DNA from: an uncultured Gammaproteobacteria bacterium
GTDB lineage: Bacteria; Pseudomonadota; Gammaproteobacteria; JABCZS01
NCBI GenBank assembly: GCA_963848305.1
Contig: CAWKDC010000003.1
Location: forward strand, 151,398 to 215,397
Direction of reading: 5' to 3'
Length of the DNA: 64,000 bases
The notes beneath the pieces were generated by a model. The model did no database searches. It saw only the letters and a program-made list of their open reading frames with translations, and had not been told where the DNA came from. The position numbers and the translations under genes were made by a program. This document shows positions 1 to 64,000 of the stretch, in pieces (within the stretch, counting starts at the first letter, position 1; each line of letters begins with the position of its first letter).

Positions 1-1009
1 CAGCCATCACTGCACCGCTACCGTAATCCATCAAGACAAAATTTGCGATCCAGATCGGCAGATTCTCGCCGGTGAGGGGATGAATTGCTTCTAAATGTGT
101 ATACATGCCTTCCTTTTCAGCTGTAGCGATATCTGCTTCAGCGACAGAGCGCGTTTTGCAATGTTCTACAAATTTATTGATATCAGGATATTTTTTGGCA
201 GCTTCGAGAGCGAGAGGATGTTGCGGGGCAATGGCCAAATAAGTTGCGCCAAAAATAGTGTCTAGGCGAGTGGTATAAATCGTCAGAGGAGTGTGATTGG
301 GGACCTCAAATACTACATCGCATCCCATCGACTTGCCAATCCAATTGCGTTGCATTGTACGAACTTGGTGAGGCCAATGGGTTAGCTTGTCAATGTCGTG
401 TAATAATTCATCTGCATAATCAGTGATTTTAATAAACCATTGCGGTATTTCACGTTGTTCAACCAATGCGCCGGAGCGCCAACCACGTCCGTCAATGACT
501 TGTTCATTAGCGAGAACGGTTTGATCAACGGGATCCCAATTGATCAGGGTGGTTTTACGGTAAACGAGTCCCTTTTTCAAGAGTTGCAGAAAAAACCATT
601 GTTCATGCTGATAATATTCAGGTTCACATGTGGTGATTTCACGTGACCAATCGAAAGAGAAACCGAGGCGTTGAAATTGCGCTTTCATGGTGGCAATGTT
701 TTTTTTAGTCCACGCTGCGGGTGCCACTTTGTGTGCAATCGCTGCATTTTCTGCAGGAAGACCAAATGAATCCCAGCCGATGGGATGAAGCACATTTTTA
801 TTCTGCATGCGTTGAAAGCGGGCAATCACATCACCAAGCGTATAATTACGCACATGCCCCATGTGAAGATGACCACTTGGATAGGGCAGCATGCTTAAGC
901 AAAAAAATTTTTCGCGCGTATCATGATGATCGTTGGCTTGAAAAGTGTGATGTTCAGCCCAATAGGTTTGTGCCTGCGTTTCTATGGTTTTTGGTTCATA
1001 TGTGTTCAT
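1..1009 (-). CDS. leuS: leucine--tRNA ligase, N-terminal part (gene runs off the window start)
   Basis: Absent from the ORF track because it leaves the window. My minus-strand translation from the ATG at 1009-1007 reads [17 protein letters not shown]... It contains the class I aaRS signature [23 protein letters not shown] (about 830-900). The start overlaps the ptrB stop (ATGA). Confidence 0.85.
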
Positions 1010-3045
1010 TGTGATGCATTCCTATTCAAAACAAATCCAAGGATGAATGAAAATTCTTCTGCCACTTCTTCAATTTCATGGTAACGACCTGTTCGACCTT
1101 GATGGCCAGCACTCATTTGTACTTTCAACAAAATGGGCGCATTATTTATTTGATTATCGCGCAAACGTGCGACCCATTTAGCTGCTTCCCAGTAGGGTAC
1201 ACGAGGATCATTCAAACCTGCTGTCGCGAACACCGTAGGATACGCTGCCTGTCGTACATTTTCGTATGGCGCATAAGATCGGATATATTCGTAATAAGTG
1301 GGATCGTGCGGGTTTCCCCATTCTTCGTATTCGAGCACTGTAAGCGGGAGCTTTTCATCCAACATGGTGTTCAAAACATCTACAAAGGGAACATGTGCAA
1401 TGGCGGCGCGAAACAGTTCAGGCGCTTCATTCAGCACGGCGCCAATCAACAATCCTCCTGCGCTGCCGCCTGATATGATCATTTGATCAGCTGAGGTGTA
1501 TTGCTGTTCAATGAGATATTTTGCGCAGTCAATGAAGTCTGTGAAGGTGTTTTTTTTATGTAAAAAACGGCCTGCTTCATGCCAAGCATCCCCATATTCA
1601 CCGCCGCCGCGAATATGCGCAATGGCATAAATAAAGCCACGGTTGAGTAAACTCAGTCGTGAATATGAAAAATAAGGATCGCTATCGATGCCGTAAGCGC
1701 CGTACCCGTTAAGTGACAGAGGCATATTGTTTTGTTTTAAAGCAGTCTTGTAGACGAGAGAGATAGGAATGCGTGTGCCATCTCGAGCTGTCGCAAAAAT
1801 ACGCTCACTGGTATAGTCTTTAGCATTGAAATCGCCTAAGACAGGCGCTTGTTTAAGCAATTTTTTCTCACGTGTATTCATGTCATATGCAAAATCGCAC
1901 GGCGGAGATGCCAGAGAAACGTATGTCAGTCTCAAGCTGTCTGTTGCGTATTCCCAGTTTTGACCAAGATGGATGGTGTAGGTCGGTTCATCAAACGTCA
2001 TCCAATGGCGACTTAAATCGTCAACCTTTAAAATACAAATTTGCGATAATCCATCGCGACGACATTCAAGCACAATGTGATCTTTGAAAATAGAAAAACC
2101 ATCCAGCGGGACAGAGGGTGCCAGAAGCACAACCGTTTCCCATTGATCATGTGCAATGTTATCAATACGGCAGCGCTTGAGCGAGAAACTGGCACCGTCT
2201 TCGTTGGTACGAATATAAAAATACTCGCCTTGGTGATCGATATCATATTCGTGACTGTGTTCGCGCGCATGAAATAATTGTAGAGGTCCTCGAGGTTGAT
2301 GGGCTTCAGTGAAATAAACCTCGCTCGTTAATTTGCTGGCAATGTTGATCAACAAGTAGGCATCGCTCATACTCCGGTAGATGGCGAGTGAATAGCGTTC
2401 ATCTTTTTCTTCATGGATCAGTTCGTCTGCTTGTTCGCCTTGTGTATCGTGGCACCAGACTTGATAGGGGCGTTGCGCGTCATCATAACGGCAATACCAG
2501 ATATCGCGGTGATTTGTGCTGAACACAATGCTGCTCGCCACATCTTCCAAAATACGTGTATGTGCCCCTGGTTTTTCAAGATCTAACATCCAGACTTCAT
2601 AGCGCTCGTCGCCACTGGTATCTACAGAAATGGCCAATTTATTTTGAATGATATTCAGGGCGTATTGGCCGACCTCGAAATAATCATATTGACTTGCATG
2701 CGTATTTTCATCAAAAATAATGGTTTCAGGCCCACCGCCTCTGGGACGTCGGCAGAATATATCGTGCTGCAAGCCTTCTTGGGTTTTGAAATAATATTCA
2801 TAATCCCCATAGGGCCAGGGGAAGTCTTGATCGGTTTCTTGAATACGAGCCAAGGTTTCATTATAAATAGTTTGCTTGATAGCTTTATGAGGCTCAAGCA
2901 TGTGTTCAGTGTAAGCATTTTCTGCCTGAAGATGTGCAATCACTTCAGAATTATCACGTTCAACCAGCCAGTGGTAAGGGTCAGCGCGCTTGACGCCCTG
3001 TTCCTCATGTACATAGGGATGTTGCGCGGTTTTAGGTGGGTTCAT
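1006..3045 (-). CDS. ptrB: oligopeptidase B (S9A prolyl oligopeptidase family)
   Basis: 679-aa ORF. N-terminal [11 protein letters not shown]...AENAYT beta-propeller region; C-terminal catalytic [10 protein letters not shown] serine motif and GHQG region. Confidence 0.9.
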
Positions 3046-3073
3046 CGTACGCTCCTCGGGTAAGGCGTATTAT

Positions 3074-5635
3074 ATGCTATTTATGGTACGATTAGGCAAG
3101 CTTCCGAATCAAGAAAGGTTAATTTTGCACAACAACTATTTATTAACAGTCAATCGTCGTTTGGCCAGATCGCTCAAGGCTGCACGTGCCAAGGGAGAAG
3201 GGCCTTTGAACGCATTTGCGGGTAAGATCATGGCGTTTGACGACTTCCTAGCGGCAACCTATGAAAGTCAGCGCGTTTCAGGCAATGCCTACTGGCGTTT
3301 GTCTTCCCTTCAAGAAAGAATGCTGTGGGTTGAATCCTTGTCTCACTGCTATACGCTAGGGTTTTCTCGTGAGCAAACCATTCAATCCGCACGGGATGCC
3401 TATGCCCGGGTGAAAGCCTATCAGTTAACCACCGGGCAGTTACAAGGGTACAAAGAAGATGGGGATCTATTTGTGCAATCCATGCAATTGTTTGAGGAAA
3501 AATGCCACGCATTGGGGGCCATTGCCAGCAGTGCGGTGCTGGAACACACATTGCCTTTTCCTTGCGAGAACATCATATTTTATGGATTTGACGAATTCAC
3601 GCCTGCTCAACAAAGTTTGATCGATCAGTTTTCTTCGGGTGGTACGCGGATCGAGATCATGCCTCAACCGCATCGACCGAGCACTGTGGTCAAAACTGCT
3701 GCCATTGATAGGCAAGATGAATTATACCGCGCGGCATGCTATGCACAGAAAATGCATGAGCAGGGAAAAACCATGGCGATTGTGGTGCCGCAATTGCAAT
3801 CAGAATGGCATGCGGTGGAACGACAGATGGCTGCCGTGTTTAAGCCAGGTTACTATTTTCCGGGGGCACCAGTATCAGATACGCCCTATAACATTTCTGC
3901 TGGCGAATCACTCAGTGCGCAACCAATGATACATGCTTTGCTACAAACCTTTGAATTATTGCAGCGTGAGACACGGATACAAGTTTGGCAAAATATTCTG
4001 CATTCGCCCTTTATCAAAGGGGGTATGAGTGAGGCGAGCGAGAGAGCCGTTTTTGATTTCATCATTCACGATACTGAATCGCTCACATTAACACTGGACA
4101 CTGTCAGACAGATGGATGTGGCTATTCCAGAGATACTGCGTGAACAGTTGGAACAGGTTTCATTCATTAAATCTAGCATTTATCAAAACAGATCCATGAA
4201 AGCATGGATGATATGGCTAAAAGACTGGATTGCAACATGGGGATGGGCTCAAGAGCGCACATTGAACAGTGCTGAATATCAATGCGTGAATATGTTCTAT
4301 GAAATTTTGCCATCGCTTTTTCAGTATGATGTATTGAAGCAATCATGCTCATTCAGGGAATTTTTGGATGCCTTACATGTTTTGCTGAAAGAAACATTGT
4401 TTCAAATCGAAACACAAGACAAACCCATTCAAGTGCTGGGGTTGCTGGAAGCAGCAGGGTTATCGTTCGATTGTATTTGGATCGTGGGTTTAACTGCAGA
4501 TGTTTTCCCCGGAAGAGCATCACCACATCCATTTTTACCGACACAGACACAAATTCAACTCAACATGCCCCATTGCAGTTCGTCGAGAGAATTGCAGGTT
4601 GCTCAACGGTTATTAGATCGTTTGCTTGTCAGCGCTGATCACGTGATTTTATCGTATCCGATGCACGATGCTTCAGGTGAAGTGCAATTAGAAAGTCCGT
4701 TGATAGCACAATATTCCTATCAATCAATGAACGAGTTGGTTGAGACTCCGTCGAGAATGAGCAGAGTGATTGCGCAGTGTCAACACATGCATGAATATCA
4801 GGATGATAATGGTTCAGCATTGTCAAATATTCACTTGAAAGGCGGCAGTGCTGTTTTTAAAGATCAAAGTGCTTGTGCATTTCGTGGTTACCTTAAACAT
4901 CGTTTAGGTGCCCGGGCACCAAAATCACCTGTCATGGGGTTAAGTGAAGCGATGCAAGGCAAAATCGCGCACGAGATTCTTGAAAAATTTTGGAGTTCCA
5001 TTAAAACGCAGGCAGCGTTGATCGCATTGGATGATGAAAGCATTCGAGATGATATGATAAAACATATTGAACTCGTGCTCCATCAAGTTTCGCCAGCGTT
5101 AGCAGCACGCAGTATCGAGATTGAATCACAACGTCTGATAGACTTAATGTGCCGATGGGTTGAGATTGAAAAATCGAGAGAACCTTTTCAAGTGATAGCC
5201 ACCGAGCAAAGAATCGACGCACAGGTATTTGGATTGAATGTTAAACTGACTATTGATAGGATTGATCAAGTTCAGAACGATCAGACTTTACTGATCGACT
5301 ATAAAACAGGAGATGTTCGCATTGAATCATGGAACGATGATCGCATGGATGAACCTCAATTACCGCTTTATGCCATCGTTTCGAATCCTACCCCAGCTGA
5401 CATCAGTTTTGCCTGCTTGAAAAAAAATAAAATGGGGATGAAGCGTATTCACGAAGAAGATCCGATAAAATGGCAGTCCATGCTACAAACATTCCGTGAA
5501 CGTATTTCACGATTGGCAGATGAAATCAAAAGGGGATATGCAGCAAAGAATCCAAAAAATGGATCGAGCACGTGTGAGACTTGTGATCTGCAATCAGGTT
5601 GTCGTTTATATACGGGAGGCGTAAATGCAGGATAG
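3074..5635 (+). CDS. addB: AddB-type helicase-nuclease subunit (PD-(D/E)XK nuclease superfamily)
   Basis: 853-aa ORF. C-terminal RecB-like nuclease motif (LLIDYKTGD) followed by a Cys cluster (CETCDLQSGC). Overlaps the downstream UvrD-like helicase-nuclease gene by 11 nt. Confidence 0.7.
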   Translation: MLFMVRLGKLPNQERLILHNNYLLTVNRRLARSLKAARAKGEGPLNAFAGKIMAFDDFLAATYESQRVSGNAYWRLSSLQERMLWVESLSHCYTLGFSREQTIQSARDAYARVKAYQLTTGQLQGYKEDGDLFVQSMQLFEEKCHALGAIASSAVLEHTLPFPCENIIFYGFDEFTPAQQSLIDQFSSGGTRIEIMPQPHRPSTVVKTAAIDRQDELYRAACYAQKMHEQGKTMAIVVPQLQSEWHAVERQMAAVFKPGYYFPGAPVSDTPYNISAGESLSAQPMIHALLQTFELLQRETRIQVWQNILHSPFIKGGMSEASERAVFDFIIHDTESLTLTLDTVRQMDVAIPEILREQLEQVSFIKSSIYQNRSMKAWMIWLKDWIATWGWAQERTLNSAEYQCVNMFYEILPSLFQYDVLKQSCSFREFLDALHVLLKETLFQIETQDKPIQVLGLLEAAGLSFDCIWIVGLTADVFPGRASPHPFLPTQTQIQLNMPHCSSSRELQVAQRLLDRLLVSADHVILSYPMHDASGEVQLESPLIAQYSYQSMNELVETPSRMSRVIAQCQHMHEYQDDNGSALSNIHLKGGSAVFKDQSACAFRGYLKHRLGARAPKSPVMGLSEAMQGKIAHEILEKFWSSIKTQAALIALDDESIRDDMIKHIELVLHQVSPALAARSIEIESQRLIDLMCRWVEIEKSREPFQVIATEQRIDAQVFGLNVKLTIDRIDQVQNDQTLLIDYKTGDVRIESWNDDRMDEPQLPLYAIVSNPTPADISFACLKKNKMGMKRIHEEDPIKWQSMLQTFRERISRLADEIKRGYAAKNPKNGSSTCETCDLQSGCRLYTGGVNAG

Positions 5636-8600
5636 CCATATTCGACAAGAAGCGTTGAATCCCCATCAATCCTTCATTGTGCAAGCACCTGCCGGGTCGG
5701 GTAAAACACAATTGCTTACATCTCGTATGCTGACGTTACTGGCCACGAGGGTGACAACACCCGAATCCATTTTGGCCATCACATTCACCAAAAAAGCATC
5801 GCAAGAGATGAAGCGACGCGTCATGGGCGCCTTGCAATTAGCTTGTGGGCCTGAGCCTGATCAGGATCATGAACGTGCATTGTGGTTGCTTGGAAAAAAA
5901 GTATTGGTGGCTGATCATAAGTATGAATGGGGGTTATTATTAAATCCTCAACGTTTGAGGATCATGACCATCGACTCACTGTGCAGCAGCATCACGCATC
6001 AATTGCCTCTATCTTCACGATTAGGTGCTAATCCTTCCCGTGTAGAAAACGCGAGCACACTTTATTTGCAAGCAGCACAAATGACAGTGTCTCAATGTTT
6101 AACATCAAATCAGACTGAAGATAATGCGATACAAACATTATTGTTGCATCTTAACAATAAACAAGCTCTGGCGTGTGAATCCATCGCCAACATGTTAGCA
6201 TCGCGCGAGCAATGGTTGGGTTTGATATTTTCACAGCAATCTCATGATATGGAAACATTACGTCATCATCTGGAAAGAAGTATTGCGGATGTGGTTAAAG
6301 ATAGCTTTGAAAAGATCATGTCATCTTTATGGTCTGTGGATTGGGATGGAGTGGCGCTTTATTTAAATTATGCAGCATCGAATATGGAATCACAATATCA
6401 TCAAGAAATCATGCGTGAATGGATTGGCTTGTCATGTGATGTGAGTGATCTGGAAAAATGGCGTGCATTGTCTCAATGGTTGTGTACCACAGAAGGCGCA
6501 TTGCGTAAAACAGTTGATAAAAGACAGGGTTTTCCAGCTGCATCGAGTATTAAGGTCAAGGAACATGCGACTCGCGCAAAGCTCATGAAAGAAGGGTTTA
6601 TTGCTTGGCTGGATCAAGTTCGCGAAGATGAGCAAGCGGTTGGCGCATTGAAAGATTTGATATCATTACCGGATCCGGTTTATGCAGATCAACAATGGAA
6701 TGTGTTAAAAGCCTTGTTCACCCTACTGCCAAAAGCGGTTGAACAGTTATACCTTTTATTTGAATCTCGTGGCGAAACTGATTTCAGCGCCGTCTCTCGA
6801 TGCGCCCTGACGGCATTGGGTGGTGAAAATGATCCGACAGATCTCGATCTTAAATTCGATGATGCCCTGCACCATATTTTAGTCGATGAATTTCAGGATA
6901 CATCGTTAACACAATTTGAACTGGTGAGGCGTCTTGTGGCACACTGGGAAAATGATGGTGAAAAAACATTGTTTCTGGTGGGAGACCCGATGCAATCCAT
7001 TTACCGTTTTCGTCAAGCTGAGGTCGGCGGTTTTCTTCAAGCACAACAGTTTGGCATTGGCCCTATACAGTTAAAAAGCCTTAGCTTGCGTTCAAATTTC
7101 CGTTCAGAAAAACCTATCATTGATTGGATCAATGAACACATGCCTCGTACTTTTGCTGTTGAGGAAGATATTTATTTGGGCGCGATCACCTATGCCCCTT
7201 TTGATGCTCAATTACCTGCAGGTTCAGATTCGGGTGTTTTCTTAAAGTGGATCGAGGGATCTGAGGGTTTGTGTGAATCATTCATTCACACGCTGAATGC
7301 TTTAGAAGCTGACGACAATATAAAATCCATTGCTATTTTAGTGCGGAACAGGGGACATGTTGAAGCAATTTTGCCAGCCTTGCGCAAAGCCAATATTGCT
7401 TATCAAGCTGTTGAGATTGAAAAAATCACACAAACATCTTGTGTTAGACAATTATTGCAATTAACGCGTGCCTACTTGAATAGGGCTGATACTCAGGCTT
7501 GGTTGGCAGTGTTGATGTCACCTTACTTGGGGTTATCATTGGCCGATTTGACTTGCTTGCGCGAGCACGCCACGTTATACATCGATGCAATTGCGACATG
7601 GGAGAGTGTGCCTGGCATCTCTGAAACTGGGCGTGCGATATTAACACGCGTATCGCCTGTTTTAACTGATTGGATATTGCAAAAAAACAGATTACCTCTT
7701 GCGCAAGCAGTGGAAGGTGCCTGGTTGGCATTGGGGGGCCTGCTTCTCTGCCTGGTATTCAACATTTAGCTGATGCACAAGCTTTTTTTGACTTGTTGCA
7801 TGCCTGTGATGAAGGTGGAACAATAGATTTGATCACATTTGAAAATCGTTTAGACAATCTATTTTCGAATGCTTCTCAATCAGCAAAAATTCAAATCATG
7901 ACCATTCATAAATCAAAAGGGTTAGAATTTGATGCTGTCTTGATACCTTCACTGGAGCGTCAACCAAAAGCATCTGAAAAGCCATTGTTATTGTGGGAAT
8001 CCTGTCCTATTGATCAAGAGAATGTATTATTATTTGCACCCATCCATGAGGCGCAAGAAGACGTCGATCCCATTTACGAATTCATGTGGAAAAAACATAA
8101 AATCCGAGAACGTCATGAAAATGCGAGATTATTGTATGTTGCGCTTACCCGTGCTAAAAAGCAGTTGCATTTGTTTGCAGAAAAAAAGAAACCCCGTCAA
8201 GACAGTTTTTTAGCATTGCTTCAAGGTGCTTTTGATGCCTTTTCCCTCGCGGAAGCAGATATTGCTTCAGACGCAATACCTGCTCAAATGATACCATTAT
8301 CATATCATCTTCAACGACTAGATCCCCATTGGAAACATCCATTTCTTGAGCAACTATTGAAAGCGCATCATGATGCGAAGATAGTTAAAAATAATCCGAT
8401 TGATCATGATATGATTATTCCTGATCGGTATGTTGACAAAACATTGGGTACATTAATTCATCAGATCCTATATTTATGGGCTGAGCAACCATTTTTACTG
8501 AAGCAGCCCATTGAGCAACAGCTTCCTTGTTGGAAGGCAATGTTGCTTGAAAATGGACTTTCGTTAACGCATCTTGATTGGGTTAAGCATGTGATGCAGT

Positions 8601-8935
8601 CTGTTCAAGCAGATCCACGTGCGCAATTTATTTTAGGTGCTCATTCAATCGCGGACAGTGAGCATGAAATAACGATCGTGCAGGATGGTCAAGTTAACAC
8701 TTATGTGATTGACAGAACGTTTGTGGATCAAGACAATGTTCGTGTGATTGTCGATTATAAAACAGGCAATCCCTCGCATGAGTCCCAAGGACTCGGCCGT
8801 TACCGTGAGCAGTTGTTCTCGTACGCGCGCGTGATGCAAACGCTGGAATCACGCTCCATTCGATTATGTTTGTATTTTCCCTTAACAGGTGATTATAGAG
8901 AAGAAATGTATTCAGCATCAGAGGTGATATCATGA
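5625..8935 (+). pseudogene. addA: AddA-type UvrD/Rep helicase-nuclease, interrupted by a 1-nt frame shift
   Basis: ORFs 5625..7769 and 7670..8935 are one protein. It has Walker A APAGSGKT, UvrD helicase motifs and a C-terminal nuclease motif VIVDYKTG. The sequence continues ...AVEGAWLALGG / PASLPGIQHLADAQ across the G-run at 7733-7738. Frame arithmetic fits one missing base. Confidence 0.8.
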
Positions 8936-9801
8936 GCAATCCTTTAACGATCAGTATTTCATCGCGTGCCTTATTTGATCTGACTGACAGCCATCATGTC
9001 TTTGAAACCCAAGGCATTGAAGCTTACGCACAATATCAGATTGCCAGAGAAAATGAACCCCTCGCGCCAGGCGCGGCATTTCCCTTGGTCAAAAAGTTGT
9101 TGGCATTGAATCATGATCACAAGGCTCCCATTGTCGAGGTGATTCTGCTCTCTCGAAACAGTGCAGACACGGGTCTGCGCATTTTCAATTCCATTCAACA
9201 TTATGGATTAGACATGACACGCGCAGTTTTTACGGGTGGGCGTTCGACATATGATTATGTGTCAGCATTGAATACTCACTTGTTTTTGTCCAGTGATCCT
9301 GTAGAAGTGCGTAAAGCTTTGGATGCCAAGTTGGCAGCAGCCACCATTTTGCCAACTGCCCCGCAGGCCATGCCTCACACTGAATTGCGGATTGCATTCG
9401 ACGGTGATGCAGTGCTCTTCGACAGTGCATCTCAACGTATTTATGATACACATGGTTTAGATTCATTCAATGATCATGAGAAACAAGCGGCACATTGTCC
9501 CTTGGATGGAGGACCATTCAAAAATTTTCTCGCGCAATTGGCGGAGATTCAATCCCTTTATCCTGCAGATGCTTCTCCGATCCGCACTGCTTTGGTCACG
9601 GCACGCAGCGCGCCTGCACATGAGCGGGTGATCCGCACGCTTCGAGATTGGCATATCCGCATTGATGAAGCCTTGTTTTTGGGCGGAAAAGACAAGGCCG
9701 CTTTCTTAAAGGCGTTTGGCGCAGATTTATATTTTGATGATCAAATGAAATATTGTGACAGCGCGAAGCATGTGGTGGCGACGGGGCATGTGCCCCAATA
9801 A
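8932..9801 (+). CDS. 5'-nucleotidase (cN-IA-like, PF06189-type)
   Basis: 289-aa ORF. N-terminus LTISISSRALFDLTDSHHVFETQGIEAYAQYQ and VEVILLSRNSADTGLRIFNSIQHY match my recollection of this family. ATGA overlap with the addA stop. Confidence 0.65.
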   Translation: MSNPLTISISSRALFDLTDSHHVFETQGIEAYAQYQIARENEPLAPGAAFPLVKKLLALNHDHKAPIVEVILLSRNSADTGLRIFNSIQHYGLDMTRAVFTGGRSTYDYVSALNTHLFLSSDPVEVRKALDAKLAAATILPTAPQAMPHTELRIAFDGDAVLFDSASQRIYDTHGLDSFNDHEKQAAHCPLDGGPFKNFLAQLAEIQSLYPADASPIRTALVTARSAPAHERVIRTLRDWHIRIDEALFLGGKDKAAFLKAFGADLYFDDQMKYCDSAKHVVATGHVPQ

Positions 9802-9822
9802 TTCATCGCGCCTTCGGCGCAT

Positions 9823-9844
9823 GGGAGGAAGTATCCGCCCCTAA
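9823..9844. repeat. REP-like palindromic element (TAGGGGCG family), inverted copy
   Basis: GGGAGGAAGTATCCGCCCCTAA is the reverse complement of TTAGGGGCGGATACTTCCTCCC and closely resembles the copy at 20231. Its TAG is the stop codon of the DUF3579 gene. Confidence 0.6.
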
Positions 9845-10140
9845 AGGTTCGGATCAATCTCATCCTTATTCCCAATCTTCAACTTATTCGCCTTGGCGAA
9901 CGCTATCAGTTGATGATAAACCTCTGGGTTGGTTTCTTTCAGGCTTTCATCCACGTAAACGCACTTGTTGCCGTCTTTCATCCCAGGTTTTAGCAGGGGA
10001 GAATAGGTAATACGGTGGTTATGGAAGGTGGCCAATCGGCCGCTGACGCGCTCAGCCCAATCGCTGGGACGGAATGACTCACCTGTCTCAGTGACGCCCT
10101 CGATGATGAATTGCTTTTTGTCTTCTTTATCTTGTCCCAT
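9841..10140 (-). CDS. DUF3579-like small protein
   Basis: The ORF track gives 9841..10209, but its first 23 codons read through a repeat element. The ATG at 10140 follows GAGAGG by 5 nt. FIIEGVTETGESFRPSDWAERVSG...YSPLLKP...KCVYVDESL resembles DUF3579 proteins. Confidence 0.6.
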   Translation of the reverse strand: MGQDKEDKKQFIIEGVTETGESFRPSDWAERVSGRLATFHNHRITYSPLLKPGMKDGNKCVYVDESLKETNPEVYHQLIAFAKANKLKIGNKDEIDPNL

Positions 10141-10325
10141 ATATACCTCTCGTACCTGAAGATGCGAATCCTGGCTGCCTCGTGCAGACCTCTTTTGGGT
10201 TTTACTCAATCGAAAAGTTTAGCCGTGCAATAAGCACTGTCTGCGACTTTTCTCAATCTTAAAACCCAAAATAGGCCCACACGGGATTGCCAACCCCTCG
10301 CATCTTCAGGTACGAGAGGTATATA
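10141..10325. repeat. MITE-like hairpin element, long copy (perfect 27-bp terminal inverted repeats)
   Basis: Left arm 10141-10167 ATATACCTCTCGTACCTGAAGATGCGA is the exact reverse complement of right arm 10298-10324. An inner inverted pair CTTTTGGGTTTT / AAAACCCAAAA is also present. A shorter copy lies at 26493. Confidence 0.8.
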
Positions 10326-10407
10326 ACCTTCTAGATAACCTAAACGTATGATATCCTCAAAACAGCTTACTGTCCACTTCTATGGGCACTCATGGTAAAC
10401 TGCCTGG

Positions 10408-11666
10408 ATGAACGCAATACCCTTGAGCACACGCGCGCGACCCCAGACCTTGGACGATTTCTTCGGCCAGAGTCAATTATTGGGTCCGTCAGGGGGCTTG
10501 AGCCAGGCATTGAAGGCCGGCAAACTCCACAGCATGATTTTCTGGGGCCGCCAGGGACTGGCAAAACAACCCTTGCGCACATCATTGCTCAGCATTTTCA
10601 GGCGGAGTTTCACGCCTTATCGGCTGTCATGGCTGGGGTCAAGGATATTCGAGATGTGGCCACGGCGGCTGAACGTTCAGATAAACCGACACTCCTTTTT
10701 TTAGATGAAATTCACCGTTTCAATAAATCTCAACAAGATGCGCTGTTACCTTATGTTGAGTCAGGACTCATCACCTTGATAGGCGCAACGACTGAAAACC
10801 CCTCATTTGCTTTGAACAATGCGTTGCTGTCGCGAGCCCGGGTGTATGTTTTGAAAGCACTTGAGGAATCGGCGATTGAAGGGATATTGGATCGGGCCTT
10901 ACGCTACGTAGACAGCCCCAAGGCTTTGTCTGCGGAGGCACGTGCTGCCATTGCCAAGTCTGCCGATGGGGATGCTCGACGAGCCCTGAACAGCCTTGAA
11001 ATGGCCCTCGATTTAACACCGGATGGTCAGAGCATCACCCCTGAAATCATCGCAGAAGTCATCAAAAATACCTTGTTGCGGTTTGATAAGCAAGGGGATG
11101 CTTGGTACGACCAAATATCTGCCCTGCATAAATCAGTGAGGGGTTCGGATCCCGACGCCGCCTTGTATTGGCTTGCGCGGATGCTGGTGGGAGGGTGCGA
11201 TCCCCTTTACCTGGCGCGACGTATCGTGCGGATGAGCAATGAGGATATTGGCAATGCCGATCCCCGTGCATTTGATCTGGCCATGAATGCCTGGCAGGCC
11301 ATGGAACGAATGGGGACGCCAGAAGGGGAGTTGGCCTTGGCACAAGCTGTCGTGTATATGGCGTGTGCACCCAAAAGTAACGCCGTCTATAAAGCGTTCA
11401 ATGCAGCGATGGAAAGTGCACAGCGATCGGGTTCTCTGCCAGTGCCTGTGCATCTGTGCAATGCCCCAACAGCACTGCTAAAATCATTAGGGCATGGCAG
11501 AGAGTATCGTTATCCACATGACGCACCCAATGCGTACATTCCTAACGAGCATTATTTTCCTGATAAAATGCCCAAACAGTCATTTTATCAGCCCGTGTCG
11601 AGAGGCTTGGAAATACAGATCAAAGAAAAATTGGAATCACTGAGGGGCTTATGCAACCAATCGTAG
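10408..11666 (+). pseudogene. rarA: replication-associated recombination protein A (AAA+ ATPase), interrupted by a 1-nt frame shift
   Basis: The N-terminus MNAIPLSTRARPQTLDDFFGQSQLLG...KLHSMIFWG is in ORF 10408..10704. Walker A PPGTGKTTLAHIIA and the rest are in ORF 10392..11666. The junction is at GGGGCCGCC, 10545-10553, and fits one missing base. Confidence 0.85.
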
Positions 11667-34176: not shown

Positions 34177-34194
34177 ATTTTAAATGCCCCGCAT

Positions 34195-35364
34195 CTAGAT
34201 CAGCAGCCCAGTCACTGCCACCCAAACGCCAAATCCCATCACCAATATAGGCAAGAACTTGCCGCAGACTTTCAACTTGATGGCCATGAGTGGCGGGAGG
34301 ATGAATGCCATGATGGCGAGAAACACGCCGCCAAATGCCAACAGACGAATAAACCCATCAGGATACAAGATCGCGGCCAACAAGGGCAGGCCAAATGTCA
34401 ATAGCCCTATCACTTTGCGTTGTCGAAAAAAGGCAGATTGTGATGACAAGCTGTCACTTAAAAAATCAAACAGGCCGAGTGTGACGCCCAAAAATGAGGT
34501 GACGAGGGCGATGGGGGCGAGTGTTTGAATCACATAATTTAGAACCGGCTGATCGAGACGCGCAACCCACAGCGCAATGAACGGTTCAACGTCAGGTGTG
34601 GTGAGGGTGGCGAAACTGTTCGGCCCTGTGCGGGGAATAACCCCAAGCGTGATCACGACCCAGAAAATATACGCGAAGAGGGGGATCAGGCTTCCCCAGA
34701 GTAATGCTTGTTTCAGCGATGTTTCATCATACTGCATATACTGGGCCAAAGACGGAATAATATGATGGTAACCGAAAGAAACGAATAACACAGGCACGGC
34801 AAGCCATAACCCTGTCCAGGCCGGCGCACCTTCTATGGCGAGTGTGGCGTTGACGTGAGGGGTGCACAGCGCAATCATGACAATGAATAAGAGCGCTTTG
34901 ATCCCCATCAATACACGGTTCAGTGTATCCGTTGCACGGGTGCTCACGACGATGAAGGCGCCCAATACGACAGTGAATAACAATTCCAATAGCCCTGTAG
35001 GCGCCACATAGCCTTGTGACAATAACAGAGATCTCAGCAGCGAGCTGCCGCCCGTGATATACGCGACGGTCAGTGAGAATAGCAATCCGAGAACACAAGC
35101 GCGCGCAACCCATTGACCCGGTTTGCCCAAGGTGAGCAATGCCATGCGGTTGATGTGCAGATCCGTTTTCGGCAATGCCATGGTGACAGTCAATAAGATA
35201 CGCCCCGCCAATAAACTGAACAACCACATCAGCCCCAGCAGCCCCAAGGTGATAGGCACGCCTAACGACGCGGTAGCGAGGGGAATCCCAAGCATCCCTG
35301 CACCTATTGCAGTGCCGGTGATGAGCAGGGCGGATCCAACCATTTTTGAGCTCATGCTATACAT
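34195..35364 (-). CDS. aromatic amino acid permease (TyrP/Mtr, HAAAP family), copy 1
   Basis: 389-aa polytopic ORF with N-terminal GSALLITGTAIGAGMLGIPLA. The start may be the ATG at 35355, which has AGGA 8 nt upstream. Confidence 0.8.
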   Translation of the reverse strand: MYSMSSKMVGSALLITGTAIGAGMLGIPLATASLGVPITLGLLGLMWLFSLLAGRILLTVTMALPKTDLHINRMALLTLGKPGQWVARACVLGLLFSLTVAYITGGSSLLRSLLLSQGYVAPTGLLELLFTVVLGAFIVVSTRATDTLNRVLMGIKALLFIVMIALCTPHVNATLAIEGAPAWTGLWLAVPVLFVSFGYHHIIPSLAQYMQYDETSLKQALLWGSLIPLFAYIFWVVITLGVIPRTGPNSFATLTTPDVEPFIALWVARLDQPVLNYVIQTLAPIALVTSFLGVTLGLFDFLSDSLSSQSAFFRQRKVIGLLTFGLPLLAAILYPDGFIRLLAFGGVFLAIMAFILPPLMAIKLKVCGKFLPILVMGFGVWVAVTGLLI

Positions 35365-35368
35365 CCTG

Positions 35369-36580
35369 TTATGACCAAACGGGGAGTAAATTCAATTGAC
35401 GTAATATTTCAATGGTGATGAACACACCGCCCATCAGTAGTACGACAATGATCGTCAGTGTACCCCCAAATACTTGGTAGGGGGAAGACAGCGCTGGGTT
35501 TTTGCGGCGAGCATAAGCCATCAGCGCGGGTACAATCATTAAAATAATCGCCACGAAAATAGATGCGATGCTGAGTAATGCAATAAAGCCTTCGGGGTAA
35601 ACAATCACAAATATGAGCGGGGGAACAAATGTCAGCAGTGTCGTGCGCAGACGATGGGGCGTTTTATCTTTGGCATCTTGCAGGCAATCGAACAGGCCTA
35701 AACTCACGCCCAAGAAAGAAGTGATCATCGCTAAATTCGCAAAAGCGTTGATCACACCGTTGAGCCAAGGGGCTGGGCGTGCATGGCTGATCGCAATCAT
35801 CAGGGAAGACAGGGATCCATCATTTTGTGCAAGCGCTTTGAAACCCATCTCGCCTTCATAAGGCACGGTGCCCAATAATGCGGCGAGCCAAAAGATGTAA
35901 ATCAGTAACGGCAACAAACTAGCACAGCATAAGACTGTTTTGAGTGAGGAGACATCGTATTTTAAATAAGGGGCAAGTGAGGGGATCACGATGTGAAACC
36001 CGAATGCCGTTAAGACCACCGGCAGTGCAGTCAAGGTATAGGTAGGTTCAAATTGGGTGAAGAGGGGGGCCACATCAATTTGAGGCAGGAAAAATGCAAA
36101 AATCAGGCCGAGCAGGATCAACTTGATGGAGAAGAAACTGCGGTTCAATAAATCCACGGCACGTGTGCCAAAAGCCACGGTGCCTCCCAAAATCGCCGTG
36201 AAAATCAGTTCGTTCAGCCATGTGGGTGGGGCTTTGCCGAAGGCAAGCGTGCAGATGGCTTCAAATAAAGAGCCGCCGCCTGTGATATAGGCTGAAATCA
36301 GGATATATAAGAGCATCACAAATGACACGTAGGTCATGATCTTGCCGGGTTTACCCAGGGTGGCCTGTGCCATAGAGGGGTAGCTGTTGTTTGGGGCTTT
36401 AAACGCCAGATTGACTTCTAATGTTAGCAAGGCTGATACAAACATCCCCGCCCATAAGACAATGAACATCATCGTAGAGGGGATGAACCCCGGGCCGGCA
36501 GCCACCAGCGGAAATGCCAGCATGCCTGCCCCAATGGCGGTGCCAGCGGCAATGAGTGTTGACCCGATGATTTTGTTCAT
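35369..36580 (-). CDS. aromatic amino acid permease (TyrP/Mtr, HAAAP family), copy 2
   Basis: MNKIIGSTLIAAGTAIGAGMLAFPLVAAG... The track ORF begins 11 codons upstream (36613). Tandem paralog of the preceding gene. Confidence 0.8.
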   Translation of the reverse strand: MNKIIGSTLIAAGTAIGAGMLAFPLVAAGPGFIPSTMMFIVLWAGMFVSALLTLEVNLAFKAPNNSYPSMAQATLGKPGKIMTYVSFVMLLYILISAYITGGGSLFEAICTLAFGKAPPTWLNELIFTAILGGTVAFGTRAVDLLNRSFFSIKLILLGLIFAFFLPQIDVAPLFTQFEPTYTLTALPVVLTAFGFHIVIPSLAPYLKYDVSSLKTVLCCASLLPLLIYIFWLAALLGTVPYEGEMGFKALAQNDGSLSSLMIAISHARPAPWLNGVINAFANLAMITSFLGVSLGLFDCLQDAKDKTPHRLRTTLLTFVPPLIFVIVYPEGFIALLSIASIFVAIILMIVPALMAYARRKNPALSSPYQVFGGTLTIIVVLLMGGVFITIEILRQLNLLPVWS

Positions 36581-36635
36581 GATATTCCCCAACAATAAAA
36601 ACCATTCTACCATGATTCATCTTGCTTGTAGGTCA

Positions 36636-36663
36636 TTGTATCTCAGAGTAACATGACTATAAT
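36636..36663 (+). promoter_or_regulatory. putative sigma70 promoter of the 783-aa orphan gene
   Basis: TTGTAT (36636-36641), 16-nt spacer, TATAAT (36658-36663). The ATG at 36693 is preceded by AGAGG. Confidence 0.35.
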
Positions 36664-36692
36664 TGAATGAGGTTAATGAACAAGAGGTTACC

Positions 36693-39044
36693 ATGACAAC
36701 ACCAGATCCCCTGACAGCAATGACCCCTGCCCAGCGCTACGAAGCAGTAGGGCGACACTATGGAGATTCTGAGCACTCTACCGTTTTTCGGCGCCTTAGA
36801 CATCAACGCAACCTGATCACAATGAGCGATGCACTTCACGTCACGCCTGATGCAGACTCAGACCAGCTGATAAGAATCAAAACTGCATTAAAAGATTTAA
36901 CACAAATCCCGGGTTGGGCTACAAAATCATTCGAAGAACAGTGTCCCTTCATTCAAGACAGATTGGCTGCTTATGGCATTTATCTCTCACCCGGTCAAGT
37001 CGTGAATTATTTCAAAGATCCAAATGACAGCACGAAATTAAACGCTCTATTGCTACAACCCTTAACAGTTCCCCCAGCTGCTTTAACAGCTGCCGACAAT
37101 GCGCGTCATAAATTGCTGTTTCAAATCTTGCATGATGCCATCGTTGAAGATTTAAAAACAAAAGATCAAACCCTCAAGAACAAACCAGCCTCCACTGTGG
37201 CCAAACTCAATGTCTGTCTGGAACGTGTGAAAAAAGCGCTTCAACAGATTAATGATGCCGACGGTACCCCAGCGCATCCTTATAAATCGTTGAATGATCT
37301 TTACCTCATCCTCAAAACCACGACTGGGGATAAAGACAATCAAGCCAAAGAATGGGATGTGTTGTTTGCTGAGATGAAGCTAGATCAAAAGGGCAAGAAC
37401 GTCGAACGTAACGCCTATGTCGCAGCAGAATATTATCGTCTGGCGGAGAACCATGGTTTGCGTGAATTGGGTGGCGATTCATTATTTGTCAAGCAAGCGG
37501 GCACGGAACTGGGTGCTCCTGCTACCCTCCGTCGCGTGCATGATGCCAAGACGCGTCGAGGCGCTGATACCCTGCAATCCATTGAAGGGCATAAAAGGGT
37601 GATTTCTTATGTCAATTTGCCGTACACGTCTGAAGTCCTGGCAAGGATCATCAATGAGTCTCTCACCCTGGATACTTTTGCGGCCGCAGAAAAAGGTATT
37701 GGCGGTAAGCCCAACCCCTTTTTCAAACTGCCTAAATTTAAAATTGGCGACAGCGATAAAATCTATATGTATGCTGTGAAATTGGACGGTGACGAATTAA
37801 AATGGTTCAAGCAAGAACTCGTTGAATCTGAGCCTAAAACAAACCCTCCCACTTATTCCAAACAAGGCAACCCTAGCTTGTTGAGTCAATCGCAGATAAG
37901 GTTGATCAAAAACGTTGATGGTTCCGCCATGGCAGAAGATTTTTTTGATCAAGTGCTCAAGGCGCAAGATGAACTGATCAAAGCCTACGATTTTAACGTG
38001 AAATCAGATACGGGCATGACCAATGCATCATTGGTCGGTGATGCTGAGCCCATGGTGTTTGAATTTTCAGATGCCAGATTGAGTTCTGCTGCTCCCGAAC
38101 CTGCCCCTGCCCTTTCAGATGAAGACAAGCATGCACACCTTGCCGCTGTTTGGGGTGTGATGCTTGAGAAAGTGCTGAAGATCGAGGCCACAGAATTTGA
38201 TGCGTTTCGAGATGCGGTTGTTGCATTGATTGACGGGGAAAATGTACGCATGGGCTCTCCTCCAGCGCCAGCCCTCCTTGACAGATTGTCGTCCGCAGTT
38301 GGGGATGAACAGTCATTATTAGAAGAGATTGTTGAGAATATACGTAACGCTCTAAACGATGCAAAAGGTTCGCGCCTCATGCCTGCGGAAATAGCCATTT
38401 TGAATGCGCTCGTTGCTCAATATGACACATCCAGGCCTACTGACCGCGCTTCATTCAACACAATGCTGACGACAAACAATATTGAATTGGACAAGGCAGT
38501 TCCTCCAGGGCTAGAAAGAGCATTATTCAGAGCGCAGTCGCATCGTATTGCTGATCGTGAGCCCCTCACGCTATTCGGTCATGCCGAGGCTTCAGATGCC
38601 TTCCGTTTCAATGTGTTGACAAGCATGGGAAATGATTATCTTACTTATGGCTTCGCAAAATATGTCAATGCAGCTGGTACCAATCCCATTGTGATTGAAA
38701 TCGATGGTCAACAATATGCTTTCAAGCCAACAGAAACAAGTGGGGGTAACAACAGTTATGCAGTGTATACATGGAATAGTGATGGCAGTGAGGGCGGTAT
38801 TTATATCCCTGAGAACAAGGAAAAAGAACTAGCATTCCGCGCAGGTTTGGCGCAATGCCTATTGAAGAAGGCGAAAGAGGCGCTCCCGGCAACATCGACG
38901 GCTGAACGTGATGCACTGGACAAAGTAAAAATCCTCATGAGTGGCAAGAATGACAAGGGAGAGCCCTCGGTGGTGAGACATGAGTGGAATAAGCCACTCA
39001 GCGAAGCAGACAAGACTTCAAGTAAGCTTAAACCTGGCAGCTAA
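36693..39044 (+). CDS. hypothetical large soluble protein (783 aa from ATG 36693; the track ORF starts at a TTG at 36663)
   Basis: Long uninterrupted ORF with a good RBS. No TM segment, signal peptide or recognisable domain. Confidence 0.6.
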   Translation: MTTPDPLTAMTPAQRYEAVGRHYGDSEHSTVFRRLRHQRNLITMSDALHVTPDADSDQLIRIKTALKDLTQIPGWATKSFEEQCPFIQDRLAAYGIYLSPGQVVNYFKDPNDSTKLNALLLQPLTVPPAALTAADNARHKLLFQILHDAIVEDLKTKDQTLKNKPASTVAKLNVCLERVKKALQQINDADGTPAHPYKSLNDLYLILKTTTGDKDNQAKEWDVLFAEMKLDQKGKNVERNAYVAAEYYRLAENHGLRELGGDSLFVKQAGTELGAPATLRRVHDAKTRRGADTLQSIEGHKRVISYVNLPYTSEVLARIINESLTLDTFAAAEKGIGGKPNPFFKLPKFKIGDSDKIYMYAVKLDGDELKWFKQELVESEPKTNPPTYSKQGNPSLLSQSQIRLIKNVDGSAMAEDFFDQVLKAQDELIKAYDFNVKSDTGMTNASLVGDAEPMVFEFSDARLSSAAPEPAPALSDEDKHAHLAAVWGVMLEKVLKIEATEFDAFRDAVVALIDGENVRMGSPPAPALLDRLSSAVGDEQSLLEEIVENIRNALNDAKGSRLMPAEIAILNALVAQYDTSRPTDRASFNTMLTTNNIELDKAVPPGLERALFRAQSHRIADREPLTLFGHAEASDAFRFNVLTSMGNDYLTYGFAKYVNAAGTNPIVIEIDGQQYAFKPTETSGGNNSYAVYTWNSDGSEGGIYIPENKEKELAFRAGLAQCLLKKAKEALPATSTAERDALDKVKILMSGKNDKGEPSVVRHEWNKPLSEADKTSSKLKPGS

Positions 39045-39882
39045 TAGCACATACATTGCCACACTGATCGTCAATCCCAGCACCGCATTGCCTTTAAAAA
39101 ATGCCAGCGGTGAACGGGTGATCCATTGTTTCAATACCCATGGGTATAAAACGAAACACAGTATTGCGCCTATCAACCCCGCATAAAGGGTGGAAGTATG
39201 TGCCCCGGCAATCCCTAATAATACAAAGAAACCTGCATATCCTACACATAATGCAATATCCAGATATCGTCCCAAACTCAATGCGCTCGAACGCAGACCA
39301 ATGCGTTGATCATCTTTTTGATCGGCCAATGCATACACGGTATCGTACGTGAAGTGTCCACACCACGCTCGCGAGATACAACGCAAAAGCGCGGGAAGAC
39401 AATGCGCCCGCTTGCGCGAACACCATCAAGACACCCATGTTGAAAGTGATGCCCAATATTAATTGAGGATAAGCAAAAAAGCGTTTGGTGAGGGGATACA
39501 ATACCGTTAATGCAGCGGCGAACAGTGCTAAACAACGCGCAGGATTGTTCAGGAAAAACAGCAATCCCAATAAACACACAGTTAAGATCAATAAAGCGCC
39601 ATATGCCTCAGTCACTGACACTGCACCTGTGACGAGTGGCCGTTGTTTCGTGCGTTCAACATGCCCATCAAACCCTCGATCACACAGATCATTGATGATG
39701 CAACCCGCAGCGCGCGTCAACACCACACCAAGTGTGAATACGATGACCATCAAAATGGGGGGATGGCCTTGATACGCTAAGAGCAATGCCCATGACACAG
39801 GAAAAAATAATAAGAGCGTGCCGATCGGTTTATCAAACCGCATGAGTTGCCAATATGCGATGAATTTAGGTTGGGTCAGCAT
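39018..39882 (-). pseudogene. ubiA: 4-hydroxybenzoate polyprenyltransferase, interrupted by a frame shift
   Basis: MLTQPKFIAYWQLMRFDKPIGTLLL...CIINDLCDRGFDGHVERTKQRPL is in ORF 39310..39921. FTYDTVYALADQKDDQRIGLRSSALSLG is in ORF 39018..39386. The junction is at about 39349-39358 and fits one extra base. Confidence 0.85.
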
Positions 39883-40396
39883 GCAAAAAAATCTCCACGA
39901 TAGATATTCGTTCACCTTCAACGTCGTACACCCTTTCGCGTGCGGGAGTAATGGGCGGGAAGGGCAGGGGCGGTAATGTCAATGTAAGCGTATTCAGATC
40001 GCGCAAATTAAAACTGATTGCCTCGTGATGCGTCTGTTGAAACAACCAATCTCCCAATGGCTGATCACCCAGCGTGGCCAACCCAGGCAGACGCTTGTAG
40101 CTCTCGCTGCTCATGCGTGTTCGGGCAAAGACAATGGGCACGTCATCCCCCAGCATCAAGACTTCCCTGACCCAATCACCGTTTTGATGGGTTTCAGACA
40201 AACGCTGAATTTGGACAGATGAGTAAGATTGACGCAGGGCCGCGGTTAAAGATCCTTCTACGGCCAGGAGTGCTTGAATCTTGGGCGCAAGAGTGCCATC
40301 ATGCGTCATCGCAAGAGGAGAAGCGGGACATGGCATCACACAGTTCTTTGGCATTGTTGCGGGTACTCGCTGATGGAGAGTTTCATTCCGGGGCAT
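39866..40396 (-). CDS. ubiC: chorismate pyruvate-lyase
   Basis: LLAVEGSLTAAL and GDQPLGDWLF motifs. Overlaps the ubiA start. The true start is uncertain (ATGs at 40396, 40354, 40336, 40309), and the longer options overlap the divergent birA 5' end. Confidence 0.7.
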   Translation of the reverse strand: MPRNETLHQRVPATMPKNCVMPCPASPLAMTHDGTLAPKIQALLAVEGSLTAALRQSYSSVQIQRLSETHQNGDWVREVLMLGDDVPIVFARTRMSSESYKRLPGLATLGDQPLGDWLFQQTHHEAISFNLRDLNTLTLTLPPLPFPPITPARERVYDVEGERISIVEIFLHADPT

Positions 40397-41286
40397 CCCT
40401 GGCTGCCCAGTTTAACATGACTCGCGCAGGGGTTCATCACCATATTGATGTGTTACGTGGACAGGGCGTGCCTTTTGAAGGCGTTCCCAAAAAAGGGTAC
40501 CGTATTCCAGGCGGTATGTCGTTATTGGATGAAGCGGGATTGGCTGAAAGCTTGCCCGGTATCGATATTCATTATCATGACACACTTCCTTCAACCCAAG
40601 ACTACCTACTGCCCATCGCCCGTCAAAAACCGACGCATCCGATATTATGTGTCACTGAATGTCAAACAAAAGGCCGTGGCCGAGGGAGCAAATCTTGGCA
40701 CGCACCATTAGGCGCTGCGTTGTGTTTTTCGATCTGCGTGGTGATTAACAAACCCATGCAGGCGTTAAGTGGTTTCACGCTGGCACTGGGTGTGGCGTTG
40801 CGTGAATCGTTGGCTGAACTGGGCGCGACTGATTTGCAGTTAAAATGGCCGAATGATCTGTTCCATGCATCCGGCGCAAAACTCGCGGGAATTTTAACGG
40901 AAGCCTTCGGCGACATGGACGGTCCGACGCGCATGGTGATTGGCATTGGGTTGAATGTGAAAGTGCCCGCAGTGCATATGTCCATGCTCGATCAACCTTG
41001 GACTGATCTGCAATCGTGTATGACCGATTCGGTTTTATCACGTCAATCGCTGTTGATACACATCACACAGTCGTTATTGGCGGCATGTGATCGATATGAA
41101 CGTGAAGGCTTTGAACCGTTTCGGTGTCTTTACAATCAGCATGATTATTTGAAAGGAAAAACGATTGGGTTTCAGGAGCAGGATGTATTGATGAAAGCAG
41201 TCGTTCAAGGCGTTGGCGAATCAGGCGAATTGTTGATTGATCGGCCGCCATTTAAGCTGATAGGAACAGCAGTCAAAGTAATCTAG
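40330..41286 (+). CDS. birA: bifunctional biotin--[acetyl-CoA-carboxylase] ligase / biotin operon repressor
   Basis: N-terminal HTH (LLRVLADGEFHSGASLAAQFNMTRAGVHHHIDVL), ligase motif TKGRGRGSKSW. AGAGGAGAAG precedes the ATG at 40330; the track ORF starts at 40219. Confidence 0.85.
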   Translation: MASHSSLALLRVLADGEFHSGASLAAQFNMTRAGVHHHIDVLRGQGVPFEGVPKKGYRIPGGMSLLDEAGLAESLPGIDIHYHDTLPSTQDYLLPIARQKPTHPILCVTECQTKGRGRGSKSWHAPLGAALCFSICVVINKPMQALSGFTLALGVALRESLAELGATDLQLKWPNDLFHASGAKLAGILTEAFGDMDGPTRMVIGIGLNVKVPAVHMSMLDQPWTDLQSCMTDSVLSRQSLLIHITQSLLAACDRYEREGFEPFRCLYNQHDYLKGKTIGFQEQDVLMKAVVQGVGESGELLIDRPPFKLIGTAVKVI

Positions 41287-41303
41287 TATAGGCGCTGGGG
41301 TTG

Positions 41304-42383
41304 TTACTTCGTACCAGCTTCTATCTTATTATATCGCACCGTCTCAATCTCCCCCCTCGACCACAACAACTTCGCCGATTGTTTAAACTCATTTCGGCAC
41401 CGATACGCCTCATATGCTGTTGCCAACACAAATCCCATCAGAACCAACGTAACGCCTGCAGAGGGTTCAAAGCGCTCCATATCAGGACTCAAAAAATAAG
41501 TTTTATCGGGATTGTTTAAAATCATCGCGAACCCTGTGATCAACAGGGCGCTCGCGCTGATGTAGGGCAGTGCTGAAGGTTGATTGGGATCTATCTTTGG
41601 AAGATGGTTTTGTTTGTGCTGCATCCGCCTCTGTCCTTCAAACGACAATCGATCCAGCATCGTCACCGTAACCCATTCCGGCCATCGTGACAATGCCCGT
41701 GCCGACAGACGGATCCCATCATTCAGAATAGGAATCATGTTGGATACAATCAATAAGAGAGCACCCAACATCAGCCCGCCCTCAACAGTGCGTGTCGGAT
41801 CAAAAAAGAGAAACCATAACCCTATGGTCACGCCTGTCATCGTCACGCCATACATCAAATTTTTGACGGCTTTTTCTGGAGGTTGTTTTTGAACATCGGT
41901 TGTTTTGTGTTCATTGATAAAAATCTTCAAGAAATATCGCACAGCCGTGGGCGCCACAACACCCCATAAAAACAATTCTTGGCCGAGCGACAACCAATGT
42001 GCCAAGTCAAGCCCTAGTGGTGTGGGTGCCAGCGCAGCGTTTCCCAAGTGTTCGGCCAGCAATACGGTGCCCAAGATCAGCGCCAATGAGGCAGCAATAT
42101 TGGCAATCATTTTGAGTCCATAAAAGATTTTATTCAAGGTCTTTTTGTGGAAATAAAGACTGCCGAATCTGAAAACGATTCGTGCATCCTCTCGCTGTCT
42201 CTGTTTATCCGCAAAATACCACCAACATCGTCCAATATCGATCAGCGTGATGAATAAAAAGAAGAAATGGGCATATTCTCCCACAAACGGAGCCAGGGCT
42301 GCTAACGGCACAAAGAAACGGAAAAAGGCAGTTTCTGACAGCCCGAGTACAGTTTTAATAGGTTTTAAATGCTCAACTGCCAT
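41304..42383 (-). CDS. hypothetical polytopic membrane protein (359 aa)
   Basis: Several hydrophobic helices (FFFLFITLIDI, IANIAASLALILGTVLLA, VTMTGVTIGLWFLFF, LMLGALLLIVSNMIPIL, ALLITGFAMIL, VTLVLMGFVLATA). No recognisable domain. Confidence 0.55.
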   Translation of the reverse strand: MAVEHLKPIKTVLGLSETAFFRFFVPLAALAPFVGEYAHFFFLFITLIDIGRCWWYFADKQRQREDARIVFRFGSLYFHKKTLNKIFYGLKMIANIAASLALILGTVLLAEHLGNAALAPTPLGLDLAHWLSLGQELFLWGVVAPTAVRYFLKIFINEHKTTDVQKQPPEKAVKNLMYGVTMTGVTIGLWFLFFDPTRTVEGGLMLGALLLIVSNMIPILNDGIRLSARALSRWPEWVTVTMLDRLSFEGQRRMQHKQNHLPKIDPNQPSALPYISASALLITGFAMILNNPDKTYFLSPDMERFEPSAGVTLVLMGFVLATAYEAYRCRNEFKQSAKLLWSRGEIETVRYNKIEAGTK

Positions 42384-42396
42384 TCATGGATTCCTG

Positions 42397-42883
42397 TTAC
42401 TTCGTGATAACGCCACATGCTATTCTTGCGCCGCCACCACCCAGTGGTTTGGGTGTGTCATGGTAGTTGTCCCCACCGGCGTGGATCATCAAGGCATGGC
42501 CACTGACATCAGCCACTTTTAAGCGGGGAGAGAGAAGAGGGAGGGTCGCTTTGCCATCTGCATCCACGATGAGCACGGGCAAATCACCCAGGTGGCCGTT
42601 ACCATAAGGGCCAGCATGAATGCCGGTGTGGGCTGGGTCAAGGTGTGCGCCAGCACCATTGGCATGCGTCCGCGCAAGAGGGCATGGCATGAATATGGAA
42701 GCCATGTACGCCGGCGGGCAGCCCTGTTAACTGGGGGGTGATGAGGATGCCGCCGAGTGGGCTGTCTTCCATCGCCACTTGACCCATGGGCTTTCCGTTT
42801 TCAGCGCTGGCCAGATTGACAGTGACATGGTCAGCCAGTGCGATGGTAGGCAACAGTAGGGCGATCATCAGGGATTTTTGCAT
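42397..42883 (-). pseudogene. sodC: periplasmic Cu,Zn superoxide dismutase, interrupted by a frame shift
   Basis: The signal peptide MQKSLMIALLLPTIALA and [13 protein letters not shown] are in ORF 42638..42925. [12 protein letters not shown]...GHLGDLP...[28 protein letters not shown] is in ORF 42397..42705. The junction is at about 42668-42675 and fits one extra base. Confidence 0.85.
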
Positions 42884-42928
42884 GAGTGGACTCCTTCCAA
42901 TGGCCTTAAAGCATACCACTTTCACTGT

Positions 42929-44483
42929 TTATTGGCTAGCAGGAAGCACTGCATTGACCGCGGCCCTTGCATCTAATGCGTAGGTGTTTGTCGTGCATCC
43001 GCTTTCATTACAATGATTATAGGTATCGGCCGATCCTTGCAAACTGTTCACGATACTATTAAATGTATAGCTTGTGCTGTTATGCTTTAAAACGCTTATC
43101 ATATTGGCCACGGCAGCAGTCACGTGGGGTGTGGCCATAGATGTGCCTTGGTAATACACCCAGGCGCTTTTGCCTCTTTGTGCAGGAGATTGAAATGCTT
43201 GAAGCGAAGACCAAATGGTTGAGTAGACTTGACCATTGGGATTATAAATGGTGCTGTCTCCGCCTGATGCTGCAATGGTGGTTGGACCGAAAGTTACTGT
43301 AGAACGCGAGTTGGTTCGTTGGGCCTTTGGCTGCCACCGAAATGATATTTTCACAACCTGCAGGTGAGAAATCTGCAACACTGGAATCAGAGTTCCCGGC
43401 CGCGGCGACCACGATGCCGCCTGCTGCAATCACGGCATTGATGGTTTGTTGAAAAACGGTATTGTGACAAGATTCTGCAGCACCCAAACTCATGTTCAAT
43501 ACTTGTGCAGGATATGCGTTGACGGGCACAGTTTGTTGGGGTGTACTGATATTAATTCCTACCGCCCACAACATCCCATTCACGACATCCGATAGATATC
43601 CACCGCATTTACCGAGTACGCGGACAGGCACTATTTTAGCGCCATATGCACCGCCCGACATATATAGCGGTGTTGATGAAGCGTACCCATTTCCAGCAAT
43701 CAGGCCCGTGACATGTGAACCGTGCCAGCTGGAATTTTCTACCGGGCAACCACTGAAAAATCCCCTTGAGTTCCGAATATCAGATGGTGAGATAAAATCG
43801 CCTAAGTCTAACGCATTGGCTTGATAGTTAATAGCGGCTTTTTTAGTAGATGTAGACGCTGCACAACTGCCTGCGATTCGGCAATCTGAAATGATTTGAT
43901 AACCGTATTGCGTGCCATCGGGTGTCAAAGGTTGTAGTGCAGTCACAATATTGGTGTTCGGTGTATAGCCCGTATCGATCACGGCAACAACCACGCCCTC
44001 TCCTGGTATAAGGCTATTTTCATTGAGTAACTCCCAAGCATTCACGAAATTATCGCCACCCCAATTGGCTCCTGTTCTGGGGGGTGTATAACTTCCGATG
44101 GCATCCATATCCCATTGTGCACGATTGATTTGGTTGACAGCAGTGGCCTGGGTTTGCAGCATGATATCTTCTGTAAAATAGACAACATCAGCGGATTGTT
44201 GTACTTGCTCAATAAATTGTGCTGTGTTTTCATGGGATAAGTTTTGATCCAGCACAATCACATGTGCACCAATGGCGAGTGGCCATAATTCTGTGGCATT
44301 AACAGTCCTGCCAGAGACTTGTGTTGCTGTTTGAGACAGTGTATCGATCCAGTCGAGGGGTAAAGAGGCCATCATGCCGTTTTGGGATTTTTGTGGTGAG
44401 GTGGTACTGATGATAAAACGTTCAGCCGCAAATGCATGCGTTGCAAGCAAAGCACACAATAAAATTGGGCACAGTCTTGTCAT
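42929..44483 (-). pseudogene. secreted subtilisin-family (S8) serine protease, interrupted by a frame shift
   Basis: Signal peptide MTRLCPILLCALLATHAFA (GGAGG 5 nt upstream). Catalytic Asp (VAVIDTG) and His (HGSHVTG) are in ORF 43242..44744. Ser (GTSMATPHV) is in ORF 42929..43429. The junction ...AFYSNF / GPTTIAASGG is at about 43286-43293. Confidence 0.82.
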
Positions 44484-44608
44484 CATAACCTCCATGTCTG
44501 TCAGTACCGAAAGTGTAGCATATTGCGATGTGGTGAGTGGGATCTTCGTTCCCTTATAGGGGCGTCTACATGGGAGGCTCTGTGCCTGATGCCTCTTCGA
44601 GGCTGAAA

Positions 44609-44990
44609 AGTCGCACATTATCATGACACAAGAACGCAGGATAGGATAAAATACCATGAGCGCTGAAGGCGCGAGAGAAAATGTCACGAGACTCGAAGAG
44701 CACCCCATTATCATGAAACAAGGGCCCAGGCCGAAGGCCTGCAAGCAAATAGCCCAGGGTCAGGTGCGCAAAGCGCACCGCAACCCTGGGTTTAATAGGA
44801 TAAAATATCACGAGCGCTGAAGGCGCGAGAGAAAATGTCACGAGACTCGAAGAGCACCCCATTATCATGAAACAAGGGCCCAGGCCGAAGGCCTGCAAGT
44901 CAATAGCCCAGGGTTGCGGTGCGCAAAGCGCACCGCAACCCTGGGTTTGATAGGATAAAATATCACGAGCGCTGAAGGCGCGAGAGAAAT
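44609..44990. repeat. tandem array of ~154-bp composite palindromic units (REPIN/BIME-like), left of the yhcG-like gene
   Basis: Unit starts (GCACCCCATTATCATG) at 44700 and 44854, preceded by a degenerate partial unit. Each unit carries hairpins CAGGCC-GAA-GGCCTG and CCCAGGGT..GCGCAAAGCGC..ACCCTGGG (a perfect 18-bp stem at about 44908-44946) and two AAAAT(A/G)TCACGAG boxes. Confidence 0.85.
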
Positions 44991-45130
44991 AAAAATTCAA
45001 GATATTAATAACCGTTATTAAGTCAATTGTAATTTGATATTGCAGTGTGTTTCATCTTGTCTCACTGATTGCTGGATATGAAGAAGCCCCGTGAGCCCAA
45101 TTAAAACAACACGACGATAAGGATATAAAA

Positions 45131-46168
45131 ATGACCAAAGAATTATTCAACCTTCCAGTAGATTATACGGATTGGCTTATCAGTTTAAAGCAGCGCATCA
45201 GTGGTGCTCGTCAGCGAGCGGCGCTTGCAGCCAATCATGAACAAATCAAACTTTATTATGATATCGGAAAGGAAATTTTGGATCGCCAGAACCAGCAAGG
45301 ATGGGGTGCTAGTGTCATTGATAGGCTTTCCTCCGATCTTCGTGCGGCTTTTCCTGAAATGAAGGGTCTGTCGCCAAGAAACTTGAACTATATGAAGAGG
45401 TTCGCTGATGAATGCCCCAATCTTCTAATTTTGCAGCAATCTGCTGCAAAATTGCCCTGGTTCCATATTGTAACCCTTATCACCAAAGTAGCGGACCCTA
45501 AAGAGCGGGAATGGTATGCCATTCAGGCTACTCAGCAAGCCTGGCCCCGCGTAACCCTTGAGCTGCATATCAAAAACAATCTGTTTCAGCGTCAGGGTGC
45601 CGCCCCTAATAATTTTAAACAGCATTTTTCTGAACCTCATGCGGATCTTGCTGCTCAAATTTTAAAGGATCCCTATCATTTCGATTTTCTGGGACTGGGA
45701 GATGAGGCCCACGAGCAAGACATTGAATCAGCACTGATCCGTCACATCACACGATTTTTGCTTGAACTGGGCGCAGGCTTCGCCTTTGTTGGCCGGCAAT
45801 TTCGTTTGGAGGTGGAAGGCAGTGAGTTTTTCATTGATCTGCTGTTCTATCACACACGGCTCAAATGTTATGTGGTGGTTGAATTAAAGGCCACAGATTT
45901 CAAGCCAGAGCATGCAGGGCAGTTAAATTTTTACCTGGCTGCCGTCGACAATCAAGTCAAAGCACCTGACGACAAACCAACTATCGGCATATTGCTGTGT
46001 AAAACAAAAAAGCAATTGATCGCAGAATATGCTTTATCTGGTATTAAAAAGCCAATGGGAGTGGCTGAATATGAGCTTGTTCGAGCATTGCCTGATCCTC
46101 TTGATACCAATTTGCCGAGCATCGAAGAGCTTGAAATGGCGCTTTCTCAAGACTTATCTGATGAATGA
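45131..46168 (+). CDS. YhcG/DUF1016-family PD-(D/E)XK nuclease domain protein
   Basis: 345-aa ORF. N-terminal DUF1016-like region (LISLKQRISGARQRAALAANHEQIKLYYDIGKEIL...WGASVIDRLSSDL). C-terminal nuclease core (IDLLFYHTRLKCYVVVELK). Confidence 0.75.
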   Translation: MTKELFNLPVDYTDWLISLKQRISGARQRAALAANHEQIKLYYDIGKEILDRQNQQGWGASVIDRLSSDLRAAFPEMKGLSPRNLNYMKRFADECPNLLILQQSAAKLPWFHIVTLITKVADPKEREWYAIQATQQAWPRVTLELHIKNNLFQRQGAAPNNFKQHFSEPHADLAAQILKDPYHFDFLGLGDEAHEQDIESALIRHITRFLLELGAGFAFVGRQFRLEVEGSEFFIDLLFYHTRLKCYVVVELKATDFKPEHAGQLNFYLAAVDNQVKAPDDKPTIGILLCKTKKQLIAEYALSGIKKPMGVAEYELVRALPDPLDTNLPSIEELEMALSQDLSDE

Positions 46169-46221
46169 TACCATTATCAACTATTTGTTCATTTGCTTGA
46201 AGAAAGATCTAAATAGGCAGT

Positions 46222-46243
46222 TGTAGGGCGCATACTTGTGCCC
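46222..46243. repeat. REP-like element (degenerate TGTAGGGCGCA copy)
   Basis: TGTAGGGCGCATACTTGTGCCC, downstream of the yhcG-like gene. Confidence 0.4.
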
Positions 46244-46310
46244 GTGCGCCGATGGCGCGTGGGATATAATGCACTGCAAATGAACATGACAAATCGCCCC
46301 CTCACAATGC

Positions 46311-47218
46311 TCGCAGGCCGAAGGCCTGCAAGCAAATAGCCCAGGGTCAGGTGCGCAAAGCGCACCGCAACCCTGGGTTTGATAGGATAAAATATCACGA
46401 GCGCTGAAGGCGCGAGAGAAAATGTCACGAGACTCGAAGCGCACCCCATTATCATGAAACAAGGGCCCAGGCCAACGGCCTGCAAGCAAATAGCCCAGGG
46501 CCAGGTGCGCAAAGCGCACCGCAACCCTGGGTTTGATAGGATAAAATATCACGAGCGCTGAAGGCGCGAGAGAAAATGTCACGAGACTCGAAGCGCACCC
46601 CATTATCATGAAACAAGGCCCAGGCCAACGGCCTGCAAGCAAATAGCCCAGGGTCAGGTGCGCAAAGCGCACCGCAACCCTGGGTTTAATAGGATAAAAT
46701 ATCACGAGCGCTGAAGGCGCGAGAGAAAATGTCACGAGACTCGAAGCGCACCCCATTATCATGAAACAAGGCCCCAGGCCAAAGGCCTGCAAGTCAATAG
46801 CCCAGGGTCAGGTGCGCAAAGCGCACCGCAACCCTGGGTTTGATAGGATAAAATATCACGAGCGCTGAGGGAGCGAGAGAAAATGTCACGCGCTTTCAGC
46901 GCTACCTTCAATCAACTGATCGTTACCTGGGGCGTTGCCCCAGGCTATTAACTCACAGGCCTTCGGCCTGATCGGGTTTTTAAAGGTCGGATGATGAAAA
47001 TTTGGATTTCTTCAGACTCAAAGAGCACCCCATTATCATGAAACAAGGGCCCAGGCCAACGGCCTGCAAGCAAATAGCCCAGGGCCAGGTGCGCAAAGCG
47101 CACCGCAACCCTGGGTTTAATAGGATAAAATGTCACGCGCTTTCAGCGCTACCTTCAATCAACTGATCGTTACCTGGGGCGTTGCCCCAGGCTATTAACT
47201 CACAGGCCTTCGGCCTGA
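46311..47218. repeat. tandem array of 153-154-bp composite palindromic units plus two inverted diverged units (REPIN/BIME-like)
   Basis: Unit starts at 46441, 46595, 46748 and 47025. Two ~92-bp identical segments (about 46880-46971 and 47127-47218) contain the same three hairpin types in the opposite orientation (AGCGC/GCGCT, CCTGGGGC-GTT-GCCCCAGG, CAGGCC-TTCG-GCCTG). Confidence 0.85.
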
Positions 47219-47238
47219 GGAAGGATAATGCAATAAAT

Positions 47239-47282
47239 AGCTGGCAACAGGAATCGAACCCGTGACCTACTGATTACAAATC
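47239..47282. repeat. att direct repeat (duplicate of the 3' 44 nt of tRNA-Thr)
   Basis: AGCTGGCAACAGGAATCGAACCCGTGACCTACTGATTACAAATC is identical to 55662-55705. The sequences diverge immediately after it. Confidence 0.9.
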
Positions 47283-47426
47283 GGGCACGATACTTGTTTC
47301 ATCAGTGTTCACCATGCTTCATATAATTACACAGTTTCATTCAAAAACCCCTATTTTGATAGTGTTATTCGTAGTAACATAGTGCAGGGCGTTTCATCTC
47401 GTTTCACTGATTGCCACCTTCACAGA

Positions 47427-47446
47427 GGAACCCTATGAGGAACCCC
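47427..47446 (+). promoter_or_regulatory. tandem GGAACCC(C) repeats near the integrase-proximal island end (candidate integrase arm-type sites)
   Basis: GGAACCCTATGAGGAACCCC with 12-nt periodicity. The same motif recurs at 55575-55611 at the other island end. Confidence 0.3.
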
Positions 47447-47480
47447 AATATTTGTAATTAAACTAACGGAATAGAAGTTA

Positions 47481-48701
47481 ATGCAATTTACAGAAAAACA
47501 GATACAAGCGCTGAAACCCAAAGAACAGCGATATGATATTCGAGAAAAAAGTGGGAGTGGGTTCGCGGTACGTGTTTTTACCTCGGGCGAAAAATCTTGG
47601 ATATTCTTTTATAACTTTGAGGGAAGAAAACGTCGCATGACCCTGGGTAGTTATCCAGCGCTTAGTTTAAGCGAGGCGAGATCTCTTCATCGTAATGCTC
47701 TAACCATCTTAGCTCATGGGAATGATCCCGGTTTAAGCAAACAGAAAGAAAAACTTGAAACGCGCTTATCTGCCACCATCGAAGCTCTAATTCACGAATA
47801 TATAGAAAAATGGGCTAAGCCTCGCAAGCGTTCATGGCAAGAAGATGAAAGAATTTTACTAAAAGATGTTCAGCCCGCATTCAGAAACAGAAAGGCCAGA
47901 GACATCACAAAGCGCGACATCCTGTTGCTTCTAGACAAAATCAAAGAACGAAACGCCCCAATTGCCGCCAACCGTACATTGGCTTGCGTGAGACGGCTGT
48001 TTAATTTTGCTGTCGAGCGAGACATCATCACCAGCAGCCCTTGCTCATCAATCAAAGCACCTGCCAAAGAGAATCGTCGCGAACGTTGTTTATCGCTTGA
48101 TGAAATTAGGTGTGTTTGGGACGGCCTGCCTAAGGCACGCATGTCGCTAAGTACTCAGCTTGTTCTTAAATTCCAGCTTGTCACAGCGCAGCGTAAAGGC
48201 GAGGTCATTACTGCTGAATGGAGCGATTTTGACATTACTGCTGGCTGGTGGACGATCCCTGCTTCAAAAGCAAAAAATGATCATGTAAATCGAGTCCCGC
48301 TCTCAAAGCTCGCGATTCAACTCCTTGATGAAATTAAAACGATATCAGGTGATTCGCACTGGCTTTTCCCTGCCGTTCGAGGTGATGGACATATCGGAGG
48401 CCAATCCATTGATCACGCAGTGCGTAGAAGTATTGAAGTATTTGAGGTCATAGATCCGTGGACACCACACGATCTCAGAAGAACTGCGGCCACTCACATC
48501 ACTGGCATGGGTATACCTCGTCTCGTTGTGAGCAAACTTCTAAATCATGCGGAGAATAGTGTGACAGCTATTTATGACCGCCATAGCTATGATGCTGAAA
48601 AAAAGCATGCTTTAGATGTCTGGGCGACGAAATTGCAAAATCTGATCGATGGCGTTGACTCTTCCGACAATATCATTGCATTGAAAAAAATCGGGGGTTG
48701 A
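47481..48701 (+). CDS. int: tyrosine-type site-specific integrase (P4-like, DUF4102 arm-binding N-domain)
   Basis: 406-aa ORF. N-terminus LKPKEQRYDIREKSGSGFAVRVFTSGEKSWIFFY...MTLGSYPALSLSEAR. Catalytic region with TPHDLRRTAATH and AIYDRHSY. Confidence 0.9.
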   Translation: MQFTEKQIQALKPKEQRYDIREKSGSGFAVRVFTSGEKSWIFFYNFEGRKRRMTLGSYPALSLSEARSLHRNALTILAHGNDPGLSKQKEKLETRLSATIEALIHEYIEKWAKPRKRSWQEDERILLKDVQPAFRNRKARDITKRDILLLLDKIKERNAPIAANRTLACVRRLFNFAVERDIITSSPCSSIKAPAKENRRERCLSLDEIRCVWDGLPKARMSLSTQLVLKFQLVTAQRKGEVITAEWSDFDITAGWWTIPASKAKNDHVNRVPLSKLAIQLLDEIKTISGDSHWLFPAVRGDGHIGGQSIDHAVRRSIEVFEVIDPWTPHDLRRTAATHITGMGIPRLVVSKLLNHAENSVTAIYDRHSYDAEKKHALDVWATKLQNLIDGVDSSDNIIALKKIGG

Positions 48702-48704
48702 TCA

Positions 48705-49517
48705 GTGGAGAGCGAAAAATTTCAAGAAATAGCTTTAAACGATTTAAAGACATCACCGACGTTTGGTGGTATGGAAATGCCCCGAAAATCAAATCCTAGA
48801 AAATCATCTCCCAAAAAAAGAAAGAAAGCAAAAAGGTACAAACCGATTGCACTGCATCTTTCTGATGAAAAGATTGCGGCAATTAAGGCTGATTTAGCAG
48901 TAATTGGAAAAAAATATGGTTTCAAGGAGGACTATGATCTTTATCAAAATCTACTTTCCTTGCGGAGTCACGTTGACGCACATGAGATTGCTGTAATGAA
49001 CTACCCTCGTCCAGCAGAAACAAAAGACCAATTGGTAAACCTGTTGAAGACAGCCAAAGAGCTGAGCAGACTCTTTGCTAGAAATACTGCATTACAAACA
49101 AAGATTCGCTTACTAGAAGCTCCTGAATTATTTGCTCAGAGGGGATACACGAATCTAAAGCGCCAAAATGGTGATTGGCATTTTAATCAATTTCAAAAAG
49201 ATCTTGATGTATTAATCAGGAATGCTCATTTTGCATTGGAACTTGTACCTGTAGATCAAGGTGGTAGGAAGGCATTTTGTAGAGCAGAAACGGCTATATT
49301 TTGGCTTGCTTCTTATTTTGGACAGGGCACAGATACGATACCTAGATGTGGCGAGAAGTATGAAAAGAATTGTTACATCGGAGAATTTTATGACTTTATA
49401 TTAGACATCGAGGGATGTCTAAATGATGTAGGTATAGACCTGCCCAATCGTAAAACAATTGGAAAATACGCGACAATACAGTCCTCAAGATATAGAGCAT
49501 TAATTGGCAAGAAATAA
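48705..49517 (+). CDS. hypothetical island protein (270 aa, Lys/Arg-rich N-terminal segment)
   Basis: GTG-start ORF 4 nt after the int stop. PRKSNPRKSSPKKRKKAKRYKP basic tract. No recognisable domain. Confidence 0.5.
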   Translation: MESEKFQEIALNDLKTSPTFGGMEMPRKSNPRKSSPKKRKKAKRYKPIALHLSDEKIAAIKADLAVIGKKYGFKEDYDLYQNLLSLRSHVDAHEIAVMNYPRPAETKDQLVNLLKTAKELSRLFARNTALQTKIRLLEAPELFAQRGYTNLKRQNGDWHFNQFQKDLDVLIRNAHFALELVPVDQGGRKAFCRAETAIFWLASYFGQGTDTIPRCGEKYEKNCYIGEFYDFILDIEGCLNDVGIDLPNRKTIGKYATIQSSRYRALIGKK

Positions 49518-49643
49518 CAATCCATACTGGTGAACAGTGACACTACTTCTTTCAAAAAAGCATAGGTAGCGTCGCTGTGATCAATCAACAACGATGTGGT
49601 CTACTGAATACCGTTAAGCAATGGTAATTTAGGAGACACTAAC

Positions 49644-49838
49644 ATGCAATCTTGTCCTACCCAAAGCTCTTTGATTCGATACAAAGCATTAAAACAGCTA
49701 ATTGGCGTCAGTCGCTCCACAATATTCAGATGGGAGCGTGACTCAAAGTTTCCACATCATTTCAATTTAGGTGGTAATACTATCGCCTGGCGCCTATCAG
49801 AGGTGGAGGAGTGGATTGCAGAAAAACAAAAAGCTTAA
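49644..49838 (+). CDS. alpA: AlpA-family phage regulatory protein / excisionase-like HTH
   Basis: 64-aa ORF. LIRYKALKQLIGVSRSTIFRWERDSKFPHHFNLGGNTIAWRLSEVEEWI is typical of Phage_AlpA. Confidence 0.85.
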   Translation: MQSCPTQSSLIRYKALKQLIGVSRSTIFRWERDSKFPHHFNLGGNTIAWRLSEVEEWIAEKQKA

Positions 49839-49912
49839 GCATCAAAGGTAGCGCCGAAGGCAGGAATGGCAATCGGCGCAAATTAAGTTTCAAACACACA
49901 GGATTATACCAT

Positions 49913-50896
49913 ATGGACAAATATATTGGTTTCAATAGAAACAACCTCCCCACCCCCACTGAAGTTTTAAATATGCTCAGCATCAAAATACCCAAGCCTA
50001 ATCGAGGTGGATTTTTTGAAATAACATGCCCCGTACATTCTGGCGGCAAAGAAAAGCATCCTTCACTACATGTGCACAATGTGGACGGTTATTTTTTGTG
50101 CCAAGCCTGCAACGTTAAAGGTGGTGATGTCATCGATCTTTGGTGCCTTTATACAAGAGAAAATTTTAAGCAGGCAATTCAATCATTGGGGTGCAGTGAT
50201 GATGCGGCTTTAGGAAGTGTAGTGTCACATGCCATGCCTTACTTCGAGAGAATGCTCGAAACTGGGAAGGACATACTCAAAGATAAACAAGAGAAAGCTC
50301 GGCTGTTAAAAAAGTCTGTGATGCGCCATAAACGCCTGGCCCAGCCAGCACCTGAAACCCATGGTTATTTGAAGCTTAAAGGGATCAAGCTTCAAAATCT
50401 GAAGGTTGTTGACGGGTACTTGATCATCCCTATGTACACTGGTCGGTGTCAGCTTGTTTCCTATCAGCGTATCTGGCCTGATCGTACAAAAAAAGTTTTA
50501 GCAAATACCCCTGTCTCGGGGTTATATGGCCTTGTCGGCCTTTACGATGAGACCAAGCCCATTATCATATGCGAGGGGCTCTCAAAAGCCTACGCAATCT
50601 GGGCAAGCCTGGGTATCGCATGTTTTATATCATTTGGACATAGTAACCTTACTGATGCTCTTAAAACAATCCTGATGCATTTTCAGCACAATGCTGAGGT
50701 GATCATTGCGGCAGATAACGATCCGCACGGATTTGGCTTAGAATCCGCAAGAAAGGCATTGGAATCCTTGAAGCTATATCGAATTAAAAATGTACGAATA
50801 GCTATCCCTAAAAAAATTGGTGAAGATTTTTGCGATCTTTATCAAGCTGAAGGCGCTGCTGCCCTTGTTGCTTTATTCGATGAGGTGATGGCATGA
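49913..50896 (+). CDS. DNA primase-like protein (CHC2-type zinc finger + Toprim)
   Basis: CPVHSGGKEKHPSLHV...FLCQACNVKGGDVIDL zinc-binding region. Toprim-like IIICEGLSKAYAIW...IAADNDPHG. The track ORF starts at 49811; the ATG at 49913 is preferred. Confidence 0.75.
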   Translation: MDKYIGFNRNNLPTPTEVLNMLSIKIPKPNRGGFFEITCPVHSGGKEKHPSLHVHNVDGYFLCQACNVKGGDVIDLWCLYTRENFKQAIQSLGCSDDAALGSVVSHAMPYFERMLETGKDILKDKQEKARLLKKSVMRHKRLAQPAPETHGYLKLKGIKLQNLKVVDGYLIIPMYTGRCQLVSYQRIWPDRTKKVLANTPVSGLYGLVGLYDETKPIIICEGLSKAYAIWASLGIACFISFGHSNLTDALKTILMHFQHNAEVIIAADNDPHGFGLESARKALESLKLYRIKNVRIAIPKKIGEDFCDLYQAEGAAALVALFDEVMA

Positions 50897-52757
50897 AAAC
50901 AGACATTGACATAATTAACTGCGAACAATGCGAACAGCGTGAACAACCCAATGGCAACGTGGATTTACAAGGTTCGCATGACAAAACAGCATCTGCGAAC
51001 GTTGCGAACGATTCACATATAAACGATCATGATGAGTTGATGACAAAGATTCTGAGACCATCGTTCATTTGTCATGTTAATCCCTTTGTAAGAGATGGCA
51101 ATGAGATGAGGGAGGGTCTTTATTGGCATAATGTCGTGTCCACGAATGATGGGCGAGTGGAAGTTGATGAATGGATCTGCACACCATTGCGTGTAGTTGC
51201 AATATCTTCATCGCCCAAAAGCGACTTTTTTGGCCGGCTTCTCGAATTTCAAGATAGCAACGGAAAATGGCACACATGGGCGATGCCTATGCATTTGCTA
51301 AAAAGCACTGGTGATGAATTGCGTGCAGAACTGTTAGACAAAGGGCTAATTTTCGATCAGAAAAAACGTAACTTACTTACTCAATATATTTTGAGTGCAA
51401 ACTCTGAGAGAAAAATTATTGCCGCAAGCACTGTTGGCTGGCACAAAAACTCTTTTGTTTTACCCGGTCATGTGATCGGCAATGATGATGTGATTTTTCA
51501 GTCCGAAGAGGCAGAGAATGATGAATTTGTAACGACCGGCACGCTCGATGGTTGGCAGACTGAAATTGGACTACATTCCGAGAATAATATCCCTTTAATG
51601 GTCTCAATCTCAGCTGTCCTTGCGGGCCATTATTTCGACGAGCCAATCGTCAGCAAGGTGGAGGTATTCATTGGATCGGGGATTCATCATCCGGAAAATC
51701 CACTTGCGTTGAAGTTGCGGCATCAGTTTGGGGTTCGCCTGAGCTCATACGCTCCTGGAGTGCCACTGCCAATGGTTTAGAAGGTATAGCATCTGTCCGC
51801 AATGATCTGTGTCTATTGTTGGATGAAATTGACGAGGCCTTGACGGATGAAGTCGGTAAGATTGTTTATTTGCTTGCAAATGGACGTGGAAAGCAACGAG
51901 CTGGACGCACTGGTTTAGCAAGAAAAACCAGCAAGTGGTGCACAATGACAATTTCTACTGGCGAGCGTGATTTGTCATCAATCATTGGCGAGTCGGGTAA
52001 GCGTGCGAATGCGGGTCAAATGGTGCGCCTTCTCAACATACCTTCCCGTTTCGAGCATGGTGTTTTTAGTGACTTGCATGGTTTTTCAGGTGGACGTGCT
52101 CTTGCCGATCACTTGAAAGTTAAGAGGTTAGAACATCACGGGCATGTTGGTCCAGCCTTTATCAGAAAGTTAATTGATGAAAGGGGGGATTTGAGTGAAA
52201 AGCTAGAAATGTTAACCAAACAGCTGATCACCTGCGCGATGTCTCATCTCGAAGAGCGTGCTGCAGGCTTATTTGCACTTATAGCCTTAGCAGGTGAATT
52301 GGGAATTGAGTATGGGCTGTTGCCGTGGAAAGAAGGGGGGGCTATTAATGCGGTTACAGAGGCCTTCCTAAGGTGGCAGGAATTCCATGGCGTTGGACAT
52401 ACAGAAGATCAGCAGATCCTTAAATCAATAAGTAGTTACATTGAGAAATACGCAGATTCTCGATTTTCCTCATATAAAGAAAATTCTGACAATCAAGACA
52501 GCAGGCCTGTGAATGTCCGTTCTGGCTGGTTTAAAGAGGATGATAAAAATGGACGCGTTTACATGTTTACAGGTGAAGCACTTGACGAAGCAGCCGGGCG
52601 ATATCCACGTCAACGCATTATTGATGCATTGAACAAATATGGCTGGATTGCAGAAAGAAGTGATAAGCGATGGACCAAAAAGGTCAGAGTACAGGGGATG
52701 ACTAATGGAAAAGAACTCTATCACATCAGAGAGGTTGAGCTTGATCATGGGGATTGA
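50893..52757 (+). pseudogene. DUF927-family replicative helicase-like protein, interrupted by a 1-nt frame shift
   Basis: ORF 50893..51780 has the DUF927-like N-domain (WICTPLRVVA...FGRLLEFQDSNGKWHTWAMP). My translation of a third frame reads PLFRRANRQQGGGIHWIGDSSSGKSTCVEVAASVWG (Walker A) and runs into ORF 51816..52757. The junction is at GCGGGCCATT, about 51623-51628. Confidence 0.75.
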
Positions 52758-53163
52758 TGAAGTCATTAACAAGTTTTGTTCGCAGCCTATAGCGCGTCGC
52801 GAACATGTTGCGAACGCCAAAACGTCCGCCATTCCTGGACGTTCGCACCGTTCGCAGTGTTCGCACCAGCAAATCGTTACATCGAATCCAAAATCAACCT
52901 ATCAGCTTGTTGAGGAATTTATTGACAAGGCGGCTGGGCTTGGTGTTGATTTATCATGGGATGATCAACGGTGGCTGAAGAACATGCTCTGGGATGTTAA
53001 CATGGCTGATGCCCATAAATTGTTATGTCAGTATTACATTGAATGGTGTGACGGTGCAGCTGCTGAAAAAATGGAGCACAAGAAGTGTAATGCTGGCCGA
53101 CTTCGTGCTAACACTTTTTTGCGTGAAACTCTTTCATCAATGCACCAATGGAGAAAAAAATGA
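52705..53163 (+). CDS. hypothetical island protein (152 aa; start may be the ATG at 52747)
   Basis: The ORF overlaps the helicase 3' end. No recognisable domain. Confidence 0.4.
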   Translation: MEKNSITSERLSLIMGIDEVINKFCSQPIARREHVANAKTSAIPGRSHRSQCSHQQIVTSNPKSTYQLVEEFIDKAAGLGVDLSWDDQRWLKNMLWDVNMADAHKLLCQYYIEWCDGAAAEKMEHKKCNAGRLRANTFLRETLSSMHQWRKK

Positions 53164-53759
53164 ACGTAGAAGATATCAATAAGCCCAAAATTTATCATGT
53201 AAACAATCAAAAAGTTGAGGCCGAGCAGGGTATCAAATTTCGTGCGGATTCGAGTGATGGGCAGATACAATCGGATCAAATCACAAAACAACTTAATGAA
53301 GAGAGCAAGGAATATAAGATTGCAGAAGCAAAAGCATTTGCCGGAAGCTGGGGACAAACCACTCTGACTATTGAAATGTTGTGCGGTAGTCGCCTCGACA
53401 TTAATTGCCTGATGGATGAGCTCAAAGTACAGATAAGGGAGCTCGTTGATGATGGTTCTCGTCAGAGCGCAATCATGTTGGCCAGCAGCTCCATCGCGTT
53501 AAATGTGCTTTCCCACAATTTGCTGCGTAATTCAAGCAAAGCAGTGAGCGTCGAAGAAGGCTTGGCACGCGCCGATCTTGCTCTGAAATCATTCGATCAG
53601 GTTCGAAAAATGCTGTTAGCGTTGGATCAAATAAAAAGACCCAGGCAGCAGATTACTCAAAACAACTATTTGCAAGAATCCGTGCAAACAAACATTTTAG
53701 ATCCTCAAAACGAAAAGGTAGGGTCAACATTAAAGGGGGTGAACGATGAAGCAACGTAG
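53148..53759 (+). CDS. hypothetical island protein (203 aa)
   Basis: Overlaps both neighbouring ORFs, suggesting one operon. No recognisable domain. Confidence 0.45.
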   Translation: MEKKMNVEDINKPKIYHVNNQKVEAEQGIKFRADSSDGQIQSDQITKQLNEESKEYKIAEAKAFAGSWGQTTLTIEMLCGSRLDINCLMDELKVQIRELVDDGSRQSAIMLASSSIALNVLSHNLLRNSSKAVSVEEGLARADLALKSFDQVRKMLLALDQIKRPRQQITQNNYLQESVQTNILDPQNEKVGSTLKGVNDEAT

Positions 53760-53964
53760 GTGGAACGAGGATCAGCGCAGACAACACAGTCAATTGATTC
53801 ATAATGTTAGGCCCTGGGAATCTGGTACAGGCCCTCGTACGCCCGAGGGGTTGGCTATCAGCAAGATGAACGCCTTACGAACTGGTCTATATGCTGCTGA
53901 GCTTCGTGAGGCAAGAAGGCATTTAGCGGAATGCAGAAGATTAACAAGAAATATAGCAAGCTAG
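53746..53964 (+). CDS. hypothetical small basic island protein (72 aa)
   Basis: The GPRTPEGLAISKMNALRTGLYA segment resembles small conserved proteins I recall near integrases. Function unknown. Confidence 0.4.
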   Translation: MKQRRWNEDQRRQHSQLIHNVRPWESGTGPRTPEGLAISKMNALRTGLYAAELREARRHLAECRRLTRNIAS

Positions 53965-54068
53965 CTTATATATGTATTTTTATCAGAACCATTCATCCGG
54001 TTGCACTGGTGTGCAAGAAAGTGTATCATTCTTCAAACTGAAAACCCATTGAGTAGTAGGAGGGGTAG

Positions 54069-54554
54069 ATGAAGTTGGTAGTGAGAGGCCTGATCATGCT
54101 GGCAGGGATGGCTCTGGTCTTGCCTATATATGCGAGCACAATGACAGCAACGTGCATGAACTTTGAAGGGCCACAAACAGATTACATAACAAACGCAATT
54201 AATCCTGACAGTGATATAGCCTTCAATAAATTCGATGATCATAAATCAAAAATAAGTGGTGAAAAATCAATCCTCATTTGGGAGCAGGGTAATAGCACTG
54301 CAAAAATTATGTTTAAAGGAAATGAAGCAAATGCTGCTGAACACTGGCACGATCTCATTTTGCTATCAAATGAAACCGCTCATGGTGAGCAACAAGTGAC
54401 TTTTATTGGCATGTCTAGGGGTGCTCCAATCATGTATTCCGTTTACCCAGAGAGCAATGTTGTGATTTTTTCACAGCATAGTCACTGGAGCTTTGTGATG
54501 GAAGGTGTAAGGACTTTCATGTTCCATTCAAAATGCGATATTAAATTCAAATGA
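54069..54554 (+). CDS. hypothetical secreted protein (161 aa, signal peptide)
   Basis: N-terminal MKLVVRGLIMLAGMALVLPIYAS, with GGAGG upstream. No recognisable domain. Confidence 0.5.
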   Translation: MKLVVRGLIMLAGMALVLPIYASTMTATCMNFEGPQTDYITNAINPDSDIAFNKFDDHKSKISGEKSILIWEQGNSTAKIMFKGNEANAAEHWHDLILLSNETAHGEQQVTFIGMSRGAPIMYSVYPESNVVIFSQHSHWSFVMEGVRTFMFHSKCDIKFK

Positions 54555-54586
54555 TTTTCTGAAGCCGAAGACACTGGAACAGTATT

Positions 54587-54985
54587 GTGATAAACAAGTT
54601 GATAGCTTTTAAATATTTTCTCACGGCAACAATTTTGTTAGCAAATACCATCGCAATGGCCGAATGGACAAGTGTGCTTTCAGAAAAGAATAGGACGTCA
54701 TATATTGATTTCGCTACACTCAAAAAAACAGGAGGTTTCGTAAAAGTATGGGGTATGGATGAATTTAAAACACCAGAAAAATTTGGGAAAGATAATGTTT
54801 CTTCGCTCAGCACACAATATGAATTTAACTGTAAAGAGAGATCAACTAGAATTATTGCTGGTTATTCCTATAATGAAATCGGGGAGGTTGAGGATTTTTT
54901 TTTACAACCAACGGACTGGCTACCAATTCCGCCAGGATCAAGGGCTGATATCATCATGAGCAAAGTTTGTGATGATGCTGATTAA
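54587..54985 (+). CDS. secreted protein resembling the surface-adhesin E (Adhesin_E) family
   Basis: GTG start and signal peptide (LTATILLANTIAMA). Pattern W..V....SYIDF.T......VKVW......S....YEFNCKERS.R......Y...G.......WLPIPPGS......VC matches my recollection of Adhesin_E proteins. Confidence 0.45.
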   Translation: MINKLIAFKYFLTATILLANTIAMAEWTSVLSEKNRTSYIDFATLKKTGGFVKVWGMDEFKTPEKFGKDNVSSLSTQYEFNCKERSTRIIAGYSYNEIGEVEDFFLQPTDWLPIPPGSRADIIMSKVCDDAD

Positions 54986-55030
54986 TATCCCCTGTATCAT
55001 ATTTGGACGTCAGCGCATTGACGATCGTAG

Positions 55031-55537
55031 CTATTTTCTCTTCAATTTCCCCATATAGTTCGCATAACAATTTTTGACAGTGACTGAATCAGTTGTGTGA
55101 AAATTTTCAAATCGTAACTCTAAATGAATGGTAGCAGGATTATTAGGATTAAAGTTGCTTATCATAACATCAGTGGCAAGATAATGATTAAATTGTTGCT
55201 TTATTATGAATTGAGAGTGCACCAACTGATTTTGATTGACTGTAATTTTTCCAACAGTTCCCGAAACGTGGTCATCAAACCTTGACCATCCTCCAGTTAA
55301 CCTAAGTACGACTGGATCGTCGCTATAAGGATTAGGATTTTCAATATCACACGTAATATTGTACCATCTATTAAGAACAAGCGAGTTTTCTAAATTTATT
55401 GTAAATGTCTTATTTGGTAGAACGGTGCCTCCTGGAAGGGGTACTGCATCAATAGATTTAGATTTTGCTTGCGAAGCTAATGTTATGGAAATCATCCCAG
55501 CAAGAATAAGTATCAGTATGCGTCCCTTTGCTTTCAT
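55031..55537 (-). CDS. hypothetical secreted protein (168 aa, signal peptide)
   Basis: MKAKGRILILILAGMISITLASQA. No recognisable domain. The only minus-strand gene in the island. Confidence 0.5.
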   Translation of the reverse strand: MKAKGRILILILAGMISITLASQAKSKSIDAVPLPGGTVLPNKTFTINLENSLVLNRWYNITCDIENPNPYSDDPVVLRLTGGWSRFDDHVSGTVGKITVNQNQLVHSQFIIKQQFNHYLATDVMISNFNPNNPATIHLELRFENFHTTDSVTVKNCYANYMGKLKRK

Positions 55538-55574
55538 TTAATCTCCCTATTTTCAATGAAGTCCATCTCTCAAA

Positions 55575-55611
55575 GGAACCCCACGGGGAACCCCAGGATT
55601 GTCCAGAACCC
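55575..55611 (+). promoter_or_regulatory. GGAACCCC repeats near the tRNA-proximal island end (candidate integrase arm-type sites)
   Basis: GGAACCCC at 55575 and 55587 (12-nt spacing), plus AGAACCC at 55605. Confidence 0.3.
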
Positions 55612-55661
55612 AAGAAGAGGGCAGGATATTTTTAACCTATTGTTCTTATTGTTTTAATTAA

Positions 55662-55734
55662 AGCTGGCAACAGGAATCGAACCCGTGACCTACTGATTAC
55701 AAATCAGTTGCTCTACCTGCTGAGCTATGCCAGC
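55662..55734 (-). tRNA. tRNA-Thr (anticodon TGT)
   Basis: Minus strand reads GCTGGCATAGCTCAGCAGGTAGAGCAACTGATTTGTAATCAGTAGGTCACGGGTTCGATTCCTGTTGCCAGCT. Acceptor GCTGGCA/TGCCAGC, anticodon loop TTTGTAA. Confidence 0.92.
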
Positions 55735-55751
55735 AAAACCTTATTATGATA

Positions 55752-55833
55752 TACCGAGGGTCGGAATCGAACCGACACGACCGAAGTCACCGGATTTTGA
55801 GTCCGGCGCGTCTACCAGTTCCGCCACCCCGGC
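55752..55833 (-). tRNA. tRNA-Leu (anticodon CAA), long variable arm
   Basis: Minus strand reads GCCGGGGTGGCGGAACTGGTAGACGCGCCGGACTCAAAATCCGGTGACTTCGGTCGTGTCGGTTCGATTCCGACCCTCGGTA. Anticodon loop CTCAAAA. Confidence 0.9.
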
Positions 55834-56117
55834 ATATGTGGGAGGGAGTATACCAGAACTTATAAAAAGTGGGAGGGGGGCTACTCAATAATTTTCAATT
55901 TTGTCTAAAAACAGATACAATCCAACGGCCAATTATTAGGCAGAAAATGATACCATTATCAAGTATTCATCATCCACTGAAACGATTGTTGGCGTCTGAT
56001 CGGGGTGTGTCATGCCAAATCCGTGAGGCAAGGATGCCGAACAGAAGCCTACAGGGTTATATTCATGGTTTGGCAGCTCATCACCCGACATCAAGGCGCC
56101 TAAAAGGGTAACTCACA

Positions 56118-57149
56118 TTGAAACTACAAGACTTCGATTACATCCTCCCCGATGACCGCATCGCACGCCACCCTGCGCCTGAGCGCACGGGCAGTCGCTT
56201 GCTGGTTTTGAACGGGTCGGATGGCATCCTCAGTGACCGTCAGTTCAAAGACCTTCCTGAATTATTACGCCCCAATGACTGCCTTATTTTCAATGATACC
56301 CGCGTGATCAAAGCGCGCCTGTTTGGGCATAAATCAACAGGTGGACGCATCGAATTATTGATTGAACGGTTGCGCGGCACCCATGAAGCCCTCTGTCATA
56401 TGAAGGGCAGCAAGGGACTTCAGCCCGGGGCTATCCTCCATTTCCAATCTGCCCAAGCCACGTTTCTTGGGCGTGAAGGGAATTGTGTCAACCTCTCATT
56501 CAGCCTGCCTGTGCTTGAGTTGTTAGAAACCCAAGGCGAAATGCCGCTGCCACCCTACATTGATCGTCAGCCCGACACGACCGATGATAGCCGGTATCAA
56601 ACTGTCTATGCGAAACATCCCGGCGCTGTGGCTGCGCCCACGGCGGGGTTACATTTCGATGAAGCCTTGTTGGAAACATTGAAACAACAAGGCATTATCA
56701 TTGCCAGGGTGACATTGCATGTGGGCGCTGGCACCTTTCAGCCAGTGAAAGTCGAAGACATCACACAACATGAAATGCACGCGGAGTGGGCGCATGTCCC
56801 CAAAGAAACTGTCGAAGCCATTCAAAAAGCCAAAGCGGCCGGCGGAAGGGTGATCGCAGTCGGCACCACCAGTTTGCGTTCGCTCGAGTCTGCTGCCACT
56901 GCACCTGGGCACATTCAACCATTTGAAGGTGAAACAAACATATTCATTTATCCAGGTTACACATTCAAGATAGTCGATGTGTTGCTCACGAATTTCCATT
57001 TGCCCAAATCCACATTATTGATGTTAGTCAGCGCTTTTGCAGGTTTCGATCACATTAAGGTTGCTTATCAGCACGCATTAGACCATCATTATCGCTTTTT
57101 CAGCTATGGCGATGCGATGTTCATCACCGCAAAAGATCCGATTGCGTAA
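56118..57149 (+). CDS. queA: tRNA preQ1(34) S-adenosylmethionine ribosyltransferase-isomerase
   Basis: 343-aa ORF with a TTG start. LQDFDYILPDDRIARHPAPERTGSRLLV and LLTNFHLPKSTLLMLVSAF. Confidence 0.92.
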   Translation: MKLQDFDYILPDDRIARHPAPERTGSRLLVLNGSDGILSDRQFKDLPELLRPNDCLIFNDTRVIKARLFGHKSTGGRIELLIERLRGTHEALCHMKGSKGLQPGAILHFQSAQATFLGREGNCVNLSFSLPVLELLETQGEMPLPPYIDRQPDTTDDSRYQTVYAKHPGAVAAPTAGLHFDEALLETLKQQGIIIARVTLHVGAGTFQPVKVEDITQHEMHAEWAHVPKETVEAIQKAKAAGGRVIAVGTTSLRSLESAATAPGHIQPFEGETNIFIYPGYTFKIVDVLLTNFHLPKSTLLMLVSAFAGFDHIKVAYQHALDHHYRFFSYGDAMFITAKDPIA

Positions 57150-57195
57150 ATCAATAAAACGCGTTACGATGTGCACATCTTCATAAGGAGTCAAC

Positions 57196-57528
57196 ATGAT
57201 ATCGATTATTTCTAGCGCACATGCGGCTGATGCTGCAACGCCTCCGCAAGGCAGTGGTTTTGTTGAAATCGGCATTCTGATATTTTTCTTTGCTGTGTTC
57301 TACATGTTAATTTGGCGTCCACAAGCCAAGCGTGCGAAAGAGCACCGCAACTTGATCAGCGCCCTTGCCAAAGGTGATGAAGTGGTGGTATCCGGTGGTT
57401 TATTAGGCCGCATCACTGATTTAGACGATCAGTATGTTGTGATTGCCCCCAGCGAAGGTGTATCATTGCGCTTTCAACGTCAATCAGTTGTTCAAGTGTT
57501 GCCAAAAGGGACGTTAAAATCACTTTAA
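57196..57528 (+). CDS. yajC: preprotein translocase subunit YajC
   Basis: 110-aa ORF with a single TM. FYMLIWRPQAKRAKEHRNLISALAKGDEVVVSGGLLGRI. Confidence 0.9.
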   Translation: MISIISSAHAADAATPPQGSGFVEIGILIFFFAVFYMLIWRPQAKRAKEHRNLISALAKGDEVVVSGGLLGRITDLDDQYVVIAPSEGVSLRFQRQSVVQVLPKGTLKSL

Positions 57529-57545
57529 TTGTTTAGGGATGAGCT

Positions 57546-59375
57546 GTGATCAATCAATTTCCACGATGGAAGAACTGGGCCATCGCCATTTTCATGATGG
57601 TGGCCTTTTTATATGCGTTACCAAACATCTTCGGTGATAATCCTGCCATTCAGATTTCAACTGAAAAGGGTGCTGCCATTGATGAGTTTGTCGTCCGTAA
57701 AATGAAATCAACATTGGACGATGCGAAGATCCCTTATACGCTCGAACAGAATGATCACGCTGTCTTGATTCGTTTTAAAGCTTCAGACGAGCAGCTCGCG
57801 GCACAATCCTTGCTGGCCAAAACATTGGGTGACAGTTATATTGTCGCGCTCAATTTGGCACCCGCCACACCTGAATGGATGAAAAAGATTGGTGCAAAAC
57901 CCATGAAACTGGGTCTCGATTTGCGCGGGGGTGTTCACTTTTTGATGCAAGTCGATATGGCAGATGTTGAGCAGCGCCATCTAGATGGATTGGTTGAAGG
58001 GGTTCGAAGCAATTTACGGGATGAAAAAATCCGTTACCGTGCGCTGACAGCTGATGCGCAAGGTATTCTCATTCGCTGGGCGACACCGGAGGATGCGAAA
58101 AAAGCTGTGTCAGCATTACACACTTCTTTTCCTGAACTCATTTTCACGCAACCCGAACCGCTCGTCACACAAGCGATATTGAGTCCAACAGGCAAGAAAA
58201 CATTGGTTGACGATGCGATGGATCAAACCATGATGACATTGCGCAACCGTGTCAATGAATTGGGCGTGGCAGAAGCTGTGGTGCAACGCCAAGGGTTGGA
58301 TCGCGTGGTGGTTGAATTGCCAGGTGTGCAAGATACCGCCTATGCTAAACAAATTTTGGGAACCACTGCATCTGTGGCGTTTTATTTGTTGAGTGATGAA
58401 AAGTCGATCGGAGGTGGTATCACTTTCAAAGACAGACACGGCCTTCCACAGACATTTGATAGAGCGGTCGTGCTTTCAGGCGACAACATTGTCGGTGCGC
58501 GATCAGGTTTTGACCAATACGGAAAACCTGCAGTGTTTATTCAAATTGGTGGCAATGTCGCTGCTTTTTCAAAGATCACGGGCGACAACGTGGGGCGTGG
58601 CATGGGCACGGTGTTCACTGAAACGCGTTACCATGATGCCGTAGTGAATGGTGTTCCAACGCGTGTGGCAGACACCACACGTGAAGTGATTAACGTCGCC
58701 ACCATCAACCAACGTCTTGACAATCATTTTCAAATCTCGCCCATGTCTAGCCCGCAAGAAGCGCGCAATCTCGCGTTGCTGTTGCGTGCAGGTGCATTTC
58801 CTGCGCCAGTGGATTATATTGAAGAGCGTATCATTGGCCCCAGCATGGGTGAAGAAAATATCAAAAAAGGTGTGATTTCATTGGTCGCTGGCCTTGCGTT
58901 GGTCTTAGGCTTCATGATGTGTTATTACAGTGTGTTCGGTATTATTTCAAACATTGCACTGCTCATGAATTTGGTCGTCCTCGTTGCCGTTTTGTCATTA
59001 CTTGGCGCCACCTTGACACTGCCCAGCATGGCGGCAATTGTGTTGACACTGGGGATGGCGGTAGATGCGAACGTCTTGATCTTCGAGCGGATCCGTGAAG
59101 AATTGCGTCATGGGCAAACAGGGCATGGCAGTATTCATGCCGGTTATGAAAAAGCATTTTTGACGATTGTGGATGCAAATATCACCACACTCATTGCTGC
59201 GATTGCGCTATTCTCGATTGGCAGCGGGCCAATCAAAGGGTTTGCGATCACATTGATCATTGGTCTCATCACATCTGTGTTCACAGGGGTGACGGTGTCT
59301 CGCGCAATAGTGAATCTCATTTTTGGTGGCAAGCGGTTGAGTCGTTTACCGATTGGCATGAGCGACTTGAAATAA
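57546..59375 (+). CDS. secD: protein translocase subunit SecD
   Basis: 609-aa ORF with a GTG start. LGLDLRGGVHFLMQVD and six C-terminal TM helices. Confidence 0.93.
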   Translation: MINQFPRWKNWAIAIFMMVAFLYALPNIFGDNPAIQISTEKGAAIDEFVVRKMKSTLDDAKIPYTLEQNDHAVLIRFKASDEQLAAQSLLAKTLGDSYIVALNLAPATPEWMKKIGAKPMKLGLDLRGGVHFLMQVDMADVEQRHLDGLVEGVRSNLRDEKIRYRALTADAQGILIRWATPEDAKKAVSALHTSFPELIFTQPEPLVTQAILSPTGKKTLVDDAMDQTMMTLRNRVNELGVAEAVVQRQGLDRVVVELPGVQDTAYAKQILGTTASVAFYLLSDEKSIGGGITFKDRHGLPQTFDRAVVLSGDNIVGARSGFDQYGKPAVFIQIGGNVAAFSKITGDNVGRGMGTVFTETRYHDAVVNGVPTRVADTTREVINVATINQRLDNHFQISPMSSPQEARNLALLLRAGAFPAPVDYIEERIIGPSMGEENIKKGVISLVAGLALVLGFMMCYYSVFGIISNIALLMNLVVLVAVLSLLGATLTLPSMAAIVLTLGMAVDANVLIFERIREELRHGQTGHGSIHAGYEKAFLTIVDANITTLIAAIALFSIGSGPIKGFAITLIIGLITSVFTGVTVSRAIVNLIFGGKRLSRLPIGMSDLK

Positions 59376-59384
59376 GGATGCAAC

Positions 59385-60310
59385 GTGGAATTTTTTAAAA
59401 AAGATTTGCAAATTGATTTTTTAGGGCCCGTTGGGGCGCTGCGATATTCTCATTGGTGCTGGTGATGGGTTCATTGGTATCTTTGTTTGTGAATGGCATT
59501 CATTGGGGGCTTGATTTCACAGGTGGCACAGTCATTGAAATCCAATACCCTCATGCGGTCGATATCGATCCTATTCGTGAAACGCTGGCAAAAGGGAGTA
59601 TCGAGGGAGCGGTTGTTCAACATTATGGTTCGAACGACAACATCATGATCCGTTTGCCTTTGCAAGAAGGCGTGAATGAGCAGGCATTGTCTGCCAAAGT
59701 GCTATCTGTCTTAAAAGCGGATGACCCAACAGCCAAATTATTGCGCGTTGAATTAGTGGGCGCACAGATTGGGAAGGAATTGGCAAGCCAAGGTGCGTTG
59801 GCGGTGTGTGTGGCGTGGTTTGGCACGATGTTATACGTTGCTCTGCGTTTTGAATGGCGTTTTGCTTTGGGTGCCGCATTGGCATTGGCGCACGATCCTT
59901 TCCTGATCTTAGGCATGTTTTCATTGTTTCAAATTGAATTTGATTTGCCGACATTGGCGGGTATCCTTGCGGTGATCGGTTATTCATTGAATGATACGAT
60001 CGTGGTGTTTGATCGTGTCAAAGAAAACTTCATTAAAATGCGTAAAGGCGATGCGAATGAGATCATGAACCTATCATTGAATCAAACGTTGTCTCGCACC
60101 ATCATGACATCTTTCATGACGTTACTCGTTGTCGTGGCATTGCTCATTTACGGGGGGCCCACTTTATTCGGATTTTCATTGGCGCTAGCGGTTGGGATTG
60201 TGGTTGGTACTTATTCATCGATATACGTCGCTGGATCATTGTCGTTGGCCATGGGCCTGCGTCGTGAGAACTTGATTGCGCCGCCTAAAGAAGAAAACAG
60301 AACGGTATGA
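59385..60310 (+). pseudogene. secF: protein translocase subunit SecF, interrupted by a 1-nt frame shift near the 5' end
   Basis: From the GTG at 59385 (AAGGA 6 nt upstream) the frame reads (M)EFFKKDLQIDF. Frame +2 then continues FRARWGAAIFSLVLVMGSLVSLF...GLDFTGG (ORF 59453..60310). The shift lies in the T-run at 59417-59422; one more T restores the frame. Confidence 0.88.
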
Positions 60311-60311
60311 T

Positions 60312-61778
60312 ATGCAAACACATCAAACACTGAAAGATGCTTTCTGTATTCTACTCCTTTCATTGTTTATATTGATCACCACCACACAAGGCTATCCGTT
60401 ACTCAATCACGATGAATCCCGTTATTCTGAAATTCCCCGTGAAATGGTGGCAACAGGGGAATATATTGTTCCTCGCCTCAATGGCATTATTTATCTGGAA
60501 AAACCCCCGCTATTTTATTGGCTCCAATCTCTGTCTATTAGCGTGTTTGGAAACAATGAAGGGGCTGTCCGGTTTTGGAATGCTTTCTTTGCTTCCTTCA
60601 CGTGCATGATGCTATATATCGCTGGCGCTGTGCTCTATGATCGTCGCACCGGCCTTGTTGCCGCTGGGTTATTGTTTTCAAGCTTGTTATTTTATGCAAT
60701 GGCACATTTTATATCGCTCGATATGACACTCAGTGCTTTTGTGACTGGCAGTTTATTTTGTTTAATGATTGGACTTCATCGTCCTCAGCAGGATGACGTC
60801 CGACGCGCATGGATATATGGCAGCTACATTTTTGCTGCATTGGCGCTGATGACAAAAGGGTTGGTTGGTATTTTATTGCCGGGCAGTGTGTTTGTGATTT
60901 GGATGTTATTAACACGACGTTTTATTGCACTGAAACAGATCTATTTAGTATCAGGGTTGTTATTGTTTTTTGCCATTGCATTGCCATGGCATATCCTCAT
61001 TCAGGAACGCGTCCCACAGTTTTTTGACTTTTACGTGGTAGGGCAACATTTTAACCGCTATCTCACCTTGGCCGAGAATCGATATGAACCTTTTTGGTTT
61101 TTCATCCCAGTACTATTAGCAGGATTGCTGCCCTGGACTTTTTACGTGATCCCTTCATTGTACCATTCATGTCGAGGTTGGTTGCGCAATATCAAAGGCA
61201 AATCCACTGAGACATTTTTATGGGTGTGGATTTTATTTATTTTTATTTTCTTCTCATTGTCAAAATCCAAATTAATCCCGTACATTCTACCTGTTTTCCC
61301 GCCTATCTTTTTATTATTGGCGACGGATATATCCATCTTTCGTCCATCTCGATTTCCAAAAATTAAAACTTTGCTGGGAATAGGATTGTGCGCTGTGATT
61401 ATTTACTCCGTTGCCGTTCCCACTTGGACATATTACGCTGATCGATCCATCAAACCACTGGCCATGTTAATCAACGAAAGAAAAGGCCAATATGATGAGC
61501 TTGTTTCATTCGGTGAATATTATCAGGATTTACCATTTTATACTGAACAATTGGTCACTGTGGTTAACAGCCAGGGTGAATTAGATTTTGGGATGACACT
61601 TGAAGATAAAACAGATTATATGATCAATCAACAAACATTATTTAAGCGATGGGAAAATCCAAATCACCGTATCTTGATGGTGATCAGCCGGAAAAAATAT
61701 AAAAATATTGTTTCAAAGCTCTCTCCGCCACCAAAAATATTGGGTGAAACGCCGAAGCATATTTTAATCATGAATTGA
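60312..61778 (+). CDS. glycosyltransferase family 39 (ArnT/PMT-like) membrane protein
   Basis: MQTHQTL..., then YPLLNHDESRYSEIPREMVATGEYIVPRLNGIIYLEKPPLFYW and about 12 TM helices. The track ORF starts at 60276. Confidence 0.8.
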   Translation: MQTHQTLKDAFCILLLSLFILITTTQGYPLLNHDESRYSEIPREMVATGEYIVPRLNGIIYLEKPPLFYWLQSLSISVFGNNEGAVRFWNAFFASFTCMMLYIAGAVLYDRRTGLVAAGLLFSSLLFYAMAHFISLDMTLSAFVTGSLFCLMIGLHRPQQDDVRRAWIYGSYIFAALALMTKGLVGILLPGSVFVIWMLLTRRFIALKQIYLVSGLLLFFAIALPWHILIQERVPQFFDFYVVGQHFNRYLTLAENRYEPFWFFIPVLLAGLLPWTFYVIPSLYHSCRGWLRNIKGKSTETFLWVWILFIFIFFSLSKSKLIPYILPVFPPIFLLLATDISIFRPSRFPKIKTLLGIGLCAVIIYSVAVPTWTYYADRSIKPLAMLINERKGQYDELVSFGEYYQDLPFYTEQLVTVVNSQGELDFGMTLEDKTDYMINQQTLFKRWENPNHRILMVISRKKYKNIVSKLSPPPKILGETPKHILIMN

Positions 61779-61839
61779 AAAATATACACCAATATTTTAT
61801 ATTGTACGGGTGCACCATGCTGCACACCATCATGAAATT

Positions 61840-63069
61840 TCACAATTTAATTAAATCCGCCCTTGTCAACATTGCTCCCAGTATGACATTCAAATAAATG
61901 CTATTCGCCTTCTCATGCCCAACACTATGGCTTAATAGAAATGCAGATTGTTCTGCCTCATTCAACCCTGAAGGCACTTTGCGTTTGCAATGTGAATGGA
62001 TATACCGTTTTGGTGAAAACGGAACGCCTGCTGCTTTCGCCGTTTCATCCATCGCAAGTTGTTCCATGCAAGACAATCCGCTCGCACGTAAAATAATTGT
62101 TTGACTGCGCCACATCATGCTTGCAATGTTTTCTGGTGTTTGCATTTCGAGGGGGATGATGTATAAATTCGAATTCCTTTCTCGATTTCTCAAACATTTT
62201 TGCATGAGATGATCAAACAGGGCATGGTTTCGTGAGCACGCGACAAAAAAATAATGGGGAACATTTAAGGGTTGATTTGAATAATTTTCCCATATTCCAT
62301 TGAAATATTCTTCAATCGCTTCGAGGCCTTGTGAGCCCATCATCAGCGTAGTGACTTGAGCGTTTTCAGGTAGACTGAGATTATTGGTGGAGGACAAACC
62401 ATAATAAGAAGCAAGCTTTGGGTGGATATTCACCTGCACATTATTCATATTATTGGGTAACTGTTTGAAAGCGGTGTGAACAGGCTTGCTCCAGCGACTG
62501 TGCACGTCAACAGGATTAATCTTGCAATATTTTTCCCAAAAATGTGCTTGATGCTTTTTCTTGGTTGCCAATGGTTTGTTGCTGTGTAGTAGAAACGTGA
62601 CGTTATCAAAGTGAGCACGTTTCTTAATACCTGAGAAGCAAGGATGCGTTTTATTGACGGGCAGGTCTGTCAATACCTTGTGGTAGGTGACAGGTGTTTG
62701 AGTTGCCGCTGCCATCTGCCGTACCAGGAAAGGGGTGAAAACAGGCTGTGTATCGATGACGGTATCTATAGGGTATGCGCTGAATAGAGCCTGAATATCA
62801 CTGGCCAGCTTTTGTCCAAAAAAGTAGTCGTAAAAGAATTCATAAACCCCGACGGCGGCCGGCAGGTAATGGGCAATCAAGGAGTCTTGGCGTATACCGG
62901 CGTTCCACAGGTCCACGATAATGGGTTTAACGGGGTAAAAATAGTTGACCATGTCAAGCATATGGACTGTGGCATCAGGGTGTTTTAAGGCCAATTCCGC
63001 CTTGATGTTATGAGTAGCCACCGTATGGCCATGCCCGCTGGAGCAGGTGATGAAGAGTATATGTTGCAT
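61840..63069 (-). CDS. putative glycosyltransferase (GT28 / MGDG-synthase-like N-terminus)
   Basis: MQHILFITCSSGHGHTVATHNIKAELALKH resembles the N-terminus of MGDG-synthase/UgtP-type enzymes. The rest is not recognisable to me. Confidence 0.45.
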   Translation of the reverse strand: MQHILFITCSSGHGHTVATHNIKAELALKHPDATVHMLDMVNYFYPVKPIIVDLWNAGIRQDSLIAHYLPAAVGVYEFFYDYFFGQKLASDIQALFSAYPIDTVIDTQPVFTPFLVRQMAAATQTPVTYHKVLTDLPVNKTHPCFSGIKKRAHFDNVTFLLHSNKPLATKKKHQAHFWEKYCKINPVDVHSRWSKPVHTAFKQLPNNMNNVQVNIHPKLASYYGLSSTNNLSLPENAQVTTLMMGSQGLEAIEEYFNGIWENYSNQPLNVPHYFFVACSRNHALFDHLMQKCLRNRERNSNLYIIPLEMQTPENIASMMWRSQTIILRASGLSCMEQLAMDETAKAAGVPFSPKRYIHSHCKRKVPSGLNEAEQSAFLLSHSVGHEKANSIYLNVILGAMLTRADLIKL

Positions 63070-63116
63070 GGCAGTTCCGTTGCGCAAGCCTATTTTGCCC
63101 CCTAGACAGCGGAGGC

Positions 63117-63138
63117 GTGAGGGCGCATATTTGCGCCC
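63117..63138. repeat. REP-like palindromic element
   Basis: GTGAGGGCGCATATTTGCGCCC. It has the same CGCATATTTGCG centre as the copy at 20729. Confidence 0.6.
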
Positions 63139-63174
63139 ATGATGCGGTGGATTTTAATACACCGTATAGCCACT

Positions 63175-63441
63175 TTATGCAGCCAACGCCTTCACTTGCT
63201 TGCTCAAACGGCTCTTGTAGCGAGCAGCGGCATTCTTATGAATCAACCCCTTACGTGCGTAGCGATCCACAATGGACTGTGCTTGGCCGAAGGCAGCAAC
63301 AGCAGTGGCCGAATTGGCTTCCGCAATGGCTTTGCGGACTTTCTTAATCATGGTGCGCATCTCGAACCGGCGGGATGCATTATGTTGACGGCGTTCTTCG
63401 CTCTGTTCAGCACGTTTTGCTGATTGTTTCGTATTGGCCAA
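63175..63441 (-). CDS. rpsT: 30S ribosomal protein S20
   Basis: 88-aa basic ORF beginning MANTKQSAKRAEQSEERRQHNASRR. Confidence 0.93.
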   Translation of the reverse strand: MANTKQSAKRAEQSEERRQHNASRRFEMRTMIKKVRKAIAEANSATAVAAFGQAQSIVDRYARKGLIHKNAAARYKSRLSKQVKALAA

Positions 63442-63599
63442 GGTAAACTCTCCTCTATGAGTGAGCCGTCATTGTCCTAAAATTTCAAGCACCTGTCAAG
63501 CGAAAAATGCAGCCTTTTTGCCCTCTGGATGCTGAAAGCCTCTGATCCCATGAATAAACAATTCCCTTTTTCCCCATTAAAAGGTATACTGCACGCATT

Positions 63600-63673
63600 C
63601 GGGGCGTGGCGCAGCCTGGTAGCGCACTTGCATGGGGTGCAAGGGGTCGCAAGTTCAAATCTTGCCGTCCCGA
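63600..63673 (+). tRNA. tRNA-Pro (anticodon GGG)
   Basis: CGGGGCGTGGCGCAGCCTGGTAGCGCACTTGCATGGGGTGCAAGGGGTCGCAAGTTCAAATCTTGCCGTCCCGA. Anticodon stem CTTGC/GCAAG, loop ATGGGGT. Confidence 0.9.
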
Positions 63674-63712
63674 TATCAATATTCTGTCAAGATTAGATAT
63701 GGCAGGAATGCA

Positions 63713-64000
63713 TCAAAGAAAGTTATTCTTAATGTTAGATTTCAAAATATGTTCGCGCACATAGTCTCGAGGTGAGCAGACTTCATCACCCGAGCGGCCA
63801 CCGTAGTTAAATGTGACAAGGTGCGCATTCGACTGATGAGATGCATGATGATTTGCTAATCGTTTGGCAATCATCGCATGGCTCTTTTCAGTTAGCCATG
63901 GGCAATTTTCTGCATTGATATAAACTATGTTTGGGCAGTGGCTTAGAATAGCTTCCAGTAAACTATCTGTTATGGGCGTGTTTGAAATATCTAAATTATT
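63713..64000 (-). CDS. C-terminal fragment of a leucine-rich-repeat protein (cysteine-containing, F-box/LRR-like); gene continues beyond the window end
   Basis: My minus-strand translation from the window end reads NNLDISNTPITDSLLEAILSHCPNIVYINAENCPWLTEKSHAMIAKRLANHH...NNFL*. The L.I....ITD..L..I...CP.L..I....C..LT pattern is the eukaryotic CC-type LRR. Absent from the ORF track because no start lies in the window. Confidence 0.55.
   Translation of the reverse strand, partial: NNLDISNTPITDSLLEAILSHCPNIVYINAENCPWLTEKSHAMIAKRLANHHASHQSNAHLVTFNYGGRSGDEVCSPRDYVREHILKSNIKNNFL

Follow-up and report, generated by a model that had tools for sequence, protein, structure and literature searches.

The 64-kb stretch of DNA analyzed here (the window, part of a 243-kb contig) contains two arrays of a hairpin-rich 154-bp repeat, one on each side of yhcG, a gene for a PD-(D/E)XK nuclease. 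The arrays are genuine and well above chance. They are probably a locus-restricted, strain-variable REP-like minisatellite in the native flank of a tRNA-Thr gene, with an embedded, decayed island remnant that carries an unrelated yhcG. Judging from sequence comparison, yhcG itself is horizontally mobile, candidate defense cargo with no demonstrable tie to the repeats.

Two arrays of a 154-bp repeat

The left array (44609-44990) comprises ∼2.5 units; the right one (46314-47218) contains, besides ∼3.7 units, a partial unit and two inverted-type segments of 95 bp (Table 1). The presence of the same unit on both sides of yhcG, first reported in the earlier note, was confirmed by TRF (in the right array, 46314-46890, period 154, 3.8 copies, 96% matches), by a repeat search that retrieved six in-register unit copies, with starts at 44573, 44727, 46314, 46468, 46621 and 46898, and by motif counts compared with those in shuffled sequences: 8 matches against 0 expected for the 28-nt H2 arm, 9 against 0.06 for CAGGCC-N3-GGCCTG, and 6 against 0 for the AT-rich spacer. 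Several details of the arrays had to be revised. The periods in the right array are 154, 153 and 154 nt, within the 154/153-nt range given previously but not in the series of 154, 154, 153 and 153; such one-base differences may be indel noise because several genes that other assemblies show intact are split in the window. On the left, where two full units and a partial one had been described, 44727-44880 is indeed full, whereas the leftmost unit has lost its H1-H2 module. The two inverted segments at the right end are present, with a length of 95 nt rather than ∼92 nt, and the last forward unit of the right array breaks off at box B, giving way to the first of these segments.

No decayed units scoring above shuffles were found in the 145-bp spacer that follows yhcG or in the window-specific stretch 44531-44615. 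The first bases of this spacer are part of a 22-nt Fur-box-like motif with a second copy at 55946.

A coding role of the arrays was rejected on account of the 154/153-nt period and the lack of homologs of the pseudo-ORFs. As suspected previously, the ORFs that run through the arrays are mere translations of the repeat: the 203-aa array pseudo-ORF matched only itself among 5.8 G proteins, and itself plus two spurious sequences among 1.84 G representative proteins. One of these spurious matches is an unrelated satellite of 53 bp x 80 (L053). The CRISPR and integron attC readings were dropped as well, there being no variable spacers, no cas genes and no intI.

Table 1. Features of the repeat locus and of the adjacent tRNA-Thr island (positions in the window)
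Feature	Position	Strand	Remarks
Left array, unit without the H1-H2 module (deleted)	44609-44726	+	Leftmost partial unit
Left array, full 154-bp unit	44727-44880	+	
Left array, unit truncated after GAGAGAAA	44881-44990	+	
Island att-arm/promoter-like region upstream of yhcG	44991-45130	+	∼76% identical to 47330-47480
yhcG, DUF1016_N + YhcG_C PD-(D/E)XK nuclease, 345 aa	45131-46168	+	Full-length Pfam matches
Unique 145-bp spacer, yhcG to right array	46169-46313	none	No significant similarity to the unit
Right array	46314-46876	+	Forward units start at 46314, 46468, 46621 and 46775
Inverted-type segment 1	46877-46971	+	H3', short H2' (CCTGGGGC-GTT-GCCCCAGG), H1'
Linker of ∼34 nt, then partial forward unit	46972-47123	+	H1 at 47052, H2 arm at 47088-47115
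Inverted-type segment 2	47124-47218	+	99% identical to segment 1
Displaced 3' fragment of tRNA-Thr(TGT), 44 nt	47239-47282	-	100% identical to 55662-55705
Integrated island, 8.4 kb	47283-55661	+	Bounded by 44-nt tRNA-Thr direct repeat
Tyrosine integrase with arm-binding domain	47481-48701		Island gene
AlpA	49644-49838		Island gene
CHC2-Toprim primase	49811-50896		Island gene
Intact tRNA-Thr	55662-55734	-	Far end of the island

Hairpins of the unit and comparison with REP elements

Each unit consists of the hairpin H1, an 11-nt CTATT-type linker, the hairpin H2, a third small hairpin (H3), two short direct boxes and an AT-rich spacer. Like REP and BIME elements, which are imperfect extragenic palindromes of 20-40 nt, H1, H2 and H3 are short palindromes in intergenic DNA. 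The initial reading of the arrays as palindrome mosaics of the REP/BIME type, with inverted doublets in places, holds: each of the hairpins folds well, the single unit folds with z = -4.7 on the plus strand and -4.0 on the minus strand, and forward and inverted-type segments pair long-range as single-stranded DNA (46770-46975, minimum-energy fold, z = -8.4), the arms at 46775-46807 and 46938-46970 being 82-85% complementary. Inverted REPs that form such a long hairpin characterize REPIN doublets, yet most of the units here are direct repeats. One hairpin differs in sequence between copies while its palindrome stays perfect. The H2 stem, described as up to 18 bp long, is perfect in a single copy (44907-44945, in the truncated left unit) but contains an internal loop in the other six of the seven, with the 5' arm reading TCAGG or CCAGG. 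The two AAAAT(A/G)TCACGAG boxes are in place, at a spacing of 30 nt, not 32. Since the hairpins lack U-tracts, there is no clear sign that they act as classical terminators.

In Pseudomonas fluorescens SBW25, REPs are known to form ordered tandem arrays, with a period of 184 bp (Bertels & Rainey 2011, PMC3116915). The arrays analyzed here resemble the SBW25 REP/REPIN clusters and the E. coli BIMEs in being extragenic tandems of near-identical copies in the same orientation, with units in the 150-190-bp range that combine two different short GC-rich palindromes with a spacer, and in the occasional inverted partners that give long hairpins. They differ from both in that neither dispersed copies nor a RAYT were seen in the 64-kb window, that each unit contains an extra third hairpin and two direct boxes, and that the foot of the hairpin is ATAG rather than GTAG. 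Specifically, AATAG precedes H2 in the forward units and CTAT follows the hairpin in the inverted-type segments; only TAG is common with the GTAG tetranucleotide that TnpA-REP requires at the 5' foot of the hairpin (PMC3479197), and the array hairpins thus lack this signature of REP/RAYT systems.

These comparisons bear on the possibility that the units belong to an active REPIN/REP population mobilized by a RAYT encoded elsewhere, with this locus being one tandem cluster, which appears unlikely. Such an origin is consistent with the conserved TAG at the hairpin foot (ATAG before H2, and likewise in the complement of the GG-CUA of Acido-Lenti-1, a family considered below), with the long hairpin doublet formed by forward and inverted-type segments, with the ordered tandem clusters known for REPINs and REPs (PMC3116915), and with the size of the window, which at 64 kb covers only part of the genome. 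Conversely, the foot differs from that needed by TnpA-REP (PMC3479197), and the main arrays are direct, not alternating. None of the 34 ORFs of the window scanned with Pfam matches the Y1 transposase (PF01797), in agreement with the previous statement that no RAYT lies in it, and the sole flanked gene is yhcG. REP families usually recur every few kb, but no other copy was found here: the repeat is confined to 44609-47218 and absent from the remaining 61 kb of the window, and the 15-nt H1 palindrome, with one mismatch allowed, has no other copy in the 64 kb.

Beyond the window, a 596-Gb genome collection and the metagenome and viral collections yielded no copy of the repeat apart from the same locus. 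Exact-pattern scans of genomes, metagenomes and viral contigs with the invariant H2 arm produced single chance matches only, the AT-rich spacer pattern returned nothing from viral contigs, and the array had no blastn match among plasmids and phages.

An S8 peptidase gene lies on one side of the arrays and the 3' end of tRNA-Thr on the other, and the last repeat segment is 20 nt from the tRNA-Thr fragment that marks one end of the adjacent island. In all assemblies that reach the locus (the window, L001, L002 and L003), they flank yhcG on both sides. The right array of L002 is one unit shorter, a copy-number difference that could be assembly collapse; L001 has a different left boundary, and a different perfect palindrome replaces H2. 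In a search for syntenic relatives, the nearest homolog of the S8 peptidase was only 52% identical, and the contigs that share the exact neighbors (a 359-aa protein, QueA and the integrase) are too short or broken at the repeats.

yhcG and the tRNA-Thr islands

The identification of the flanked gene as a YhcG-type nuclease stands. Both domains match Pfam over their full length (YhcG_C, 1.3e-64; DUF1016_N, 8.7e-40), with scores of 217.2 and 136.4 bits for PF06250 and PF17761 against cut-offs of ∼32.5 and 32.8, respectively, and the D...ELK motif is visible. The protein is ordinary among the YhcG/DUF1016 nucleases, with 73-84% identity to many of them (homologs with >73% identity come from Legionellales, Acidobacteria, Desulfuromonas and Polyangia), and only its repeat-rich neighborhood is unusual. 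It matches the PADLOC candidate defense family PDC-S02 at 6e-151, which points to mobile cargo; DUF1016 genes are known cargo of mobile elements (PMC4316617).

The neighboring island is bounded by a 44-nt repeat (47239-47282 and 55662-55705) with 100% identity and encodes the integrase domains expected of a tRNA-integrating tyrosine-recombinase island; an independent contig (L051) ends in both copies of the tRNA-Thr repeat. The island also encodes a DUF927 protein and an adhesin-E-like protein. The tRNA-Thr repeat, the tyrosine integrase, AlpA and the primase with DUF927 are shared with P4-like integrase/AlpA/primase elements.

The stretch immediately upstream of yhcG is similar to the region upstream of the island integrase (47330-47480), the two having in common the core GTTTCATCTyGTyTCACTGATTGC and GGAACCCC-type repeats. 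The presence of yhcG can be explained by integration history because this att-arm of a tRNA-Thr island lies on its 5' side. In other organisms, the closest homologs of yhcG are likewise found in tRNA-Thr islands, which lack the repeat, and at the same place, between the att-arm and the position of the integrase. L047 (84% identity) reads tRNA-Thr fragment, arm, yhcG, 5' remnant of the integrase, arm, tRNA-Thr; in L048 (78% identity), the gene lies between a tRNA-Thr fragment with the arm and tRNA-Thr. Unlike these tRNA islands with a cargo slot, the yhcG-bearing copy in the window lacks the tRNA fragment, the integrase and the far arm, and is embedded in a repeat array.

The earlier note had suggested that the nuclease could be functionally tied to the repeats, mobilizing, processing or targeting the flanking hairpin arrays. 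PD-(D/E)XK nucleases can be structure-specific, and the gene is bracketed by the arrays in every assembly that reaches it, but the repeat is absent from all six yhcG homolog contexts examined (77-84% identity), which are otherwise unrelated except for two in the same island slot. Moreover, the family is a widespread, solitary defense candidate, and the island arm accounts for the location of the gene. The repeat-free orthologs largely refute this link, which we now consider very improbable.

The other function proposed initially, iteron-like binding arrays, fares no better. Worked out further, the arrays would be iteron-type or crr-type binding sites, that is, a replication or partition site of the adjacent primase island or of a decayed predecessor. 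Each unit contains two direct 13-nt boxes, the neighboring island encodes a primase and a DUF927 helicase-like protein, and P4-type elements carry repeated cis replication regions. However, iterons and crr repeats lie inside the element and are shared with and bound by its replication protein, whereas these arrays are outside the 44-nt att repeats of the island, which contains neither the boxes nor any iteron family of its own. The related islands L047, L048 and L051 also lack the unit, and it is hairpin formation that is conserved rather than a particular palindrome sequence. A role of this kind is highly unlikely.

Resemblance to Acido-Lenti-1

The core of the array resembles the Rfam family Acido-Lenti-1 (RF01687; Weinberg et al. 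2010, PMC2864571). In both, an 8-bp GC hairpin and the GG-CUA that follows it are joined by an AU-rich linker of ∼11 nt to a second hairpin, of 5-6 bp, whose loop is of the CUUCGG type. The best matches, at 46926-46970 and 47173-47217, score 34.2 bits (E 2.4e-5 in a 2.9-kb search), below the gathering threshold of 37 bits, although the alignment spans model positions 1-46 of 46 and the folds agree; for the forward units, minus-strand scores range from 14 to 25 bits. Plain identity to the Acido-Lenti-1 seeds was uninformative, the best value of 33/45 being equaled by shuffled controls. The seed copies are themselves multi-copy tandem mosaics of several small hairpins, on both strands, with periods of 69-200 nt (154 bp in the arrays) and further small hairpins in their flanks. 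The forward units differ from the family in the much longer first hairpin (up to 18 bp), and the host here is apparently proteobacterial, whereas Acido-Lenti-1 comes from Acidobacteria or Lentisphaerae. Given this resemblance to seed members already found in tandem mosaics, the original suggestion that the arrangement is undescribed was too strong.

The resemblance raises the question of whether every unit represents a small-RNA gene, or else a structured RNA of the Acido-Lenti-1 class, which would make the array a tandem cluster of sRNAs read from the minus strand. Several features are compatible with such a cluster: the match to RF01687, with the scores given above for inverted-type segments and forward units, covers the full model length, sequence changes leave the hairpins preserved, a promoter-like TTGGCC-N16-GATAAT is present on the minus strand of three units, and H1 together with TTGTTTCAT is terminator-like on the same strand. 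However, the score remains under the gathering threshold, the promoter-like -35 element is found only in units with the AAC loop of H1, and the terminator-like matches (7 against 4.4 expected) are not significantly enriched. Besides, Acido-Lenti-1 itself was never shown to be an RNA, and its seed resembles a genomic repeat family. We regard an sRNA cluster as distinctly improbable. The sub-threshold link between Acido-Lenti-1 and the arrays hints that this family may be a genomic repeat and not an RNA gene.

Origin of the repeat-bracketed yhcG

In the preferred explanation, a REP-like minisatellite with an embedded island remnant, the array would occupy the native intergenic DNA that separates the S8 peptidase gene from the 3' end of tRNA-Thr, and would grow, shrink and rearrange via unequal recombination or slippage between units. 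Any effect on the cell would come from the hairpins in RNA or single-stranded DNA, which could insulate transcription or stabilize 3' ends and could be substrates of recombination. The yhcG gene would belong to the cargo that a family of tRNA-Thr-targeting islands carries between its att-arm and its integrase; the partial arm and yhcG would be what survives of a decayed island, within the array and beside a second, intact one. On this view, yhcG would have come to be bracketed incidentally, as islands integrated and decayed at a tRNA hot spot.

The following observations count against this explanation: the array is found on both sides of yhcG, where simple tandem accretion of islands at a tRNA predicts one side only; the phase of the units is broken across the insert, with ∼46 nt missing; and the tRNA fragment expected to the left of the yhcG arm is gone, no second tRNA-Thr fragment having been found left of the arrays. 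Because the phase is broken and the fragment missing, extra steps of deletion or recombination must be assumed.

A bolder extension, to which we give little credence, is that two-hairpin modules of the Acido-Lenti-1 type are a cross-phylum class of REP-like repeats, spreading and amplifying with no RAYT, whose arrays act as recombination landing pads beside tRNA integration hot spots, an array here having captured an exchangeable yhcG cassette. If true, recombination between arrays could lose or exchange the yhcG defense cassette held between direct repeats.

The locus illustrates how a striking repeat-bracketed nuclease can arise by integration and decay at a tRNA hot spot, with no functional partnership needed. 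It documents yhcG (PADLOC PDC-S02) as recurrent cargo adjoining the integrase of tRNA-Thr islands and, via a sub-threshold score, links Acido-Lenti-1, a family filed as sRNA, to REP-like tandem mosaics in an apparently proteobacterial genome.

Structure of the repeat arrays

The 154-bp repeats on either side of yhcG are real. The two arrays around this single YhcG gene, first reported in the earlier note, are confirmed by TRF, by a repeat search of the window, by Pfam and by motif counts against shuffled sequence: the 28-nt arm of hairpin H2 has 8 matches with 0 expected by chance, the CAGGCC-N3-GGCCTG palindrome of hairpin H1 has 9 (0.06 expected) and the AT-rich spacer has 6 (0 expected), and every match of these three motifs lies within 44609-47218.

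Features of the window in and around the arrays, with their positions
Feature	Position	Description
Unit copies	44573, 44727, 46314, 46468, 46621, 46898	in register, n = 6 (repeat search)
Left array	44609-44990
Right array, tandem repeat	46314-46890	period 154 bp, 3.8 copies, 96% matches (TRF)
Inverted-type segments	46877-46971, 47124-47218	95 nt each, mutual identity 99%
Possible ssDNA long-range pairing	46770-46975	forward unit with inverted-type segment, z = -8.4 (fold prediction)
yhcG	45131-46168	full-length Pfam matches, YhcG_C (1.3e-64) and DUF1016_N (8.7e-40)
tRNA-Thr(TGT)	55662-55734	minus strand
Copy of tRNA-Thr(TGT) 3' end	47239-47282	44 nt, 100% identical
guaA	18636-20200	split into two overlapping ORFs
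ubiA	39018-39921	split into two overlapping ORFs
S8 peptidase	42929-44744	split into two overlapping ORFs
DUF927	50893-52757	split into two overlapping ORFs
AATGATACCATTATCAA(C/G)TATT	46164-46185	overlaps yhcG stop codon
AATGATACCATTATCAA(C/G)TATT	55946-55967	between tRNA-Leu and queA
AATGATACCATTATCAA(C/G)TATT, 16 nt	8287-8302

Read 5' to 3' on the plus strand, the forward unit consists of H1 (CAGGCC-NNN-GGCCTG), an 11-nt linker (CAAG(CA/TC)AATAG), H2 (outer stem CCCAGGG/CCCTGGG, inner stem GTGCGC/GCGCAC, loop AAA), TTT(G/A)ATAGG, box A (AAAATATCACGAG), hairpin H3 (AGCGC-TGAAG-GCGCG), box B (AAAATGTCACGAG) and, as the last element, the spacer ACTCGAAG(A/C)GCACCCCATTATCATGAAACAAGG. Variation between copies clusters in the H1 loop (GAA, AAA, AAC), the linker, the H2 5' arm and two single positions. 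In the inverted-type segments, these three hairpin types recur in a diverged form, with order and orientation reversed. Single units are predicted to fold well on both strands (z = -4.7 and -4.0).

Several dimensions reported earlier need revision. The H2 stem reaches a perfect 18 bp in a single copy out of seven, the boxes are separated by 30 rather than ~32 nt, the inverted segments are longer than the ~92 bp first given, and the right array has periods of 154, 153 and 154 nt, where unit periods of 154, 154, 153 and 153 nt had been given. The one-base period differences may be indel noise because guaA, ubiA, the S8 peptidase and DUF927, each split in the window, are intact in other assemblies: the S8 peptidase is a single ORF in the metagenome assembly L001, as is DUF927 (621 aa) in the independent contig L051. 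The split genes suggest indel errors of the window assembly or recent pseudogenisation.

Distribution and variation

Within the 64-kb window of the 243-kb contig, from which the distribution in the source genome was judged, the repeat is local: the remaining 61 kb contain no unit-like sequence, and the 15-nt H1 palindrome, even with one mismatch, is not found elsewhere in the window. Exact scans for the invariant H2 arm in 596 Gb of species-representative genomes, JGI metagenome contigs and IMG/VR gave only single chance matches, and blastn of the array against plasmids and phages gave none. Of 5.8 G proteins, none is related to the 203-aa pseudo-ORF running through the array; among 1.84 G representatives it has two relatives only, both spurious. 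One of the latter is translated from an unrelated satellite (53-bp unit, 80 copies, 3099-7350 of the ENA metagenome contig L053) that is annotated as protein-coding genes.

A search with the exact YhcG protein found the same locus in four other metagenome assemblies. In L002, the right array has one unit fewer, which could be an assembly collapse, and L003 ends 39 nt into the array, where short-read contigs break. In the ENA assembly L001 (3392-3560, compared with 44531-44650 of the window), the left boundary differs: here, an extra variant unit, part of an inverted-type segment and a linker extend to ~40 nt from the start codon of the S8 peptidase; in the window, 78 unique nt and a deletion of H1-H2 are found instead. 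These differences and contig breaks indicate that the array is real and apparently variable; copy number and boundary apparently differ between assemblies, which, if real, is strain variation. The variant unit at the left edge in L001 carries another perfect 15-bp palindrome, GGGTCTAGGTTGTGC-ACA-GCACAACCTAGACCC, exactly at the H2 position and with identical flanks, so that the ability to form a hairpin is conserved, not the arm sequence. The adjoining S8 peptidase is at most 52% identical to any other protein (named matches come from Burkholderiales, Neisseriaceae and Aquella), and the host organism is without a close sequenced relative.

The yhcG gene as island cargo

The tRNA-Thr(TGT) gene and the copy of its 3' end enclose an integrated island of 8.4 kb (47239-55734). 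Its products are a tyrosine integrase that has an arm-binding domain, a 270-aa orphan protein, AlpA, a CHC2-Toprim primase, DUF927, several further orphans and an adhesin-E-like protein. This gene complement is that of a P4-like or satellite-like element. L051 is exactly this island, with both repeat copies at its ends. The displaced tRNA fragment lies 20 nt from the end of the right array, which places the arrays in the former native flank downstream of tRNA-Thr. The alternative of an iteron-like binding array, or one of the crr type, predicts recognition boxes in the element, but neither the unit boxes nor any iteron family was found within the island and the arrays lie beyond the att repeats, making this reading highly improbable.

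The gene itself comes from such an island. The 140 nt preceding yhcG share ~76% identity with the 150 nt in front of the integrase; both have the core GTTTCATCTyGTyTCACTGATTGC and GGAACCCC-type repeats, the latter present again at the far island end. The closest homologue (P0002, 84% identity) resides in a 1.6-kb mini-island (5769-7419 of locus L047) with the order tRNA-Thr fragment, same arm, yhcG, integrase remnant (residues 2-35), far arm and intact tRNA-Thr; P0009, from a Legionellales MAG (78% identity; L048, 5770-8962), has a tRNA-Thr fragment and arm upstream and tRNA-Thr downstream. The common arm and these layouts identify yhcG as recurrent cargo between att-arm and integrase in a family of tRNA-Thr islands. 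YhcG matches the PADLOC candidate defence family PDC-S02 (6e-151), and the candidate defence gene appears to be carried repeatedly in this slot. In the window, a decayed island piece is all that is left: yhcG, with a partial arm before it and 145 unique bp after it. The motif AATGATACCATTATCAA(C/G)TATT, which overlaps the yhcG stop codon and recurs elsewhere in the window, resembles a Fur box (GATAATGATAATCATTATC). DUF1016 genes are known to piggy-back as mobile-element cargo (PMC4316617), and YhcG homologues with >73% identity occur in Legionellales, Acidobacteria, Desulfuromonas and Polyangia.

The six homologue contexts examined (L047, L048, L049, L054, L055 and L056; 77-84% amino acid identity) are free of the unit and of adjacent tandem repeats of any kind. 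Repeat-free yhcG orthologues, which the earlier note itself had named as evidence against its proposed tie between nuclease and repeats, thus exist; a functional link of the arrays to the nuclease is not supported, and the notion that YhcG acts on the hairpins, contradicted by these homologues, has very little probability.

Relationship to known repeats

In a permissive Rfam scan, the two-hairpin core of both inverted-type segments matches Acido-Lenti-1 (RF01687) across the whole model, with 34.2 bits (E 2.4e-5; threshold 37), and the forward units score 14-25 bits on the minus strand; by Rfam's criterion, the element is outside this family. In plain sequence identity, the element is no closer to the seeds than shuffled sequence is, so the link rests on the covariance-model score and common architecture. 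The seed alignment (Weinberg et al. 2010; PMC2864571, supplementary files 61 and 183) has 89 members, most of which occur in multiple copies in Lentisphaera araneosa and Koribacter, on both strands and often with tandem spacings of 69-74, 110-115 or 192-200 nt. The seed flanks show these tandem units to be mosaics in their own right, made up of several small GC hairpins (loops of 3 nt), the same architecture as in the present array; in L. araneosa, many seeds are tandem copies, 69-200 nt apart, within larger hairpin-mosaic units. In appearance, the family is closer to a REP-like genomic repeat than to a conventional sRNA gene. Weak promoter-like and terminator-like signals on the minus strand are compatible with tandem sRNA genes of the Acido-Lenti-1 class, which, judged from sequence, would be an improbable interpretation.

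Pseudomonas fluorescens SBW25 has ordered tandem arrays of two REP types with a 184-bp period, comprising up to 12 REPs in a single orientation per array, and tandem REPIN clusters have been described as well (Bertels & Rainey, PMC3116915). Thus, this kind of object was already known, and the REP/BIME-like structural reading is reasonable. Canonical REPs differ in having the foot GTAG, needed by TnpA-REP (PMC3479197), where the hairpin foot here is ATAG, and in their dispersal, of which the 64-kb window gives no sign for this array. In line with the earlier note, no RAYT was detected in the window: Pfam scans of 34 ORFs, which took in the island genes, every non-shadow ORF of 110-320 aa and some longer ones, gave no Y1 transposase. 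A REPIN population mobilised by a RAYT encoded elsewhere in the genome is a possible but rather unlikely source of the units.

Origin of the arrays

The arrays probably represent a hairpin minisatellite of REP-like type, private or low-copy, that lies in the flank of tRNA-Thr and whose units were amplified and reshaped by unequal recombination. The hairpins may insulate transcription, stabilise 3' ends or provide substrates for recombination. The weakest point of this explanation is the route by which the island remnant would have come to lie inside the array. Simple tandem island accretion would leave an array on one side only, and the unit phase across the yhcG insert is discontinuous (~46 nt missing), so the explanation has to invoke deletions or array-mediated recombination. 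The observation of the arrays stands, and they constitute a further example of an already known kind of repeat.

Follow-up and report, generated by a model that had tools for sequence, protein, structure and literature searches.

Organization of the island

The window, i.e. the whole 64,000-nt stretch of DNA that was analysed, harbours an 8.4-kb island of 11 genes (Table 1). The island is bounded by an exact 44-bp direct repeat (47239-47282 and 55662-55705) that corresponds to positions 30-73 of tRNA-Thr and comprises the final two bases on the 5' side of the anticodon stem, the loop and the remainder of the gene to its 3' end. With up to 3 mismatches allowed, a 32-nt part of the repeat occurs at these two sites only in the 64 kb (0 expected by chance). 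The initial annotation had proposed the same bounds at tRNA-Thr(UGU), with a repeat starting in the anticodon loop; the bounds were confirmed and the repeat pair is unique in the window, its start reaching the anticodon stem. The displaced fragment at 47239-47282 gives a weak partial tRNA match in Rfam. The backbone has a GC content of 0.43 and the cargo one of 0.38, versus 0.46-0.49 in the flanks.

Pfam, NCBIfam and PHROGs searches identified genes for an integrase, a 270-aa protein, AlpA, a primase and a DUF927 helicase, three overlapping ORFs and three genes for secreted-type proteins. The gene list drawn up earlier was thereby upheld, with corrections concerning the helicase, the primase start and the 132-aa protein. 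The same searches revealed no capsid or other structural gene and no terminase, relaxase, toxin, lysis or conjugation gene in the island, in agreement with the absence of capsid, terminase, conjugation and toxin genes that had been noted before. Furthermore, no gene for packaging or for redirecting capsids was recognised, no mobI or coupling-protein gene was detected with Pfam and PHROGs, and no C4/isrK-type immunity RNA was found in the island. A segment upstream of the integrase gene (47364..47414, plus strand) is 76% identical to 45022-45072, upstream of a neighbouring DUF1016/YhcG gene; it is possibly a promoter/operator or the trace of an older related island.

Table 1 Features of the tRNA-Thr island (positions in the window)
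Feature	Position	Strand	Basis or remark
Displaced tRNA-Thr(UGU) 3' fragment, distal att repeat, adjoining int	47239..47282	-	Exact copy of 55662-55705
Doubled motif AGGAACCCTATGAGGAACCCCA, candidate integrase arm-type site, int-proximal arm	47426..47447	+	Pattern count
Tyrosine integrase, 406 aa, P4/CP4-57 type, pointing into the island	47481..48701	+	Domain matches
270-aa protein, rare family, contiguous with integrase	48705..49517	+	Positional analogue of PICMI iolg/icg
AlpA-family HTH protein, 64 aa	49644..49838	+	Phage_AlpA 4e-17
DnaG-type primase (CHC2 zinc ribbon + Toprim), 327 aa	49913..50896	+	Zn_ribbon_DnaG 2e-7, Toprim_3 7e-7
DUF927 replicative helicase, 621 aa when intact, frameshifted here	50893..52757	+	DUF927 3e-37 and 2e-8 on the halves
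Iteron-like cluster 1: TGCGAAC heptamer, five copies including two pairs (9-bp spacing)	50920..51009	.	
152-aa ORF, linked with DUF927 helicases	52705..53163	+	phrog_852 1e-7, phrog_31018 2e-6
Iteron-like cluster 2: TGCGAAC heptamer, five copies, three of them tandem (9-bp spacing)	52778..52865	.	
199-aa backbone protein, first gene of two-gene module	53160..53759	+	Homologues in L017 (7e-12) and Polaromonas pH8NP1 (5e-6)
72-aa backbone protein, second gene of module	53746..53964	+	L017 homologue 5e-24
Cargo, 161-aa protein	54069..54554	+	Signal-peptide-like N-terminus (by eye); low-GC segment
Cargo, 132-aa secreted Adhesin_E-like protein	54587..54985	+	PF16747, E = 6e-19
Cargo, 168-aa protein, only minus-strand gene	55031..55537	-	Signal-peptide-like N-terminus (by eye)
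Doubled motif AGGAACCCCACGGGGAACCCCA, candidate integrase arm-type site, tRNA-proximal arm	55574..55595	+	Pattern count
Intact tRNA-Thr(UGU)	55662..55734	-	Rfam tRNA, 73.6 bits; 3' 44 nt (55662-55705) = second att repeat

Integration functions

The integrase carries the domains Arm-DNA-bind_3 (4e-20), Phage_int_M (5e-10) and Phage_integrase (6e-23), matches PRK09692 (3e-38) and shows the R...HxxR...Y residues. A doubled motif, AGGAACCC-N5-GGAACCCCA, occurs exactly twice in the 64 kb (0.01 expected), co-oriented and once inside each end of the island. An analogous layout with other doubled motifs was found at both ends of four relatives, i.e. L018, L016, a Ralstonia island and phiAH14b, and a doubled motif on both attP arms has been reported for HE-PICIs (PMC10111431). 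The pattern suggests that the doubled motifs are likely integrase arm sites. The position of the integrase gene, far from the intact tRNA, had been called unusual, but it is normal for this class: L016, L018 and the Ralstonia island are laid out alike, int of Gram-negative PICIs aims inward (PMC10111431) and int of PICMIs is distal to the target gene fis (PMC10803314).

The 270-aa protein has no Pfam, PHROG, PADLOC or PDB match, and only 40 relatives of it were found among 1.8 billion representatives. Its AF2 model is all-helical (pLDDT 88), with no fold neighbour in PDB or BFVD. Members of the family are encoded directly after int in L017, L018, L022 and L023, while in L024 int and the family member, itself a fusion with Bro-N, are separated by a Bro-N gene. 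In PICMIs the int-adjacent gene is required for excision and AlpA suffices to trigger it (PMC10803314). By analogy, AlpA of the island, 80% identical to that of L017, is likely an excision factor/activator.

Replication functions

The primase matches the DNA primase families phrog_2249, phrog_510 and phrog_47. Its start is most likely at 49913, following the gene call in L005, rather than at the GTG at 49811, and its stop overlaps the helicase start (ATGA). For the helicase, the DUF927 identity assigned in the initial annotation stood, but a single open gene did not: a 1-nt deletion within a C-run at 51626 divides the window copy of the gene into two ORFs, 50893-51780 and 51816-52757, and the Walker A motif GDSSSGKST lies in the third frame. 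L005, from another sample, encodes a single intact 621-aa helicase and differs from the window at just one base besides this deletion; L006, from a further sample, likewise has CCC at the site, and the gene is read as intact in these two samples. The frameshift must thus be either recent or a C-run error, and the window copy is either unable to replicate alone or the base is a sequencing error. The helicase has more than 1000 relatives. Its best phage-database matches are vB_Pae_U10 (10.2 kb) and phiAH14b (16.8 kb), whose helicases are 35-37% identical to it and which both display int, AlpA and a Toprim primase in that order, followed by the DUF927 helicase.

Two clusters of iteron-like heptamers accompany the helicase gene. 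Cluster 1 sits inside its poorly conserved 5' end, where paired heptamers are also found in L016 (CGAGAAC) and L004 (AGGGAAC). Cluster 2 lies just past the stop codon, inverted with respect to the paired copies of cluster 1, and ten copies of GGGGAAC occupy the corresponding position in phiAH14b. The counterparts in L004, L016 and phiAH14b all fit nGnGAAC. Judged from these repeats, cluster 2 is a candidate origin.

The overlapping ORFs after the helicase gene are not variable cargo. The 152-aa ORF accompanies DUF927 helicases and is weakly similar to the post-helicase ORF of L013, L014 and L016. The 199- and 72-aa proteins form a pair that is not cargo, because it is conserved and recurs in small Polaromonas, Anabaena and Pseudanabaena plasmids. 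There it lies close to Rep and Par genes, and one of the plasmids also encodes a MOBV relaxase. The pair is retained in L017 despite a different helicase there. The 199-aa protein has no Pfam or PDB match; a 235-aa protein of Anabaena pANA03 is linked to it via the L017 and Polaromonas homologues (2e-9 and 2e-12), the direct match reaching only E 0.04, and the motif of the 199-aa family is present in a 220-aa ORF of Ralstonia in alignment A5. The 72-aa protein, with the motif W..E.R...I..(W).PW..STGP.T.EG....NAL..G, has homologues on plasmids of Polaromonas, Anabaena, Pseudanabaena and Ralstonia, and any resemblance to the HGGxSTG domain is confined to the motif.

Cargo genes

The 161-aa protein is the sole member of its own 90% cluster, with no family match and no phage homologue. 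The 132-aa protein, first listed as lacking a recognisable function, does belong to a family, Pfam Adhesin_E; its N-terminus appears signal-peptide-like when read by eye. The 168-aa protein has no family or phage match, and its single-sequence AF2 model is unusable (pLDDT 46). At the matching position the unrelated Ralstonia island encodes two secreted proteins, one of which is a separate Adhesin_E-like protein, and relatives carry Fic/RhuM or SocA_Panacea genes at the cargo position. The suggestion that the cargo is anti-phage found no known signature: PADLOC defence models gave no match in the island and phage homologues were not found.

Distribution and nature of the element

In every sample of the host lineage, including a variant that is ~98-99% identical, the island occupies the same site and carries the same cargo. 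It is present in 5 of the 5 other sample assemblies carrying the host region; no empty attB was found among these, and no presence/absence polymorphism was seen in the window and the five assemblies. A scan for an attP junction returned none, but the same scan missed a junction known to exist. No helper phage was found, no relatives were found among IMG/VR viral contigs, and the island has no similarity to phages at DNA level.

The initial annotation had interpreted the island as a satellite. Its bounded, tRNA-integrated structure and satellite-type core stood; the P4-like definition did not, an anti-phage cargo was not supported, and helper, attP and empty attB were not found. The reading that we favour, with confidence and doubt about evenly balanced, is that of a small self-replicating integrative element with helper-dependent transfer, most likely one of the phage satellites typified by phiAH14b, the Gram-negative PICIs or the PICMIs. 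The observations that speak against a satellite are the lack of viral-contig relatives and of DNA similarity to phages, the 199/72-aa pair in plasmids, a core shared with conjugatively mobilised islands and the frameshifted helicase, and furthermore the null results for attP, empty attB, helper, packaging gene and presence/absence polymorphism.

The backbone alone cannot prove a phage helper, since a core of HTH_17, DUF927 and int/xis is also conserved in conjugatively mobilised islands, i.e. MGIVchHai6-like and MGIVflInd1-like islands mobilised by IncC plasmids or SXT/R391 ICEs (PMC7449626). A less likely alternative is that the element is a mobilisable island, or a plasmid-like replicon that has integrated. 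It would excise and replicate with the same int, AlpA, primase and helicase, but move by conjugation via an unrecognised oriT taken from a helper ICE or plasmid, or by other non-phage routes. The plasmid-borne 199/72-aa module and the viral contig collections without relatives would agree with it. However, genes for a relaxase, MobI or a coupling protein are absent, and the DUF927 protein of MGIVchHai6 is without a partner primase and dispensable for mobilisation (PMC7449626), whereas the primase-helicase pair and iterons of the island fit satellites; the nearest entries of experimental or virion-derived status are satellites as well.

The frameshift and the uniform site and cargo in every sample could also indicate an old, vertically inherited integration that is decaying and no longer mobile, its helicase already inactivated. 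Such a fixed remnant is quite improbable: the two 44-bp att repeats have remained identical, neither arm motif is disrupted, all genes besides the helicase are open, and L005 and L006 mark the frameshift as recent or as a C-run error. Very little weight is given to an island for defence or surface remodelling, in which selection would act mainly on the three secreted proteins (e.g. for blocking phage adsorption or for adhesion) and the mobility genes would be only the vehicle. The low-GC block encoding three exported-type proteins, the similar pair in the Ralstonia island and the Fic/RhuM or SocA_Panacea genes of relatives are in line with it, but PADLOC matches and phage homologues are lacking, and the idea is compatible with the other explanations and hence no true alternative.

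For the favoured satellite, the following cycle can be proposed. The P4-type integrase would recombine attP with the anticodon-loop region of tRNA-Thr, regenerating the tRNA and displacing the 44-bp fragment observed at the distal end, and its arm-binding domain would use the doubled GGAACCC motifs inside each end. Upon a helper signal, AlpA, possibly with the 270-aa protein, would act as excision factor/activator, by analogy with alpA and iolg of PICMIs. The circle would be replicated by the Toprim primase and DUF927 helicase from the flanking TGCGAAC iterons, with the 199/72-aa pair as a probable part of the replicon module, and copies would putatively be packaged in helper-phage particles. 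The accessory load would consist of the three secreted proteins, one of them Adhesin_E-like.

Comparison with known systems

The P4 replicase binds short iterons, repeated in each of two separate clusters, ori and crr. The island resembles P4 in integrase family, AlpA, integration in a tRNA gene and two separate iteron clusters. It differs from P4 in having two genes, of other families, in place of one replicase gene, in the absence of a C4/isrK-type immunity RNA, and in crossover, which takes place in the T-loop in P4 but would lie in the anticodon-loop region here. Membership of the P4-like class was rejected, as the island is without psu, delta, sid and epsilon.

MGIVchHai6 and MGIVflInd1 (PMC7449626) share the small size, the helper dependence predicted for the island and a core of integrase, HTH_17/AlpA-like protein and DUF927, but are inserted at trmE or yicC, respond to AcaCD/SetCD, transfer by conjugation, and have no partner Toprim primase described. 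Gram-negative PICIs and HE-PICIs (PMC10111431) resemble the island in a unidirectional block of int, AlpA and primase with int directed inward, a replication zone and a doubled motif on both attP arms; they have a variable Bro-network zone near int, to be compared with the Bro-N-fused 270-aa family member in L024. Unlike PICIs, the island is without a late-gene zone, capsid, terS, ppi and rpp genes all being absent, and has the 270-aa gene between int and alpA instead of after alpA. SatelliteFinder counts DUF927 among the PICI 'Primase' Pfams, and the island has 3 of the 5 core components, corresponding to PICI 'Type C', a class that its authors call ambiguous (PMC10085698).

PICMIs of Vibrionaceae (PMC10803314) are similarly minimal (~6 kb versus 8.4 kb), with int, an int-adjacent gene, alpA, replicase and small cargo in the same order (a positional likeness), int distal to the target and no capsid-remodelling genes. 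However, they target fis rather than a tRNA, their primase belongs to the DUF3987/DUF5906 families rather than being Toprim plus DUF927, and their helper is known, whereas none was found for the island.

PhiAH14b (KU708005.1, Pseudomonas) is an experimentally described satellite of phiAH14a, reported to be co-induced and packaged in helper capsids (PMC4936722). At 16.8 kb it is twice as large as the island, with many extra small genes, and its cargo is another one, made up of a histidine kinase, a lipoprotein and tail assembly protein I. Its int directly follows the tRNA 3' end in sense orientation, whereas that of the island adjoins the displaced fragment; its primase is without the CHC2 zinc ribbon, and homologues of the 270-, 199- and 72-aa proteins are absent. 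Like the island, phiAH14b has int followed by a hypothetical gene and AlpA and, further along, by a Toprim primase and a DUF927 helicase; the helicase shows 35% identity across 89% of its length. Both elements also have heptamer iterons of the GAAC type, spaced at 9 bp and adjoining the helicase gene, attachment at a tRNA 3' end with a doubled motif at both ends, and no capsid or terminase genes. The island joins a known class and is not a new kind of element.

Boundaries and attachment sites

The island is bounded by an exact 44-bp direct repeat, detected in the window with a repeat finder. Its right-hand copy lies in a tRNA-Thr(tgt) gene that adjoins tRNA-Leu(caa) (ARAGORN and Rfam), with queA, yajC and secD to the right. 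Only two sites in 64 kb match the 32-nt core of the repeat with at most 3 mismatches, and chance predicts none. The repeat takes in the tRNA from position 30, which lies in the anticodon stem, through the 3' end, the footprint expected of crossover in the anticodon loop, as the initial annotation had read it; its island coordinates and gene list also proved correct on rechecking. The backbone has a GC content of 0.43 and the last 1.7 kb one of 0.38, lower than the 0.46-0.49 of the flanks. Islander defines a tRNA island by a regenerated tRNA gene, the displaced 3' fragment as direct repeats and a tyrosine integrase inside (PMC4383910), all of which are found here.

Features of the tRNA-Thr island (positions in the window)
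Feature	Position	Remarks
Direct repeat, 44 bp	47239-47282 and 55662-55705	exact
Doubled motif	47426-47447 and 55574-55595	+187 and -88 relative to the tRNA-Thr repeat
Integrase	47481-48701	Arm-DNA-bind_3, Phage_int_M, Phage_integrase
270-aa ORF	48705-49517	starts 4 nt past the integrase stop codon
AlpA	49644-49838	
CHC2/Toprim primase	from 49913	best start, per the gene call in contig L005
DUF927 helicase		coupled to the primase through an ATGA overlap
Iteron-like cluster 1	50920-51009	within the first 40 helicase codons, which are poorly conserved
Iteron-like cluster 2	52778-52865	just past the helicase stop; 3 tandem copies, 9-bp spacing, inverted relative to the paired copies of cluster 1
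152-, 199- and 72-aa ORFs		mutually overlapping
161-, 132- and 168-aa proteins		signal-peptide-like N-termini
tRNA-Thr(tgt)	55662-55734	minus strand

The motif AGGAACCC-N5-GGAACCCCA occurs in exactly two co-oriented copies in the window (expected 0.01), one at each end of the island, and in a circular form these doubled copies would flank the core on both sides. The same design with other motifs was found in four related elements. ACGACAC is doubled at both ends of locus L018, which also has tRNA-fragment ends, and GGGTATAAyCA is doubled inside a pair of 41-nt tRNA-Arg repeats, 8.8 kb apart, in locus L016. In an island of the Ralstonia solanacearum MolK2 megaplasmid the doubled GGCTACAT copies lie at +177 and -77, counted from a tRNA-Lys repeat of 49 nt, and GAGTAGAT is doubled at both ends of phiAH14b. 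The attP sites of HE-PICIs carry a doubled motif on both arms, for which the integrase arm domains were suggested as binders (Mageeney et al., PMC10111431). By analogy, the doubled motifs at the island ends are candidate arm-type integrase sites. The position of the integrase, distal to the intact tRNA gene and reading inward, had been called unusual. This holds in comparison with P4 and phiAH14b, in which the integrase gene follows the tRNA, but not with L016, L018 and the Ralstonia island, which have the same layout.

The Ralstonia island is an unannotated 11.9-kb element (NZ_CP115947.1, ~1525750-1537730) at tRNA-Lys(ctt) with a 49-nt repeat. Its gene order is integrase, HigB/HigA, DUF7146/Toprim primase, AAA_25 helicase, an IS21 insertion, homologues of the 199/72-aa pair and two secreted proteins, the first of them Adhesin_E-like. 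The element might be used as a model in culture.

Gene content and the helicase gene

All island genes except one are on the plus strand. Profile searches against Pfam, PHROGs and PADLOC matched no island ORF to capsid, terminase, tail, lysis, relaxase or PADLOC defence models. This agrees with the initial annotation, which had recognised no capsid, terminase or conjugation gene and had held that phage structural genes among the ORFs would speak against a satellite; no ORF matches phage capsid, terminase or tail families. The 132-aa protein matches Pfam Adhesin_E (6e-19). No C4/isrK-like RNA was found in the island, and promoter and terminator scans performed no better than on shuffled sequence.

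In the window the DUF927 match is divided over two ORFs, with the Walker A motif in a third frame, and a one-base deletion in a C-run at 51626 splits the gene. Two contigs from other sequencing runs, L005 (47253-55691) and L006 (47239-52151), are 99.98% identical to the window, and both read GCGGGCCCATT where the window has GCGGGCCATT. In L005, which differs further from the window only by C>T at 53832, the helicase is a single 621-aa protein. The helicase is therefore intact in the natural element, and the base missing from the window is either a recent loss that inactivates the gene or an error in the homopolymer.

Iterons and relatives of the helicase

The heptamer TGCGAAC is present in 15 copies in the window, 11 of them in the island, and ten copies fall in two 90-bp clusters. 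The paired form TGCGAAC-NN-TGCGAAC gives 4 matches in the window against 0.04 expected. Paired heptamers with 9-bp spacing were also found at the 5' end of the helicase gene in other DUF927 loci (CGAGAAC in L016, AGGGAAC in L004), and in phiAH14b the helicase gene is immediately followed by ten copies of GGGGAAC. The common form nGnGAAC suggests that these repeats may be the origin iterons of a DUF927 replicase family.

More than 1000 DUF927 proteins are related to the helicase, mostly from uncultured Gammaproteobacteria, the best at 55% identity. The loci of these relatives retain the order AlpA, Toprim primase, DUF927 helicase and small ORF, and vary in integrase position and accessory genes (Fic/RhuM, HTH proteins and unknowns). 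The two best helicase matches in the phage collection are Pseudomonas phage vB_Pae_U10 (10.2 kb) and phiAH14b (16.8 kb). vB_Pae_U10 has genes for an integrase, regulators, a primase and a DUF927 helicase, and one capsid gene of P2 type. phiAH14b is reported to be co-induced with phiAH14a and to share its capsids for packaging (PMC4936722), and this is the strongest link of the island to a satellite lifestyle. The vB_Pae_U10 record (PP003922.1) was deposited as a complete phage genome, and the capsid gene is its only structural gene; it looks like a PICI-type satellite, not a phage.

Families shared with other islands and plasmids

The 270-aa protein has only 40 relatives among 1.8 billion representative proteins. 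In five of five readable contexts the family follows the integrase gene, directly in loci L017, L018, L022 and L023 and past a Bro-N gene in L024. The replicase types in these contexts are DUF927, an unclassified 494-aa ATPase, DUF3987, D5_N/DUF5906 and Toprim. Bro-N is also fused to the L024 member, and DUF1016_N to another one. Gram-negative PICIs have a domain-swapping (Bro-network) zone near the integrase gene (PMC10111431), and the fusions would place the family in this zone. Profile and structure searches, recommended in the initial annotation for this ORF, gave a confident all-helical AlphaFold model (pLDDT 88), yet no family or fold neighbour: sequence searches of Pfam, PHROGs, PADLOC, NCBIfam and PDB returned nothing usable, and fold searches of PDB and BFVD no neighbour.

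The 199-aa and 72-aa ORFs are both conserved in L017, where the helicase is replaced. The pair is also present on the Polaromonas plasmids pH8NP1 and pW9NP1, on Anabaena pANA03 after a DUF3987 replicase, on Pseudanabaena ABRG53g beside CyRepA1, and in the Ralstonia island. Because the two genes are kept in all these settings, they count as backbone genes and not as cargo; the pair probably belongs to the replicon. In several of the four plasmid records the 72-aa ORF is unannotated or overlaps the end of the preceding gene in a different frame, and the combination of a 200-aa and a 70-aa protein appears to be an unnamed plasmid/island module.

A homologue search with the 72-aa ORF returned solely a 96% variant. 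Its motif STGP.T.EG...NAL.HG recalls HGGxSTG proteins and faintly resembles HGGxSTG/small-terminase-like proteins, a signal at motif level only. No link of the 72-aa family to HGGxSTG, TerS or DUF5681 could be established: BLASTP returned no match, the hhalign alignment covered 20 columns at a probability of 17%, and one member reached E = 0.12 with HGG_STG, which leaves the resemblance as a lead. The 152-aa ORF matches phrog_852 and, weakly, the ORF after other DUF927 helicases.

Exported cargo

Next to no relatives of the three exported proteins turn up in 90% clusters, and the single-sequence model of the 168-aa protein has a pLDDT of 46. Anti-phage cargo, suggested initially, found no support, with no PADLOC defence match and no homologues of the three proteins in phages. 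In the Ralstonia island, genes for two secreted proteins, one of them a separate Adhesin_E-like protein, lie between the 72-aa homologue and the tRNA gene; this recurrence of secreted proteins at the same position is suggestive but assigns them no function. At the variable ends of related islands, L018 has a SocA_Panacea-domain gene (8292-8735) and L016 Fic and RhuM-like genes (13704-14193), which are candidate toxin-antitoxin or defence cargo.

Distribution among samples and neighbourhood

The host region was found on contigs of five other assemblies (two Logan runs, plus one assembly each from ENA, a JGI metagenome and NCBI), and those contigs that reach the island have it at the same site. 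A variant of ~98-99% identity carries the same three cargo genes. No empty site was found: searches with the flanking proteins (YhcG-like, QueA) gave only island-bearing contigs or contigs stopping short. A degenerate attL/attR/attB/attP pattern had no match in metagenome contigs, in a scan that also missed the known attL of contig L008 and so carries no information on excision. Neither the helicase nor the 270-aa family had a match in scans of viral contigs, and a genome-contig scan with the repaired helicase gave four distant loci only, the source genome not being among the matches. L005 (8440 nt) was considered as an excised circle and rejected, because it ends 30 nt inside each repeat, where a unitig built with k = 31 is expected to stop.

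A palindrome-rich unit of 154 bp forms arrays (46314-47218 and 44640-44989; 96% matches, 3.8 copies in the main array) that flank a DUF1016/YhcG-like gene and abut the distal repeat of the island. Copy number varies among samples, L008 having one unit fewer, and the array appears to be a REP/BIME-like mosaic repeat. Upstream of the YhcG-like gene, a 51-nt stretch (45022-45072) shares 76% identity with 47364-47414 upstream of the integrase gene, and a degraded arm motif comes after it. In view of this likeness, the degraded motif and the DUF1016_N fusion in the 270-aa family, the YhcG-like gene may have been left behind by an earlier related island that occupied this site. A region of low GC (0.38-0.42) at 60500-62500, just before a tRNA-Pro at 63599, may be another acquired segment.

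Classification and nature of the helper

The island falls outside the published definition of P4-like satellites. P4-like satellites are defined by seven core components, int, psu, delta, sid, alpA, epsilon and alpha (SatelliteFinder, PMC10085698). The island has int and alpA; no ORF is left for psu, delta, sid and epsilon, no Pfam or PHROG match suggests them, and its replicase is of Toprim and DUF927 and not of the P4 alpha type. A PICI requires at least 4 of 5 core components including packaging/capsid-related genes, and has no tail or holin genes (SatelliteFinder, PMC10085698). The PHROG search found no tail or holin genes in the island, and of the core it has only int, alpA and primase/replicase, which is 'Type C' as judged from the published criteria. 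'Type C' was excluded as ambiguous by the SatelliteFinder authors (PMC10085698). Gram-negative PICIs are organised in zones, an inward integrase with AlpA, Bro-network, replication and late genes (PMC10111431). The integration and replication zones are present in the island, the Bro link exists only via the Bro-N fusion in one family member, and late genes are absent.

The island groups best with phiAH14b-type elements, a grouping defined in this analysis and not a published family. It shares with them the integrase, AlpA, neighbouring Toprim primase and DUF927 helicase genes, attachment at a tRNA and iterons of GAAC type next to the helicase gene. A phage satellite in the functional sense depends on a helper phage for induction, packaging and transfer; no helper was identified for the island. 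It is quite probably a present or recent helper-dependent integrative replicon; that its helper is a phage we rate at about even chances. Islands that IncC plasmids and SXT/R391 ICEs mobilise also have a conserved core of an HTH_17 factor, a DUF927 protein and int/xis (PMC7449626), and the 199/72-aa pair resides in plasmids, so the helper could instead be conjugative and the island mobilised by conjugation. Conjugatively mobilised islands are defined by an oriT and/or a relaxase or mobI, together with activator boxes for the helper; oriT and boxes become recognisable once the helper is known. However, no relaxase-type Pfam match was found in the island, and a replicon of primase, helicase and iterons fits satellites better. 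A more far-reaching interpretation is that elements sharing the 270-aa family and/or the 199/72-aa pair form an undescribed lineage of minimal hitchers, that the pair, shared by tRNA islands and small cyanobacterial and betaproteobacterial plasmids, is a new device for packaging or transfer by a helper, and that the recurrent tRNA-proximal Adhesin_E-like protein is a new surface-exclusion cargo; we consider this combination unlikely.

Comparison with known satellites

Present-day satellite finders leave out, as ambiguous ('Type C'), small islands that have nothing but integrase, AlpA and replicase. One such island, in an uncultured gammaproteobacterium-like host, is now tied to the experimentally shown satellite phiAH14b by its replicase, GAAC-type iterons and common attP layout. 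Doubled arm motifs at both ends and paired 9-bp-spaced heptamers at the helicase gene could serve as marks for sorting such islands. Islands and plasmids repeatedly carry two unstudied protein families, the integrase-adjacent 270-aa one and the 199/72-aa pair. The picture of satellites is unchanged, and their catalogue gains an entry.

The PICMI model comprises int, alpA, a DUF3987/DUF5906-family primase and integration at fis (PMC10803314). The island has a Zn_ribbon_DnaG/Toprim and DUF927 replicase and targets tRNA-Thr, not fis, and is not classified as a PICMI. It agrees with PICMIs in size, gene order and integrase-adjacent gene, and on paper would work like one. The 270-aa protein is a positional parallel of PICMI iolg/icg, which is required for excision (PMC10803314).
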